Origin: Gammaproteobacteria bacterium
Lineage (GTDB): Bacteria; Pseudomonadota; Gammaproteobacteria; Steroidobacterales; JBCCMA01
NCBI GenBank assembly: GCA_045107005.1
Contig: JBGCFP010000080.1
Coordinates: forward strand, 53,592 to 117,591
DNA length: 64,000 nucleotides
Direction of reading: 5' to 3'
The translations under genes were made by a program, and so were the position numbers. Below the pieces are notes generated by a model that saw nothing but the letters and a program-made list of their open reading frames with translations, made no database searches and was not told the DNA's origin. Within the stretch, counting starts at the first letter, position 1, and each line of letters opens with the position of its first letter. This document shows, in pieces, positions 1 to 64,000 of the stretch.

Positions 1-444
1 AACGATATTTATGACGTCGATGCAAAGGTCTTTGTGCCCTGTGCCCTGGGCGGGGTCATCAACGCCGAAACCGTGGAACGGCTCAATTGCGATGTCGTCG
101 CGGGCAGCGCCAACAACCAGCTCGAATCGGATCGCTGGGGCACCGAACTGGAAAAACGCGGCATCGTGTACGCCCCGGACTACGCGATTAACGCGGGCGG
201 CCTGATTAACGTGGCCATCGAACTGCAGGGTTACAACGCGGACCGCGCCTACGCGCACGTCGCGAAAATCTACGACAACATCACCAATATCTTTTCCATC
301 GCGCAACGCGACGGCATCGCCTCTTGGCAAGCCGCTGATCGACTTGCCGAGGAACGCATCGCCATCATCGAAAAAGTGAAGGCGCCCTACTCAAAACAAT
401 TCAAGGATCGCCTTTCCAGTCGCTCCCCCAAATACTCGGCGTAA
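1..444 (+). CDS. Leucine dehydrogenase (Glu/Leu/Phe/Val dehydrogenase family), C-terminal part; 5' end lies upstream of the window
   Basis: Frame 1 is open from base 1 to TAA at 442-444. The translation 'NDIYDVDAKVFVPCALGG..VAGSANNQL..YAPDYAINAGGLINV' looks like the NAD-binding/C-terminal region of Leu/Val/Phe dehydrogenases. It lies directly upstream of Leu-catabolic genes. Confidence 0.8.
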   Translation, partial: NDIYDVDAKVFVPCALGGVINAETVERLNCDVVAGSANNQLESDRWGTELEKRGIVYAPDYAINAGGLINVAIELQGYNADRAYAHVAKIYDNITNIFSIAQRDGIASWQAADRLAEERIAIIEKVKAPYSKQFKDRLSSRSPKYSA

Positions 445-450
445 AAAAAC

Positions 451-1617
451 ATGGATGCACTCAACACTCACATCAACGAAGAACTCGATCTGCTCCGCGA
501 TACCGTGCGCCGGTTTGCCGATGACGACATCGCGCCGCGCGCCGCCGCCATCGACGAAGCCAACGAATTCCCTGCCGACCTGTGGACCAAATTTGGCGAG
601 CTCGGTCTGCTCGGCATGACTGTGGATCCGGACTTCGGCGGCACAGGACTTGGCTATCTGGCTCATCTGGTCGCCATGGAAGAAATATCGCGCGCTTCGG
701 CGAGCGTCGGCCTGTCCTACGGCGCGCACTCAAATCTGTGTGTGAATAACCTGGCGCTCAATGCGACGCCGGAGCAAAAAGAGAAATATTTGCCCAAGCT
801 GTGCAGCGGAGAATGGGTTGGTGCGCTGGCCATGTCGGAGCCGGGCGCCGGCTCGGATGTCGTAGGCTCCATGAGCTGCCGCGCGCGCCTCGAAGGCGAT
901 GTGTATGTCGCGAATGGCTCGAAGATGTGGATCACTAACGGCCCGGACGCAGACGTCCTGATTGTGTATATGCGCACGGCCGACACGGACGCGGGCAGCA
1001 AGTGCATGACCGCCTTTGTGATCGAAAAAGGGATGCCGGGTTTCACCACTGCACAGAAACTCGACAAACTCGGCATGCGTGGCTCCAATACGTGCGAACT
1101 GGTGTTCAACGACTGCGAGATTCCCGTCGCCAACGTGCTCGGCGACGTCAACCTTGGCGTTTACATTTTGATGAAAGGCCTCGACTCAGAACGACTGGTG
1201 TTGAGCGGTGGACCGATCGGCATCATGCAATCGGCAATGGACAACGTGCTGCCCTACGTGCACGAACGCAAGCAGTTCGGCAAAGCGATTGGCGAGTTTG
1301 GCATCATGCAGGCGAAGCTTGCGGATATGTACACCGCCGTTCAGTCGTCGCGTGCCTTCAGTTATCGCGTTGCTGAACAGTTTGATCGGGGCGCCGCCAC
1401 GCGCCAGGACGCCGCTGCCGCTTTGCTGCTGGCGTCGGACTCAGCGGTCAAAGTCTCACTGGAGGCGATACAGTGCCTCGGCGGCAATGGTTACATTAAT
1501 GAATACCCGGTCGGGCGGTTGCTGCGCGACGCCAAGTTGTATGAAATTGGCGCAGGCACCAGCGAGATTCGACGCATGCTGATTGGACGCGAGTTGTTCA
1601 ATCAGACCGGCAGCTAA
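451..1617 (+). CDS. ivd: Isovaleryl-CoA dehydrogenase (acyl-CoA dehydrogenase family)
   Basis: 388 aa with full-length acyl-CoA dehydrogenase pattern ('[10 protein letters not shown]', '[19 protein letters not shown]'). It is followed by methylcrotonyl-CoA carboxylase genes. Confidence 0.9.
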
Positions 1618-1638
1618 AAACCAGAGAGAGACAAGAAC

Positions 1639-2823
1639 ATGAGTAATGATCCGGTAGTTATCGTTGCGGCACGCCGCACCCCCATCGGCGCTTTCCAGGG
1701 CGCCTTCAGTGCCGCCACCGCCATCGATCTTGGTGCGGCCTCGAACAAAGCTGCCGTCGCCGACGCCGGGATCGACCCTGCGCTGATTGGCGAAGTGGTG
1801 ATGGGCTGTGTTCTGCCCGCTGGCCTCGGCCAAGCCCCCGCACGGCAAGCAGCGATCGCAGCGGGTATTCCAAAGAGCGTGGCATCGACAACGATTAACA
1901 AGATGTGCGGATCCGGCATGAAAGCCGCGATGTTCGCGCACGACATGCTGTTGGCAGGCTCGGTCGAAGTGGCGCTTGCCGGCGGCCTCGAATCCATGAC
2001 TAACGCACCGTACCTGCTGCCGAAAGCACGCTCGGGCTATCGCATGGGTCATCAGGAAGTGCAGGACCACATGTTCTACGACGGCCTGCAAAGCCCGTTC
2101 GACGGCAACATGATGGGGCACTTTGCTGAACTGACCGCCGACAAATACAACTTCACGCGCGAAGCGCAGGATGCGTTTGCGACCGCCAGCGTTGAACGCG
2201 CGCTTCATGCCATCGAGCAAGGCTGGTTCGATGATGAAATCGCCCCGGTCGACGTCACCGCGCGGCGCAAGACCACCACGGTGAGCAAAGACGAAGATCC
2301 GTTCCACTGCGACCTCAGCAAGATTCCAACGATGCGCCCGGCATTTCGACGCGACGGCGGCACGGTCACGGCAGCGAGTTCGTCGTCCATTTCCGACGGC
2401 GCCGCGTCGTTGATCATGATGCGCGAGAGCGCCGCGCAAACGCACGGCGTCACGCCGCTTGCGAGAATCTGCGGCCATTCGACGTTTGCGCAGGAACCGG
2501 AGTGGTTTACGACGGCACCGGTATCCGCCATTGACGTTTTGCTGAAGAAGCTCTCGTGGAAAACCGGCGACGTCGATCTGTACGAAATCAACGAGGCCTT
2601 TGCTGTGGTGTCGATGGCGGCAATGCACGACCTGAAACTCGAGCATGAAAAAGTTAACGTGCACGGCGGCGCCTGCGCGCTCGGTCATCCGGTTGGTGCA
2701 ACCGGCGCGCGCCTCATCGTCACGCTGCTGCACGCGTTGAAACGCCGCCAGCTCAAGCGCGGTGTCGCCGCGCTGTGCATCGGTGGTGGCGAAGCGACTG
2801 CCATCGGCATCGAGATGGTCTGA
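1639..2823 (+). CDS. Acetyl-CoA C-acetyltransferase (thiolase II)
   Basis: 394 aa with thiolase signatures '[10 protein letters not shown]' (active-site Cys), '[19 protein letters not shown]' and 'CIGGGEATA'. Confidence 0.9.
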
Positions 2824-2828
2824 GCAAC

Positions 2829-4433
2829 GTGACCGCCCTACGCAGCAGTATTGATCCAAGGTCGGACGAATTTGCGCGCAACGAAACGCACATGCGCGCG
2901 TGCGTCGACGAACTCCACCAGCGCATCGCCGCCGCACAGCAAGGCGGCAGCGATCGGGCGCGCAAAAAGCACACCGACCGCGGCAAGCTGTTGCCGCGTG
3001 CGCGGATCGAGGCGCTGCTTGATCCGGGCAGTCCGTTTCTCGAGCTGTCTACGCTGGCGGCCGACGGCCTGTACGACAATCAGGCGCCCAGCGCTGGCGT
3101 GATCGCCGGTATCGGACGCGTGCACGGCGTCGAAACCATGGTGGTCGCCAATGACGCGACGGTTAAGGGCGGCACGTACTTCCCAATGACCGTCAAAAAA
3201 CATCTTCGGGCTCAGGACGTAGCACTGGAAAATCAGTTGCCCTGTGTCTACCTCGTCGACTCCGGCGGCGCTTTTCTGCCCTTGCAGGACGAAGTGTTTG
3301 CTGACCGCGAGCACTTTGGCCGTATTTTTTACAATCAGGCGAGACTGTCAGCCGCCGGCATCGCGCAAATCGCCGTCGTCATGGGATCGTGCACCGCAGG
3401 AGGCGCCTACGTACCGGCGATGTGCGACGAAGCGATCATCGTACGCAACCAGGGCACGATCTTTTTGGGTGGGCCTCCGCTGGTCAAAGCGGCGACGGGC
3501 GAAATCGTGGATGCCGAGAGCCTGGGCGGCGGCGACGTGCACAGCCGCACGTCTGGCGTCACCGACCATCTGGCTGACAACGACGCACACGCGTTGTCCA
3601 TGGCGCGCGATATCCTCGCCAACGTCAACGCGCCGCGACGATTTGCACCCGCCGTACGCGAGTCCGTCGAGCCAGTCGTTGATCCGCAGGATCTGTACGG
3701 CGTCGTCCCCAGCGACACGCGCTATCCCTACGACATTCGCGAAGTGATTGCGCGGATCGTGGACGGCTCCGAGCTACAGGAATTCAAGGCGCTCTACGGC
3801 AAGACGCTGGTGTGCGGGTTCGCGCATCTGTACGGCATGCCCGTGGGCATTGTGGCCAACAACGGCATTTTATTTTCGGAGGCCGCCCTCAAAGGGGCGC
3901 ACTTCATTCAGCTGTGCAATCAGCGCAACATACCGCTCGTTTTCTTACAAAACATCACCGGATTCATGGTGGGAAAAAAGTATGAAAACGCCGGCATCGC
4001 CAAAGACGGCGCCAAGATGGTCAACGCGGTTGCCTGTTCGCACGTACCAAAAATTACCGTACTGATCGGCGGTTCGTTTGGCGCAGGAAACTATGCGATG
4101 TGCGGCCGTGCGTACGGCGGTCGGTTTCTATTTAGCTGGCCCAACTCGCGCATCTCGGTGATGGGCGGTGAACAGGCCGCATCGGTGCTGGCGACGGTCA
4201 AGCGCGACGGTCTCGAGGCGCGCGGACAGGAATGGGACAGTGCCGATGAAGCCCGCTTCACCGATGCCATTCGCGATCAGTACGAAACGCAGGGCAATCC
4301 CTACTACGCCACCGCGCGGCTTTGGGACGACGGCATAATCGATCCGCTCGATACGCGCCGCGTATTGGGTCTGAGTCTGGCTACCGTCGCGCGCGAAGCG
4401 CAAACGCCGTCCTACGGCGTGTTCCGGATGTGA
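2829..4433 (+). CDS. liuB: Methylcrotonyl-CoA carboxylase, carboxyltransferase (beta) subunit
   Basis: Carboxyltransferase domain pattern ('[14 protein letters not shown]', '[17 protein letters not shown]', '[16 protein letters not shown]'). I prefer the GTG at 2829, just after the thiolase stop (534 aa), over the ORF-track ATG at 2775, which overlaps the thiolase. Confidence 0.9.
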
Positions 4434-4436
4434 ACG

Positions 4437-6440
4437 ATGTTTGAACGCATACTAATCGCCAACCGCGGCGAAATCGCGCGGCGCATTCAGCGGACGGCCA
4501 CACGCCTTGGCATCGAAACCGTTGCCGTTTATTCCGACGCCGACGCTGACGCCGGGTTCGTCCGCGCGGCCGACCGCGCAGTGCGCATTGGCCCGGCAGC
4601 GGTGACCGAATCTTATTTGCGCGGCGACGCCATCATCGCGGCAGCGCTGGAACACGGCGCCCGGGCGATTCATCCGGGCTACGGTTTTGTTGCCGAGAAC
4701 GCAGAATTTGCCCGCGCGGTTGCCGCGGCGGGGCTGACGTTTATCGGGCCGGCACCGGAAACCATCGCGCTGATGGGATCGAAAACCGATTCCAAACGTG
4801 CCATGGAAGCCGCCGGCATCGCCGGTGTTCCCGGTTATCACGGCGACGATCAGGGCAACGACACGCTCCTGGTCGAGGCACGGAAGATCGGATTTCCGGT
4901 GCTGATCAAAGCCAGCGCGGGCGGCGGCGGCAAAGGCATGCGCGTAGCACCTGACGAAGCGTCGTTTCTGAGTGCCTGCGACGGTGCAAGGCGCGAAGCG
5001 GCCAGTGCGTTTGGTGACGATCAGTTGCTGCTGGAAAAATTCATTGAACGACCGCGTCACATTGAAGTGCAGGTGTTTGGCGATCACCACGGACACATCG
5101 TGCACTTGTTTGAACGCGAGTGTTCGGTGCAGCGCCGCTATCAGAAAATTATTGAAGAAGCGCCGTCGCCGTCGATCAACGCCAAACTGCGCCAGGAAAT
5201 GACACAAACCGCCGTCCGTGCCGCTAGCGCCGTCGACTATCGCGGCGCCGGTACCATCGAATTCATCGTCACGCCGGACGATCAGTTTTACTTCATGGAA
5301 ATGAACACGCGTCTTCAGGTCGAGCATCCGGTCACTGAGAAAATTACTGACGTCGATTTGGTCGAGTGGCAACTGCGCGTTGCGAATGACGAACCTTTGC
5401 CGCTGACCCAAAAAACCATCACGCAGTCCGGCCATGCCATTGAGTGTCGTGTGTACGCCGAGGATGCTTTCAATGGATTTGTGCCCTCCTCGGGTCGCAT
5501 TCACGCGCTGGATCTGCCTTCAAGCGAGACCACACGAATCGACATTGATTTGGTGGCCGGTCAATCCGTTACGCCGTTTTACGACCCAATGATCGCCAAA
5601 TTCACCGTGCACGCAGACGATCGGGACGCGGCCATTGGCGTCATGCAAGCGGCGCTCGGGGACACCAGCATAGTGGGTCCGGCGACTAACGTTCCACTGC
5701 TACGCCTTCTGCTCGCACACGATGACTACCGCGCAGGACGCATCGACACCGCCTATCTCGATCGTCAGCTTGACACCGTTCTCGACACGTTCGTGCCGCC
5801 GCCCGCGCCGGTGCTTGCAGCGGTTGCTGCCGTGGCCTGTGGCGAAGCCAACCGTTCAACATCGCCGTGGGCGACTGACGGGTGGCAAGCCAGCGGACAG
5901 AGTCGACGTCGGGTCAGCGTGATCGACGCGAACGGTACGACATTGACGACCACGCTCCGGCGCAGCGGCGCCTACTGGCGCGCCGAGCAAGACGACGGAT
6001 TCAGCCATGTTGTTGCGCATGAGCACAACACCTCGTCCGGGGCTAGCAACGTTACCGTCCTGACCAACGGTGTGCAGGAACAGGTACGGCTCCATACACT
6101 GACCGGCGCTGTTCGAGTCCAGTGGCAGGATCGCACCTGGGAGCTGCGCACCGCGCCGCTCTACCCGGTCACTCGTGCCGACGCCAGTGACGACAACAAA
6201 CCTGGCGCGCCGATGCCGGGCAAGATTGTCAAACTGCTGGTGGCCGCTGGCGACGTGGTTTCCAAGGGCCAGGCTTTGGTCGTGATGGAAGGCATGAAGA
6301 TGGAATTGACGATTACTGCTGCACGTGACGGTCAAATCAAGACCGTGCATTTTGCGGTGGGCGATCAGGTGGAGGCCGAAGTGCCCCTGGTGGAACTTGA
6401 AGCGGTCGATGTGGATCTGAAAAACAAAGAGGACGACTGA
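4437..6440 (+). CDS. liuD: Methylcrotonyl-CoA carboxylase, biotin carboxylase + BCCP (alpha) subunit
   Basis: 667 aa. N-terminal ATP-grasp biotin carboxylase ('ILIANRGEIA', 'EMNTRLQVEHPVTE') and C-terminal biotinyl domain with 'VMEGMKMEL'. It starts 3 nt after the beta subunit stop. Confidence 0.9.
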   Translation: MFERILIANRGEIARRIQRTATRLGIETVAVYSDADADAGFVRAADRAVRIGPAAVTESYLRGDAIIAAALEHGARAIHPGYGFVAENAEFARAVAAAGLTFIGPAPETIALMGSKTDSKRAMEAAGIAGVPGYHGDDQGNDTLLVEARKIGFPVLIKASAGGGGKGMRVAPDEASFLSACDGARREAASAFGDDQLLLEKFIERPRHIEVQVFGDHHGHIVHLFERECSVQRRYQKIIEEAPSPSINAKLRQEMTQTAVRAASAVDYRGAGTIEFIVTPDDQFYFMEMNTRLQVEHPVTEKITDVDLVEWQLRVANDEPLPLTQKTITQSGHAIECRVYAEDAFNGFVPSSGRIHALDLPSSETTRIDIDLVAGQSVTPFYDPMIAKFTVHADDRDAAIGVMQAALGDTSIVGPATNVPLLRLLLAHDDYRAGRIDTAYLDRQLDTVLDTFVPPPAPVLAAVAAVACGEANRSTSPWATDGWQASGQSRRRVSVIDANGTTLTTTLRRSGAYWRAEQDDGFSHVVAHEHNTSSGASNVTVLTNGVQEQVRLHTLTGAVRVQWQDRTWELRTAPLYPVTRADASDDNKPGAPMPGKIVKLLVAAGDVVSKGQALVVMEGMKMELTITAARDGQIKTVHFAVGDQVEAEVPLVELEAVDVDLKNKEDD

Positions 6441-7208
6441 ATGATATTGGAGAGCGCGAAAGCCATCGTTTCCGGCGGCGCATCAGGTCTTGGACACGCG
6501 GTGGCCAAGCACGTGATTGATGCCGGCGGCAGCGTCACCATTGCCGACGTAAATGAAGAGCAAGGTCACGCAGCCGCCGAGGAACTCGGTTCCAACGCCA
6601 CGTTTGTTCGAACGGACGTCAGCGATGAGGCCGCCGTTGAAAAGGCCGTCGCCGCTGGGGTCAGCGCGATGGGAGGCGTGACGCTGGCGGTGAGTTGCGC
6701 TGGCATCATTGGCGCCGCGATGGCGCTGGGAAAAAAGGGCCCGATGCCGGGCGCGAAGTTCGCCCAGGTTCTGCAGGTCAATTTGCTCGGCTCGTTTTTG
6801 CTGTCACGCTGTGCCGCCGACGCCATGCGCGACAACCCCGAATCGCCCAACGGCGAGCGCGGTGTGATCGTCAACACCGCTTCGGTCGCCGCGTATGAAG
6901 GTCAGATTGGACAAGCCGCGTACTCGGCGTCAAAAGGTGGCGTCGTTGGCATGACGTTGCCGCTGGCGCGTGAGTTCGCGCGCTACGGCGTTCGCGTACT
7001 CGCCATAGCGCCGGGCATTTTTCGCACGCCCATGGTAGCGGGCTTGCCCGATTCGGTACAGGAATCGCTCGGCGCGCAGATTCCGTTTCCATCACGTCTT
7101 GGAAAACCGGAAGAGTACGCCCACATGGTTGCGAGCATCTACGGCAACCCAATGCTCAACGGCACAACGATCCGCCTCGACGGCGCGATCCGGATGCAAC
7201 CCAAATAA
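6441..7208 (+). CDS. Short-chain dehydrogenase/reductase, 3-hydroxyacyl-CoA dehydrogenase type-2 (HSD10)-like
   Basis: 255 aa. Rossmann motif 'VSGGASGLG' and catalytic 'YSASKGGV'. The ATG directly abuts the liuD TGA. Confidence 0.8.
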   Translation: MILESAKAIVSGGASGLGHAVAKHVIDAGGSVTIADVNEEQGHAAAEELGSNATFVRTDVSDEAAVEKAVAAGVSAMGGVTLAVSCAGIIGAAMALGKKGPMPGAKFAQVLQVNLLGSFLLSRCAADAMRDNPESPNGERGVIVNTASVAAYEGQIGQAAYSASKGGVVGMTLPLAREFARYGVRVLAIAPGIFRTPMVAGLPDSVQESLGAQIPFPSRLGKPEEYAHMVASIYGNPMLNGTTIRLDGAIRMQPK

Positions 7209-7222
7209 AGCTGGAGAGATCT

Positions 7223-8650
7223 GTGAATTCGATCATTCGATTACTGCTTGCCCTAGCCTTCGCGTACGGCGCAACCGCCTGCTCAACCAGCACCGTCACG
7301 AATACGCCCGGGCCAAGCACCATGGCGCCCAAGAACACGACGGCATTTCAAATTCCTGTGCACTATCGAACGCTCGACAACGGTCTGAAAGTGGTGGTCT
7401 CGCCCGACTCTTCGGTGCCGACTGCAACGGTCGCGGTCTACTACAACATCGGGTTTCGCATTGAGCCGCGTGATCGCACGGGCTTCGCCCATTTGTTTGA
7501 GCACTTGATGTTCCAGGGGTCGGAAAATCTGGGCAAGATGGAGTTCATTAAACTGGTCCAGGGCAATGGCGGCGTGCTGAACGGCTCGACCCGCTTTGAC
7601 TTCACCAATTACTTTCAGGCCGTGCCGGCGCATCGCCTCGAAACCATCCTGTGGGCAGAAGCCGATCGCATGCGTGGCCTGGATATTTCCCAGGAAAACC
7701 TGGAGAACCAGCAAGGCGTCGTGAAAAACGAAGTCAAGGTAAACGTGCTGAACCGACCCTATGGCGGCTTTCCGTGGCTCGACATGCCTCAGTATGCGAA
7801 CGAAAATTGGTACAACGCGCACAATTTCTACGGCGATCTGGAAGACCTTGATGCTGCGACCCTTGACGATGTTCAAGCGTTCTTCGACACGTTTTACGCG
7901 CCGAACAACGCCGCGGTCGTCGTGGTCGGCGATGTCGACGTAGAACAAGCGTTCGCACAAGTGAAGCAGTATTTCGGCGACATCAAGAGCGCCCCGCAAC
8001 CGCCGCCGGTCGATATCTCCGAGCCGCGCCAGGTCAAAGAGAAGCGTTTTAGCCGTAAAGATGCACTGGCGCCCAAGCCCGCCGTCGCCCTCGCCTGGCA
8101 CATGCCGGCGCGCGGCACCCCTGAATACTTCGCGATGGGGGTGATCGACCAGGTGTTGATGCAAGGCAGCGATTCGTTGCTGCACAAGACCATTGTCAAC
8201 GACAAGGGCTACACCGATCGTGTGTTCGGCGGTATCAACATGCTGGGCAATATGTATAACTACAACGGCCCGATGACCTTGACCGCGGCGACCATCCACA
8301 ACCCGGATGTCAGCGCCGACCAGATCATTGAACAGATTGAGTCCGTTCTGGAGAGTCTGCGAACCACGCCGCTAACCGACGCGCAGCTCAAGCGCGCGAT
8401 GGTCAAGCTGCGCTCCGGGTTTTACGATGCCGTCGGCGGCTCGACCCGCTTCGGTACCGCCGACCTGCTGGCGTCGTTCGCGCTGTTCGATGACGACCCG
8501 GCGCGCATCAATCGTCTCGAGCGAGAGTTTGACGCCGTCACGCCGGAACTGATCCAGCGCACCGTGCGCGATTATCTGCGCCCAACCAATCGCACGGTAC
8601 TCACCATCGAACCCGGTGCGGCCAGCGCGAACACTGGAGCAAACCCATGA
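7223..8650 (+). CDS. M16 (pitrilysin/insulinase) family zinc peptidase, catalytic-type subunit, secreted
   Basis: 475 aa. N-terminal signal/lipobox-like 'LLLALAFAYGATAC'. Inverted zincin motif HxxEH present as 'HLFEHLMFQGSE'. GTG start preceded by GGAGAG. Confidence 0.85.
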   Translation: MNSIIRLLLALAFAYGATACSTSTVTNTPGPSTMAPKNTTAFQIPVHYRTLDNGLKVVVSPDSSVPTATVAVYYNIGFRIEPRDRTGFAHLFEHLMFQGSENLGKMEFIKLVQGNGGVLNGSTRFDFTNYFQAVPAHRLETILWAEADRMRGLDISQENLENQQGVVKNEVKVNVLNRPYGGFPWLDMPQYANENWYNAHNFYGDLEDLDAATLDDVQAFFDTFYAPNNAAVVVVGDVDVEQAFAQVKQYFGDIKSAPQPPPVDISEPRQVKEKRFSRKDALAPKPAVALAWHMPARGTPEYFAMGVIDQVLMQGSDSLLHKTIVNDKGYTDRVFGGINMLGNMYNYNGPMTLTAATIHNPDVSADQIIEQIESVLESLRTTPLTDAQLKRAMVKLRSGFYDAVGGSTRFGTADLLASFALFDDDPARINRLEREFDAVTPELIQRTVRDYLRPTNRTVLTIEPGAASANTGANP

Positions 8651-9525
8651 ACATCAAGATCCTGCTGACCGCGCTGATTGCCGCCGTGTCGATGTCGTCC
8701 GTTGCACGTGAAGCCCCACCGCTGGGCGGCGAACCGCGCGAATACCGCCTGCCAGCCTCGACCACCGTGTCGCTGCCCAACGATATGAAAGTGACGCTGG
8801 TGCCCTTCGGAAATATTCCGAAAGTGACGATCGTCGTGTCGGTGGCCGCGGGCAACGCCCACGAAGGCGAGCACAATTGGCTTGCCGATCTGACCGGTCA
8901 GATGCTGCTCGAAGGCGCGGCCGACATGGACAGCGACGGTCTGGCGGCCGCCGCGGCCGATATGGGCGGCGAGATTGGGGTCAGCGTCAGTGTCAATCAA
9001 ACGCAAGCTGCGTTGGACGTGCTCAGCGAGTTTGGCGCCGATGCTGTCGCGCTGCTTGCCGATGTCTTGCGACGTCCGACACTGCCCGAGTCCGAGCTCG
9101 ACCGGGTGCGCAGTAACTTGCTCAAGAATCTGTCGATCTCCAGACAACAGCCCGGCACGCTCGCCAGCCAGGCGTTCCGTAAAGCCATTTTTGGCGATCA
9201 CCCGTACGGCGCTGGCCTGCCCGATCCTGAGGCGTTCGGCGCACTGGGTATTGAGCAGATACAACAGTTTCACGGCACACAGTTTGGTGCCGGTGGCGGT
9301 CACATTTACGTGGCCGGTCAGTTCGATCGCAGCGCCGTGTTGCAGGCGATCCGCGACGCGTTCGGCGACTGGGCAACGGTCACCAATACCGCCCTGCCCG
9401 AGCCGCCGCGTCGTCCGGCCCCCGGGCTAACGTTTATCGACCGCCCTGATGCACCGCAGTCAACGCTGTACCTCGGGCTACCGGTGGTGGATCCGTCGCA
9501 CCCCGACTACACGGCGTTGAGCTAG
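8647..9525 (+). CDS. M16 family peptidase, non-catalytic-type partner, N-terminal 292-aa fragment ending at an in-frame TAG
   Basis: ATGA overlap with the upstream M16 gene. Has a signal peptide and an M16 N-domain without HxxEH. The ORF ends at TAG 9523-9525 in the middle of the expected protein. Confidence 0.75.
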   Translation: MNIKILLTALIAAVSMSSVAREAPPLGGEPREYRLPASTTVSLPNDMKVTLVPFGNIPKVTIVVSVAAGNAHEGEHNWLADLTGQMLLEGAADMDSDGLAAAAADMGGEIGVSVSVNQTQAALDVLSEFGADAVALLADVLRRPTLPESELDRVRSNLLKNLSISRQQPGTLASQAFRKAIFGDHPYGAGLPDPEAFGALGIEQIQQFHGTQFGAGGGHIYVAGQFDRSAVLQAIRDAFGDWATVTNTALPEPPRRPAPGLTFIDRPDAPQSTLYLGLPVVDPSHPDYTALS

Positions 9526-10020
9526 ATGAATACCTTGCTCGGTGGCTCGTTCAGCAGCCGCGTGACGAGCAACATTCGCGAAGACAAAGGCTACACTTAC
9601 TCGCCGCGCAGTCGCGTGAGCGTAAACAAAGGCAGCGGGTACTGGGTGCAAACGGCCGACGTTACGACCAACGTCACCGGTCCGGCCATCGACGAAATTG
9701 TCAATGAAATTGAGCGGCTGCAGACCGAGGCGCCCGACGTCGACGAGCTCACGCGGATCAAAAACTATCGCATCGGCACGTTTGTCCTGGGCAACGCCAC
9801 CCGCTCAGGCCTGATCTCGCAGCTGCAGTTCCTGCGCACGCATGGGCTTGGTCCCGACCACTTGGCCGGTTTCGTTGAGCGGCTCAACGCCATCACACCA
9901 CAGCAAATTCAGCGCATCACACGCGACTATCTGAACGTCGCCGATATGACGCTGGTCGTGGTGGGCGATCCGGCCACGGTCCCGGCTCAGCTCGAGTCCG
10001 TGGAGCGAATTCGTCGGTAA
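9526..10020 (+). CDS. M16 family peptidase partner, C-terminal 164-aa fragment (same frame, continues directly after the TAG)
   Basis: Begins 'MNTLLGGSFSSRVTSNIREDKGYTYSP', the conserved start of the M16 C-terminal half. It is in the same reading frame as 8647-9525, so the two pieces together give about 457 aa, a normal M16 length. Confidence 0.75.
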   Translation: MNTLLGGSFSSRVTSNIREDKGYTYSPRSRVSVNKGSGYWVQTADVTTNVTGPAIDEIVNEIERLQTEAPDVDELTRIKNYRIGTFVLGNATRSGLISQLQFLRTHGLGPDHLAGFVERLNAITPQQIQRITRDYLNVADMTLVVVGDPATVPAQLESVERIRR

Positions 10021-10123
10021 TCCGCTCGCGCAGCCTGTACGAAAACCGTCAAGCGCACTATACTTCGGCGCTGCGCCGCAGCAAGAGCGGGGCAGCAGCT
10101 GGAAGACTTATGGAGACCTGTGA

Positions 10124-10870
10124 ATGAAAATCATCGTTTGCGTCAAACGCGTTATCGATTACAACGTACGCGTGCAAATTAATCGCGACGGTGACGGCGT
10201 CGTGACCGACGGCGTTAAAATGAGCATGAACCCGTTCGATGAGATCGCGGTGGAAGAAGCCTTGCGTTTGAAAGAAGCCGGCAAGGCCACGGAAATCATT
10301 GCGCTGAGCATCGGCGACAAAACCAGCGAACAACAGCTCCGCACCGCATTGGCCATGGGGGCCGACCGCGCCATCCTGGTCAGCACCGATTCGGCACCGG
10401 CGCCACTGACGGCAGCGCGCGCCATTTTGAACGTGGTGGAAAAAGAACAGCCCCACCTGGTGATGCTGGGCAAGCAGGCCATTGACGACGACCGGAATCA
10501 AACGGGTCAAATGCTCGCCGCGCTGTGGGATCGCCCGCAGGCTACGTTTGCGTCCGAACTGGTCGTAGAGGGAGACACCGCCACGGTGACCCGCGAAGTG
10601 GATGCCGGTCTCGAGACCATCGAAGTCGACCTTCCCGCGGTCATGACGACCGATTTGCGGCTCAACGAGCCGCGTTACGTCAAACTGCCTGACATCATGA
10701 AAGCCAAGCGCAAGCCACTCGACACCGTGGATTTAAGCAGCATGGATCTGGCCGCAGCGCCGAACGTGACGACCAGCGACTTTGTGCCGCCGCCCAAACG
10801 GGAAGCCGGGACGATGGTTGAAGACATTCCGGCCTTGATTGAGGCCCTGAAAGCACGGGGGCTTGCCTGA
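10124..10870 (+). CDS. etfB: Electron transfer flavoprotein, beta subunit
   Basis: 248 aa starting 'MKIIVCVKRVIDYNVRVQ', with 'LVMLGKQAIDDD.NQTGQMLAA', typical of EtfB. Confidence 0.9.
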   Translation: MKIIVCVKRVIDYNVRVQINRDGDGVVTDGVKMSMNPFDEIAVEEALRLKEAGKATEIIALSIGDKTSEQQLRTALAMGADRAILVSTDSAPAPLTAARAILNVVEKEQPHLVMLGKQAIDDDRNQTGQMLAALWDRPQATFASELVVEGDTATVTREVDAGLETIEVDLPAVMTTDLRLNEPRYVKLPDIMKAKRKPLDTVDLSSMDLAAAPNVTTSDFVPPPKREAGTMVEDIPALIEALKARGLA

Positions 10871-11811
10871 TGACTGCGACTCTTTTGATTGCCGAGCACG
10901 ACGGACAAACACTCAACGCCGCCACCGCCAAAGCGCTCACCTGCGCGCGCGATATCGGCAGCGTTCACATTGCCGTATTTGGCGATAGCGCCACGGCCGT
11001 CTGTGATGCCGCCGCGCAGCTCGAAGGCGTAGACAAAGTTCTGAACATCTCGAACGCGGCCAATGCGCAACCGCTCGCCGCCGTGCTTGCTCCTCAGATC
11101 GTTGCGCTGGCCGCCGACTATCGTCACGTTGCTTTGCCATCGACAACCTTTGGCAAGGATCTCGCACCGCGCGTTGCCGCCCTGCTCGGCGCGCATCAGG
11201 TGAGCGACGTGATGAAAGTCATTTCCCCAACCGCATTCCAACGGCCCATTTACGCCGGCAACGTCCTCATCACCGAGACCGTCAATGACGACTCGAAGAT
11301 CGTACTGACGGCGCGCACCGCATCCTATGCCGCAGCGGAGAATGGCGGCGACCCGGCGCCCGTGGAAGACGCCAGTATTGCGGCCGAACTGCCCACCCAC
11401 ACACGCTTTAAGTCGATCAGCGCATCGTCTTCGGAGCGCCCGGATCTGCAGGCTGCCGCGTGGGTGGTTTCCGGCGGACGAGGCGTCGGCAGCGAAGAGA
11501 ACTTCAGCGTCATCTACGATCTCGCTGATCGCCTGGGCGCCGGAGTCGGCGCGTCGCGTGCCGCGGTTGACGCTGGTTTTGTTCCCAATGACATGCAGGT
11601 TGGCCAGACCGGCAAGATCATTGCCCCTGACGTCTACTTCGCGTTTGGCATTTCCGGTGCCATCCAGCACATTACCGGCATCAAGGATGCGGGCACCATC
11701 GTCGCGATTAACAAGGACGGCGAAGCGCCGATCTTCGAGGTGGCTGATATCGGCCTGGTCGGCGACTTGTTCGAGATCGCACCGAAGCTTGCAGAAGCCT
11801 TGGGCAAGTAG
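10870..11811 (+). CDS. etfA: Electron transfer flavoprotein, alpha subunit
   Basis: 313 aa with the FAD-binding C-terminal pattern '[45 protein letters not shown]'. 1-nt overlap with etfB. Confidence 0.9.
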
Positions 11812-11841
11812 CACCGCCCAGCACAGTTGCGGTAGCGGACC

Positions 11842-12996
11842 ATGCCACTGTCGAAACCGGGTGTTCTGGCGGGTTACCTGGACGACCTTCGCGAGCGTGG
11901 CTACGATGACGATCCCGACCAGCGCCAGATTGCCTCTGCGCTGGACGACGTCCGCGTCGCGTTAGCTAAAACCCAGAGCACGTCGAGCCACTGGCCGTTT
12001 TCGAGACGGCGAAAGGTCGATCCGGTCAAAGGTTTGTACATTCACGGCGATGTGGGTCGTGGCAAAACCTACCTCATGGATATGTTCTACGATCGTCTCG
12101 TCGAACGGCGCAAGCTGCGCCAGCATTTCCACCGGTTCATGCAGCGCGTGCACCACGATCTAAACCAACTCAAGCATCAGACTGACCCGCTCACCATCGT
12201 CGCGGCCGATCTGGCGGAGCGTTACCGAGTGATCTGTTTTGACGAGTTTTTCGTCTCGGACATTGCAGATGCAATGCTGTTGGGCGGATTGTTTACGCAG
12301 ATGTTCCGGCGCGGCGTCACGTTGATCGCCACGTCCAACGTGGCGCCGGACGATCTCTATCGCGACGGTCTGCAGCGCAGTCGTTTCCTGCCGGCGATCG
12401 ACCAACTCAACGCACACTGTCGCGTCATTTCGACCAGCGGGGCGAACGACTATCGCTTACGCCTCCTCGCCTCAACGGACAGCTATCGTCATCCACTCAG
12501 TGCCGCTACGCACCAGGCCCTGGCCGAGAGTTTTGATTTACTGGCCCCCGGGCCCGGCAGCGGGCCCGGCGAAATCAATATTCACCACCGCCCGATCCCA
12601 TTTGTGCGACGTGCGAACGGCATCGCATGGTTTGATTTTGACGCGCTGTGCCGCGGCCCGCGAGGCGTGGCTGACTACATCGAGATCGCGCGAACGTTCA
12701 AGACCATTTTGCTTTCCGGTGTGCCCACTCTTGACGCCACGCTGGAGAATGAATCACGGCGCTTTATCGCACTGGTCGACGAATTCTACGACCAGGGCAT
12801 CAATTTGCTGATGTCTGCCAATGAGCCTGTGGACCAGCTCTATCAGGGAAGCAAACTCACGTTCGAGTTTCGCCGCACGCAAAGTCGTCTGCGCGAAATG
12901 CAGAGCACCGAGTACTTGGCCCGGCCGCGCGATTTCCGGGCGACGACAACCAAAACGACCGAGTCAGATCCCTCGATTACTGCACGGTCACCGTAA
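11842..12996 (+). CDS. zapE: AFG1-like ATPase / cell division protein ZapE
   Basis: 384 aa. Walker A '[12 protein letters not shown]' and Walker B '[11 protein letters not shown]'. Overall AFG1/ZapE layout. Confidence 0.85.
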
Positions 12997-13438
12997 TTTT
13001 TGGGGACATGACCGGCGGCGAATGCGGCACGTGAATGAAGTTACCGAGCAGAAGTTGCAGTGAATGTTCACCTGGCGACAATTCAATGCTGGTTTCGGTT
13101 TGGCCCCCGCCAAAGTGCCGCACGTTGTCCGTGGCCGGTAGCGGCGCCGTCAAGTCCGGCAATTCGTCGACGTCAATGAGCAGGTGGTGATGGCCGCTGT
13201 TCTTGGCATCGACCCCAGCGGGTGCCACGCCCATGCCGCGTAAACCGAACACGACGCGCAGCGGCGAAGACACCACGTCACCGTCCTTGAGCGACACAAA
13301 GTAAACCTCGACAGAATTCGCGCTGTCGGTCGTCGGTGCCTTGGTGTCTGTCATGGGTTCCTTGGCAGCGTGGTGATCGGCACACGCCATCTGCATGATC
13401 AGCGCCGTGGCGCCAAGTATAGCAAATCGTCGAATCAT
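12977..13438 (-). CDS. DUF4399-type secreted protein
   Basis: 153 aa with a signal peptide and the 'GHHHLLIDV' His-rich motif I associate with DUF4399. Its 3' end overlaps the zapE 3' end by 20 nt (convergent). Confidence 0.65.
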   Translation of the reverse strand: MIRRFAILGATALIMQMACADHHAAKEPMTDTKAPTTDSANSVEVYFVSLKDGDVVSSPLRVVFGLRGMGVAPAGVDAKNSGHHHLLIDVDELPDLTAPLPATDNVRHFGGGQTETSIELSPGEHSLQLLLGNFIHVPHSPPVMSPKITVTVQ

Positions 13439-13553
13439 TCGTCGCTGTTCCTTTTTCAGTCTGAAGTACTGCAGCCGTCAGCACTGCGTTGGAGAAAACT
13501 CTTTCTCAGGGCTCTGAGTGTAACCAAATCTCGCCAGGCACCGAAAGAGCAGG

Positions 13554-14027
13554 CTAAGGCGTGCGCAGAAAATAGGAGTAAAACTGGCTGTCCCGCTCGT
13601 AGCCCAGTCCCTCATACAATTTCTGCGCCGCTTTGTTGTTGATCTGGGTACTGAGCAATAGCCCTTTCGAACCGGTGGCGACAGAATGTGCGCGCGCCGC
13701 TTCCATCAACTCGCGACCTACGCCTCGCCGACGCGCCGTCTTGCTCACAAACAGATCATTGAGAATCCACAGCGCTTGCCCCGACACGGACGAAAACGAC
13801 GGAAACAGCTGCGTAAAACCCAGTCCCAAACCGGAATCAGCATCCAGAGCGAGAAAAATGACGGAGTCAAACTGCCGCAGCCTCGCTTCGAGAAACGACT
13901 CCGCCAGCGCGCGCTGGCTGGCCTGGCCGTAGAATCGACGGTAGTTATCGAACAACGGCACCAGCGTTTCGAGATGATGCAGTCTGGCTTGAACGACGCG
14001 CAGCGCACGCGAATTCTTCGCCACCAT
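13554..14027 (-). CDS. GNAT family N-acetyltransferase
   Basis: 157 aa from the ATG at 14027. Acetyl-CoA binding motif 'RRRGVGRELMEAA'. The longer ORF-track version (to 14366) is an antisense read-through into maiA. Confidence 0.8.
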   Translation of the reverse strand: MVAKNSRALRVVQARLHHLETLVPLFDNYRRFYGQASQRALAESFLEARLRQFDSVIFLALDADSGLGLGFTQLFPSFSSVSGQALWILNDLFVSKTARRRGVGRELMEAARAHSVATGSKGLLLSTQINNKAAQKLYEGLGYERDSQFYSYFLRTP

Positions 14028-14028
14028 T

Positions 14029-14733
14029 TCAGTCCGCCGCGTCCGCTTGGTTTTCTGGACGCGCGCGATCAAAGGCATCCAGTGCGAGCGCGCGGTCACA
14101 GATGCCGCGCAAGACCGGATAGCCAGACACGTCACACTCGAAACGCCGCGCGTTATACATCTGGCCGACCAGTACGATATCGGCCATACCCGGCGTGTCG
14201 CCATGACAAAACTGACCGGTGAGAGGGCTGCGCGCAAGTCGGGTTTCGAGTGCGGTGAATCCAAGCTCAACCCAGTGCGCGTACCACGCACTTTTCGCAT
14301 CCTCGCTAATGCCAGCCGGGCCGCGCAGGTATTGCAATACGCGCAGGTTGTTAAGCGGATGGACATCGCAGGTTATCGTGGCGCACAGACTGCGCACTCG
14401 CGCTCGCTCGGCTGGCCGTACCGGCAACAGAGCGGGCCACGGGTACATCTCTTCGAGATACTCGATGATAGCCATGGACTGCGACAACACTTGATCGTCG
14501 ATGCACAACGTGGGTACAAGGCCTTGGGGGTTGAGAGCACGATAGTCATCACCGTGCTGCGCGCCGCCGTCGCGAATCAAATGTACGGACCGAATCTCGT
14601 GCGCAATGTCTTTCAGATTCAGCGCAATCCGAACGCGGTACGCGGCGGTACTGCGCCAGTAGCTGTAGAGCAGCGGCGGTGATGTAGGCGTTGATTGGCT
14701 CAAAGTCGTCCCCAAGGTCGCAACGTGATCCAT
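14029..14733 (-). CDS. maiA: Maleylacetoacetate isomerase (zeta-class glutathione S-transferase)
   Basis: 'LYSYWRSTAAYRVRIALNLK' and 'LNPQGLVPTL' are hallmark GST-zeta/MaiA motifs. The true start may be a little downstream of 14733. Confidence 0.85.
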   Translation of the reverse strand: MDHVATLGTTLSQSTPTSPPLLYSYWRSTAAYRVRIALNLKDIAHEIRSVHLIRDGGAQHGDDYRALNPQGLVPTLCIDDQVLSQSMAIIEYLEEMYPWPALLPVRPAERARVRSLCATITCDVHPLNNLRVLQYLRGPAGISEDAKSAWYAHWVELGFTALETRLARSPLTGQFCHGDTPGMADIVLVGQMYNARRFECDVSGYPVLRGICDRALALDAFDRARPENQADAAD

Positions 14734-14874
14734 GCGCCGGCCAAGTCATGGCTCTGTGCGCGCCTCGTCAAAAAAGTCGGCAACCGGATAAATTTCGTCC
14801 GACCAGCGATAGCGCGTAATATGTGTGCAGGTTCGGCGCAGCCGAAAAATTGGTGAATAGCGGATTCTATAGTA

Positions 14875-15348
14875 ATGGATGCAGGCGATACCCCAAAGGA
14901 CGAGTGTCAGGAGACGGTTTTGCGGTTGGAAGAGTTCCTGCCCTACCGCCTCTCATTGGCGTCCAATATTATTTCCAGCGGCATTGCAGATCTGTATGCA
15001 GAGCGCTTCAATCTCACGATCGCGCAGTGGCGAATTATGGCGGTGATTGGCCGCTTCGACGATTTGTCGGCGCGCGAAGTGGCCGAGCGCACGGCCATGG
15101 ATAAAGTGGCGGTCAGTCGGGCACTGAAGGGCCTGGAGGAGTCTGGCCACCTGCATCGCAGTGTCAGTGCGGAAGATCGCCGACGCAGTGTGCTCGCGCT
15201 CACTCGCGCTGGCCGCGTTATCTACAACCAGGTCGCCCCCATTGCGATCGACTACGAGCGGCGTCTCCTCGAGGGTTTGGACGAAACTGAGCAAAGCACC
15301 CTCGCCCAGCTGCTTGATCGACTCAAAACACGCGCCCAGCAACTGTGA
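14875..15348 (+). CDS. MarR family transcriptional regulator
   Basis: 157 aa with winged-HTH MarR pattern ('LTIAQWRIMAVI..LSAREVAERTAMDKVAVSRALKGLEE'). Divergent from maiA. Confidence 0.85.
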   Translation: MDAGDTPKDECQETVLRLEEFLPYRLSLASNIISSGIADLYAERFNLTIAQWRIMAVIGRFDDLSAREVAERTAMDKVAVSRALKGLEESGHLHRSVSAEDRRRSVLALTRAGRVIYNQVAPIAIDYERRLLEGLDETEQSTLAQLLDRLKTRAQQL

Positions 15349-15438
15349 CGTCAGCGTGCCAGCCTTTGAGCCTGGCGCCCGTCCCGAATCCCGAGAGCAC
15401 TCGCCAGCATTGACGTCACCGTGCGCGTTGTCGCATCG

Positions 15439-15696
15439 TCAATGGCGCATTGTCTGTGCGACGAAAAATCCGCCAAACACCAGCAAACCGGGGATCGTGA
15501 CGCGCCATAGCCAGGTCCGGATGTTCTTTTCGCTATCGGTCTTCAAGCCACCACGAGCGCGATATGCTGCAATGCGGCGAAAACAACGGTTTTTCCTGTT
15601 CAGACCGGTCCTTGTGCTCAGAAGGTCAAAATGGCGGGAACAATTGCCGATAAAGGTGAACCAGCGCAACGTTGTGGCCGGGAAATAGGTGCTCAA
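15439..15696 (-). CDS. Hypothetical small protein with C-terminal hydrophobic segment (weak call)
   Basis: 85-aa ORF in the ~590-bp spacer upstream of gdhB. It has only one hydrophobic stretch ('IPGLLVFGGFFVAQ') and no recognisable family. Confidence 0.25.
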   Translation of the reverse strand: MSTYFPATTLRWFTFIGNCSRHFDLLSTRTGLNRKNRCFRRIAAYRARGGLKTDSEKNIRTWLWRVTIPGLLVFGGFFVAQTMRH

Positions 15697-15939
15697 TAAC
15701 GTCGGACAGTGAACATAACGGCGCAGGATTTATGCTCTGTGATGGTGCACTGATGTATAATCGCGGCCGCCTTGCAGCCGCATGGCTCGCCGCTAAAGGG
15801 ATATGGCCCGTGGCCGATTACAACTCCATACATTCCGGCTTCTCAACAGCGAAAACACCTCTTTGCCGCAGCGGCGATTCTCGCCGCGCGCCAGTATTTC
15901 TGCGACCTATTGATGCAACCCGACCAGAGACCCAGTGAC

Positions 15940-18900
15940 ATGGCAACGCAACTGAAAAAGACTCCTCCCATGCAACGACGCGGCAGCGATGCCAAAGCGC
16001 GTTTACTGCAAAAAGTCATCAATGAAGCAAAGTCGATGCAAGGCACAGACCAACGTCTGTCCGTTGCCGATTTTATTCGCCAGTACTACAGCAGCGTATC
16101 CGCCGAGGATTTACGCCAGCGGCGCAGTAGCGATCTGGCCGGCGCCGCACTGAGTCACCTTGAGTTATCGCGAACTCGACGCAAAGGCCAGACCAAGCTG
16201 CGCGTTTACAACCCGGATGCAAAAAAAGACCAGTGGGATTCGCCGCACAGCGTGCTGCAAGTCGTCACTGAGGATCGCCCGTTTCTGGTCGACTCTCTGG
16301 GCGCCGCCATTAACAGCGAAGGCTTGAGCGTACACCTGACGGTCCACCCTATTCTGCGTACGCAGCGCGACAAGCGCGGGCGACTCGATCACTTGCTGGC
16401 CAACAACGAAACCAGCGGCTCATTCAGCGTTGAATCACACATTCAAATTGAATTTGATCGTGTCACCGATAAAGATTTTCTCAAGCGCCTCGCAGAAACA
16501 ATTGAATCAACGCTCGGCGATGTTCAAGCCGCCACCGAAGACTGGCGCGACATGCGCGGCATGGCTATGTCGATCAGCAAATCGCTGGCCAAAAAACGTC
16601 CCAAAGGCACTGCCAAGGCTGACGCAGAGGAAGCTTGCGCGATGCTCGACTGGATGGTCGATCAGAATTTTACGTTCCTCGGATACCGCGAATACAAACT
16701 GTCGCGCAGCACCAGCAAGACCATGTTAAAACCCTCCCCCGGCAGCGGTCTTGGCATTTTACGGCCCACCGGACGACCGGTAGCGAGCCCTGAGCACCCG
16801 GGTTTGGAGCGTGCCATTCGCAGCCAGGTACGCGCGGCAGACCTATTGGTCATCACCAAAGCCAACAGCCGCTCGACGGTGCATCGACCGGCGCACCTGG
16901 ACTATGTCGGCGTCAAAGTTTTTGACGCCAGCGGCAAAGTGGTCGGTGAAAAACGTTTCCTCGGTCTGTTCACGTCCATCGCTTACAGTCGCAGTCCGCG
17001 CGACATTCCCATCCTGCGCCGAAAAGTTCAGCAGATCATGGATCGCTCCGGACTCTCGCCGACCAGTCATGGCGGCAAGGCCCTCATGCACATTCTTGAG
17101 GCTTACCCGCGCGACGAACTGTTTCAAAGTAGCATTGAAGATCTGGCGCGCATCTCCGACGGCATTTTGAGCCTGCAGGAACGCCAGCGCGTGAAGCTGT
17201 TCGTGCGCCGCGATGCGTTCCGTCGCTTCTTCTCGTGCATCGTGTTTGCGCCGCGCGAGAAATACAACACACAAGTTCGCGAGCGCATCGAAAACATATT
17301 GCTCGAAGGACTGGATGGAATCAGCGTCGAATCCGAAGTGAAGCTGTCGGATTCCAAACTCGCTCGCCTGCATTCCATCGTACGCACGTCGCCGGCAACG
17401 TCATCACGTGTCCATCTGAAAAAAGTGGAGCAAGCGATCGTTGATGCCGTGCGCACGTGGCGCGATGATCTGCGTGACGAACTGGTGAGCCGTGTCGGCG
17501 AAGAAGAAGGACTGCGTCTTTTCCACCGCTACGCGACGGTTTTCCCGGCTGCGTATGAAGAGGACGTCAGCGCCCGTGAAGCAACGTTTGATATCGAGCG
17601 CATCGATTCACTGGGATTCGAACCCGACAGCCTGAAGATGAGCCTCTACCGGCCCGTCACTTTCGACAGCGAGCACATTCGCTTCAAGGTGTTTCGACGC
17701 AACGAGCCGATTCCGCTGTCCGAGGCACTTCCGATGCTCGAGCATCTGGGCCTGACCGTCATCAGCGAGCGGCCCTACTGCCTGCGCATGGACGACAGCT
17801 CGGTCTGGGTGCAAGACTTTGAAATGACCTTCGCGCTCGACGGGCAACGCGACCCGGCGCAAGTCAACGAACTGTTCCAGGATACGTTCGCGAACGCGTG
17901 GCGCGGCTGCACCGAGAGTGATGAATTCAATCGCCTGGCACTGGTCGCGCAACTCGACTGGCGTCACATCATGTTGGTGCGAGCGTACTGTCGCTATCTG
18001 TTGCAAACCGGGTTGCCGTACAGCCAAGCCTACATGCAGGAAGTAGTGGTCGGCAATCCTGACGTCGCGCGTGCTCTGATTGACGAATTCACCATGCGAT
18101 TCGACACGTCGGTCTCCGCGCGTCGCCGCAAACGCCGCCTTGGCGACATCGCCGACATTAGCGATCTGGCACTCGATAAAGTCGCCAGCGCCGATGAAGA
18201 CCGCATCTTGCGCAGCTTTCTTGCCGCATTACGAGCTACGTTGCGCACCAATTTCTATCAACTGGACGAGAACGGCCAGAACAAACCTTACGTCTCTTTC
18301 AAATTCAATCCGGAACGGATTCTCGATCTGCCAAAACCACTGCCAGCGTACGAAGTGTTTGTCTATTCGCCACGCATGGAAGGCGTGCACTTGCGCGGCG
18401 GTTCCGTTGCCCGCGGAGGCTTGCGCTGGTCGGATCGACGCGAAGATTTTCGCACCGAAGTGCTCGGCTTGATGAAAGCGCAGAAAGTAAAGAACACGCT
18501 GATCGTGCCGACTGGCGCTAAGGGCGGCTTCGTGTGCAAGCGACTACCCGAAAGCGGACGCGAGGCCATTGCGGCCGAGGTCGTGCGTTGTTACCAGCAG
18601 TTCATCAGCGGCTTGCTCGACATCACTGACAATCTGATGGACGGCGAAATTGTGCCCCCACCGAAAGTCGTGCGGCATGACGCGGACGATCCGTATCTGG
18701 TGGTTGCTGCCGATAAAGGCACCGCCACGTTCTCGGATACGGCCAACGCGATTTCCAAAGAGTACGAATTCTGGTTGGACGACGCGTTCGCCTCCGGCGG
18801 ATCGGTGGGTTACGACCACAAAGGCATGGGCATCACGGCCAAAGGCGGATGGGAAGCGGTGAAACGCCATTTCCGCGAGATTGGCGTGGACGTGCAGACT

Positions 18901-20817
18901 GAGAGTTTTACCGTGTGCGGCATCGGCGACATGTCCGGCGACGTGTTCGGCAACGGCCTGTTGCGCTCGCCGACGACCCGACTGCTCGCTGCGTTTAATC
19001 ACCTACATATTTTTCTCGATCCTGATCCTGACGCGGCCAAGAGTTTCGCCGAGCGCCAGCGACTGTTCGATATGGGTCGCTCATCATGGTCCGATTACGA
19101 TGCATCGCTCATTTCCGAGGGCGGTGGCATTTACTCACGCCAGGACAAATCCATCGATATCAGTCCACAAGTGCGCGCGGCACTCGGCCTGGAAGATCGC
19201 ATCAAGACTCTCTCGCCAACCAAACTGATGCAGGCCATATTGCAGGCGCCGGTCGACTTGCTGTGGAACGGCGGCATCGGCACCTACGTCAAGAGCGAGA
19301 ATGAAACTCACGACGATGCGGGTGATCGAGCCAACGACTCTCTGCGCGTCAACGGCAGCGACCTGCGCTGCAAAGTTGTTGGTGAGGGCGGCAACCTGGG
19401 CCTGACGCAGCTAGGTCGCATTGAATTCGCAGCTCAGGAAGGTCGCATCAATACCGATTTTATCGACAACGCCGGTGGCGTGAACTGCTCTGATCGCGAG
19501 GTCAACATTAAGATCCTCCTGGGTCTCGCGACGGCCGCGGGCGAACTGACGCTGGTGCGGCGTAACCGTCGGCTGGCGCAAATGACCGACGAAGTAGAGC
19601 AACTGGTTCTGCGCGACAACTATCTGCAAACCCAGGCGCTCAGCATCGCGGAAACCGATGCGCCGGCGCGTGCCAATGAGCATGCGCATCTGATACGCGA
19701 GCTGGAGAAAACCGGTGATCTGGATCGCGAGATCGAGTTTTTGCCAAGCGGCGAAGAAATTCGCGAACGCCACGCCAAAGGCCGAGGCTTGACACGCCCC
19801 GAGCTCGCCGTGCTGTTGTCCTACAGCAAGATCAATCTGTTCGACCAACTGGCCGAATCCGATGTCGCCAGCGATTCGCATCTGGTCAGCGAGCTGGCCA
19901 ATTATTTCCCGGCGCCAATGCGCAAGACCTTCCAGAAACACATGGCGCAGCATCCGCTGGCCAGCGAAATTGTCGCCACTCAGATTACCAACAGTCTGAT
20001 CAACCGGATGGGCCCCACGTTCGTGCGTCGGGTTCAAGAGGAGACCGGCGCGGCCGCCTGCGATGTCGCGCGCTCGTTTACCGTTGCCCGCGAAGCCTTT
20101 GACATGCGCGGCATCTGGAAAGGCATCGAGCGACTCGACAACGTCGTCCCAGCCGCCGCGCAGTACAGCATGATGGCCCAAACCACGCGCTTGCTCAGGC
20201 GCGCTACGATCTGGGTGCTGGTCCGCGCGCAAAGCAAATTCGACATCGCCAAGACCATCGCTCGATTCGAATCAGGTATTGAGGCTGTCTCGCGCAAATT
20301 GCCAATGCTGCTCGGCGCAAGCGAGCGTTCACGCTTTGACGATTCGGTTCAGCTGTACATGAACATGGGCGTGCCCAAGCGACTCGCGCGTCGCTTGTCG
20401 GGATTACGCAGTCTCTATGCGACGCTCGACATCGTCGACGTGGCCAGTGAACTTGAGCTCGAGGAGCTCAGCGTAGCCAAAGCGTACTACCGTCTGGGCG
20501 GCGAACTGCAGCTGGGCTGGATTCGCGATCAGGCCGAGCGCTTGAAAGTAGCGGGCCGCTGGCATGCGCTGGCGCGTGGCTCACTGCGTGATAGCGTCGA
20601 TGACATTCAGAGGTCGGTTACCCGCGCTGTCATGCGGGTCGCCGACGGCAAATCCGCGGATGAGCAGGTAACACGCTGGCTTGACCAGAACGCTGTCGGC
20701 GTTGCGCGGGCGCGCCGCGTGCTCGACGACATTCGCGAAATCGGACAGTCCGACTTTGCAACCCTGTCTGTGGCAATATCGGAGGCACGTAAACTCAGCA
20801 CGCTTGGGGGCGAATAA
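15940..20817 (+). CDS. gdhB: NAD-specific glutamate dehydrogenase, large (~180 kDa) GdhB type
   Basis: 1625 aa from the ATG at 15940. The central catalytic region 'RGGLRWSDRREDFRTEVLGLMKAQKVKN..VPTGAKGGF' and 'GDMSGDVFGNG' is characteristic of the large NAD-GDH family. The ORF-track start at 15772 adds an implausible leader. Confidence 0.9.
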   Translation: MATQLKKTPPMQRRGSDAKARLLQKVINEAKSMQGTDQRLSVADFIRQYYSSVSAEDLRQRRSSDLAGAALSHLELSRTRRKGQTKLRVYNPDAKKDQWDSPHSVLQVVTEDRPFLVDSLGAAINSEGLSVHLTVHPILRTQRDKRGRLDHLLANNETSGSFSVESHIQIEFDRVTDKDFLKRLAETIESTLGDVQAATEDWRDMRGMAMSISKSLAKKRPKGTAKADAEEACAMLDWMVDQNFTFLGYREYKLSRSTSKTMLKPSPGSGLGILRPTGRPVASPEHPGLERAIRSQVRAADLLVITKANSRSTVHRPAHLDYVGVKVFDASGKVVGEKRFLGLFTSIAYSRSPRDIPILRRKVQQIMDRSGLSPTSHGGKALMHILEAYPRDELFQSSIEDLARISDGILSLQERQRVKLFVRRDAFRRFFSCIVFAPREKYNTQVRERIENILLEGLDGISVESEVKLSDSKLARLHSIVRTSPATSSRVHLKKVEQAIVDAVRTWRDDLRDELVSRVGEEEGLRLFHRYATVFPAAYEEDVSAREATFDIERIDSLGFEPDSLKMSLYRPVTFDSEHIRFKVFRRNEPIPLSEALPMLEHLGLTVISERPYCLRMDDSSVWVQDFEMTFALDGQRDPAQVNELFQDTFANAWRGCTESDEFNRLALVAQLDWRHIMLVRAYCRYLLQTGLPYSQAYMQEVVVGNPDVARALIDEFTMRFDTSVSARRRKRRLGDIADISDLALDKVASADEDRILRSFLAALRATLRTNFYQLDENGQNKPYVSFKFNPERILDLPKPLPAYEVFVYSPRMEGVHLRGGSVARGGLRWSDRREDFRTEVLGLMKAQKVKNTLIVPTGAKGGFVCKRLPESGREAIAAEVVRCYQQFISGLLDITDNLMDGEIVPPPKVVRHDADDPYLVVAADKGTATFSDTANAISKEYEFWLDDAFASGGSVGYDHKGMGITAKGGWEAVKRHFREIGVDVQTESFTVCGIGDMSGDVFGNGLLRSPTTRLLAAFNHLHIFLDPDPDAAKSFAERQRLFDMGRSSWSDYDASLISEGGGIYSRQDKSIDISPQVRAALGLEDRIKTLSPTKLMQAILQAPVDLLWNGGIGTYVKSENETHDDAGDRANDSLRVNGSDLRCKVVGEGGNLGLTQLGRIEFAAQEGRINTDFIDNAGGVNCSDREVNIKILLGLATAAGELTLVRRNRRLAQMTDEVEQLVLRDNYLQTQALSIAETDAPARANEHAHLIRELEKTGDLDREIEFLPSGEEIRERHAKGRGLTRPELAVLLSYSKINLFDQLAESDVASDSHLVSELANYFPAPMRKTFQKHMAQHPLASEIVATQITNSLINRMGPTFVRRVQEETGAAACDVARSFTVAREAFDMRGIWKGIERLDNVVPAAAQYSMMAQTTRLLRRATIWVLVRAQSKFDIAKTIARFESGIEAVSRKLPMLLGASERSRFDDSVQLYMNMGVPKRLARRLSGLRSLYATLDIVDVASELELEELSVAKAYYRLGGELQLGWIRDQAERLKVAGRWHALARGSLRDSVDDIQRSVTRAVMRVADGKSADEQVTRWLDQNAVGVARARRVLDDIREIGQSDFATLSVAISEARKLSTLGGE

Positions 20818-21572
20818 TGGCACACGAACCGTTAATTGCGGTCTTTATTGATTTTGAAAACCTCGCGCTGGGCGTGCGCGACATGAATTGGCGTAAATTT
20901 CAGATTGAGCTGATTCTGAAACGACTTCTGGAAAAGGGCCGCATCGTTTACAAACGGGCCTATTGCGACTGGCGCAATTACGCCAGCGCGGTGCGCGAAT
21001 TCCATCAAAAGGGTGTCGAAATGATCGACATTCCGCAGAGCAAAGTCAGCGGCAAAAACAGCGCGGATATTCGCATGGTCGTCGACGCTATTGATCTGTG
21101 TTATGCCAAGCAGCACATCGACATTTTCGCTCTGATATCCGGCGACAGCGACTTCTCACCGCTGGCGTCCAAGCTCAAGGAAAACGACAAGCGCGTGCTC
21201 GGCTGCGGCATTCGCAGCTCGACGTCCGACCTCCTGATTGCCAGTTGCGATGAGTTCGTGTTCTACGATGACCTCGTAGAAACCGCGCGCAAGCGCAAAC
21301 CCAAACGCAAGACTCGCAGCGACAAACCCAACGACAAGAAACAGGAAGCGATCGACAAGCTCACTGAGATCGTGCGCGCGCTCGACGCCGACTACGACCC
21401 GGTGTGGGGGTCAGCGATCAAGCAAACCTTGCGTCGGGTGTACCCAGGCTTTGCAGAACAGACTTACGGCTATCGGAATTTCTCGGACTTGCTCAACGAT
21501 GCGGCGACGCGTAACGCCGTGGATCTGGACTACGACGAGAATCGAGGTAACTACAAAGTCACGTTGCGGTAA
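20817..21572 (+). CDS. NYN (LabA-like) nuclease domain protein with C-terminal OST-HTH/LOTUS-like domain
   Basis: 251 aa. NYN pattern 'IAVFIDFENL..GKNSADIRMVVD..ALISGDSDFSPL', a Lys/Arg-rich linker, then 'WGSAIKQTLRRVYPGF..YGYRNFSDLL'. Its ATG overlaps the gdhB TAA (TAATG). Confidence 0.8.
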   Translation: MAHEPLIAVFIDFENLALGVRDMNWRKFQIELILKRLLEKGRIVYKRAYCDWRNYASAVREFHQKGVEMIDIPQSKVSGKNSADIRMVVDAIDLCYAKQHIDIFALISGDSDFSPLASKLKENDKRVLGCGIRSSTSDLLIASCDEFVFYDDLVETARKRKPKRKTRSDKPNDKKQEAIDKLTEIVRALDADYDPVWGSAIKQTLRRVYPGFAEQTYGYRNFSDLLNDAATRNAVDLDYDENRGNYKVTLR

Positions 21573-21595
21573 AAAAACGGGCCGCAAGCGGCCCG
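21571..21595. terminator. Hairpin between convergent genes (bidirectional terminator candidate)
   Basis: 'aaaaaaaCGGGCCGCaaGCGGCCCGtaaaaa' is an 8-bp GC stem flanked by A-runs, which gives a U-tract when read on the minus strand. It lies between the NYN gene stop (21572) and the minus-strand lipoprotein stop (21683). Confidence 0.6.
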
Positions 21596-21682
21596 TAAAA
21601 ACTCTTCAAGGGAGGGAGTTCAGGGGTGACTTAAACCCCTGTGCCAGGATTCACGCCGCGAGGGGATTGGCGGCGAAAACCA

Positions 21683-23002
21683 CTAACTCTGTGAAAACGT
21701 CTGGATTACGATATTCTGGACAAAGCCGCCGGTGACGCTGTCCTGCGACAGAACCCGAAGCTCACCATCATCGCTGCGCAACATCGACAGCGTCGTGATT
21801 TGGCCCCGACCAATGTCGAGGACCAACCGACCATCGCCCGATACCAGCCACGTCAGATCGCCGACCACGGTTCCGTTGGAGTGAGCAAAGTAACCGGTAC
21901 CGCCTGCGTTCAGAACAAAGTCCAAACCGGTGCCGTTGGTATTGCTGTAGCTGCCCACCGCGGTGGTTGCGTCAAACTGGCCTTCGAAGCGATACAGGTC
22001 GAAGTTGGCAACGTCGACGGTGACGGCTTCGTCCTGGGTATCTACGCGCTTTTGATTGATGCTGATTGACTCGCCCGATGCGGACAGCCGCTGCAGGATA
22101 TCGCGCTTGGCATCGCGACTGGCATGGGTCAATTCCAGATCGCCGTCGCTGTTCACTGCCCAGCTGCTCAAGCGCTGGATGCCGCTGTCGTCAAATGAGT
22201 TCAACAAGCCGCTACCGTCTTCAAACAGTGCGTAGGTCCGAAGCGACGTCGTGCTCATATAAACGCCTGGCACCAATTCTTCGTCGAAGTCTTCGGTCGC
22301 GAAGCCATCGCTCAGCAGCTTTTCAATCGCGGTGCCGAGCGTCCCGGGAGAGGTGACGTTCAGATCGTCGATAAACGTGCTGCTACCGTCGACAATGCCT
22401 TCGGCCAGGTCGAGCGTGGTATCAATGTCATTGGGCAAGGTCGTGCCATCGATCGCCTCAACCACGGCTTTGATGGCTGCACCAACGTTCAGGAGCGCTT
22501 CAGGGTCGACGCCACGGGAAGCCTGCATGAATTCGTCGTAGGAGTCGATGGAGCCGTCGTCTGTCGAATGACGAGTCAATACAAATTTGGCGGTCGTTAC
22601 GTTGGTAATGCGCGTGCCGGTCACGGTGCCGTCGGTGGATCGATCAAGCAGATCACCGACCGTCATGACGTCACCGAGGAAGTGAATGCCGGACGCGTTG
22701 CGCAGTGCACGCCCGTAGACAATATCGTCGAGGCTATCGTACTCGATGTCGACGCTGAAGCCACCGCTTACATCGCTGCTGCGCGACGCTTCGAATTCGC
22801 GATCACCAACGCGAAAGCTGACGATAGCGCTATCAATGGGGTCATCGGTCACGGCGCCGGTAATCGTGAGCTTGGAGGTGACGGGTGGCGGGGTGGCACT
22901 GCTGGTACTGGTTACTGCAGAAGTGGCATCGGATCCACCACCGCCGCAACCGACAAGGCCTGCAAAACTCAGTGCGATGCACAGTTTGCTTGAACAATTC
23001 AT
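21683..23002 (-). CDS. Hypothetical acidic lipoprotein
   Basis: 439 aa from the ATG at 23002. Lipobox 'LSFAGLVGC' followed by a Gly/Ser/Thr/Pro linker. Asp-rich body with no recognisable catalytic motif. Confidence 0.7.
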   Translation of the reverse strand: MNCSSKLCIALSFAGLVGCGGGGSDATSAVTSTSSATPPPVTSKLTITGAVTDDPIDSAIVSFRVGDREFEASRSSDVSGGFSVDIEYDSLDDIVYGRALRNASGIHFLGDVMTVGDLLDRSTDGTVTGTRITNVTTAKFVLTRHSTDDGSIDSYDEFMQASRGVDPEALLNVGAAIKAVVEAIDGTTLPNDIDTTLDLAEGIVDGSSTFIDDLNVTSPGTLGTAIEKLLSDGFATEDFDEELVPGVYMSTTSLRTYALFEDGSGLLNSFDDSGIQRLSSWAVNSDGDLELTHASRDAKRDILQRLSASGESISINQKRVDTQDEAVTVDVANFDLYRFEGQFDATTAVGSYSNTNGTGLDFVLNAGGTGYFAHSNGTVVGDLTWLVSGDGRLVLDIGRGQITTLSMLRSDDGELRVLSQDSVTGGFVQNIVIQTFSQS

Positions 23003-23426
23003 TTTATATCCCTCTAACATTTTCATCGTCAAAATGACGACGTAAAAAATGTCGAGAGGATCCGGACAACGTTTGAACGAACCGTGTTCAAGACGTCAGG
23101 CAGTGGCTAAGAGACAGCTCGCGGGTATGCCCACCGCGCAAGTTTATGCCGAAAAAATGCTGTTATCCCTAACTGACCCTGGCAGCTCCGCTGTCCTGTG
23201 ACTTAACAGGACCGGTGGCTTTGCGTCCTCACCTTACGACGAGTTTGCTCTTTTCAGAGACGTTTGCGTTGGCGCTAGACCAATCGCTCACGGGACGTAT
23301 GAGACCATATCCGTGGCGGTTTTCACTAAGCACTGAATCACAGTTCTTCACATGCTTATCAACAGCAGGGCAAACTGATAAGTTATGGCAAGCGTTTTTT
23401 TACGTTCTGTCAACTTGCGAGAACTT

Positions 23427-23780
23427 ATGACAACCCTTTTCGAGAAAATCATCGCGGGCGAACTGCCCGGCGATTTCGTACACAGCGACGAACGTGTGGT
23501 TGCGATACGCGACATAAACCCGATTGCGCCCGTACATATATTGATTATTCCGCGTAAACCGATCCCAACGATCAACGATCTGACCGTCGACGATGAACCA
23601 CTGATGGGCCACCTGTTCAGTGTGGCCAGACGCATTGCTCGGACAGAAGGCGTTGCCGAGGACGGCTATCGCCTGGTCTTTAACTGCAATGCAAACGGCG
23701 GTCAGGAGGTGTATCACCTGCACCTGCATTTGATCGGTGGCGCCAAGCTCTCGGGCATGGGCGCGGCACGTTCCGCATGA
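23427..23780 (+). CDS. HIT family (HinT-like) nucleotide hydrolase
   Basis: 117 aa from the ATG at 23427. Histidine triad 'HLHLHLIGG'. Confidence 0.85.
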
Positions 23781-24517
23781 CGACGCCGTGGCTGTTTGAC
23801 GAGGCGCCAGCTGTCGTTGCCCATCGCGGCTATGCCGGCCGCTACCCGGAAAACACCGTGCTCGCGCTGGCGGCGGCCGTGGCTTACGGCGCTCGCTTCC
23901 TCGAACTCGACGTGCAGCTCACACGGGACGGCGTACCGGTGGTGTGCCACGATGACACTCTGCAGCGCTGCGGTAACGATCCCCGTCGCGTGCTGGATCA
24001 CGACTGGCGAGATCTGCGCGGGGCCAGCGTGGGCGAGCCTGATCGCTTCGGGGAGCGCTATGCGCACGTTGCGTTGTCGACACTGGCCGACGTCGCGGCG
24101 CATCTGCGACGCTGGCCAGAGACGACCTGCTTCGTTGAGATCAAGGAACACAGCACCAAACAGTTTGGCGTCGACAATACGGTTAAACGCGTGCTCGAAG
24201 CGCTCGGTGATCTCCAACACCCCTTTGTCGTGTTGTCGTTCGTCGATGAGGTCATTACGCAAGCCAAGGCTCAGGGCGCCGCGCTCACCGGCTGGGTCGT
24301 AACCGACTGGAACGACGACGGTCAGGCGCGCCTCAACGCGCTCGCACCCGACTACGTCTATTGCAACCAGGACAAAATTGCGCGCGACGATGCGCTGTGG
24401 CCCGGACCCTGGCACTGGGTGCTGTACGAGGTAACCAAGCCCGAAGATGCGCAGCGCTGGCGCGCGGCGGGGGCAGCAATGATTGAATCCATGCACCCTC
24501 CTACGTTCATCACTTAG
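23777..24517 (+). CDS. Glycerophosphodiester phosphodiesterase family protein
   Basis: 246 aa with GDPD N-terminal motifs '[14 protein letters not shown]' and '[18 protein letters not shown]'. ATGA overlap with the HIT gene. Confidence 0.8.
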
Positions 24518-24579
24518 TCTTTACTCGCGTTTGCTTCGGCGCGCATAATTCGCCCCGTTGGCTTTGGTGGAGAAAAAAC

Positions 24580-25116
24580 GTGAAAATCGTACGCGGACTG
24601 TTTATTGGCCTAATCGTATTTATCTTGCTCATCGGTGTGGTGGGCTTTTTCCTGCCCTCTGAGGCACACGTTGAACGCAGCACGGTCATCAAGGCAACGC
24701 CGGCTGAAGTCTATGACGTGATCATCGATTTTGAGCAATTCAACGACTGGTCCCCGTGGCACGACCTGGATCCCGACGCCCGCTACGAGTACAGCGGCGG
24801 CAATCGAGTCATCGGCAGCAGTTTCGCCTGGTTCAGCGACAAGCCCGAGGTGGGCAACGGCCGTCAGACCATCACGTCCATGGAAACCAACCAATCGGTT
24901 GTCATGCGTCTGGAATTTGAAGGGCAAGATCCAGCCGACAGCTTCTTTACGCTGACGCCGACGGCTGAGGGCACCGATGTCGTGTGGGGGTTCGACACTG
25001 ACCTGGGCGCGAACCCCTATCTACACTATTTGTCGCTGTTCATGGATACGTTTCTGGGGCCATCCTATGAAGATGGACTCCGTCGCTTGAAAACGTACGT
25101 GGAATCGAAGCCCTAA
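24580..25116 (+). CDS. SRPBCC (START/polyketide-cyclase-like) family protein with N-terminal membrane anchor
   Basis: 178 aa, GTG start. N-terminal TM 'LFIGLIVFILLIGVVGFFL', then the SRPBCC-like 'ERSTVIKATPAEVYDVIIDFEQFNDWSPW'. Confidence 0.7.
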   Translation: MKIVRGLFIGLIVFILLIGVVGFFLPSEAHVERSTVIKATPAEVYDVIIDFEQFNDWSPWHDLDPDARYEYSGGNRVIGSSFAWFSDKPEVGNGRQTITSMETNQSVVMRLEFEGQDPADSFFTLTPTAEGTDVVWGFDTDLGANPYLHYLSLFMDTFLGPSYEDGLRRLKTYVESKP

Positions 25117-25559
25117 GCCTGGTAGGGCTCAACCACAAGCTCGGTTCCTTCCACTTGCAGCACCACGACGACGCCGCCGACCGGCGTGTCGGGACCGCGC
25201 ACTTTCCACAGCGAATCATCGACGTTGACCTTGCCCCGTTCATTGACGATCGGCTCGCTTAACGTGAAACGACGACCGACGAGCGATTGCCCGCGCTGGT
25301 TCAAATTTGGATAGGGATCCTGGTCCGGATTCGCCCGCTTGTAGGCGCGCCAGCCAAAAATACTGGCAACGCTCAGCACGCAAAACAACAACCACTGCAG
25401 ATACCAGGGCATGGGAACGACTGCCAGCAGTAGCCCAACGACGCCGGCGGCGACGCTCATCCACAAAAAAAACGCTCCGGGAGCAAACACTTCGAGAATG
25501 ATCAACACAACGGCTGCAATCAGCCAGTGCCAGTAGGTCATTTGGCTGAGAAGCTCCAC
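25113..25559 (-). CDS. NfeD family membrane protein
   Basis: 148 aa with three N-terminal TM segments plus a C-terminal OB-like soluble domain. It is immediately downstream of an SPFH gene, the classical NfeD/SPFH pair. Confidence 0.8.
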   Translation of the reverse strand: MELLSQMTYWHWLIAAVVLIILEVFAPGAFFLWMSVAAGVVGLLLAVVPMPWYLQWLLFCVLSVASIFGWRAYKRANPDQDPYPNLNQRGQSLVGRRFTLSEPIVNERGKVNVDDSLWKVRGPDTPVGGVVVVLQVEGTELVVEPYQA

Positions 25560-25560
25560 G

Positions 25561-26493
25561 TTACTTGACCCCGTCGTCTTTACGCGCCGATGTGGCTTGG
25601 GCGGCCAACTCGCCGATACCTGCGATCGAACCCATCAGGTTAGTGGCTTCGAGGGGTAGGAAAATCACTTTCTGATTGGGGCTCGCTCCAATCGTTTGCA
25701 GCGCATCGGTGTATTTCTGAGCAACAAAATAATTAACGGCCTGAACATCGCCTTGCGCTATGGCTTTGGACACCATCATGGTGGCTTTCGCCTCCGCTTC
25801 GGCCAAACGCTCGCGCGCTTCTGCGTCGCGAAATGCCGACTCTTTGCGCCCTTCCGCCTCCAGAATCGCCGCTTGCTTTTCACCGGTCGCACGCAGAATC
25901 TCAGCCTGTTTATGACCATCGGCCTCAAGAACATTGGCGCGCTTGTCGCGCTCGGCTTTCATTTGGTTTGCCATGGACGCAACGATATCGGCAGGTGGCG
26001 AGATATCCTTGATTTCGATTCGCGTGACTTTAACTCCCCACGGCGTGGTCGCCTCATCCACCACGACCAATAGCTTGGCGTTAATCTCATCGCGCTTGCT
26101 CAAGCTTTCATCCAGATCCAGCGAGCCCAGAACGGTACGAATGTTGGTCATGGTCAGATTCAGAATGGCGAGCTCAAGGTTATTCACCTCGTAAGAGGCT
26201 TTGACCCCATCAATGATCTGATAAAAAACCACACCGTTGACCTGCACCACGGCGTTGTCGCGCGTGATGACGTCCTGCGACGGAACGTCGAGCACCTGCT
26301 CTTTCATATTGACCTTGGCGCCAATTTGATCGAGGAAGGGAATAATGATGCCCAGGCCCGGACGCAACGTGGTGCGATACTTGCCGAATCGCTGTACCAG
26401 CCACTCGTAACCCTGAGGCACCATTTTGGCGCCGGCAAAAAGCACGACGATCGTGCCAAATACCAGAATAATCACTAACTCTGTGCCACCCAT
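25561..26493 (-). CDS. SPFH/Band 7 (stomatin/paraslipin-like) protein
   Basis: 310 aa with an N-terminal TM, an SPFH core ('[26 protein letters not shown]') and an Ala/Glu-rich coiled-coil tail. Confidence 0.9.
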
Positions 26494-26545
26494 CGCGCGT
26501 CTTCCTTATGGTTGTGTTTTCGAACTGACCGGCATGCAGCTCGGA

Positions 26546-28408
26546 CTAGAACATGCCGGTTGGCGTGGGGACGTCTTCGTCGTCGCCTTCATAGCGACTG
26601 TTGATAAATGGCCCCGTGACCATTTGATTATACCCTTGGCCTGGACCGACCATGGGGTACACACAGGCATCGGGATCAATCATCACTTCGAGGAATGCCG
26701 GTCCGTCAAACGCGACAAATTCTCCGATCACCCGTTCGATGTGGGCTTTGTCGGTCAGACGTTCGGCGTATGGAAACCCATCAGCCTGCGCCGCCAGAAT
26801 AAAGTCTTTCTTGCACAGCGAACGATCGCTGGCGGCCAGGCGACCGCGGAAGAACAGTTTCTGCCACTGCTTCACCATGCCGTCGCCGAAATTGTTCAGA
26901 ACGACAATCTTCACCGGCAGGTTGTAGGTCGTGACCGTTTCCAACTCGCCAAGGTTCATGCGCATACTCGAATCACCGTCAATGTCGATGACCATTTTGT
27001 CGGGGTTGGCAAATTGCGCACCAATGGCCGCGGGCAAACCAAAGCCCATGGTGCCCATGCTGCCGGACGTCAACCAGCGCCGTGGGTGTTTGTAGTCAAA
27101 GTATTGCGCGGCCCACATTTGATGCTGGCCGACACCGGTGGCAACGATGGCTTCACCTTTGGTCAGGCGGTTGAGCTCTTCGATTATGTGGTAGGGCTGA
27201 ATCCGGTCGCTGTCGCGATCGTAGTTAAGCGCGTATTTCTTGCACAACTTGGCGACGTGCTCGTGCCAATCGCGCAGATGCAGACGGAAATTTCGAGCCG
27301 TACCAAAACGTGTCACGTCCGTGAGCGCTTCGGCCAGATTGCCAACGTGATGCCACTGTGCCGATTTCACTTTGCCAATCTCGGTGACGTCGATGTCAAA
27401 GTGAGCAATCGTGCGCGCCTTGGCCGCAAACTGCTTGGGCACGCCCGCAACGCGATCGTCAAAACGAGCGGCAGCGCAAATCAGAAAATCGCAGTCTTCG
27501 ACCGCATAGTTGGCATACGCCATGCCGTGCATGCCCAGCATGTGCAGGTTAAGCGGCTCGGTTGTGTCGACCGCGCCGATGCCCATCAGCGTGGTGACCA
27601 CCGGAATATCGAACGCCTTGGCAAACGCACGCAGCGCTTCGGACGCGTTGCCGTTGATCACGCCACCGCCGGCGTAGATCAGCGGTCGTTTTGACTGCCC
27701 GAGCAGTCTAAAAAATTCCTGCGCGGATTCGTCGGTGACTTTGTTGGTATTCAAGCGTGCCATGCGCTGGCGATAGCCAGGGACCGGCAGTCGTTTGGCG
27801 CCGTCGAACGGGCCCTGCCAATTCTGCACATCTTTGGGAATATCGACGACGACCGGGCCTGGCCGACCGGTGCGAGCGATCTCGAACGCGGTACGCATCG
27901 TCGCTTCCAAACGGGTCGGGTCGGTCACCAGAAAAACGTGCTTGCACGCCGCGCCCATGATGCTGGCCACAGGCGCTTCCTGAAACGCATCAGTGCCGAT
28001 GGCGGCAGTCGGAACCTGCCCGCACAGCACCACGATGGGCACCGAATCGGCCATACAGTCGCGCACGGGAGTTACCGTATTCGTGGCGCCCGGGCCCGAC
28101 GTGACCACGGCTACTCCAACTTTGCCGGTGGAGCGCGCGTAGCCAGCCGCCATGAAAGCGGCGCCTTGCTCGTTGGCTGGGACGATCAGCGGCATCGCCG
28201 ACTGTTCGACCCCGCCGCTGGCGTCGCCGTGTTCCTTGTTGTAGCGAAAGACCGCATCGAAGGTGGGCAAGATCGCACCACCGCTGTAGCCAAACAGCAT
28301 ATCGACGCCTTCGTCCGCCAAAATCTGCACAATCATTTCGGCGCCCGACATTTCGGTGCCGGCGAGCGGATGGGCGGCCGCTGCTTCAGGCTGATGATGT
28401 TCAAACAT
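26546..28408 (-). CDS. ilvI: Acetolactate synthase (acetohydroxyacid synthase), large catalytic subunit
   Basis: 620 aa with ThDP-enzyme motifs 'VTSGPGATN', 'GSMGTMGFGLPAAIGA' and 'DIDGDSSMRMNLGELETV', typical of biosynthetic AHAS. Confidence 0.9.
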   Translation of the reverse strand: MFEHHQPEAAAAHPLAGTEMSGAEMIVQILADEGVDMLFGYSGGAILPTFDAVFRYNKEHGDASGGVEQSAMPLIVPANEQGAAFMAAGYARSTGKVGVAVVTSGPGATNTVTPVRDCMADSVPIVVLCGQVPTAAIGTDAFQEAPVASIMGAACKHVFLVTDPTRLEATMRTAFEIARTGRPGPVVVDIPKDVQNWQGPFDGAKRLPVPGYRQRMARLNTNKVTDESAQEFFRLLGQSKRPLIYAGGGVINGNASEALRAFAKAFDIPVVTTLMGIGAVDTTEPLNLHMLGMHGMAYANYAVEDCDFLICAAARFDDRVAGVPKQFAAKARTIAHFDIDVTEIGKVKSAQWHHVGNLAEALTDVTRFGTARNFRLHLRDWHEHVAKLCKKYALNYDRDSDRIQPYHIIEELNRLTKGEAIVATGVGQHQMWAAQYFDYKHPRRWLTSGSMGTMGFGLPAAIGAQFANPDKMVIDIDGDSSMRMNLGELETVTTYNLPVKIVVLNNFGDGMVKQWQKLFFRGRLAASDRSLCKKDFILAAQADGFPYAERLTDKAHIERVIGEFVAFDGPAFLEVMIDPDACVYPMVGPGQGYNQMVTGPFINSRYEGDDEDVPTPTGMF

Positions 28409-28543
28409 GGTCGATCCTCTGCGGTGCGCCTTGGCGGTTGCGTCGCTGTGAACGCTCGATTACTCTGCACGTGGCGCGGTGCAACACGTCAGAGCGTACC
28501 AACCGCAAGCAGCAAATACCACAGTTCCCCGCACGAAACGTTT

Positions 28544-29035
28544 ATGCGACACATCATCTCCATCGAACTGCAAAACGAAGCGGGCGCACTGACCCGGGTC
28601 GCGGGTCTGTTTTCCAATCGCGGCTACAACATCGAGTCGCTCCACGTCGCGCCGACGGAAGACGCCGCGATCTCTCGCCTGACGCTGGTGACCACCGGTT
28701 CCAACGACGTCATTCAACAAATCTGTAATCAGCTGTTGAAGCTCGTCGATGTGGTGGCGCTGCTCGACATGACGCGGTCGGGCCACATCGAGCGTGAGCT
28801 TTTATTGTTAAAAATGGTGCTCGACGGCGCGCCTGAAGAGGCGTTTGATGACCTGATGCGCGAGAACGGTGCTCGCATTCTGGACGATCGGCCCAGCTCG
28901 TATACGTTGGAGCTGACGGCCTCCGGCCCACGTATTGATGCGTTTATGGAACGCGCGAGAACCCACGGCGAAGTCGTGACCGTCGTGCGCAGCGGCATCA
29001 TGGCGCTCAGCCGCGGAACGCCGCTCGTCGGCTGA
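28544..29035 (+). CDS. ilvH: Acetolactate synthase, small regulatory subunit
   Basis: 163 aa from the ATG at 28544. ACT-domain start 'MRHIISIELQNEAGALTRVAGLFSNRGYNIESL'. The upstream part of the 27938 ORF is antisense to ilvI. Confidence 0.9.
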   Translation: MRHIISIELQNEAGALTRVAGLFSNRGYNIESLHVAPTEDAAISRLTLVTTGSNDVIQQICNQLLKLVDVVALLDMTRSGHIERELLLLKMVLDGAPEEAFDDLMRENGARILDDRPSSYTLELTASGPRIDAFMERARTHGEVVTVVRSGIMALSRGTPLVG

Positions 29036-29049
29036 ATCTCTTAACGATC

Positions 29050-30600
29050 ATGAGCGCTACAGCGCAAGCCATGAACGACCCGGTGCTGATGAACAAGATT
29101 CGTCGGTCGCGGGTGTATGACGTGGCGATTCGCTCGGCACTCAGCGAAGCCCTTGGCCTAAGCACGAGAATCAGCAACCGAGTGCTGCTAAAGCGCGAGG
29201 ATCAACAGCCCATTTTTTCGTTCAAGCTGCGCGGCGCTTACAATCGCCTTGCCAGTCTGACGCCGGCCGAACGTAAACAGGGCGTCATTTGCGCCTCCGC
29301 CGGTAATCACGCTCAAGGCGTCGCGCTGGCGGCGCAAGCGCTGGGCTCAACCGCACTCATCGTAATGCCCGTCACCACGCCCGCCATTAAAGTCGACGCG
29401 GTGCGTTCGCTGGGTGCGAGCGTCGAGCTTGCTGGCGATGACTACGACGCGGCCTGCACCAGGGCGCACGAACTGGCTGGCGAGCGCGCGCGAATTTTTA
29501 TCCACCCGTTCGACGATGAGCTGGTGATTGCCGGCCAGGGCACGGTCGGCATGGAGATTATGGAACAGTGCGTGCCGCCACCGGATGTTGTGTTCATTCC
29601 GGTTGGTGGCGGCGGATTGGCCGCGGGCGCAGCCGCGTACATCAAGCACGTCAGCCCGCGCACCAAAGTCATCGGTGTGGAACCGGTCGACTCGCCCAGC
29701 ATGCAAGCCGCGCTCGACGCCGGGTCACCGGTCACTCTGGATCGCGTTGGCAGTTTCGCTGACGGCGTGGCCGTGCGCACCGTGGGCACGCGGACGTTTG
29801 AACTGTGCACGCGTTATTTGGATGGGATGGTGCAAGTCACCACAGATCAGATGTGCGCCGCGATCAAAGACATTTTTAATGAAACGCGCACGGTGACCGA
29901 AGCCGCTGGCGCAATCGCCGTGGCGGGCATGAAACGCTACGTCGCTGACCAGGACCTGAGTGACAAAACGCTGGTTGCCATCGTCAGCGGCGCCAATATG
30001 AATTTTGATCGCCTGCTGCACGTTGCGGAGCGGGCGAACATCGGGGAGCACAGCGAGGCTTTGCTGGCGGTGGAAATTGACGAGTGCAAAGGCAGTTTCC
30101 TGCGTTTTTGCCAGGCGCTGGGCGCGCGTTCTGTCAGTGAATTCAACTACCGCTATGCCGGTACCGCGCGCGCCCGAATTTTTGTCGGCGTGGGCTTGTC
30201 CCGGGGCGAGGAAGAAAAACAGGAAATTCTGGACTCACTGACCGAACAGAGTTTTCGCTGTCTCGATTTGTCCGACAACGATCTGGCGAAAAACCACGTC
30301 CGCCATACCGTCGGCGGTTATCGCAACGACGTCGCCCACGAACGCATTTTGCGTTTTGAGTTTCCAGAGCGCGCCGGTGCGCTGGCTCAGTTTCTGCGCT
30401 CGGTGGGCGAGAGCTGGAACATTAGTTTGTTTCACTATCGCAACCACGGGTCGGACTACGGGCGCGTGTTGTGCGGCATTCAGGTGCCGCCGGACGCGCT
30501 GGATCAGTTCAATGCCCATCTTGATCAGCTTGGCTATCACTACGTCGACGAGACGGCGAACCCGGCTTGTGATCTGTTCTTCGGTGACGCAACCCGCTAG
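29050..30600 (+). CDS. ilvA: Threonine ammonia-lyase (threonine dehydratase), biosynthetic
   Basis: 516 aa. PLP-lysine motif 'FSFKLRGAYN', 'SAGNHAQG', and two C-terminal regulatory ACT-like repeats. Confidence 0.9.
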   Translation: MSATAQAMNDPVLMNKIRRSRVYDVAIRSALSEALGLSTRISNRVLLKREDQQPIFSFKLRGAYNRLASLTPAERKQGVICASAGNHAQGVALAAQALGSTALIVMPVTTPAIKVDAVRSLGASVELAGDDYDAACTRAHELAGERARIFIHPFDDELVIAGQGTVGMEIMEQCVPPPDVVFIPVGGGGLAAGAAAYIKHVSPRTKVIGVEPVDSPSMQAALDAGSPVTLDRVGSFADGVAVRTVGTRTFELCTRYLDGMVQVTTDQMCAAIKDIFNETRTVTEAAGAIAVAGMKRYVADQDLSDKTLVAIVSGANMNFDRLLHVAERANIGEHSEALLAVEIDECKGSFLRFCQALGARSVSEFNYRYAGTARARIFVGVGLSRGEEEKQEILDSLTEQSFRCLDLSDNDLAKNHVRHTVGGYRNDVAHERILRFEFPERAGALAQFLRSVGESWNISLFHYRNHGSDYGRVLCGIQVPPDALDQFNAHLDQLGYHYVDETANPACDLFFGDATR

Positions 30601-30777
30601 GTCCATCAAGCTGCACACTCGGGGTCAGAGTACATCTAACACTATCCGGGCACGCGCGTAGTCCTTGCGATTAATTGCTGGCGCGTCAGGATGCGATCTT
30701 GGCACCAAAAACAAACGCTAAGGGCCGCGCATTGATCCGATCCGCCGCTATTCACACGCCGTATGCTTTAGCGCCTA

Positions 30778-31143
30778 TCACTCACAGATCTGATCGACAT
30801 ACTCAGGCAGAGTCATGACGCTGGCGAACCCAAGCCCCTCCGCATCCTCAAGATTGACGGTGCGGATTTCATACACGTTGATCACACCGCCTTGCGCACC
30901 ACAAACCGCTGGATAGACGTTCCCGTCGTTACCTAACTGGGCGCAGACTACGTCAATACTCGCGTTGACGAGCTCCATTTGCATGTCATCCAAGGGTGTT
31001 CCGCTGTCCGCCTGGCATTGAACGGCGCCGCTCCTTTTGAAGACTTTCGAGTTGCCCTTCGCTGCCGTTGACTCATTGCATCCGGCCAGACTAACCGACA
31101 GCAGCAGCGTGGTCCCAAGAATGATCAGATTTTCTGTGCGCAT
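30778..31143 (-). CDS. Hypothetical small lipoprotein (four conserved-looking Cys)
   Basis: 121 aa. Lipobox 'LSVSLAGC'. Four further Cys residues suggest two disulfides. No family recognised. Confidence 0.6.
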   Translation of the reverse strand: MRTENLIILGTTLLLSVSLAGCNESTAAKGNSKVFKRSGAVQCQADSGTPLDDMQMELVNASIDVVCAQLGNDGNVYPAVCGAQGGVINVYEIRTVNLEDAEGLGFASVMTLPEYVDQICE

Positions 31144-31441
31144 TTTTTTTATTCCTGCATTGAAAAACGAGGTGACCCGATACTACTAACTGCTTCGTAG
31201 TCAAGCGGTATAGAAAGTGTGAAGATCTGGACCGACTCTGAAACAAGGACTTTCAGACGCCAGTAGAAAATTCGAGCGCTGATCCGACTTCTTACGCCAA
31301 CAGCCGGTCGCCTGGACTGAACATTCGCCCCACTTTTACTTGGAAACGGCCCGTTCGACCTATCACGCCCAACCTGCTGTTATATTCGACAAGCACGGCG
31401 AATTTGGCGGTGCTCAAACTCAATGACGTGGGAGACTGTTC

Positions 31442-32134
31442 ATGAAAAATGCCTTGAAAACTGTTTTTGTGCTGGTGCTCGCGACATTTTCGCTGCACGC
31501 AGCCGCGCTAAACGTTGAAATCCGCATTTCCGGCGCGGTCGAGTTCAATCAGATCAATCAAGGTGAGTTGGCTGGCGCCAACGGTGGCGATGACGCCGAG
31601 ATCGTGTTCCAGGTGAGCGCCGACACGTTTATCGACAGCGGTAACTTCCCGGTGCGTGGTTACGAGGTCATTGCCGGTAGTTTTCAGTTTACCGCGGGCG
31701 ACAACAGCGTCGGTCTCGCCGATCCGTTTCCAGCGGGCCAGGCTCCGTATTTTGTCATTCGCAACAACGACCCGGCCGTCGACGGGTTTTTCCTCGGTAC
31801 CAACGTTGATGGTTTTCCAAACGGAGTGCCCTCTGATTCGGAAGGCTTGTTCGGCGCGTTCGCACCAAATTTTTCGGTCAGCTATGACAACGATCCGTTA
31901 CCGTCGCTCGACATTCTCGATGCGCTGGGCACCTACGATTTTGCAGGACTGACGTCGTTTAACTTCGTGGTTAATGATGGTCCTTTTGACGCAATGGGAC
32001 TCATTTTCGACAGTATGACCATTACGGCAGTGCCGGTCCCTGCTGCAGTCTGGTTGATGCTTGGTGGGTTGGCGTCGTTGTTTGGGCTGAAGAGAAAAAG
32101 CAGGCAGAGAAACCTGGGAGTGACCTCATCATGA
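31442..32134 (+). CDS. Secreted protein with VPLPA-CTERM-like (PEP-CTERM variant) sorting signal
   Basis: 230 aa with an N-terminal signal peptide. The C-terminus 'AVPVPAAVWLMLGGLASLFGLKRKSRQ' has a V-P-x-P-A motif, a TM helix and a basic cluster. Confidence 0.7.
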   Translation: MKNALKTVFVLVLATFSLHAAALNVEIRISGAVEFNQINQGELAGANGGDDAEIVFQVSADTFIDSGNFPVRGYEVIAGSFQFTAGDNSVGLADPFPAGQAPYFVIRNNDPAVDGFFLGTNVDGFPNGVPSDSEGLFGAFAPNFSVSYDNDPLPSLDILDALGTYDFAGLTSFNFVVNDGPFDAMGLIFDSMTITAVPVPAAVWLMLGGLASLFGLKRKSRQRNLGVTSS

Positions 32135-32670
32135 ATTCGCGACGCTTAATTCTGGCCATCGCTCAAACGCTCGTGGCAACCAGTGCGGTGGCTGGGCAAC
32201 CTGAGACCACGCCTGTGACAAATATCGAGCATTCCGCCGTATTCGATAAGATGAAGGCGCTGGTCGGTGAGTATCAGGAAGTGGCCGACGCTGACGAATC
32301 GGCCAGAGTGAGCTACCAGCTAATTTCCAATGGATCGGCGTTGACGGAAACCTGGAACATGGCGTCGGGCAAGAAAGAACTAACGGTGTTTCACATGGAC
32401 CAGGACGAATTGGTTGCCACGCACTACTGCGCTGCCAATATTCAGTCGACGATGGCGCTGAGCTCACTGTCCGAGGACGGCGTGTATAACTTTCGCTTGC
32501 GGTCAATCAGCAATTTGCCCAGCGCAGAGTCGCCGCACAACTCGGGGTTTGGCTACCGCTTCTCTGATGACAAGGAGATATTCAGAAATGAGATTTGGTC
32601 GCGTGCGGGTGAGGAGTCGGTTTCGGATCTGATGCTTGCTCGGCTGCCTGAGGATCCGAAGTTAAATTAG
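32131..32670 (+). CDS. Hypothetical secreted protein
   Basis: 179 aa with signal peptide 'LILAIAQTLVATSAVAG'. ATGA overlap with the upstream gene. No confident family assignment. Confidence 0.6.
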   Translation: MNSRRLILAIAQTLVATSAVAGQPETTPVTNIEHSAVFDKMKALVGEYQEVADADESARVSYQLISNGSALTETWNMASGKKELTVFHMDQDELVATHYCAANIQSTMALSSLSEDGVYNFRLRSISNLPSAESPHNSGFGYRFSDDKEIFRNEIWSRAGEESVSDLMLARLPEDPKLN

Positions 32671-32804
32671 ATTGGCCGCCAGGTGTTCATCGTTGTTTCA
32701 CGTCTCCTGGCGTAAGCGCAGCAATTTCGAGTTGCCGCCAACGTTGACTCAACGGCCACAACACCCAATCAACCGGTCAAAAGTCCAGGACCGGGACAAA
32801 TCAT

Positions 32805-33530
32805 TTACCGATCCAGCGCGACCAGCTCGTAGCGATTCATCATGCTGCCATCAATACTGCCGTAAACCAGAATGGAGTCGTCGTCGGCGGTGACCCACAT
32901 GTCGTAGGTTGGGTGTGTCTTGCCACCCATGCCCGGACCGACATCGTCAATGTAGCGAAAGTGGCGACAGTCGAACGTTCCCGCGGCCACGGTCTTGGTC
33001 TCCTCGCCAACGTACTCGAGCCCGATCGATACCTCGGCCACCATCGGTGCCGTCGCCCCGCGATGATCGGGTGACGGGAGAAACACTCTGACCATGCGTC
33101 GATGCGGGCCTTTTCCGATATCCATGCAGCGCGTCAGAAAACCATCGGCGACGACCGGGTGTGTGCCAAAGCCATCGAACGCGCCGTTGGTGGGCATGCG
33201 TTGAGACACCCGCCCGATGCTCGGGCCAAAACTCTCGCACTCTACGACGTCGTTTTTCTGGTCGTAACGAAGCCATCCCGATCCCATCAGCGTATCGTCA
33301 ACGGTCAGATGTACGTGCAGATGCTGGGGCACACCGTTCGGATCGACGGCATAAATAATGTCGCGCAATACGTGAGGCTCCGGTTCTTCAATTTCACAGT
33401 GCGCCCGCATGATCATCGAGCCATCACGGTGGTGCGTAAAATTGAACGTCTCGCGGCCGCGCTTCTTGTCAAGCAGCTCCGGTTTTTTTGACGTGTAGAG
33501 AATCTCTCCGGTGACGCTGCGATGGCGCAT
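32805..33530 (-). CDS. Hypothetical protein (no signal peptide)
   Basis: 241-aa ORF with coding-like composition and no competing ORF. Family not recognised. Confidence 0.55.
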   Translation of the reverse strand: MRHRSVTGEILYTSKKPELLDKKRGRETFNFTHHRDGSMIMRAHCEIEEPEPHVLRDIIYAVDPNGVPQHLHVHLTVDDTLMGSGWLRYDQKNDVVECESFGPSIGRVSQRMPTNGAFDGFGTHPVVADGFLTRCMDIGKGPHRRMVRVFLPSPDHRGATAPMVAEVSIGLEYVGEETKTVAAGTFDCRHFRYIDDVGPGMGGKTHPTYDMWVTADDDSILVYGSIDGSMMNRYELVALDR

Positions 33531-33848
33531 ACCAATTGTCCCGTATTTTCTGAATACTGCGTAAAGCCACAGAGCTTTCGTAGCCGCTGGCTACTCGGTA
33601 ACGTACCGAATTCGATTTCGACGCTGGCCGCAACATGCGGACCCACAGCCCTCAATGCTCTACGTTAATGTAGACACTCCTACGATAGCAACCCGCGCGA
33701 CATCGCCCCGATATATCATTGGCCAGATACCGCTCGGCGCCGCGATTCTCAATTTGATCCTGACGGGTTAGAATCCGGGCCATCAAGAGCCTGCAGAGCG
33801 TGCAGTACCGGAAACCCGCGTGCCGCTCTCCCTTACCCGAGCACCCCT

Positions 33849-34373
33849 ATGAATCGCAATGACTTCGCCACACTACTGGCTAGCGTATTGCTGGCAATCG
33901 CGCTTAGCGCCTGCACGCAAGATACCAATGGAGGGCCGGCACCAACCGAGCCACCGATCGCCGATGAGGTGGAAATCGCGGATGGTTTGGTTGAGCATCT
34001 GGCGGAGGGCTCCGACCCGCGCACGCTCTACATCGTCGGCAATCAATACGCGGTTGGCGACGGCGTGGAGAAAGATCAGGATATTGCCGAGCGTCTGTGG
34101 CTGGTGGCGTGCGATAAGGGTCATGCGTACGCGTGCAACAATTACGGCAGTCGGCAAATCGGCTACGGCAACTTTGATGAGGCCGCCCGCACGCTCACAC
34201 TAGCGGCACAGACCGGTGTTATCGATGCGGTTCGCAACCTTATTGAATTGCACGACAACTCGCAGTGGACCGGCGCATCGATCGATGAAAGCGTAAAATG
34301 GTTTGAAGTGTTGCAAGCTCTGGAGAACCCTGAGCCGCAGCAGTCTACGAGTGGCGATCAGCCACAAGGCTAG
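33849..34373 (+). CDS. Sel1-like repeat lipoprotein
   Basis: 174 aa. Lipobox 'LAIALSAC'. Sel1/TPR-like repeat 'GNQYAVGDGVEKDQDIAERLWLVACDKGHAYACNNYG'. Confidence 0.7.
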   Translation: MNRNDFATLLASVLLAIALSACTQDTNGGPAPTEPPIADEVEIADGLVEHLAEGSDPRTLYIVGNQYAVGDGVEKDQDIAERLWLVACDKGHAYACNNYGSRQIGYGNFDEAARTLTLAAQTGVIDAVRNLIELHDNSQWTGASIDESVKWFEVLQALENPEPQQSTSGDQPQG

Positions 34374-34413
34374 CGTCGCGACGCTTCATTGGAAAGCGAC
34401 GCGAAGCGTAAAT

Positions 34414-35448
34414 CTAGACCGGGAAGAAATCGATCGGCTTGGTCGTTGTGATAACGCCCACATCCTGCGCGCCAAACTTGAACAGCCGCACCCGTTGAAC
34501 CAGTTTTGATTCAAATTCCGGCGCGCTGAGCTCACTCGACACCACGCGGCAGTCAAGCACTTCGCCCGTCGGCGCAATCGTCAGCTCCAGAACCAACTTG
34601 CCCTGCAGCGAAGGATCAGCGCGCAGCGCACGTCGATAGAGCGCGTAGATGGCCGCTTTGTTGCGATCAAAAATCATCTCGATCTGATCGCGACTGCGTT
34701 GTCCGGCGGAACCACCGTCAATGCCGGTATCGTTGCTGCCGTCACTGCGACCACCGCCGCCACCGGATCCAACGATCGTGCTGGTCACTTGCGTGACTTC
34801 GCGCCCGGCCAAACCACCGCCACCGGTATTGCGGCTCAATGCCGCCGTGTTGATACCGCCGCTGGCTTTGCCGCTGGCGCTGGTCACCAGCGCGCGTTCG
34901 GAACGCTCCGCAGCACCGACTGTGTTGGACAACGTTCGGTTCGACAGCGCGCTATCAATACTCGAGTTATCGCGCAGATCCGCCAGCTCATCGGCCATCG
35001 CCATCAAACCCGCTTTCGCGGCACGCTCACGCGCCTCGTTAATCGGTGGCGGGGGCGTCACCTCGGGCTTGGGCACGAAGGCCAGTTTGGGTTCGGGTTT
35101 CGGCTCGGGCTTGGGTGGCTCGGGCTTGGGCTCAGGTTTCTTCTCTTCCTTGGGCACCTCCACCACTTTCTCTTCCTCCGGTTCAACAACCGGTGGCGGA
35201 GGTGGCGGCGGCGGCGCTTTGCGCTCGATCAATAGTTTGGCCAGGCGCGGCGGCACGTCGGCGCCGTTGTTGTGCACGATGTCCGAGCTCGGCAGCAATG
35301 GAATAGCCGCGCTCAGAAACAGCGTTGCGCCCGCAATCGCTATGAAAATCTTGCGCAGACGCTGACTCTCTTCGGTAATCGGCGACCACGGCAAATCGTA
35401 GCGCCGGTAGTGCGGAGGCAACGTCAGGGCAATACCGCTCTTGCTCAC
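34414..35448 (-). CDS. TonB-like energy-transducer protein (long, Pro/Glu/Lys-rich linker; GltG-like candidate)
   Basis: 344 aa. N-terminal TM 'IFIAIAGATLFLSAAIPLL', linker 'PPPPPPPVVEPEEEK..KPEPKPEPPKPEPKPEPK', and a C-terminal TonB-C-like 'GKLVLELTIAPTGEVLDCRVVSS'. GTG start in a GTGA overlap with the upstream exbD. Confidence 0.8.
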   Translation of the reverse strand: MSKSGIALTLPPHYRRYDLPWSPITEESQRLRKIFIAIAGATLFLSAAIPLLPSSDIVHNNGADVPPRLAKLLIERKAPPPPPPPPVVEPEEEKVVEVPKEEKKPEPKPEPPKPEPKPEPKLAFVPKPEVTPPPPINEARERAAKAGLMAMADELADLRDNSSIDSALSNRTLSNTVGAAERSERALVTSASGKASGGINTAALSRNTGGGGLAGREVTQVTSTIVGSGGGGGRSDGSNDTGIDGGSAGQRSRDQIEMIFDRNKAAIYALYRRALRADPSLQGKLVLELTIAPTGEVLDCRVVSSELSAPEFESKLVQRVRLFKFGAQDVGVITTTKPIDFFPV

Positions 35449-35963
35449 GATGCGCTGCCCTCGGCCAAATCCGCGCCTTTTTGCATCACGGCCAGTGAGA
35501 TCTGCCCGTAGTTGGCCTCAGTACACGTAGTCATGACTTTCTTGAGCACGCTGTACGGAATGTCTTTGTCACCCATGATGGTGACTTCGCGGGAACCAAG
35601 ATCGTCTTCGCCTTCTTTGATGATCAGCCGATCGACTTGCGCCTGCAGCGCATCGCGCAGTACGGCAACGGTTGGGGTATCCATCGCTTCAATCTCATTG
35701 ATCGACGCGACCACCCTGCCTTGCACCAGCACCTGCTCCGGCGTGACCATGACAATCACGGTCTCGCGCGGCTTTTGCTGCGCGACTGATTCCGGGATTT
35801 GCACCGCCTGGTTGCGTTCGAGCACTTCACTCTCGGACGAGTTGACCAGCAGGAAGAACACCAGAATCGTGAAAATATCCATCAGCGAAACGAGATTGAG
35901 CGAGCTTTTGGCGTTCTTGCCATGATGCCGCTCCATTCGTCTGGCCCGTCGGGACATCGCCAT
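35445..35963 (-). CDS. exbD: ExbD/TolR family biopolymer transport protein (copy 2)
   Basis: 172 aa. 'LNLVSLMDIFTILVFFLL' TM plus a periplasmic ExbD domain. Confidence 0.85.
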   Translation of the reverse strand: MAMSRRARRMERHHGKNAKSSLNLVSLMDIFTILVFFLLVNSSESEVLERNQAVQIPESVAQQKPRETVIVMVTPEQVLVQGRVVASINEIEAMDTPTVAVLRDALQAQVDRLIIKEGEDDLGSREVTIMGDKDIPYSVLKKVMTTCTEANYGQISLAVMQKGADLAEGSAS

Positions 35964-35966
35964 ACA

Positions 35967-36485
35967 TTAATCCTTTGAAAGCGCGCTCGAGAGCGCTTCG
36001 ATCGGCGCATCGCCGATGGCTATTTCAGGGAACAGTTCACCGTAGCCACCGCCCGGTTCGTCCACCGGCGCTACGCGCACGGTGTCCATCACCTGGACCA
36101 GCGTGTCGTACACGATGTCGGATTCGAGCAACACGGTAGCGTCGGTCTTATCGGGATAACGCACTTTCACCTGCTGCAGAAATTCTTGCAGCGCTTCCAG
36201 CTCGTAACCGTCGTCACCGTTGGGAAACGACTTGAGCAGACCGGTGTTGCGATCCGACACATCGATTCTCGCTTCGCGAACGGTGACTTCGAGGTTAAAC
36301 GCGTCTTCCTCTTCCACTGCCGCTTCGCTACCCGGCCCGGGCAAATTCAGCTCGAGCACGGCCGTGCGGGAAAACACGGCGGTGATCAACAAGAACGGCA
36401 CCAGAATGACCATCAGGTTCATGAAGGCCGTGATGTTGAGCTCGGCCTGTTCGGTGTCTCGGCGTCTCCGCCAGCGGCGTCTCAC
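35967..36485 (-). CDS. exbD: ExbD/TolR family biopolymer transport protein (copy 1)
   Basis: 172 aa. 'LNITAFMNLMVILVPFLL' TM plus a periplasmic ExbD domain. Its GTG start shares one base with the exbB stop (TAGTG). Confidence 0.85.
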   Translation of the reverse strand: MRRRWRRRRDTEQAELNITAFMNLMVILVPFLLITAVFSRTAVLELNLPGPGSEAAVEEEDAFNLEVTVREARIDVSDRNTGLLKSFPNGDDGYELEALQEFLQQVKVRYPDKTDATVLLESDIVYDTLVQVMDTVRVAPVDEPGGGYGELFPEIAIGDAPIEALSSALSKD

Positions 36486-37129
36486 TAGGCCGCTTCCGGC
36501 CGACGTTCAGACACGCTATTCAAAAACTTCACCGACACCATCTCCAGCGAATCCACCAGCTCGGTGGTTTTGGTCTGCAGCAGCGTGTGAATCAGCAGAA
36601 GTGGAATCGCCGCCATCAAGCCAAACGCGGTCGTGTTCATCGCCACGGAGATACTGGCACTGAGCAGATCCGCCTTTTCCGCCGGGTTGGCCGCAGCCAC
36701 TGCGGTAAACGCTTTAATCAGACCAATAATCGTGCCGAGCAGACCCAGAAGCGTCGCGATATTGGCAAACGTTGCCAGGTAGTGAGTGCGTTTTTCCAAC
36801 CGCGGCAGCACTTCCATCAGGCTCTCTTCCATCGCTTTTTCGATGTCATCGCGACGACGCGCGGTGTCGATGCGCGCAATCCCGTAGGACAAAATACTGC
36901 CGATGGCGGTTTTGGAGTTGGAAGTCATCTGCGCCGCTTCCTGGAAGCCACCGCGCTGGATCACCGGCACCAGTTTCTTCCACAGCATGCGGTTGCGCGT
37001 GCTGGTCATGCTCAAATAAACCCAACGTTCGACCGCAATGGTCAATCCAATCGCGAACACCACGACGATGGGGTACATAAACCAGCCACCCTCCTGGAAA
37101 AAGCGCACGACAGTGTTGTAAGTTTCCAC
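36485..37129 (-). CDS. exbB: MotA/TolQ/ExbB proton-channel protein
   Basis: 214 aa from the GTG at 37129, which is preceded by AGGAGA with a 5-nt spacer. Three TMs and the conserved 'LATFANIATLLGLLGTIIGLI' helix. The ORF-track start at 37246 would overlap the upstream gene by 92 nt. Confidence 0.85.
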   Translation of the reverse strand: METYNTVVRFFQEGGWFMYPIVVVFAIGLTIAVERWVYLSMTSTRNRMLWKKLVPVIQRGGFQEAAQMTSNSKTAIGSILSYGIARIDTARRRDDIEKAMEESLMEVLPRLEKRTHYLATFANIATLLGLLGTIIGLIKAFTAVAAANPAEKADLLSASISVAMNTTAFGLMAAIPLLLIHTLLQTKTTELVDSLEMVSVKFLNSVSERRPEAA

Positions 37130-37154
37130 AGTTGTCTCCTGAATCGATTTAGGA

Positions 37155-37508
37155 CTATTTCGTTTTGCCGGCATCGTCGCCGGCGCTGTCATCGTCTTGC
37201 AATGCGTTGTAGTAATCGACCTGCCGACGGAATACATCGGGGTCAATGGGGCTCAACACTTCTTCAACCAGACTGGCCAGTGGCCGACCGGTAAGCTCAA
37301 CCAGATCGGGGTTTTTCCACGGCACAATGACCAAAACTTTCGGCAATTCGCGGCTGCCGGTGACCGAAGTTGTATCCAACTCCAATCGCGTTGCGGCCGC
37401 TGTGATGGTGTCGTCAGTTTCACTGGTCTGACTGTTGTCGTTAGGTGCATCCTGAGCGCTGGCGCACATCGAAGTCAACATAAGAAGGCTCAATGGAAGC
37501 GTTTTCAT
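37155..37508 (-). CDS. Small acidic secreted protein (GltF-position candidate)
   Basis: 117 aa with signal peptide 'LPLSLLMLTSMCASA'. ATGA overlap with the upstream TPR lipoprotein gene. No family recognised. Confidence 0.6.
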   Translation of the reverse strand: MKTLPLSLLMLTSMCASAQDAPNDNSQTSETDDTITAAATRLELDTTSVTGSRELPKVLVIVPWKNPDLVELTGRPLASLVEEVLSPIDPDVFRRQVDYYNALQDDDSAGDDAGKTK

Positions 37509-38128
37509 CGGCGTTCCACCTGAGCGTCACTGGATGCCGTGGACGGCCCTGCCGCCGTTCGCCGCTGCAAATCCTTAACCCAGGATGCGACGGCTTTGTC
37601 TGCGCTCGGGGTCATCGACAGGTACGCCTCGTAGTGCACGAGCGCTTCGGAATGCTGACGCAGGTACAGGTCGAGCAACACGCCCAGATTGTAGTGCGCC
37701 TTCGCGTATTCCGGATCGGCCTTGATGGCGGCACGATACGCTTGTGCGGCGCCTGGGAATTCACCGCGTTGACGCAACACGATGCCCAACTCGTTGTGCA
37801 CGACCGCCGCGCGTGGCGCCAGCGCCTTTGCCTTGAGCAGCGATTCGTAAGCCTCGTCAAAGCGCGACGTGCGGGAGTAAACGATGCCCAGATTCAAATG
37901 ATAACGTGCATCATTTGCGTGCGATTTGGACAGTCGCAGCAGCGCTGTCTCAGCATCGCTCCAGGATTCGCTTTGCATGTGGCCAAACGCCGGGGCAAAG
38001 CGCTTGTCGAACGCCACCGGGGTGCCGTCGCCTTGCGGCTTTGGTCCACTGGCGCACGCGCCAAGCAGACCACAGACAAGAGCGATCAGCGGCAGACGTA
38101 GCGTCGATCTAAGGGTTAAGCGTCGCAA
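37505..38128 (-). CDS. TPR-repeat lipoprotein
   Basis: Lipobox 'LVCGLLGAC' and at least 3 TPR units ('ARYHLNLGIVYSRTSRFDEAYESLLKA..'). I prefer the TTG at 38128 (AAGGAGA, 5-nt spacer) over the ORF-track TTG at 38146. Confidence 0.75.
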   Translation of the reverse strand: MRRLTLRSTLRLPLIALVCGLLGACASGPKPQGDGTPVAFDKRFAPAFGHMQSESWSDAETALLRLSKSHANDARYHLNLGIVYSRTSRFDEAYESLLKAKALAPRAAVVHNELGIVLRQRGEFPGAAQAYRAAIKADPEYAKAHYNLGVLLDLYLRQHSEALVHYEAYLSMTPSADKAVASWVKDLQRRTAAGPSTASSDAQVERR

Positions 38129-40880
38129 ACGACTCTCCTTTCTCAAACTTGGCGTAACGAGCCGGCATCAAACGCGCCAATTCGCTGAAGCTCTTTTTCA
38201 CCCAGTCGTCATAAATGCCCTGCGTGCTGCGGCGAGCGTTCGCCTCGTAAACTTCAATTGCTTTTTCCTCAAAAGGAAAAGCCTGTTCTTCAATCAGGAA
38301 CTCATATTCCTCGAGTTCAAGCTCCGTCAACTCCGGCGGGCGCTCTGAATCCATCAACGCTGACGCCATTTCGCGGTAGAGCTCTGCAATTCGAAACGTC
38401 GCCGCCGTGGTCACCGGACCGACACCGTAATCCGCCGCATCGCCGTAAGCGCCCAACAGCGCCTCCATCGATGCCTTCTTGGCGCGCAGCGCGTCAGCCA
38501 GCGGTACCACCAGGCGCATGGCCATGTAGGCCGGTAATTCGTCATCAGCAAGCGTCATCGCCGCGGAAGCAGCCGCGCTACGCGAGCGGTCTGAACCACC
38601 GCCCGACGCACGATGCGCCGCAATGATCTGACGCATTTGTTCATTGCGTGCGAAGGGATCGCCTTCGCCCATTGCCAGCGTAGCGAGGCGCTCGCGAATG
38701 TCCATGGTTTCATCCAATGATGTGCCCAAGGCGTTCATGCGGTAATTCAAGGTATTGCGCTCACGCGTCACGTCGTTGGCACTGGCGTATAGCGTGCCCG
38801 CCTGGCTCGATGCGTTGCGTCGAGTCGCGTCATCGTAACTACTGTCGCCAGCAATGCGGTCCAGTTCGATCGCCGCGTCCACGTCACGTCCGGCTTTCAA
38901 ATAGACACCCGCGAGTTCGCGTGTCACGTTGGTCGCAAGCTCGTGGTCGCCGTGATCGCGACGAAAGCCCTCAAGAACCGTGGCCGCGCGCGACCAGTCT
39001 TCAAGCTGAACCAGCGCAGCCGCCGCATCGTACTGCGACGTAGCAACAATGCCACTGCCCGGCGTCACGTTGGCAACGCGCAGGAAATCATCCACCGCAC
39101 CGGCCAGATCACCGCTGTCGCGACGTGCCTCCGCCTGTTTGTAAACCGAGGCGGCGAGGCGCTCGTTCATTTGTGTGCGTTCCGTCGGCTCAATAACATT
39201 CATCGCCAATACTTGAACGTACGCGTTTTCCGCCGCCGCGAAAGCCCCGGTCTCAAAACTGGAGTGACCGACCACGGTCCATGCGGTATTCCGCAAATCT
39301 GCCTCAGCTGGAGGGTTATCAATCTCAAGCAGCACCAGCGCCGCGCTGCGCGCTCGATCAAACTCGGCAAGCTCGAAGAGACGCTCAGCGGCGTTGACCA
39401 GCACATTGTTGGCCTCGGGGTGTTGCGGGAAGCTGCCGGCAAAGCGCAGCGCCCCGTTGATACCGCGGCGCTGCCACGCTTCTTGCTCGGTCACCGGCAA
39501 CCGCGGTTGGTGCGCCGCATAAGACAACAAACTGGCGTACCCAGCCTCAGCAGCGCGCTCGTGCTCGCCGTAATTGTAGGCGGTCGCTTCGTATGCATCG
39601 GTGGCGTTGGCGTAACGCTCGTGGGTGTAAAGCAACTCGGCCAACAGGAAGTGCTGCGCCGGTGCCTCGTCGTCGGTCGGGAAGGATGCCAACCAGGATT
39701 CGTAATAACGCTGCGCCCGATCCACCGCCTCTGCGTTGCTGGTCGACAGCGAATGATAGTGCTCAGCAAGCTGAGTCAAATTCAGCTTTAATGCGTCAAC
39801 AATGACCGGCGCCTCGTCACGCGTGTGCGATGCCCAGTAGCCGGCGGTAGACGTCAGCGCGTAGCCATCAACAAACGCTTCGCGGGCCGCGAGCTCCTGT
39901 TCGGCAAAGCCTGCCGCGTTATAGGTATCAATAACCTTGAGCTGCAGATGCGGGGCGTGTGTGTCGCTTGGGTAGTCGACAACAAACGCGTTAAACGTTC
40001 CCGCCGCATCGCTGAATCTCTCCTGCTCGAGAAAATGATCGCCCAGATCCTGATAGAGCAGGAATTCGAAACCCGGCGCACTGCCCCGATCGAGCAGCGC
40101 ATTCAGCGCTTCCACGCCGTCCAGATATGAGTAACTAATGCTCATGGCGCGCAGCGCGTCGTCCAGCAACGCTTGCTTGCCCGGCTTCAGCTGTTCATGA
40201 GCGGCTTTGTCATACGTGCCGCCTGGTGCCAGTTCGTGGTTGAGCAGCACCAGGAAACCGTCGAGGGCGAGCTCGTATTCGCCCAGGCGAAATTGCGACC
40301 ACCCGTGTTTGTACAGCGTTTGCTCATAAAACGTGGACGTCGCGGCATCGTCCCGCGCTAAAATCGCGCCGTAAGCCTCGGCGGCCAGATCGTAATCACC
40401 GGCAAGAAACTGCGCTTCGCCGCGACGGAAAAAACTCTCGATCAGGAAATCCGATTCGGGATAGCGTGCGACCAAATCCGCCAAACGCTCGGTCGCGATT
40501 TCTACATCGCCACGCTGTTCGAATGCGCGTGCGAGCTGGTAGGTGACGGCGTCATTATTGGGATCATCAGGGTAGGTCTCCAACAACTCCTGATACAGCT
40601 TGATCGCGCGGTCGTATATCGCGGTGGCGGCGCTCAGGTCGTCGCCTTCAAGCTGCACGCGCTCAGCACGTTCAATCTCGATATCGGCGAGGCGCCGCAG
40701 CGCGCTGGCACGGCGCGGGTCGTCAAGCGGGGCCAAACGTAAAAACGCCTCGTAACTGTCGCGAGCGCGTTCGCGAGAATCAATCACCGGGTCGGTCGAC
40801 GACACGGTCTCTTGCGAATGTGCACCGGGGCTGACACTGAGCAACAGCGCCGCAATGGCGGTGGCGAGTGCGCCCTTCAC
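38109..40880 (-). CDS. Large periplasmic TPR-repeat protein (923 aa; GltD/GltE-like candidate)
   Basis: Signal peptide 'AIAALLLSVSPGAHS', then TPR-like helical repeats along the whole length. GTGA overlap with the upstream TPR gene. Confidence 0.8.
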   Translation of the reverse strand: MKGALATAIAALLLSVSPGAHSQETVSSTDPVIDSRERARDSYEAFLRLAPLDDPRRASALRRLADIEIERAERVQLEGDDLSAATAIYDRAIKLYQELLETYPDDPNNDAVTYQLARAFEQRGDVEIATERLADLVARYPESDFLIESFFRRGEAQFLAGDYDLAAEAYGAILARDDAATSTFYEQTLYKHGWSQFRLGEYELALDGFLVLLNHELAPGGTYDKAAHEQLKPGKQALLDDALRAMSISYSYLDGVEALNALLDRGSAPGFEFLLYQDLGDHFLEQERFSDAAGTFNAFVVDYPSDTHAPHLQLKVIDTYNAAGFAEQELAAREAFVDGYALTSTAGYWASHTRDEAPVIVDALKLNLTQLAEHYHSLSTSNAEAVDRAQRYYESWLASFPTDDEAPAQHFLLAELLYTHERYANATDAYEATAYNYGEHERAAEAGYASLLSYAAHQPRLPVTEQEAWQRRGINGALRFAGSFPQHPEANNVLVNAAERLFELAEFDRARSAALVLLEIDNPPAEADLRNTAWTVVGHSSFETGAFAAAENAYVQVLAMNVIEPTERTQMNERLAASVYKQAEARRDSGDLAGAVDDFLRVANVTPGSGIVATSQYDAAAALVQLEDWSRAATVLEGFRRDHGDHELATNVTRELAGVYLKAGRDVDAAIELDRIAGDSSYDDATRRNASSQAGTLYASANDVTRERNTLNYRMNALGTSLDETMDIRERLATLAMGEGDPFARNEQMRQIIAAHRASGGGSDRSRSAAASAAMTLADDELPAYMAMRLVVPLADALRAKKASMEALLGAYGDAADYGVGPVTTAATFRIAELYREMASALMDSERPPELTELELEEYEFLIEEQAFPFEEKAIEVYEANARRSTQGIYDDWVKKSFSELARLMPARYAKFEKGESFATLNP

Positions 40881-42805
40881 TGCTCCGCCTCGACATAGCT
40901 CATGCGATCGTAAGTGCTCGCCAGTGCGAATTGCGCTTCGGTCAGGTAGGCGCGCAATCGATCGGCGTGTGCGCCGAACCGGGCAATGGCAATGTCCTTC
41001 AGGTAGCGCTCGTGCGCCAGGAGTGACGCGTCAACCCGTTGGCTCAAACTCGCAATGCGCGGCCGCGACGCGGCGATGCGCTCGTCGAAACCGTCAAACC
41101 GGCGCGGTGCCTGCATCTGGGCAATACCAAGCGTTACGCTGCGATCGCGCGCGGTGCCGAGCTGCGCGCTTATGGATTTGAGCGCCTTGCGTTGCTCCCA
41201 GAGTCGGCCTTCGTATTCATGGCTTAGCCGCCACAGTAACGTGCCGCGCAGCAGCGCCAGTTTCGCGCGCGCCGCGTCGTAACGCGGGTCGTCAGGGACT
41301 TTCGCAAGCGTCTTTTCCACGCGCGCCATACGGGCGAGTGATTTTTCCTCAGCCGGCGTCGCCAGTGCTTGGGGTATGCGACGCTGACCCAGCTCGGTCA
41401 GGCGTTTCGCAACGTCGCCAACGCGCGCACTCAATTGGGCAAGGCGCGAATTACTGTCGTTCCGGGCAAGGTTTTCATCCTGATCGGCAAATCGGGCGAC
41501 GCGCGTTTCGAGCATGACGTCAAACGCTTCGATCCCCACCTGCCATTTCTCGAGATTGGCCCGCATCGCCGTCAGGTCGCGATAATTCTTCAACCCTTCC
41601 TGAAACTCGTGGTCCGCCATCAGTGCGAACAGGTAACGCCCGCGCTCATCGTTGGGCACTTCGTCCAGTGACCAAAACCAACCCACCTCACGACCGTCAT
41701 CATTCTCGAGCAACGTCTCGAGAAACCGATCGTCGACGAGTTTGGTGCTCAGCGCGTCCAGACGCGTAATCTCGTCACCAAAAACGGCAATGGCATCGCG
41801 GTAACCGGCCAGAGCGCGATTTTCATCACCGAGCTTGGCGTGCGCGAAAGGAATGCCCAGGCGCGATTCCTGTACAGCGGGGTCCAACGGGTCACCACCG
41901 GTCAGTGTGTCCCACGCCGTTAGCGCCACGTCGTACTGTTCCAGCTCCACCGCCGCCCAACCCTGGCCAAGACTCGCCTTGCTCGACCACATGCCGGTAC
42001 CGACTTTGTCGAGCAGGGGCAGCGCTTTTTCCGCTTCACCTTCTTTCAGATGAGCGAAACCCAGTGCCAAATACACCTTGTCGCGCAGCGCACTGCCCTC
42101 GTTGTATTCCTCATCATCCCCGCGCGAAAACCAGCGCCACGGACGCAACCAGGTGCGTCCGGTCTGTTCTACCGATGCCCCCGATGCCGCGCGAGAAAGC
42201 AAATCGGTGCCGCGCTTCACTTCGCCGTTGCGCAGCAGCGCAACGCCCAGGTTGTAACGCACATAGGAACGCCATCCCGGGGGTGCGCGCCACTTGGTCA
42301 AATTGGCCGCCGCCGACTCATACTGGTCGTTCTCGACCAGAATCTGTGCGCTAAGCAAGCGCTTGCGGGCCTCGAATTCCGGTTCCAGTTTGTCTTGGAT
42401 TCGGCCCAGCGCTGCGAGTGCGTCATCAGCGCTGCCGCGTTGATAGGCCAGTTGGGCTGCATACAGCCATGCGCGATCGCGCACTTTACTCTCGACGCGA
42501 TCATCCAGCAGGCGCTCGAATATTGCGTTGGCGTCACGCTGCTGGCCGTAGGACAGATAAATGCCGCCGAGCAACAGATCCGCATCATCCACGTGATTTT
42601 CGACGCGGCTTTGCTCTTGTGCCGCGAGCAAACGCGCGGCCGATTCAAAATAGTCTTCCTGATAGAAATGAAACAACGCGTGGCCGTATTCAAGATCACG
42701 CACAATTTTGCGTTCTTCGGCGGCACCCGCAACGGTGCACGCCAAGGCCGCCAGCAGAGCCGGCAGACAACGCTGCAGTCGTTGATAAGTCCGCGCGACG
42801 TTCAA
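40877..42805 (-). CDS. TPR-repeat protein with C-terminal coiled-coil region (642 aa)
   Basis: Signal peptide 'LPALLAALACTVAGA', N-terminal TPR units ('YGHALFHFYQEDYFESAARLL'), and a helical, Arg/Ala/Leu-rich C-terminal third. Confidence 0.75.
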   Translation of the reverse strand: MNVARTYQRLQRCLPALLAALACTVAGAAEERKIVRDLEYGHALFHFYQEDYFESAARLLAAQEQSRVENHVDDADLLLGGIYLSYGQQRDANAIFERLLDDRVESKVRDRAWLYAAQLAYQRGSADDALAALGRIQDKLEPEFEARKRLLSAQILVENDQYESAAANLTKWRAPPGWRSYVRYNLGVALLRNGEVKRGTDLLSRAASGASVEQTGRTWLRPWRWFSRGDDEEYNEGSALRDKVYLALGFAHLKEGEAEKALPLLDKVGTGMWSSKASLGQGWAAVELEQYDVALTAWDTLTGGDPLDPAVQESRLGIPFAHAKLGDENRALAGYRDAIAVFGDEITRLDALSTKLVDDRFLETLLENDDGREVGWFWSLDEVPNDERGRYLFALMADHEFQEGLKNYRDLTAMRANLEKWQVGIEAFDVMLETRVARFADQDENLARNDSNSRLAQLSARVGDVAKRLTELGQRRIPQALATPAEEKSLARMARVEKTLAKVPDDPRYDAARAKLALLRGTLLWRLSHEYEGRLWEQRKALKSISAQLGTARDRSVTLGIAQMQAPRRFDGFDERIAASRPRIASLSQRVDASLLAHERYLKDIAIARFGAHADRLRAYLTEAQFALASTYDRMSYVEAEQ

Positions 42806-42809
42806 CAGA

Positions 42810-43346
42810 TCAGTCCCATTCCTTGACCAAAAACTGTGGCTGGAGTTTTTTCTCGCTGTCGCGGATCTGTAGCTCCAGATATTTGGCGCCGAGGGCCTTT
42901 TCGAACTTGAGTGTGGTGCCGCGTCGGTAGTCGCGATCGTGCGGCCCTTTGCCAGTGAGTACGGCCACCAGCTCGTGCTCGCCCGCCTTCAGGTTGCCAA
43001 CGAACAATCGCTGCACGCCACCTCGATGCAGCGCATCGACTTCTTTTTCGGTGTACAGATAATTGCTGACGTTCTTCCCATCAAGTTTCAGCTCCATCGA
43101 GTCGAGTCCGAAAAATTCACCAACGTCCAGCGACACGAACACCGCGACTTGGGTATTTGCGGGATACAGCAGCTCTTCTTCCAGAATGAACAGATCGCGG
43201 TTTAGCGCCAGCAGTTCTTTCTTCAAGTCCTGTGCTTCGCTGTCGAGATTTTTCAACGGCATGGCGTCCTGCGCCAGCGCAACACTGGCCACGAGCGAAA
43301 CGCAAAGCGCGCCGACAATGTGACAGAAGGTTTGGGTTCGCGTCAT
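42810..43346 (-). CDS. Hypothetical periplasmic protein (coiled-coil + beta-rich domain)
   Basis: 178 aa with signal peptide 'VGALCVSLVASVALA' and a heptad-like 'SEAQDLKKELLALNRDLFILEEEL'. Located 4 nt upstream of the TPR gene. Confidence 0.65.
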   Translation of the reverse strand: MTRTQTFCHIVGALCVSLVASVALAQDAMPLKNLDSEAQDLKKELLALNRDLFILEEELLYPANTQVAVFVSLDVGEFFGLDSMELKLDGKNVSNYLYTEKEVDALHRGGVQRLFVGNLKAGEHELVAVLTGKGPHDRDYRRGTTLKFEKALGAKYLELQIRDSEKKLQPQFLVKEWD

Positions 43347-43354
43347 GAGAATTC

Positions 43355-44332
43355 TCAGCCTCCGGGCGTCAGCCCGCTCGAATAATGCAGCGCACCGCTC
43401 TTGTCGATGATTACTGCTTCAAAATCTTCCAATCGTTCAATCAGCGCCAGGCCCTTCTCGCGCCCGAGCACGAAAACGCCGGTGGATAACGCGTCAGTCA
43501 TCGTGGCATCGGCACCGATGATCGTGACGCTGCGCAGCGCGCGCGCCGAATCGCCAGTGTCAGGTTTTAGTATGTGGTGGTGCCGCACGCCGTCGCTTTC
43601 AAAAAAACGCTCGTAGTCGCCCGACGTGGAAATCGCTTCGTCCTGCAGCGGAATGCGGGTAATCAGCCCGTCTCGGTCGCGCGGATCGCGGATACCGACG
43701 GTCCACGGACGCCCGCGACGATCACCCAGAATGCGGCTGTCTCCGCCGGCGGTCACAATGGCGCTGGTCACGCCACGCTTGCGCAGGATCTTGACGGCGT
43801 TTTCCACCGCGTAGCCTTTGGCCACGCCACCGAGGTTAATCTTGACGCCATCGCGCGCGAATCGAATTTCTCGCGTCGAGCCATCCAGCACCACGTTGCG
43901 AAAATCAATCGCCCGAGCGGCTTCCAGGCGCGTTGCGTCGTCAGGGCGCATGCCTTTGCGGTAATCGTAATACTGACCCACGCTCTCGTAGGTGATATCG
44001 AAAGCGCCGTCGGTCAGATCCGAGAACGACAGGGCGCGCTGAATTAACTCATACAGTTCATCGTCGAGCACCACCGGTGACTTGGCGGCTCGCGCATTCA
44101 CGTCCGACACCTTGCTTGTCGGTTTGTACGTGCTCATCAGGTAATCGATGCGATGCATTTCGTCCATCACCGCATCGATGAGCGCGTCGCCTGCCCCGCT
44201 CTCGGGCTCCCACAGTTCAACCCGGATGGACGTGCCCATAATCGCCGCTTCGCCCGACACCCATTCGGCCGCAGCGACGTTTGCGACACTCAACGTCAGA
44301 ACGCAGAGAACAATGCGTTGTGCAAAGCGCAT
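43355..44332 (-). CDS. apbE: FAD:protein FMN transferase (ApbE family)
   Basis: ApbE motifs 'AIMGTSIRVELW', 'AFDITY', 'INLGGVAKGYAV' and 'AISTSGDYERF'. Has a signal peptide. I prefer the ATG at 44332 over the TTG at 44350. Confidence 0.85.
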   Translation of the reverse strand: MRFAQRIVLCVLTLSVANVAAAEWVSGEAAIMGTSIRVELWEPESGAGDALIDAVMDEMHRIDYLMSTYKPTSKVSDVNARAAKSPVVLDDELYELIQRALSFSDLTDGAFDITYESVGQYYDYRKGMRPDDATRLEAARAIDFRNVVLDGSTREIRFARDGVKINLGGVAKGYAVENAVKILRKRGVTSAIVTAGGDSRILGDRRGRPWTVGIRDPRDRDGLITRIPLQDEAISTSGDYERFFESDGVRHHHILKPDTGDSARALRSVTIIGADATMTDALSTGVFVLGREKGLALIERLEDFEAVIIDKSGALHYSSGLTPGG

Positions 44333-44340
44333 GGTCAGGC

Positions 44341-45513
44341 TCAGTACCAAAACGAGAAAAAGACTTGAATGACGTCAGCGTCAAACGCGAACAGCGCTTC
44401 TTCACCCACCGGACCGCCGCCGGGAATATTGCGGAAATTGTCGTAATCAAACGCGATACGGTCGTAGGTCACGCTGACCGAGCCGCGATCAAGCATGCCC
44501 CAGCCCGACTTTACAAATTCGTAGGTGGCGCCAAGACGCAACGTCGTGTTGGAAAAACTGCTCAGCTCCTTGTCGCGCGCCAGAAAGTTCTGCTCGTCAA
44601 TGCGCGAAAATAAATCACTGTAGAAGCTGGCTTGGGTTTGTTGATAGCTGCGAACTTTGACGTCAAAAATAAAGCGCTCGCCAAACGGGTGCGTGTAACC
44701 GATTTCGGCAGTGTGTGACTCGATATCCCAGGTATCACTAAAGTAGCGATACTCTGCGTGAATGGCCGCACGGTAGTCGAGAAAATAGCGACCGCGCAGT
44801 GCCACGGCGGAACTGGTGCGAGTGTTCGGATAGCGTTCGCGTTGGTAGGAAAAACCGATCGGGCTCGACGCGTCAAGAAAACGCACCTGGCGATACGGGT
44901 TATTCAGAAACCCTTCGTCGGTGATCCCTTCGTAGGAAAAACCGAGTATCAGGTTTTTGGTGACAATCTGCGAAATGCCCAAGCCGTAAATTTGTCGATC
45001 GACCTCTTCTTCGAACACGTCGTCACCGCGACGGCGAACTTCGTCGTCACCACGACCGTAAGACAAACTGACCGTCGTCAAGTCGCCAAAGATGTCCTGG
45101 CTGATACTGACTGACGCAGCGCGACCGGTAAAATCGTTCTCGTCGCTGTTGCTGAGCCCCGCACTGACGCGGGTTTTGCCGTTAACGTATTCGATGCCCA
45201 GACCCGCTTCCTTGCGCTCTTCGGTATACGGGCTGGCTGTCGCAATGACATCCACAGAAGCACTGGTCACGCTGTCGACGTAGTACTTGCCGGACACCGC
45301 AAACTGTTTCCCGATGCGTTTGCGCACGAGCAAAGCCGGCCCGTCGATGGTTGCCCCATCGCCTTCATAGCGGTGGTACAGCACATCCGCGCGGTCTGGC
45401 GCCAGGTCAGCCGCCAAACTGACCACCGATGCGCTCGCCGCGCACAGCAATAGTGCGAGTCGCCCGATGCGTTGTCCAAAAGTGCTAGCTTCGATATTCA
45501 CAATGTTGTCCAC
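44341..45513 (-). CDS. DUF3570-type outer-membrane beta-barrel protein
   Basis: 390 aa with a signal peptide. Alternating-hydrophobic beta-strand pattern throughout, ending 'IQVFFSFWY' (aromatic C-terminus). 'LYHRYEGDG' start as I recall for DUF3570. Confidence 0.7.
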   Translation of the reverse strand: MDNIVNIEASTFGQRIGRLALLLCAASASVVSLAADLAPDRADVLYHRYEGDGATIDGPALLVRKRIGKQFAVSGKYYVDSVTSASVDVIATASPYTEERKEAGLGIEYVNGKTRVSAGLSNSDENDFTGRAASVSISQDIFGDLTTVSLSYGRGDDEVRRRGDDVFEEEVDRQIYGLGISQIVTKNLILGFSYEGITDEGFLNNPYRQVRFLDASSPIGFSYQRERYPNTRTSSAVALRGRYFLDYRAAIHAEYRYFSDTWDIESHTAEIGYTHPFGERFIFDVKVRSYQQTQASFYSDLFSRIDEQNFLARDKELSSFSNTTLRLGATYEFVKSGWGMLDRGSVSVTYDRIAFDYDNFRNIPGGGPVGEEALFAFDADVIQVFFSFWY

Positions 45514-45551
45514 AAGTGTCAGCGGCCCGCAGGGTCCGCCGAGTACGTTAA

Positions 45552-45776
45552 CTAGTTACAACCGCAGCCACCACCAGCGCTACCTGACGCGCCGCGGGAA
45601 CCTTCGCGCGATTCGTAAACGTGATGCATGTAGGAGCTTGAGATCGGATCGCGATCAAACGCCATGATCGGGTCAGCCAGATTCGCCCGCTCGTAAGGCT
45701 TCACCCAAGGCTCGACACTGGCGCATCCGCTGCCGAGCACAGCGATGGACAGCACGGCGACCAGTCGCACGCTCAT
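45552..45776 (-). CDS. DUF4266-type small lipoprotein
   Basis: 74 aa. Lipobox 'VLGSGC'. Gly/Ser-rich C-terminus ending 'GGGCGCN'. ATGA overlap with the upstream thioredoxin gene. Confidence 0.65.
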   Translation of the reverse strand: MSVRLVAVLSIAVLGSGCASVEPWVKPYERANLADPIMAFDRDPISSSYMHHVYESREGSRGASGSAGGGCGCN

Positions 45777-46285
45777 TCGACCAGCACCGTGCGAATCATG
45801 TCCTGATAGACACTTTCGTCGCCCGCTTTGTAGCCTTTGTGGATGTAACGGATGTTGCCATCTCGATCGACCAGCACCGTGCTCGGCATGGCGACCACAT
45901 CGTAGTCCTTGCTGACCTGGTTTTTCTGATCGAACAGAATGGGGAAATCGACCGGCAGATCCTTGAGCAGGGCCTTTGCCTTGCGCGAATCTTTCTCAAC
46001 GTTTACCCCGAGCATCGTAAAACCCATGGGGCTGTAACGCGCGTGCAGATCGTCGAGCAGCGGCATCTCCTGTCGGCAAGGGCCGCACCAGGATGCCCAG
46101 AAGTTGATCATGACTACCTGTCCACGCAGCTCACTGAGCTTGATGTTTTCGCCCGACGCGCTCTTGAGCGTGAAGTCCGGTGCGAGAGTTCGCTCGGCCT
46201 TGGCACCGCTGAACGTTGCCATTAGCAGGAGCGGCAGCGCGACCAGCGCGGCGCGAATCAGGTTTGTGCGTGGTTGTTTACGCAT
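45773..46285 (-). CDS. TlpA/ResA-like periplasmic thiol:disulfide oxidoreductase
   Basis: 170 aa with a signal/anchor and the thioredoxin active site 'WASWCGPCRQEMP'. Confidence 0.85.
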   Translation of the reverse strand: MRKQPRTNLIRAALVALPLLLMATFSGAKAERTLAPDFTLKSASGENIKLSELRGQVVMINFWASWCGPCRQEMPLLDDLHARYSPMGFTMLGVNVEKDSRKAKALLKDLPVDFPILFDQKNQVSKDYDVVAMPSTVLVDRDGNIRYIHKGYKAGDESVYQDMIRTVLVE

Positions 46286-46302
46286 GGTTCGGACACCTCA
46301 AA

Positions 46303-46968
46303 TCAAAAGAAGAAAGAAAGACCAATGTGGTACTCAATGTTGTGCGCAGTCTTATCGGTACCGAGCAGGTCGATATCAAACAGGTGATCGCGCACGTCCA
46401 GACGCAGCGCCAGCGCATCGTTCATCAACAGTCGAAAACCGGCGCCAACGTTCACGGTGAAACGATCGTCGCCGGCAAACTCGGTGCTCCCAACACCCCC
46501 GATCAAATACAGGCTGCTGGTGAACGCGCGGTTGCGCCAGAAAAACACTTCGCCCGGGAAAATGTTGTACCCCAGCGAGGCGTTGTAGTACGTGAACTCG
46601 CGCTCGGAATCGGTCAGTAGCTGAGCATCGCCGCTCAGAAGTTCGAAGCTGGTCTCTTCGCCATCGGTGGCGCCGTAGGCCGCTTCGATAAAGAAATCTT
46701 CGGTGACGTGGAACGCGAACCGCGCCCCAAATACCGTGTTGGTCCCGAAATCCTCAATCCCCATCAATCCTGCATAAGCGCCAATTTCGAAGTTTTCCTT
46801 GTCAATTTTCGCGCGCTTGATTTCGCGTCGATCAATGTCGGGATCGATGACGATCGGGGTCGAATCATCCTCGACCAGCTCGTCGGTCGACTGCTGGCCA
46901 AACAGCGAGCAGCCGGGCAGCGCCAGCGTGGCGAGCGCTATAAGAAGAACGAGAGACCGGCTTTCCAT
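46303..46968 (-). CDS. Small outer-membrane beta-barrel lipoprotein
   Basis: 221 aa. Lipobox 'LALPGC' and an acidic linker, then amphipathic strands ending 'IGLSFFF'. Resembles the myxobacterial-type small OMP barrel domain. Confidence 0.7.
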   Translation of the reverse strand: MESRSLVLLIALATLALPGCSLFGQQSTDELVEDDSTPIVIDPDIDRREIKRAKIDKENFEIGAYAGLMGIEDFGTNTVFGARFAFHVTEDFFIEAAYGATDGEETSFELLSGDAQLLTDSEREFTYYNASLGYNIFPGEVFFWRNRAFTSSLYLIGGVGSTEFAGDDRFTVNVGAGFRLLMNDALALRLDVRDHLFDIDLLGTDKTAHNIEYHIGLSFFF

Positions 46969-47666
46969 TCGTCAATTTCCTCATTGTCGTCGCGGCTGGT
47001 AAACACCACGTAGCTTTTGTATTCCAGACGAAAGACGAACTGACGCGTCAAATAGGCGCGTAGGCCCACACCCACGTGGGCAGTCTGGTCGGTGCGATCT
47101 TCGGTCGCGACAAGCGTAGCGCTAGGTTGCGTGCGAATAACGCCGGTGCCGAGCGTGAACATCGGCGAAATGCGTTTCTCCGGGTACAGCGTGTGGACCA
47201 CGTTCAGGTTTGCGTACTCGCTGTCCGAAAAAGAACCCAGCCCCTTTGACACCGACAATTCGGTCGACAAATTCGGGCTGAGGGCAAACGAACCATAAAT
47301 CGACACGACGTTGGCGCCGCCGAAGTCACCGCCGGTGAAACCCATTTCCCAGCGTCGATTGGAAAAACTGCCGAAATCTTCATCCTCAAGTTTGATGCGT
47401 GCGCCGTCCGCCTGCAGCGTGCGCTCCATCTGGTCCCGATGCACCCAGCCGCGCTTGCCTTTGCGTGTGGTGACCCGGAACCAGTCGGTCCGCTGCCGCA
47501 GCACTTCCACCGATTCGCCCTTGTCGACCACGTGAAACACCGGGTAGCCACGACCGGGGCCCGTGTGCATTTCCAGATAAGGATCGTCCACTGTTACCGC
47601 CACCGGTTTGGCCTCAGCGCCAAACGACGCGAGCAACAGACAGAGGATGGAGAGGAATCGCCGCAT
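46938..47666 (-). CDS. SH3-domain + outer-membrane beta-barrel protein
   Basis: 242 aa from the ATG at 47666, 2 nt after the upstream stop. Signal peptide 'LSILCLLLASFGAEA', bacterial SH3-like 'LEMHTGPGRGYPVFHVVDKGESVEVLRQRTDWFRV..GWVHRD', then barrel strands ending 'KAGLSFFL'. Confidence 0.7.
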   Translation of the reverse strand: MRRFLSILCLLLASFGAEAKPVAVTVDDPYLEMHTGPGRGYPVFHVVDKGESVEVLRQRTDWFRVTTRKGKRGWVHRDQMERTLQADGARIKLEDEDFGSFSNRRWEMGFTGGDFGGANVVSIYGSFALSPNLSTELSVSKGLGSFSDSEYANLNVVHTLYPEKRISPMFTLGTGVIRTQPSATLVATEDRTDQTAHVGVGLRAYLTRQFVFRLEYKSYVVFTSRDDNEEIDEWKAGLSFFL

Positions 47667-47668
47667 GG

Positions 47669-50302
47669 TCAGTCCTGTGGCACGTCGAACTGGTTGTTGT
47701 AGTACTGGCCGCCGATGTCGACCCATTCGACCAGCAGTTTGCGCTCCGCAGGCGTCAGGAAGCCGTCATGCGTGCCGCCCGCCCGGAACCGATCGAAAAA
47801 CTGATCACTGTTGCTGGCCGACGCCACTGCGATTGACTGAGCCACGGGGACCGTGACGAATATTGGCAACATGGTTTCCTCGTCGATGCCCACTTCAATG
47901 AGTCGGTCAATTAACTGGCCGTCCACAACTTCCTGCTCGTTGTCGCCAAAAAATAGCTCGCGGTAGGCCTTGAACTGGCCCGCGTTGTCCGGCGAGGGTC
48001 CATCTGACAAGTCTAACTGAGCGGCGGGCACCTGTGGCATTTGTGCCGCATCAACAATATTGTGGCAGCCGGTGCACGTGTAATCCGAGAGGACGGTCAC
48101 ACCGTCGTCCGCCAGTGTGACGCGCGGCAGGCTCCAGAGCGGATGAATCGATGTTTCGTAGTTAATGATCGAACGGCAGCGGGTGGTCCAGCTGTCAATG
48201 CACGCCAGAGACGCCGGCGGCGGCGTCTGTAAATCGCTGTAATTGAGGGCAAACGACTCGTCTATTGGCCGGCCAGCAGCCACCGGATCGGTCCACTCAT
48301 CTTCATAGACAATATCCAGACTCGGCGTCAGCGCCGCGCAATCGTTGGCGCAGCTGATGCGCACCCGAACCTGGGCCATCGTCTCGCCGAAATCCGCGAA
48401 AAAGGCGGGATTGGTGTTGGGAAAAGGCAAACCCGTCGTTTGGGCACCCGCGTTGAGCGCCGGAAACAGGTCATCGCGCCCGTGCGACACACCCAGGTTG
48501 GTACGGTGACAACCGTTGCATTCGAGCAGTTCGCCGGGGCGCACGTGCATCCAGTTCTCGTGAGAACTGGCGCGACGTTCGCCGTCCACGTCGACCACCT
48601 CGATCTGAAACGCCACGTTCGCGGGCACTTTTGTCATGACCGAACCGTCCGGGGCGATCGGCGCGTAGCCAATGATCTCGCGCATGCCGATGCGACGCGA
48701 ACGGCCGAACGCTTCGCGCGGCACCTCGACGACATCCTGATCCACTTCCGGTACGGATTTGGTCAGGCGAATAAACGCAAACGGGCGATCGTCCACGGTG
48801 GTACGCGCCGGGTCCGAAACAGCATCGAGCCCTCCTGGCGCAAAATCCTGACCGACGACGTCATACACGCTGCGAATGTGCAGAATGCCGACTTCCTCGT
48901 CCACAGCGTCCGGATCGATGTCCAGACCGCGCAAATTGCTCGCGACTTGTGGCGGAAACGGACGCTCCTGAACGGCGACAATATCGCTGAACATCACTCC
49001 TTCTTCCGGCGTCACGACCGGCAGCTGAGTGCCGTCGGTCGGCTCGTAAATCCATAGTCCGTAGAGCGGCGGCGCGTCGACTGCGGTCGGGTCCTCCAAA
49101 AACGTGGAAGTACAGGGCCGAATGATGTCCTCAACCGAAATTCGGCAATCGGACCAGCTGATGAACAATCGGCCGGTGCCGTCGAACAATGGAAACGCAT
49201 CGGCGTACCGGCCGCCCAATGAGAAACTGTCGTCGGTCGTCACCTCGTTCAACGTGGCCGATTCCTGCGCCGGGCCGGGCATACCCGCATTGCTGAGCAC
49301 CGGTTGCTCAATTTCAACGAAACCCTCGGCATCAATGGCGAGCAGATCACCACCAAGCGTTGGCGCAACAAACCCCCGCGCGAGAGTCAGGATTCGGCCG
49401 TCTGGCAACAGCGTTGGCTTCAGAAACTGGATGTCCGCGCCATCCGTACCGGTGGCGTGGCTTAACGCCCCGTACAGCAGTTTGAGATTCGTTCCATCCG
49501 GATTCACGGTGTACAAATTCATTGAGCGATTGCCGCCCACGTCGTCCCAGCGGCGAAAGACGATGCGACCGTCGTCCAGTACGGACGGCTCAAGGTCGTG
49601 ATTCACGTTGTATGAGATCTGGTCAATATCCGTGCCGTCATTTTCCATGACGTGCAACAAGAACGCCGGTTCGTTACGCGATGTCGTGAGAGCGTCATAC
49701 TGCGGCTTGCCTTCATCGAGCAGGATCGCTTTACCGGTGCGCTGACGCGTGGACGAAAAAACAATTCTGTCGTCGGCTAGATACACCGGATTTATATCGT
49801 GACCGGCCTCCGCCACGATGTCGGACTCGATCACGCGACGCAGCGTGTCGTCGACCAGGGAATACTCCCAGATGTCCCACTTGGGTTGATCTTCGTCCTG
49901 CACGTTTTCCAACAACGGCATGCGCATCGCGAAGGCGACACGCGTGCCGTCGTAGGACGACGTCAAATCCCGAACGTCACCAAGTCCGCCGGTAATTTCA
50001 CCCGTGATGTTTCGTTCCTCTGCGCTTGGCGAGGCGCGCTCGCGCACGAACACGTCGGCACCAGCGGCAAACTTGATTGCCTCGCGCGCGTCATCTTCGA
50101 TTAACACGCCGTCGTCGTCAGTTGGCAACGGCCGCTTCACGTAAAGAATGGGAATATCGAGAACCACTGGATCGGGTGATTGACCCGTTGCAACGCCGAT
50201 GCGGTCGCCATCCGAGCCACCGCAACCGGTGTTCCACAGAGCCACCGTTGCCGCCAACGTTGTGGCCAAAACGATCCGCATTGCCGGTCGCGAATTTAGC
50301 AT
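47669..50302 (-). CDS. Large periplasmic/lipoprotein-like beta-propeller protein with two C-terminal CxxCH motifs (HzsA-related-like architecture)
   Basis: 877 aa from the ATG at 50302 (GGGAGAG, 8-nt spacer). Signal ending 'LWNTGC'. Recurrent PD40/TolB-like blades ('DGTRVAFAM', 'DDRIVFSSTR', 'DDGRIVFRRWD', 'PDGRILTLAR'). CNGCH at 48506-48520 and CTGCH at 48062-48076. Confidence 0.75.
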   Translation of the reverse strand: MLNSRPAMRIVLATTLAATVALWNTGCGGSDGDRIGVATGQSPDPVVLDIPILYVKRPLPTDDDGVLIEDDAREAIKFAAGADVFVRERASPSAEERNITGEITGGLGDVRDLTSSYDGTRVAFAMRMPLLENVQDEDQPKWDIWEYSLVDDTLRRVIESDIVAEAGHDINPVYLADDRIVFSSTRQRTGKAILLDEGKPQYDALTTSRNEPAFLLHVMENDGTDIDQISYNVNHDLEPSVLDDGRIVFRRWDDVGGNRSMNLYTVNPDGTNLKLLYGALSHATGTDGADIQFLKPTLLPDGRILTLARGFVAPTLGGDLLAIDAEGFVEIEQPVLSNAGMPGPAQESATLNEVTTDDSFSLGGRYADAFPLFDGTGRLFISWSDCRISVEDIIRPCTSTFLEDPTAVDAPPLYGLWIYEPTDGTQLPVVTPEEGVMFSDIVAVQERPFPPQVASNLRGLDIDPDAVDEEVGILHIRSVYDVVGQDFAPGGLDAVSDPARTTVDDRPFAFIRLTKSVPEVDQDVVEVPREAFGRSRRIGMREIIGYAPIAPDGSVMTKVPANVAFQIEVVDVDGERRASSHENWMHVRPGELLECNGCHRTNLGVSHGRDDLFPALNAGAQTTGLPFPNTNPAFFADFGETMAQVRVRISCANDCAALTPSLDIVYEDEWTDPVAAGRPIDESFALNYSDLQTPPPASLACIDSWTTRCRSIINYETSIHPLWSLPRVTLADDGVTVLSDYTCTGCHNIVDAAQMPQVPAAQLDLSDGPSPDNAGQFKAYRELFFGDNEQEVVDGQLIDRLIEVGIDEETMLPIFVTVPVAQSIAVASASNSDQFFDRFRAGGTHDGFLTPAERKLLVEWVDIGGQYYNNQFDVPQD

Positions 50303-50685
50303 TCGATATGCTCTCCCGAGCTTTGAAAAAAGGCTTGACGTAATTCCTGCCAAACCGAACTTATGTGGAACCAACGCCCGCCGACGCACTTAAGACTGCC
50401 ATCATGACGCTGCCGCTTGTGCAGTCTGTGAATCTAATCACAGAACTCATTTCTCGTTGAGCGACTATCTGTTCTTGCTTGCTTTGTCGTCACTTCGCAT
50501 TTGCTCTGACGCGAACCTTGGTGCCTGAAGTGCGACGTTTTGGAAACAGCTTGTTGCCTGCAATGCCGAAAGCATACGCGAGCCACATAAGGGCTCAAGA
50601 TGTCGCACAATCGCGACATTTGAATCGACGGATCAGGCTGCGCAATACTTGTGCTCACACTGCGATAACACCGAGAACGACTGCT

Positions 50686-51888
50686 ATGCCAAGAACTCTT
50701 GTCTCGAATCCCTGCTCCGAGCGCGCCGCATCACAACGCCCGGGCGTCTACGCTACGCTCGCGTGCACCGCGACGCTGCTGATGCTGGCCGCCACGGCGA
50801 GCGCCGGCCCGCGCGAACAGGCCAAGGTCATGCACGACCGCCTGACCGGCGCACCCCCGACCGCCGACGAACTCGACGCCACCAGTGCCCAAATTGCGGA
50901 CGGTGACGCCGCCGGCGCCGCGCTCGCTGTCACGCTGGACGACGGCTTCTATAACGTAACCCTCAAGAATTTTATTGCCCCGGCAACCAACCGCGATCAG
51001 AGCGTATTTGTGCCGCTGAACGATTACAGCGCCACATTCATTGGCATGGTGCGCGACGACGTACCCATGAATACACTCCTGTCAGCCGATCTGGTCTACG
51101 TCAGTGAAGCCGCAGGCCTGCCCGCGTATTCCGCGACCAATAATGACCACTACGAACAACTCGAGAGTCGCGGCATCAGTCTGCGCGACACCCTGGCCGC
51201 ACGGACGCAGTCTCAGTTGACCTCTCTGCCGGCAACGGCGACCGCCGGCATCATGACCACGCGCGGCGCTGCGGAAGCGTTTTTCATCGATGGTACAAAC
51301 CGCGCAATGTTCCGCTTCACCCTGCTCAATCACATGTGTCGGGATCTGGAACAAGTGGCTGACACCTCGCGCCCGCCCGATCGCATCCGCCAGGACGTGT
51401 CGCGCAGCCCCGGCGGTGACAGCCGTTTATTTCTGAACAACTGCATCGGCTGCCACAGCGGTATGGATCCGCTCGCGCAGGCTTTCGCTTACTACGATTT
51501 TGACGAAAATGTGAATCAGCTGGTGTACACAGAAGGCCAGGTGCAGGAAAAGTACGGCATTAACGAAGACACCTTCAAATTTGGTTTTGTGACGCCTGAC
51601 GACTCCTGGGACAACTACTGGCGCACCGGGCGCAACGGCGTTATCGGCTGGGACGAAAACCGACCGGCTTCAGGCAACGGCGCCAAGTCACTGGGCGAAG
51701 AGCTCGCCAACACCGAGGTGTTTGCGTCGTGTCAGGTCACCAAGGTATTTCGCAACGTCTGCTTGCGCGATCCTGTCGATGCGGCCGACCGCGCCCAAAT
51801 TGAAACGATGACCCAAGCCTTCAAGAGCGACGGCTATTCACTGCGTCCGGTATTTGCCGACGCCGCTGTTTACTGCATGGGCGAATAG
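50686..51888 (+). CDS. Secreted CxxCH protein, Planctomycete PSCyt3/DUF1588-like
   Basis: 400 aa from the ATG at 50686. Signal-like 'ATLACTATLLMLAATASA'. 'NNCIGCHSGMDPLAQAFAYYDF' (CIGCH at 51442-51456) matches the C..CH..MDP pattern I recall for DUF1588. Confidence 0.65.
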   Translation: MPRTLVSNPCSERAASQRPGVYATLACTATLLMLAATASAGPREQAKVMHDRLTGAPPTADELDATSAQIADGDAAGAALAVTLDDGFYNVTLKNFIAPATNRDQSVFVPLNDYSATFIGMVRDDVPMNTLLSADLVYVSEAAGLPAYSATNNDHYEQLESRGISLRDTLAARTQSQLTSLPATATAGIMTTRGAAEAFFIDGTNRAMFRFTLLNHMCRDLEQVADTSRPPDRIRQDVSRSPGGDSRLFLNNCIGCHSGMDPLAQAFAYYDFDENVNQLVYTEGQVQEKYGINEDTFKFGFVTPDDSWDNYWRTGRNGVIGWDENRPASGNGAKSLGEELANTEVFASCQVTKVFRNVCLRDPVDAADRAQIETMTQAFKSDGYSLRPVFADAAVYCMGE

Positions 51889-51890
51889 AC

Positions 51891-54338
51891 ATGATCAAGC
51901 AAACATTCATTCGACTCAGTGCTGTTGTCGCCCTTGCGGCTGGTCTGGCGGCTTGCGGCGGCGGCGGCGCTGAAGTGGTCTCGCTGCCGGTGACCAATCC
52001 ACCACCTGTCGCTGACTACAACGGACCGGCACCATCAACCGCCGACGTGCAGTCGTTCAAACTCAATTTGTGGGACAACATTAGCGACACAAACCGTTGC
52101 GGCGCCTGTCACGGTGCGGGCGGTCAGTCACCGACGTTTGTGCGTAACGACGATATCAACCTCGCCTACTCGGACACCAACCCGCTGGTGAGTCTGACCC
52201 AGCCTTCCGAGTCACTGCTGGTGACGAAGGTTGGCGGCGGCCACAACTGCTGGGAAGCCAGCGACGCGGTTTGCGCCGACATTCTGACGACCTGGATTTC
52301 GTCGTGGGCTGGCGACGCCATCGCCGGTGGCGGCAATCAAATCGAGCTGGAAGCCCCCACCATCAAGGACGTTGGACAAAGCAAAGGCTTCCCCGATGAC
52401 AGCGGCTTGTTCGCCACGACGATTTATCCGGTGCTGACGACCTACTGCTCGGACTGTCATTCGTCAGAATCCTCGTTTGCGGTGCAACCGTACTTTGCGG
52501 ATCCGGACGTGGACACGGCGTACGCCGCGGCGAAGTCGAAACTCAACCTCGACAGCACCGACGAATCGCGGTTTGTTATTCGACTCGTACAGCAGTTCCA
52601 CAACTGCTGGAGCGAATGCGGCAGCGACGGCGCGCAAATGCTCGCCGCCATTGACGCAATGGCCGATCAAATTCCGCTGACGGAAATCGACCCGACTCTG
52701 GTGGTCAGCAAAGCGTTGACGCTGTTCGACGGCACGATCGCGAGCGGCGGTAATCGCTATGACAACAATGCGATCGCGCTGTATGAATTCAAAACCGGCA
52801 CGGGTCTGACCGCCTTTGACACCAGCGGTGTCGAACCGGCACTAAACCTGACGCTGTCCGGTGATGTCAGTTGGTTCGGAGGTTACGGTATCGATCTGCG
52901 CGGCGGCCGGGCTCAAGGCTCTACCAGCGCCAGTTCCAAACTGCACTCACAAATCACGGCCACGGGCGAATACTCGGTTGAAGCCTGGGTCGCAGCGGGC
53001 AATGTCACGCAGGAAGACGCGCGCATTATCAGCTACTCGGCAGGTGTCGACGCGCGCAACATGAGCGTCAGCCAAAATCTGTATAACTACGTGTTTGCCA
53101 ATCGTTCCAGCGTGACCGATGCCAACGGCATGCCGGCGCTATCGACCGCCGATGCGGATGAAGACCTGCAGGCAACGCTACAGCACGTCGTCGTAACCTA
53201 CGATCCGGTAGAAGGTCGACGCATTTACGTGAACGGCACCTTTACCGACGATGTCGACATGGAAGGCGGCGGTTTGCTCAACGACTGGGACGACACGTTT
53301 GCGTTCGTGCTCGGCAACGAAGTGTCCGGCAACCGTACGTGGGAAGGCGTTATTCGGCTGGTCGCCATCCACAACCGGGCGCTGACTGAGGAACAGATCA
53401 CGCAGAACCTGGAAGCAGGCGTCGGTCAGAAGTTCTTCCTGCTGTTCAACCTCGAAGACCACATTGACGTGCCGGCCAGCTATCTGATGTTTGAGGTAGC
53501 GCAGTTTGATACTTACAGCTATTTGTTCCAGACGCCCACGTTCATTTCGCTTGACGGTACGGCCGCACCGGACAACATCGCGATCGCGGGAATTCGCATC
53601 GGTGTGAACGGTCTGGAGGCACCCGTTGGACAGGCGTACCAGAACGTAGACACGATGATTACTGCCGAACGCTACGGTCCAAGCGGCCAGCAGTTGTCCA
53701 GCGTCGGCACCATCGTGCCGCTGGAGAAAGGTCCCGAGAACGACGAATTTTTCCTGAGCTTTGAAATTCTCGGCGACGCAACCAACGTGGTTGTCGAAGC
53801 CGTGCCGCCAGCGCCAGCCGTGCCTGCCGATCTGGACGCAGAGCCGGTCGTCGGTTTGCGCACCTTTGATGAAGTGAACGCGACGATGGCCAAATTGACC
53901 GGCGTTGATCCGAATCAGGCGGACGTGAACCTCACTTACGAGACGATCAAGCAACAGCTGCCAGTTAACGAGAACATCGGCGGCTTCCTGGCTTCACACC
54001 AGGTCGCCATCGCGCAGCTCGCCATCGAGTACTGCAACACGCTGGTTGAAGACACCGGCTTGCGTGCCAGCTACTTCACGGGTGTCGATTTCAATGCGTC
54101 CGCGACGGCGGCGTTCGACGGCGCCGGACGCGATGCGGTGATCAACCCACTGCTTGATCGAATGGTGGGCATCAGCGTGGCGTCGCAGCCCGATACCGCA
54201 GAAGTCCGTACCGAATTGAACAACCTGATCGATACGCTCACCGGCTGTGGCAACAGCTGTGCGGCAGATCGAACCGCGGTAACGGTCAAAGCCGTTTGCG
54301 CAGCGACGCTCGGTAGCGCCGCGACCTTGTTGCAATAA
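51891..54338 (+). CDS. Lipoprotein with two CxxCH modules and a LamG/concanavalin-like domain
   Basis: 815 aa. Lipobox 'LAAGLAAC'. CGACH at 52098-52112 and CSDCH at 52446-52460, each followed about 50 aa later by 'HNCW'. Central LamG-like region ('EYSVEAWVAAG..HVVVTYDPVEGRRIYVNG'). Confidence 0.75.
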   Translation: MIKQTFIRLSAVVALAAGLAACGGGGAEVVSLPVTNPPPVADYNGPAPSTADVQSFKLNLWDNISDTNRCGACHGAGGQSPTFVRNDDINLAYSDTNPLVSLTQPSESLLVTKVGGGHNCWEASDAVCADILTTWISSWAGDAIAGGGNQIELEAPTIKDVGQSKGFPDDSGLFATTIYPVLTTYCSDCHSSESSFAVQPYFADPDVDTAYAAAKSKLNLDSTDESRFVIRLVQQFHNCWSECGSDGAQMLAAIDAMADQIPLTEIDPTLVVSKALTLFDGTIASGGNRYDNNAIALYEFKTGTGLTAFDTSGVEPALNLTLSGDVSWFGGYGIDLRGGRAQGSTSASSKLHSQITATGEYSVEAWVAAGNVTQEDARIISYSAGVDARNMSVSQNLYNYVFANRSSVTDANGMPALSTADADEDLQATLQHVVVTYDPVEGRRIYVNGTFTDDVDMEGGGLLNDWDDTFAFVLGNEVSGNRTWEGVIRLVAIHNRALTEEQITQNLEAGVGQKFFLLFNLEDHIDVPASYLMFEVAQFDTYSYLFQTPTFISLDGTAAPDNIAIAGIRIGVNGLEAPVGQAYQNVDTMITAERYGPSGQQLSSVGTIVPLEKGPENDEFFLSFEILGDATNVVVEAVPPAPAVPADLDAEPVVGLRTFDEVNATMAKLTGVDPNQADVNLTYETIKQQLPVNENIGGFLASHQVAIAQLAIEYCNTLVEDTGLRASYFTGVDFNASATAAFDGAGRDAVINPLLDRMVGISVASQPDTAEVRTELNNLIDTLTGCGNSCAADRTAVTVKAVCAATLGSAATLLQ

Positions 54339-54367
54339 CCCCAACTATTACGAAAACGAGACCTGAT

Positions 54368-55975
54368 ATGGCCCGACGATTTCGACGTTCGAAAAAACCC
54401 CTGCATAAAGATGCCCCGCTTCGCCACGATGACCACGCCCGTCCGGTGACCCGCCGCGATTTGTTGGCACAGGGCTTTCGTACCGGTGCCGGCATGCTCG
54501 CCGGGCCTACGGTCTTCAGTCTGTTTGCCAATGCGAGGTCCGCTCGGGCCGAACTCTCGCAGGATTTGATGGATCTGCGCGAAACCTGCGGGCTTGCGAC
54601 GCAAGGCGCCGGCAAGATTCCGTTTATCTGTTTTGACCTGGCCGGCGGCGTGAACGTCGCGGCATCCAACGTTCTGGTTGGTCAGGACGGCGGGCAGCTG
54701 GATTTTCTGAGTACACAGGGCTACAGCCGTCTGGGCTTGCCCGGCGACATGATTCCTCCGGTGCTGAACGCGCAAACCGGTACGAACGATTTTATTAATC
54801 AGGATCTCGGTCTGGCCTTTCATACCGACAGTGCTTTCTTGCGCGGTATTCAGGACAAGCTGTCAATTATGAACATGGCGTCGGTCAACGGCGCGGTCAT
54901 TCCGGCCCGCTCTGAGAATGACACCGGCAACAATCCGCACAACCCGATGTACGGCATTAATCGCGCCGGTGCGGACGGTGGCTTGCTGACGCTGATCGGC
55001 AGTCGCAGTTCTGATTCCGGCGGCAATTCGCTCGCGCCTGAAGCGCTGATCGATCCAACCGTGCGACCTACAAAAATTGATCGCCCCAGCGACGCCACTG
55101 GCCTGGTCGACACCGGCAAGCTCGTCGGTCTGCTCGAGCAGTCGGACGCCGTGGCCGTCATGGAAGCGATCCAGCGCATCAGCGACGCCAAGCTGGACGC
55201 CGTCAACACTCAGGTCACCAACGACGAGATCCTCAAAGAACTCGTACGCTGCGGCTATGTGAAGGCGGCGGACTTGAGCGATCGCTTCGGCGACCCGTCG
55301 ACGCTGGATCCACTGCTCGACGACGACATCGTCGGGCCGACCGGTATCTTTACCGCGGACGAGCTGGAAAACGATCGCGAGTTTCGCAAGACCGCCTCGG
55401 TCATGAAACTGGTGGTCAACGGTTTTGCTGGCGCCGGCACCATTCAGATGGGTGGCTACGACTATCACACGGGCGATCGCGCCAACGGCGAGATTCGCGA
55501 TTTGCGCGCTGGCCGTTGCATGGGCGCTTGCCTGGAATACGCCGCGCGCGTCGGCGTGCCGCTAATGATGTACGTCTTTAGCGACGGCTCGGTGTTCAGC
55601 AACGGCAGCATTGACAGCTCGGTCGATGGACGCGGGAAAGGCGTGTGGACCGGGGACAATTCCTCGACGGCCGCCTCATTCTTCCTGGTCTACAACCCGG
55701 GCGGTCGCCCACAGCTGTTCACGGGCGATAACCTCGAGCCGGCTCTGCACCAACAGATTGGCGCGTTTCGTGCCGACGGCGGCGTTGAAACCAGTTCAAC
55801 GCCGGCCGCCAATAACGTCAATCTCCTGGTTGAGACAATCATCTACAACTACATGGCTCTGCACGGCGAACAGGCCAATTTCCCAACGTTGTTCCCAGGC
55901 CACGGCCTTGGCCCGGTATCGCTGCGCGACCGATTGACCGCCTTTAATCCGATCGTGAGCGGCACCATCGGCTAA
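54368..55975 (+). CDS. Tat-exported DUF1501-like (sulfatase/alkaline-phosphatase superfamily) protein
   Basis: 535 aa. Twin-arginine signal 'VTRRDLLAQGFRTGAGMLAG'. 'MGGYDYHTGDR' resembles the GG(W/F)D(T)H motif of DUF1501. Confidence 0.7.
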   Translation: MARRFRRSKKPLHKDAPLRHDDHARPVTRRDLLAQGFRTGAGMLAGPTVFSLFANARSARAELSQDLMDLRETCGLATQGAGKIPFICFDLAGGVNVAASNVLVGQDGGQLDFLSTQGYSRLGLPGDMIPPVLNAQTGTNDFINQDLGLAFHTDSAFLRGIQDKLSIMNMASVNGAVIPARSENDTGNNPHNPMYGINRAGADGGLLTLIGSRSSDSGGNSLAPEALIDPTVRPTKIDRPSDATGLVDTGKLVGLLEQSDAVAVMEAIQRISDAKLDAVNTQVTNDEILKELVRCGYVKAADLSDRFGDPSTLDPLLDDDIVGPTGIFTADELENDREFRKTASVMKLVVNGFAGAGTIQMGGYDYHTGDRANGEIRDLRAGRCMGACLEYAARVGVPLMMYVFSDGSVFSNGSIDSSVDGRGKGVWTGDNSSTAASFFLVYNPGGRPQLFTGDNLEPALHQQIGAFRADGGVETSSTPAANNVNLLVETIIYNYMALHGEQANFPTLFPGHGLGPVSLRDRLTAFNPIVSGTIG

Positions 55976-56010
55976 ACCGATACGCACAACCCTCCAGGTG
56001 TGCACCCCGG

Positions 56011-56044
56011 CCGGCACTCGTTTTCAGACGGGTGCCGGTTTTTT
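56011..56044 (+). terminator. Rho-independent terminator after the CxxCH/Tat trio
   Basis: 'CCGGCACtcgttttcagacggGTGCCGGtttttt' is a 7-bp GC-rich stem followed by a T-run, 36 nt after the stop at 55975. Confidence 0.7.
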
Positions 56045-56125
56045 CGTTCAGCCGGCCTGAAATATTTTTGCGCCACACCCGGTCCTGCTTGACACACCCG
56101 TACGTCACTTGAGGAACGAGTCATC

Positions 56126-56662
56126 ATGCGCACCCAGCTTGCCACCGTTGTCGCGTTTATTGCGCTGCTATTTTCCGTCGGCGCGCAAGCGCAGGAACAC
56201 GTCAGTGTTGACTGGACGCTCGACCGCGCAGACGGCACGCCGTTCACGCTCAGCGACAACGAAGGCGAAAAGACCACCTTGATACTGTTTTGGGCGACTT
56301 GGTGCCCCTACTGCAAGGCGCTCATGCCGCATATCGAAAGCATGGTGCTGGAACACGGTCAGGACAACTTTGAAGTACTGGCGATCACCATCGGGGAAGA
56401 TGGCGATCCGGCGAAATATCTGCAGGACAAAGGCTACGATTTCACGCTGTTGCCGGACGGCGACCAGATTGCAGCAAAGTACGGTATCCGTGGTACGCCG
56501 GGCGTGCTCATCGTCAATCAGGCGGGCACAACCGTTTTTGACCTTCGCAGGCAGCCCTCCCAGCAGCTCAACACCGAAAACATGAAGCGCCGGGATGTGG
56601 CGGCTCGTCGTGCGCCGTTCTGGGCTGCCCAGATTCGACAGGCGCTGGACGCCACACTCTGA
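56126..56662 (+). CDS. TlpA-like periplasmic thioredoxin-family protein
   Basis: 178 aa with a signal peptide. Active site 'LFWATWCPYCKALMP'. Confidence 0.85.
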   Translation: MRTQLATVVAFIALLFSVGAQAQEHVSVDWTLDRADGTPFTLSDNEGEKTTLILFWATWCPYCKALMPHIESMVLEHGQDNFEVLAITIGEDGDPAKYLQDKGYDFTLLPDGDQIAAKYGIRGTPGVLIVNQAGTTVFDLRRQPSQQLNTENMKRRDVAARRAPFWAAQIRQALDATL

Positions 56663-57565
56663 TCAGGCTTTGCGCTTACTGCCACCCGCGGCCAATCGCA
56701 TCAGCATTTTCTGGGTTTGCGCGGCGCCAGAATTTGGCGGGGTGTCACCAGGATGCAGCGTATCGAATTCGGCCGCCAATGTGGCGGGTCCCGGCATTGG
56801 CACACACGCGCTTTCCGCGATAAAGGCACGGGCCATTACGCCCGCGCCCGCTTCGGCAATCACCTTTGACGGCGCACACTCGCTGACCAGCCACAACGCC
56901 ATCGGCGCGATTTTCTCGGGTGCCATCGCCTCTCTTAGCTGAGACGGCAGTAAATTCTCGGTCATGCGGGTTGCGGCAATCGGCGACAGCGTGTTCACGC
57001 GAATGTCGAAGCGCTCGCCCTCCAGGTGCAGCGTATTCATCAACCCGATGAGCGCCATTTTCGCCGCACCGTAGTTGGCCTGTCCGTAGTTGCCATACAG
57101 CCCGCTCGCCGACGCGGTAAGCAAAATGCGCCCGTAGTTTTGTTCACTCATAATCGCCCACACCGCATGCGTGCAGTGGAAGGCACCCATGACATGGACG
57201 TCAAAGACCGAGCGAAAATCATCCACGCTCATCTTGCTGAACGTTCGATCGCGCAGTATGCCCGCGTTGTTGATTAACACGTCGATGCGGCCAAACCGTT
57301 CTTGCGTTCGCCGTACCATCGAACCGACGTCGGTCTCATTCGTTACGTCAACCTGTTCGGCGATCGCCAGGCCGCCCGCGGTCGTGATCTCATTGGCAAC
57401 CTGCGTCGCCGAGTCTGCGCTTTTGCCGCTGCCATCCAGCGCCACGCCGTGATCCGCTACCACGACACTCGCCCCGGCCGCGGCCAAGGCCATGGCGTGC
57501 GCACGACCAATCCCGCTACCCGCACCGGTCACGATGGCTACCTGATCGTGAAACAATGGCGTCAT
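56663..57565 (-). CDS. SDR family oxidoreductase (MFE-2-type 3-hydroxyacyl-CoA dehydrogenase-like)
   Basis: 300 aa. 'VTGAGSGIGRAHA', 'NNAGILRD' and 'YGAAKMAL'. Its stop abuts the convergent thioredoxin stop. Confidence 0.85.
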   Translation of the reverse strand: MTPLFHDQVAIVTGAGSGIGRAHAMALAAAGASVVVADHGVALDGSGKSADSATQVANEITTAGGLAIAEQVDVTNETDVGSMVRRTQERFGRIDVLINNAGILRDRTFSKMSVDDFRSVFDVHVMGAFHCTHAVWAIMSEQNYGRILLTASASGLYGNYGQANYGAAKMALIGLMNTLHLEGERFDIRVNTLSPIAATRMTENLLPSQLREAMAPEKIAPMALWLVSECAPSKVIAEAGAGVMARAFIAESACVPMPGPATLAAEFDTLHPGDTPPNSGAAQTQKMLMRLAAGGSKRKA

Positions 57566-57649
57566 TATCTACGCTCCCTGCACAAGCTTCGCTTAAGTCC
57601 TTCAGGCCGACACTCTAGCGTGACTCCCATCGACAATGAAAACGCAGGC

Positions 57650-57676
57650 AAAAAAAACGGCTCCAAAAAGGAGCCG
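57650..57676 (-). terminator. Rho-independent terminator (minus strand) downstream of the small ORF
   Basis: Read on the minus strand it is 'CGGCTCCtttttGGAGCCGtttttttt': a 7-bp stem, 5-nt loop and 8 T. It lies 57 nt after the stop at 57733. Confidence 0.65.
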
Positions 57677-57732
57677 TAAAGCTTGCGTCTCAAGGGGTGC
57701 GCCACATTCAGGGGGATATAGCGCGCCCTTTC

Positions 57733-57957
57733 CTAGGAGCCGGATTTGCCGCGATCGCGCCAGGATTCAAAAGCTTCCCAGCGCGGTGCTGCGTTACTTT
57801 GTTCAGGCCGCGTTGAGGTCCAGAAGTTCGATCGATCTGCCCACTTTCGTTTCAGATTGGTCGAGTCCTGAGTAAAAAAGAAATTCGTGTTGCCGCTTTT
57901 TGAGCGCAGGCCGGGACGGCCTTTCAACGGGGTAAGAGGTTTGTTCATTTCTGGCAT
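57733..57957 (-). CDS. Hypothetical small basic protein (74 aa)
   Basis: ATG at 57957 preceded by GGAG with a 9-nt spacer, and its own terminator downstream. Basic and Trp-rich. No family recognised. Confidence 0.45.
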   Translation of the reverse strand: MPEMNKPLTPLKGRPGLRSKSGNTNFFFTQDSTNLKRKWADRSNFWTSTRPEQSNAAPRWEAFESWRDRGKSGS

Positions 57958-58517
57958 GTCGGGTCACTCCACTTCGGTCTTAAGCTTGAGCATTAACATA
58001 AACGTCAGAGCCCGCTTATGCTCGGAACTGCATCACGCTCTTTTCCTAAATTTTGTAAATTGCGCGCAGTTTTGTTCAATCAAATCGCCGCTTATGTAAA
58101 GGACTGTTCCATATCCGGTGATTCCGGAACGTCTCGCCAATTTAACGCATTTACGTAACCGGCCAAAAAGGCTACACATATTATTGTAAATGTTGCGGTG
58201 CAAAACAATTTGTACGAAAAACCGCCTAATGAGAAACCCTGAGCTGCGGCAATTTTCTGCACGGGTGATATATTTTGCGTCATTGGTCTGACGGATCAGC
58301 CCTTGTCGAGTCGATAAACTTCCGGCGTTGTTCTGATTTGCCGGTATTAAAGCAATGACCCGTCAAGAGCCGGTTTCAATTCAAGCGTGGCAATCGCGAC
58401 CTTGGATTAACAACTCAATCTGAAAGACACAATAATATGCGTTCGGAGCCTGTTCGCCGCTCGTCGGTGACCAAGCTTTGTTCGCGTCTCAAAAGTAAGT
58501 TAAGGGGGAAGAACCAC

Positions 58518-61037
58518 GTGAAATTTCACGCCTATCGATCTTTAATCACAGCGACAGCCGGTGCTGTTCTCGCGGTTAGTGCGTTCAGCGCTAATGCGAA
58601 AGCAAGCGGCGGTGTCGAAAGCATGGAACTGCAGAACCAGGCCACCGCTCAATACGGTGACACCTTCCGCAGTGCCAGCATCAAGTCCTTGTTTGGTGGC
58701 AACACCATGGAACGCGGCGGCGGCGTCTGCGGCGACAGCATCCTCGACGGTGGCGAAGATTGCGACGACGGCAATACCGCCAGCGGCGACGGTTGCTCGG
58801 CAACCTGTCTCTTCGAAGCCGGCTTTGACTGTTCTGCACCAATTCCCGGTGCGGCTGATGTCAACGTCGTGACCGACGGCAGCCTGGAAAACAGCAACCT
58901 CGACGGCGACTGGACTGAAATCAGCCACAGCCTGTTCGGCCAGCTGATTTGCGGCGACAACTGCTTCGGTGCACCACTTGCCTCTGATATTGATGGCAAC
59001 ATCGTGTCGGGCAACTTCTTCCTCGTCTCGGGCGGTAGCTTCACCAGCGCCAGCACCGGTGTCGTGGAACACGCACCTATCGTGATCCCTGCTGCCGGCA
59101 CGACGCTGCAGTTCAACTACGGTTTCGGAACGCCGGGCACGACCTGTCCGGACGCAAACGACGGTCTGCGCCTGCTGATCGACGGTACCGAAGTCTGGTC
59201 GAACCTTGACGCGACCGGCTCATGCGAGCCAATCGACGTTTACACGGTTGAGAGTGTTGACCTGGCCGCGCTTGGCTTGAACGATGACGCTGCTCACACG
59301 CTGCGCTTTGAAGGCACCTCCTCGGTTGTGCCCGCGGGCGACGATCTGCTGAACGTGTTCCTCGATCAAGTTCGCATCCTTGTCCCAGCTGACGATCCAA
59401 CCCCACCGATTCCGAGCATGTGCTCGCCGGTAACCTGTGGTGACGGCGCGTTCCCGCAGTTCTCAGCTGCTGGTTCGGAAGGCTGCGACGATGGCAACCT
59501 GACCGACGGCGACGGTTGCTCTTCAACCTGCGAAGTCGAGCAACCTGACTTCGTTTGCGAAGATCCGGAAGCCGCTGCTGACGAAGGCAACGACATCGAA
59601 GACGGTAGCCTCGAGCAGGGCCGTAACAACCCTGACTGGGTCTCAGCCGGTACGGAATTCGATCCGATCTGTTCGCAAATCTTCTGTGGCGCAGCATTGG
59701 CTGACACCGAAGACGGCGGCGCGTTCTTTGCCTGGTTCGGTGGCTCTTCGCTGCCTAACGACCAGTCGCTGACCCAAGACGTTGTGATCTCTTCGACCGC
59801 TACGACGCTGGACTTCAAACTGCTGGTCGGTATTTGCGATAGCGTGAATGACAACCTGAGCATCGAAGTCGACGGCACCAACGTGTTCGATTTCCCATGC
59901 GACGATAGCTTCCCTGTGTACACGCCGATCTCGGTGCCACTGGGTGCGTTTGCGGATGGCGCGAGCCACACCGTGTCGTTCATCGGTTCCACAGTAGCCA
60001 CCAACGGCGGCAACTCGAACTTCTTCGTTGATGACATCTCGATTGGCACCAACGTGGCGTTCGCTGGCGAGCCAGGCGTCTGCTTTGAGCTGGCTGAAGC
60101 TTGCTCAGTGCCAGAGCAGTTCAGCGCGGGTATCCCGGGCGACTGGACCGTCGTGAACCTTGGCCCGGATGCGGCTGACGGTTGGGGCGCATCGAACGAC
60201 GGTATCTGTGCTTCGCAGAACTGGTCGGGTGGCAACGCTGAGAACAACACCACTGGTGGTGCTGGTATCGCCGCTTGTGCCGATTCCGACGCAACGGGTC
60301 AGATCGATCTCGACGGTGGCGCAACCGCACCGAACGAAATGGACACCTACCTGTGCTCACCAATGCTTGACCTGTCGGCCGTTACCGATCCACAGCTGAG
60401 CTTCCTGGTGAACTATCAGGCTGCGAACAACGACTTCAACGACAACGGTACGCCAGACGATGCGATGGATGATTTCGATGATGACTTCCTGGAAGTCCTC
60501 GTCGGCACGACCCCGCCAAACGCTCTGACCGTGCCTAACTACGATACGCTGGGCAACGTGTTCGATCACCTCGACACCACGCTGGCGACGTCGCCTGAGG
60601 CCGCTCTGGCAGCTGACCTGACGGATTTTGCAACGGAAAGTGAAGCGTATGTCTGCTTCCACTACCGTGGCACTTACGCCTGGTTCGCTCAGGTTGATAA
60701 CCCAGCGCTGCGTGCTACATCGTGCACGAACGATGACATTGATACGGACGGCGACGGCGTCTTCGATATGGTTGATAACTGCATCATGGCTATCAACTCG
60801 ACTCAGTTGGACACGGACGGTGACGGCCACGGCAACGCTTGCGATGCCGACTTCAACAACGATTGCAGCTCGAACGTGATCGATCTGGGTATCTTCCGCA
60901 CGTTGTTCTTCCAGCCTGGTAACCAGGCTGACCTGAACGGCGACGGCATCACGAACGTGATCGACCTGGGTATCTTCCGTACGTTGTTCTTCGGAACGCC
61001 TGGTCCAAGTGCCGACGGTATCTGCACACCTATGTAA
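58518..61037 (+). CDS. Large secreted multidomain protein, paralog 1: 2x(Cys-rich 'CDDGN..GDGCS..C' repeat + beta-sandwich module) + third beta-sandwich + TSP3-like + dockerin-like Ca-binding repeats
   Basis: 839 aa from the GTG at 58518 (GGGGGA, 8-nt spacer). Signal peptide 'LITATAGAVLAVSAFSANA'. 'CGDSILDGGEDCDDGNTASGDGCSATC' and 'CGDG..EGCDDGNLTDGDGCSSTC' resemble the Myxococcus cysteine-rich repeat/DUF4215. Also 'DTDGDGVFDMVDNC', 'DTDGDGHGNACD' and 'DLNGDGITNVIDLGIFRTLFF'. Confidence 0.8.
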   Translation: MKFHAYRSLITATAGAVLAVSAFSANAKASGGVESMELQNQATAQYGDTFRSASIKSLFGGNTMERGGGVCGDSILDGGEDCDDGNTASGDGCSATCLFEAGFDCSAPIPGAADVNVVTDGSLENSNLDGDWTEISHSLFGQLICGDNCFGAPLASDIDGNIVSGNFFLVSGGSFTSASTGVVEHAPIVIPAAGTTLQFNYGFGTPGTTCPDANDGLRLLIDGTEVWSNLDATGSCEPIDVYTVESVDLAALGLNDDAAHTLRFEGTSSVVPAGDDLLNVFLDQVRILVPADDPTPPIPSMCSPVTCGDGAFPQFSAAGSEGCDDGNLTDGDGCSSTCEVEQPDFVCEDPEAAADEGNDIEDGSLEQGRNNPDWVSAGTEFDPICSQIFCGAALADTEDGGAFFAWFGGSSLPNDQSLTQDVVISSTATTLDFKLLVGICDSVNDNLSIEVDGTNVFDFPCDDSFPVYTPISVPLGAFADGASHTVSFIGSTVATNGGNSNFFVDDISIGTNVAFAGEPGVCFELAEACSVPEQFSAGIPGDWTVVNLGPDAADGWGASNDGICASQNWSGGNAENNTTGGAGIAACADSDATGQIDLDGGATAPNEMDTYLCSPMLDLSAVTDPQLSFLVNYQAANNDFNDNGTPDDAMDDFDDDFLEVLVGTTPPNALTVPNYDTLGNVFDHLDTTLATSPEAALAADLTDFATESEAYVCFHYRGTYAWFAQVDNPALRATSCTNDDIDTDGDGVFDMVDNCIMAINSTQLDTDGDGHGNACDADFNNDCSSNVIDLGIFRTLFFQPGNQADLNGDGITNVIDLGIFRTLFFGTPGPSADGICTPM
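60871..60994 (+). repeat. 42-nt direct repeat (2 mismatches) encoding the two dockerin-like segments of paralog 1
   Basis: 60871-60912 'cgaacgtgatcgatctgggtatcttccgcacgttgttcttcc' versus 60953-60994 'cgaacgtgatcgacctgggtatcttccgtacgttgttcttcg'. Both encode NVIDLGIFRTLFF. Confidence 0.9.
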
Positions 61038-61088
61038 TGGGTGAGTAGTTAAAGTACTGGACACGGTCTTTCGAGACGGTGTCGGAAA

Positions 61089-61115
61089 AGCCCCGCTTCG
61101 GCGGGGCTTTTTTTT
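61089..61115 (+). terminator. Rho-independent terminator after paralog 1
   Basis: 'AGCCCCGCttcgGCGGGGCTttttttt' is an 8-bp stem with a tetraloop and a T-run that begins at the last stem base (8 T in all, 61108-61115). It lies 52 nt after the stop at 61037. Confidence 0.8.
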
Positions 61116-61175
61116 GTGCCGGCTTTTGCCATCGATTTTTCGTCGGCGTATGGTGTAAAAAACCGGAGCACACTA

Positions 61176-63589
61176 ATGCTGACTTCCCTTCTGCTTTCCG
61201 CCACAGGTGCTGTCGCCCCCCCCCGTTTGGTTCAGCGATATTCCAAACTCTATTCGGACCAGCGATAAGCACAGACGATGCCCGCGTTGTTGCTGCCGTC
61301 TGTGGCGACGCAAGTCCGGACCCGGGCGAAGAGTGTGACGACGGCAATACGACCAGTGGCGACGGTTGTGCGGCCAACTGCACGATCGAAGCGAGCTACA
61401 TCTGCAGTGACGCGTTGCCAGGCACCCCGCCGGACAATTTGTTCACCGACGGCAGCTTTGAGGACCGAAATGTTGCCGGCACCTGGACCGTCGATCACAG
61501 TCTTTTTGGCCCGGTGATCTGCGGCGATGATTGCGGCAGCTTCGGCGGCGGATTCGCCTTGGATCTCAACGGCAACCCTGTAAACGGCGTCTGGGTACTA
61601 CTTTCCGGGGGCAGTTTCACGGTCGCTACAACAGGATTCGTCGAGCACGATCCCGTTGTTATCCCACCCGAAGCCCAAACCCTGCAATTTAACTGGGGGC
61701 TGGGCACGGTGGGGACGTCCTGCCCGGATCAGGACGACGGCGTTCGAGTACTCATCGACGGCCAACCGGTTTGGTCGAGCAACGACGACGGCATTTGTAC
61801 CGCGCAAGCCCTATGCACCCTGGCGTCTATCGATTTGGCCGCGCTGGGTGTCAATGATGGCGCCGCGCACAGCGTGCGCATTGAAGGCACGTCATCGGTC
61901 GTTCCTGCCGGCGACGACCTGACCAATATTTTTCTCGATCAGATACGTATCTTCGTCGAGGCTGACGATGCAGAACCCCCAGTGCCCAGCCAGTGCCGCG
62001 AAATAGTCTGCGGCGATGACGAGCAGTTTGGTGGCGAACAGTGCGACGACGGCAACCTAACCGACGGCGACGGTTGCAGTTCTACGTGCGAAGTTGAACA
62101 ACCCGATTTCGTGTGCACTGACGCCCAGCCCCCTACCGAATCTGGCAACGATGTGACCGACGGCGGGCTGGAGCTGGGTCGCGACAACCCGCACTGGAAC
62201 TCGGCAGGTACAGTTTTCGATCCGATCTGTTCGCAATTCTACTGTGGCGCTGCTTTGGCTGACGCCGAAGACGGCGGCGCGTTCTATGTTTGGTTCGGTG
62301 GCTCTTCGCTGCCAAACGACCAGTGGCTGACGCAAGACGTTGTGATCTCTTCGACGGCTACCACGCTGGACTTCAAACTGCTGGTTGGTGTTTGCGATAG
62401 CGTGGATGACAATCTGAGCATCGAAATCGACGGCACAACAGTTTTCGATTTCCCATGCGACGACAGCTTCTCCGTGTATACGCCGATCTCGGTGCCACTG
62501 GGTGTGTTTGCGGATGGCGCGAGCCACACCGTGTCATTCATTGCTAGCACGGTTGCCACCAACGGCCGCAACTCGAACTTCTTCGTCGACAACATTTCAA
62601 TTTCCACCAACACGTCGTTCGCCGGAGTGCCCAGCTCTTGTACTGAACTGCCACCTTCCTGCAATACACCCGAGCAATTCTCGACTGACATTCCGGCTGA
62701 CTGGACGGTGATCAATCTGAGCGAAGACCCGATCGACGGGTGGGGAGCGTCCACCGACGGCGTGTGCGCCTCGCAAAACTGGTCGCCAGGCACGGACAGC
62801 AATAACGTGACAGGTGGCGCCGGCATTGCCGCCTGCGCGGATTCCGACGCAACCGGTCAAATCGATGTAGACATGGGTAGCCCGTTTGCAAACGAAATGG
62901 ACACCTATCTGTGCACCCCACCGATGGACCCGTCGCAAGTCACGCAGCCGCGCCTGAGTTTTCTGGTCAACTATCAATCAGCCGGCAATCGTTTGAACGA
63001 CAATCAAACACCGGACGATCCCAGCGACGATTTCGATGACGATTTTTTGGACGTGCTCGTTGGCGTATTACCACCGACCGAATTGACCGTCGTGGACTAT
63101 GATTTGCTTGGCCAGGTAGTTGATCATCTCGACACCACTTTGACCCTGTCGCGCGCGAGTTCGCAGGCCGTAGACCTGTCTGACTTCGCCAACGAGTCTG
63201 AAGTCTACGCGTGCTTCCACTACCGCGGCACCTACGACTGGTACGCGCAAATCGATAATGTGGCGCTGCGCGGCGCGTCCTGTGTCGCCGAGCCCGATAC
63301 CGATGGCGACGGCGTGCTCGATGCCGTGGACAACTGCACGAACGAACCCAATCCCAGCCAACTGGATACTGACGGTGACGGGCACGGCAACCGCTGTGAC
63401 GCCGATTTCAATAACGACTGCAGCGTTAATGCCGAGGACTTGGGCATTTTCCGCACGTTATTTTTTATGCCCGGCAATCAAGGGGATCTAAGCGGCGACG
63501 GGATCACGAGCGTTACGGATTTGGGTTTGTTTCGCGTGCTTTTTTTCAGCACTCCCGGGCCGAGCGCCGCGGGACTTTGCACAACGTAA
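61176..63589 (+). CDS. Large secreted multidomain protein, paralog 2; as sequenced the signal-peptide frame (ATG 61176) and the body frame (ORF 61079-63589) are out of register at a C9 tract (frameshifted or phase-variable)
   Basis: Same architecture as paralog 1. The body ORF has no ATG/GTG/TTG between the terminator and the first conserved Cys-rich repeat. ATG 61176 (GGAG, 7-nt spacer) encodes 'MLTSLLLSATGAV..', homologous to the paralog 1 signal peptide, but stops at 61266-61268. One extra C or two fewer C would fuse the frames. Confidence 0.75.
61216..61224 (+). repeat. Homopolymeric C9 tract at the frame junction of paralog 2
   Basis: Read directly: 'gtcgCCCCCCCCCgtttgg' contains nine consecutive C. 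Confidence 0.95.
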
Positions 63590-63613
63590 GACGAAGGGTA
63601 GTCTGCGCGACGT

Positions 63614-64000
63614 CTACTGCGACGTCGCGATCACCGCAGGCAACAGCGTCTTCCACATGATTTGATAGCGTAGCGCGTTGCGCGATCGCCCGTCGCTGTA
63701 GTTGCCCGCGTTCATCATGATCGTCAGGTCCAGTTTGGGGACCACCAGCAGAATCTGGCCGCCGTTGCCGCTGGCGGAATAGGTCTCGAACTTCTGGCCT
63801 TCGTATTCGTAGGTGTAGCGCCACCAGCCGAAGCCGTAATTGTCTGGCTCACCGAGCGACGCATGCGCGGCAAACGATTCGCGCACCCAGTCTTCGGACA
63901 CCAGGCGTTGACCGTTCCAGACGCCGCCGTCGAGATACAGCTGACCCAGTTTCAAGAAGTCTCTGGGGCGTAGCTGGATACCGCCGCCCATGTAAGCGTG
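63614..64000 (-). CDS. Serine hydrolase (beta-lactamase-related family), C-terminal part; 5' end beyond the window
   Basis: The frame is open to base 64000. 'GGGIQLRPRDFLKLGQLYLDGGVWNGQRLVSEDWV..GFGWW..SGNGGQILLVVP' is typical of the C-terminal half of class-C-like serine hydrolases. Confidence 0.75.
   Translation of the reverse strand, partial: HAYMGGGIQLRPRDFLKLGQLYLDGGVWNGQRLVSEDWVRESFAAHASLGEPDNYGFGWWRYTYEYEGQKFETYSASGNGGQILLVVPKLDLTIMMNAGNYSDGRSRNALRYQIMWKTLLPAVIATSQ

Follow-up and report, generated by a model that had tools for sequence, protein, structure and literature searches.

The second of two tandem paralogs in the 64-kb window (the whole stretch of DNA analyzed, 64,000 nucleotides) is divided over two reading frames. 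Its leader is split from a conserved body by an uninterrupted run of nine C, as the first-pass annotation had already proposed, and has a promoter-like site, a ribosome-binding site and an ATG start codon of its own. The reading we favor, with a likelihood somewhat short of even, is that this poly-C tract is a slipped-strand ON/OFF switch that was caught in its OFF state. The features of the locus are listed in Table 1.

Table 1. Features of the locus encoding paralogs 1 and 2, with positions in the 64-kb window.
Feature	Position	Strand	Remarks
Promoter-like site of paralog 1, TTAACA-18-AATAAT	58407-58436	+	
Paralog 1, intact secreted DUF4215/TSP3/dockerin-like protein	58518-61037	+	
Intrinsic terminator of paralog 1, GCCCCGC-TTCG-GCGGGGC followed by T8	61086-61115	+	Kept after the L084 orthologue
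Promoter-like site of paralog 2, TTGCCA-17-TATGGT	61126-61154	+	9/12 consensus matches; consensus match only
Shine-Dalgarno sequence GGAG, 7 nt 5' of ATG 61176	61165-61168	+	Read from sequence
Leader frame: ATG, signal-peptide-like MLTSLLLSATGAVA, tract, 14 out-of-frame codons, TAA	61176-61268	+	
C9 homopolymer, meeting point of both frames	61216-61224	+	G flanking each side
Paralog 2 body of 787 codons, offset by -1 from the ATG frame	61226-63589	+	No stops
First DUF4215 Cys-rich repeat	61301-61381	+	Pfam match, body residues 26-52
Approximate gene-conversion patch with paralog 1	62198-62560	+	Third-codon-position identity 0.78-0.88 versus about 0.4-0.45 elsewhere
Calcium-binding repeats (TSP type 3) and a duplicated dockerin-like segment at the C-terminus	63275-63586	+	Pfam TSP_3

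Organization of the Tandem Paralogs

The true start of paralog 1 is likely GTG 58518 (VKFHAYRSLITATAGAV...), and both this start codon and the signal peptide behind it are conserved with P0003, P0004, P0006, and P0009. The start annotated by NCBI (ATG 58623) gives a protein of 804 aa without the signal peptide. ATG 58437 cannot be the start codon because the promoter-like site of paralog 1 abuts it. The CAATAAT element is also kept 5' of the orthologues in L084 and L086.

The leader frame of paralog 2 translates from ATG 61176 as MLTSLLLSATGAVAPPRLVQRYSKLYSDQR and ends at the stop codon TAA (61266-68). The GGAG sequence, the leader frame with its stop and its likeness to the signal peptide of paralog 1, all described in the first-pass annotation, are present. 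The leader signal peptide is weaker than those of the relatives, as it contains no K or R and has an 11-mer hydropathy of 1.66 versus 2.0-3.0. In the body frame, the only start codons before position 61500 are GTG 61079, TTG 61415, and TTG 61439. There is indeed, as had been claimed, no body-frame start between the terminator and the first Cys-rich repeat, with TTG 61415 falling 3' of this repeat.

No start other than GTG 61079 opens the entire body frame, and the gene would be intact as it stands if translation began there. We consider this exceedingly improbable and do not regard GTG 61079 as a start, because its frame crosses a strong terminator hairpin, as was pointed out before, and a relative without paralog 2 retains this hairpin as a terminator (counterpart at positions 12571-12601 of L084). 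In addition, there is no ribosome-binding site 5' of GTG 61079, the codon is located outside any transcript begun at the promoter-like site of paralog 2, and the resulting N-terminus (MSEKPRFGGAFFCAGFCHRFF...) is without counterpart in any homologue.

The C9 Tract and the Two Reading Frames

The body frame corresponds to the ATG frame shifted by -1. Frame arithmetic agrees with the earlier claim that the nine C join two frames which either 10 or 7 C would merge into one pre-protein: with 10 C the frames are fused and encode a product of 804 aa (MLTSLLLSATGAVAPPPFGSAIFQTLFG...), with 7 C a single pre-protein of 803 aa results, and with 8, 9, 11, or 12 C only peptides of 30-54 aa are encoded. 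The tract spans codons 14-17 of the 804-codon gene and is thus located in the 5' coding region, where changes of single units switch between the full protein and a short peptide, as expected of a phase-variable locus based on simple sequence repeats. With nine uninterrupted C it also exceeds the length from which a pure G/C homopolymer is considered hypermutable in contingency loci (about 7-8 or more).

The tract is the sole G/C run of at least six nucleotides in the window. C runs occur 16 times at length 5, never at lengths 6-8 and once at length 9, G runs reach a maximum length of 5, and the longest G/C run across 95 kb of related loci is 7. Run counts fall 4- to 8-fold with each additional base, which extrapolates to an expectation of about 0.01-0.02 C9-like runs per 64 kb. 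The tract exceeds this local chance expectation, with still roughly one such run per genome to be expected without selection, and its position is therefore as informative as its existence. The CCC-CCC dicodon is used in none of the 51 Pro-Pro pairs outside the tract, and the other Pro runs of the genome, including one of eight Pro, are built from mixed codons. No other candidate repeat loci were found in the 64-kb window, so nothing suggests that the organism makes general use of contingency loci.

Domains and Constraint of the Paralog 2 Body

Within the body are a pair of DUF4215 Cys-rich repeats, three modules of the beta-sandwich type, a set of TSP3 repeats, and a tail that resembles a dockerin. 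With its Pfam DUF4215 repeats, its TSP3 repeats, and a C-terminus that matches dockerin domains at the profile level, paralog 2 recalls Myxococcus-type Cys-rich repeat proteins with cellulosome-style dockerins. Both paralogs score above the DUF4215 gathering cut-off (Pfam PF13948; 27), paralog 2 with 34.2 bits and paralog 1 with 33.7. A profile of the family hits COMP/thrombospondin (2e-31) and solved cellulosomal dockerins (1e-5 to 2e-3), and the structure model of the dockerin-like tail shows two helices (residues 736-746 and 763-773); Pfam Dockerin_1 stayed below threshold for the paralog 2 protein. A cohesin partner was not found within the 64-kb window, and a cohesin-domain gene adjoins one family member (L088). 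The beta-sandwich modules have a fold-level likeness only, to carbohydrate-binding modules (CBMs), reelin jelly-rolls, and gingipain adhesin domains. The DPGEECDD motif proved to be generic and swamped a scan of the genome contigs. NCBI annotates only positions 61415-63589 (MFK8016014.1, 724 aa), a call in which the signal peptide is missing, as is the first Cys-rich repeat.

The body is intact and under purifying selection. The dN/dS between both paralogs is 0.155 (with dS saturated, above 1.2), and paralog 2 keeps 30 out of 30 conserved Cys and 229 out of 253 family-invariant positions, of which 24 are thus altered in paralog 2 versus seven in paralog 1. An old pseudogene was considered and is ruled out by this dN/dS, the full set of Cys, and the lack of any stop among 787 codons. 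The option of a pseudogene with further disabling mutations, left in the first-pass annotation, likewise has to be dropped for a body that is intact and constrained.

A recent pseudogene is a different matter. An incidental tract of 10 C (or shorter) in a redundant duplicate may have slipped to C9, in which case the loss would be neutral and effectively permanent, the gene would be starting to decay, and switching would be unselected. The consensus is out of frame, and the frameshift parts the only credible start from the body, which is by itself a disabling lesion. Moreover, the intact paralog 1 next door could cover the function, and the second copy is dispensable in two syntenic relatives, which lack it. 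The excess of altered invariant positions over paralog 1 and the weak leader signal peptide hint at some relaxation of constraint and speak against a switch, this mild excess and the leader being the only signs of that kind. Against this reading stand the long-term dN/dS with every conserved Cys kept and the lack of a second lesion in 2.36 kb. Because constraint is kept and no second lesion occurs, a fixed inactivation, if any, would date back less than about 0.05 substitutions per site, which is a small part of the history of the gene. A ‘permanent’ loss is also hard to sustain mechanistically, since a C9 tract is highly revertible. Taken as a whole, we regard a recent dead-end pseudogene as somewhat unlikely.

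Homologous Loci

Twelve homologous loci are complete at the 5' end. None of them has a poly-C tract or a detached leader, and all 12 encode the signal peptide in frame with the body. The lack of a tract in these loci speaks against a switch and also fits a recent pseudogene. Judged by sequence, the DUF4215/dockerin protein family needs export. The repaired mature N-terminus of paralog 2 aligns with that of P0012 (...GSAHA followed by RFETLFG). Several apparent irregularities elsewhere in the family or the window were rejected. That P0005 and P0010 seem to be ‘missing’ a signal peptide is due to start errors of the gene caller at GTG codons and not to frameshifts, a C7 run 3' of the L084 orthologue is unrelated intergenic sequence, and a beta-lactamase-family neighbor that seemed broken extends beyond the window end.

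The conservation pattern bears on recoding as well, by which the DNA would be stably C9 and the full-length protein would be made at a set low level through -1 ribosomal frameshifting or RNA polymerase slippage. A formal X_XXY_YYZ heptamer (C_CCC_CCC) is present in the ATG frame at positions 61217-61223, on which a -1 shift would yield the same APPPF product as 10 C, and an SD-like AGGTG is located 7 nt upstream (61205-09). As in dnaX, the IS3 family, Citrobacter tssM, and IS elements, a homopolymeric or heptameric slippery sequence joins overlapping frames, and frameshift rescue at homopolymers is known from passages in the literature, for example for Citrobacter tssM. However, known bacterial recoding sites are A/T-rich runs, are conserved among homologues and carry stimulatory elements for ribosomal frameshifting, and paralog 2 has none of these three properties. 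The 12 loci above are all single-frame, the fold of positions 61160-61330 has a z of -0.85 and the tract is followed by just a 6-bp hairpin with a 12-nt loop. The spacing of the AGGTG is also closer than that in dnaX, where the upstream SD lies roughly 10 nt away. A +1 slip by tRNA-Pro would be in the wrong direction. For bacterial transcriptional slippage, the passages available from the literature concern A/T runs with a weak RNA:DNA hybrid, and C-run phrases were unmatched in a review of recoding. Recoding is thus a very improbable explanation of the two frames.

Assembly Quality and Second Copies of the Locus

Homopolymers are the classic place for indel miscalls, and the metagenome-assembled genome (MAG) is a population consensus. 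The true sequence might hence be in frame, most simply with 10 C, and have been miscalled by the assembler or polisher; the gene would then be ON, with the tract still a slippage hotspot. Assemblies of this paralog family are not free of frameshift artefacts, as in P0016, where a frameshift at GGTGGTGGG was rejected as an artefact of a low-coverage long-read contig (2.69x). In contrast, the window shows no homopolymer-associated breaks elsewhere: open reading frames cover 93% of it, the A7, A8, T7, and T8 runs sit inside unbroken genes, and the matches of long genes to their models extend over the full length, as for a GDH of 1,681 aa and its Pfam models. Judged at the other homopolymers of the window, the assembly shows no tendency to errors of this kind. 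A Logan contig of run SRR29999183, reached via the upstream SDR gene, also matches 1,649 bp of the window with 100% identity; it stops 3 kb short of the tract. By this sequence, the same population is present in that run. We find a consensus error at the tract improbable, though by no means negligible.

Searches for further copies of the locus covered several sources. The redoxin gene gave no record when used to look up a second copy, and exact look-ups of two NCBI proteins, of the leader peptides encoded with C8, C9, C11, and C12, and of the full products encoded with C7 and C10 gave no match. The tract-flanking DNA pattern had zero matches in JGI metagenomes, and the best match of a protein-based JGI scan had 63% identity. 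A query with the N-terminal 238 aa returned no identical fragment among matches of 143 to 414 aa, a size range in which shorter fragments may be missed.

Comparison With Known Switches

The closest layout is that of nanH3 in Gardnerella piotii, which has a poly-C tract of 8-14 directly 3' of the signal-peptide coding region (bioRxiv 10.1101/2020.09.16.300947). Its out-of-frame lengths lead to annotations without a signal peptide, length heterogeneity was demonstrated within cultures, within colonies and between strains, and the authors state that such tracts are difficult for common sequencing and assembly methods (bioRxiv 10.1101/2020.09.16.300947). Paralog 2 similarly has a C homopolymer of comparable length right after the signal-peptide region of a gene for a large extracellular protein; out-of-frame lengths give a short leader peptide and an annotation without signal peptide, and the frame is restored by two tract lengths that are three bases apart. 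Unlike nanH3, for which length variation was demonstrated, the tract of paralog 2 is known from one consensus sequence. The proteins are unrelated (a sialidase versus a DUF4215/dockerin protein), and the hosts are a human-associated actinobacterium and an uncultured environmental gammaproteobacterium, respectively.

Contingency genes of Neisseria, Campylobacter, and Helicobacter encode surface proteins and have, like paralog 2, a G/C homopolymer in the 5' part of the coding sequence, and in Neisseria pilC the tract is located in the signal-peptide region. These host-adapted bacteria have dozens of tracts (the ‘phasome’), whereas the genome of paralog 2 has one tract in 64 kb. Passages of three articles describe slipped-strand translational ON/OFF switching of surface proteins by such poly-G/C genes (PMC8355987, PMC2823697, PMC5084427). 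By analogy, the paralog 2 tract is a candidate further case of this known kind of slippage-prone ON/OFF switch. A switch of this kind had been called unusual for a free-living gammaproteobacterium, which is overstated in view of the layout precedent in Gardnerella nanH3 and the N-terminal repeat enrichment reported for an environmental Shewanella.

Proposed Mechanism and Meaning

According to the slipped-strand reading, paralog 2 would be a functional, lineage-specific tandem duplicate, and its product a secreted protein, rich in disulfides, that carries binding modules and a dockerin tail. The reading frame of the gene would cross a pure poly-C tract at the junction of signal peptide and mature protein. 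G/C homopolymers of this length gain and lose units by slipped-strand mispairing in replication, far above the ordinary mutation rate. A tract of 10 C (or 7 or 13) would allow a cell to make and export the full pre-protein (MLTSLLLSATGAVAPPPFGSA followed by IFQTLFG...), and cells with 8, 9, 11, or 12 C would make just the leader peptide of 30-54 aa. The metagenome consensus of nine C would then represent the OFF state, one slip away from ON. Tract length would vary within the population, and switching may be useful to the organism, for instance by shedding an exposed surface protein that phages or grazers attack, or by sparing the cell the expense of making it.

A wider version of the slipped-strand reading, which we put forward as possible but rather doubtful, is that a contingency locus of the kind seen in pathogens is at work in an uncultured, free-living gammaproteobacterium. 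The poly-C tract would stochastically turn export on and off for an adhesin-like surface protein tethered through its dockerin, with constitutive expression of the tandem paralog, as a form of bet-hedging against phages, grazers, and changing surfaces.

If the tract is a miscall or the gene a fresh pseudogene, the practical lesson would be an annotation correction only. If the switch is real, MAG annotation pipelines would silently turn such switches into N-terminally truncated ‘intact’ proteins, and the switch would be visible directly in metagenome reads. It would also be attached to the DUF4215 and dockerin protein family, and a tract that varies in length would make paralog 2 a clear case of repeat-mediated phase variation outside host-associated bacteria.

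Two-frame organization of paralog 2

The first-pass annotation described a C9 tract that separates a signal-peptide-like leader, opened by GGAG-ATG and closed by a stop codon, from the body of paralog 2, the downstream gene of a tandem pair of secreted DUF4215-type genes. All of these elements are present in the sequence, with the body in the -1 frame. The proposal that 10 C or 7 C would give one continuous pre-protein is borne out by frame computation, with products of 804 aa (MLTSLLLSATGAVAPPPFGSAIFQTLFG...) and 803 aa, respectively; tracts of 8, 9, 11 or 12 C yield peptides of 30-54 aa. In its anatomy, the locus matches classical slipped-strand switches that act on translation.

Features of the paralog 2 locus and genes of the conserved upstream block
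Feature	Position	Strand	Remark
Terminator closing paralog 1	61086-61115	+	
Promoter-like TTGCCA-17-TATGGT	61126-54	+	upstream of GGAG
GGAG ahead of ATG 61176	61165-68	+	
Leader frame of paralog 2	ATG 61176, TAA 61266-68	+	30 codons, reads MLTSLLLSATGAVAPP, crosses tract
C9 homopolymer	61216-61224	+	G on either side
Paralog 2 body	61226-63589	+	787 codons, open in -1 frame
Hydrazine-synthase-alpha-like beta-propeller protein	within 47669-55975		906 aa
PSD2/DUF1585-like protein	within 47669-55975		469 aa
Laminin_G_3 protein	within 47669-55975		815 aa, weak cytochrome c motifs
Protein without Pfam match	within 47669-55975		535 aa

Start sites and annotation in the family

Before 61500, the body frame contains only three start codons (GTG 61079, TTG 61415 and TTG 61439). 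NCBI annotates paralog 2 on the 123,454-bp source contig (MAG ‘Gammaproteobacteria bacterium’) from TTG 61415 as an intact protein of 724 aa (MFK8016014.1), without the leader and the first Cys-rich repeat. Translation from GTG 61079, kept as an alternative in the first-pass annotation, is extremely improbable: this frame lacks an RBS; it crosses the terminator hairpin, a structure conserved behind the orthologue in the related MAG locus L084, with nothing following there; and no homologue has an N-terminus comparable to the one that would result.

Paralog 1 is annotated in NCBI from the internal ATG 58623 (804 aa, no signal peptide). The longest-ORF reading from ATG 58437, which is directly abutted by a conserved -10-like CAATAAT, is also mis-set. 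Orthologues point to GTG 58518 (VKFHAYRSLITATAGAV...), preceded by AAGGGGGAAGAACCAC, as the true start, with a conserved signal peptide. The family proteins P0005 and P0010 are likewise annotated without signal peptide, gene callers having taken an internal ATG (L086 2094-4517, L087, L085 4001-6445), and an upstream in-frame GTG gives back a normal signal peptide. ‘Leaderless’ members were thus rejected as start-codon miscalls at GTG. A spurious 49-aa ORF is called in another frame over the signal-peptide region in L086 and L087. A frameshift at GGTGGTGGGCACGG interrupts P0016 (L102 4790-4830; ENA ERZ26696514, contig ctg288416_2.69x_l, with 2.69x coverage according to its name). It is probably an error of low-coverage long reads, and the remainder of the gene is called as a separate 170-aa protein.

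Of the homologous loci, 12 have a complete 5' end; in every one of them the signal peptide is in frame with the body and a long G/C run at the 5' end is absent. The split arrangement is not a family trait.

Encoded protein

Pfam detects DUF4215 Cys-rich repeats in both paralogs and, in paralog 2, the thrombospondin type 3 repeat as well. The profile of the family hits calcium-binding repeats of COMP/thrombospondin (E = 2e-31); its extreme C-terminal part hits cellulosomal dockerins (best E = 1e-5). The AlphaFold model (mean pLDDT 73) contains a pair of C-terminal helices and three beta-sandwich modules; the latter are similar in fold to reelin jelly-rolls, CBM51/CBM22 and gingipain adhesin domains. 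The description that fits the product best is that of a secreted protein, rich in disulfides and binding or adhesin-like, which probably docks onto a partner; its 30 conserved cysteines require export for folding. Directly downstream of the family member P0015 lies a gene of 178 aa (L088 6427-6963) whose match to a cohesin domain is weak. This agrees with a cohesin-dockerin pairing in the family; beside the paralog pair in the window, no cohesin gene was observed.

Duplication and constraint

The region 50479-58400 is syntenic with L084 (GCA_045106455.1), and a second relative (L102) shows the same arrangement of redoxin, 74-aa ORF and orthologue. The block at 47669-55975 is syntenic with L084 67-8425. 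Since both relatives have a single copy of the paralog 1 orthologue, paralog 2 is a tandem duplicate specific to its lineage. Saturation at synonymous sites (dS about 1.6) shows that the duplication is old. An exception is a stretch of roughly 360 nt (62198-62560 versus 59550-59910, approximate): its third-position identity is 78-88%, against about 40-45% elsewhere between the paralogs, which points to fairly recent gene conversion within the pair. L084 carries an intergenic C7-A6-C4 low-complexity run (12980-13040) downstream of the orthologue, with a long inverted repeat beside it (at about 12921-12973); this run has no relation to paralog 2.

A pseudogene with further disabling mutations, as the first-pass annotation had considered, does not agree with the body: dN/dS versus paralog 1 is 0.155, 30/30 conserved cysteine columns and 229/253 family-invariant columns are kept, and no stop occurs in 787 codons. 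We therefore rejected a decayed pseudogene. A dead-end frameshift that struck a redundant duplicate very recently is rather unlikely. Two mild signs of relaxed constraint speak for it, namely 24 changed invariant positions versus 7 in paralog 1 and a leader without basic residue and with a less hydrophobic core than in relatives. However, 2.6% of possible substitutions would create a stop, so a gene free of selection would very probably have acquired one by about 0.05 substitutions per site, and any fixed inactivation would have to be very recent.

Tract rarity and assembly quality

At 58.6% G+C, the window has C and G runs that become 4- to 8-fold rarer per extra base, and none except C9 exceeds length 5; in related gammaproteobacterial loci, over 95 kb, G/C runs reach 7 at most. 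CCC-CCC is used in none of 51 Pro-Pro dicodons (25 window genes), and other Pro runs, including one of 8 Pro, have mixed codons. The latter lies with a 4-Pro run in a 344-aa ORF without Pfam match (34414-35448, minus strand), adjoined by short GGC/GGT-rich repeats (35085-35216). By extrapolation, about 0.01-0.02 tracts of such length are expected per 64 kb, roughly one per genome; C9 is therefore a clear local outlier, yet not impossible without selection.

No position in the window is harder to call than C9/C10, but a consensus miscall of an in-frame tract seems improbable, and an assembly artefact unlikely: long ORFs make up 93% of the window, runs of A7, A8, T7 and T8 lie inside intact genes or in terminators, and long genes match Pfam models end to end (e.g., the 1,681-aa NAD-glutamate dehydrogenase). 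In addition, the window is matched over 1,649 bp at 100% identity by a Logan contig of run SRR29999183, and the population of the window genome is present in that run too. No second assembly of the paralog 2 locus was found for a cross-check of tract length.

Recoding is a minor and very improbable rival. In the ATG frame, the run can formally be read as a C_CCC_CCC heptamer, at which a -1 slip would give the 10 C product, but a stimulatory structure was not found around the tract (fold z = -0.85), the heptamer arrangement is not conserved, and the bacterial slippage literature, as surveyed, concerns A/T runs.

A candidate ON/OFF tract

On the favoured reading, the C9 would be a hypermutable ON/OFF tract that the assembly shows in its OFF state. 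Its layout duplicates that of the Gardnerella sialidase gene nanH3, where the poly-C tract follows the signal-peptide region and has been shown experimentally (bioRxiv 10.1101/2020.09.16.300947). The interest of the locus lies in its environmental setting and in the uncharacterised protein family.
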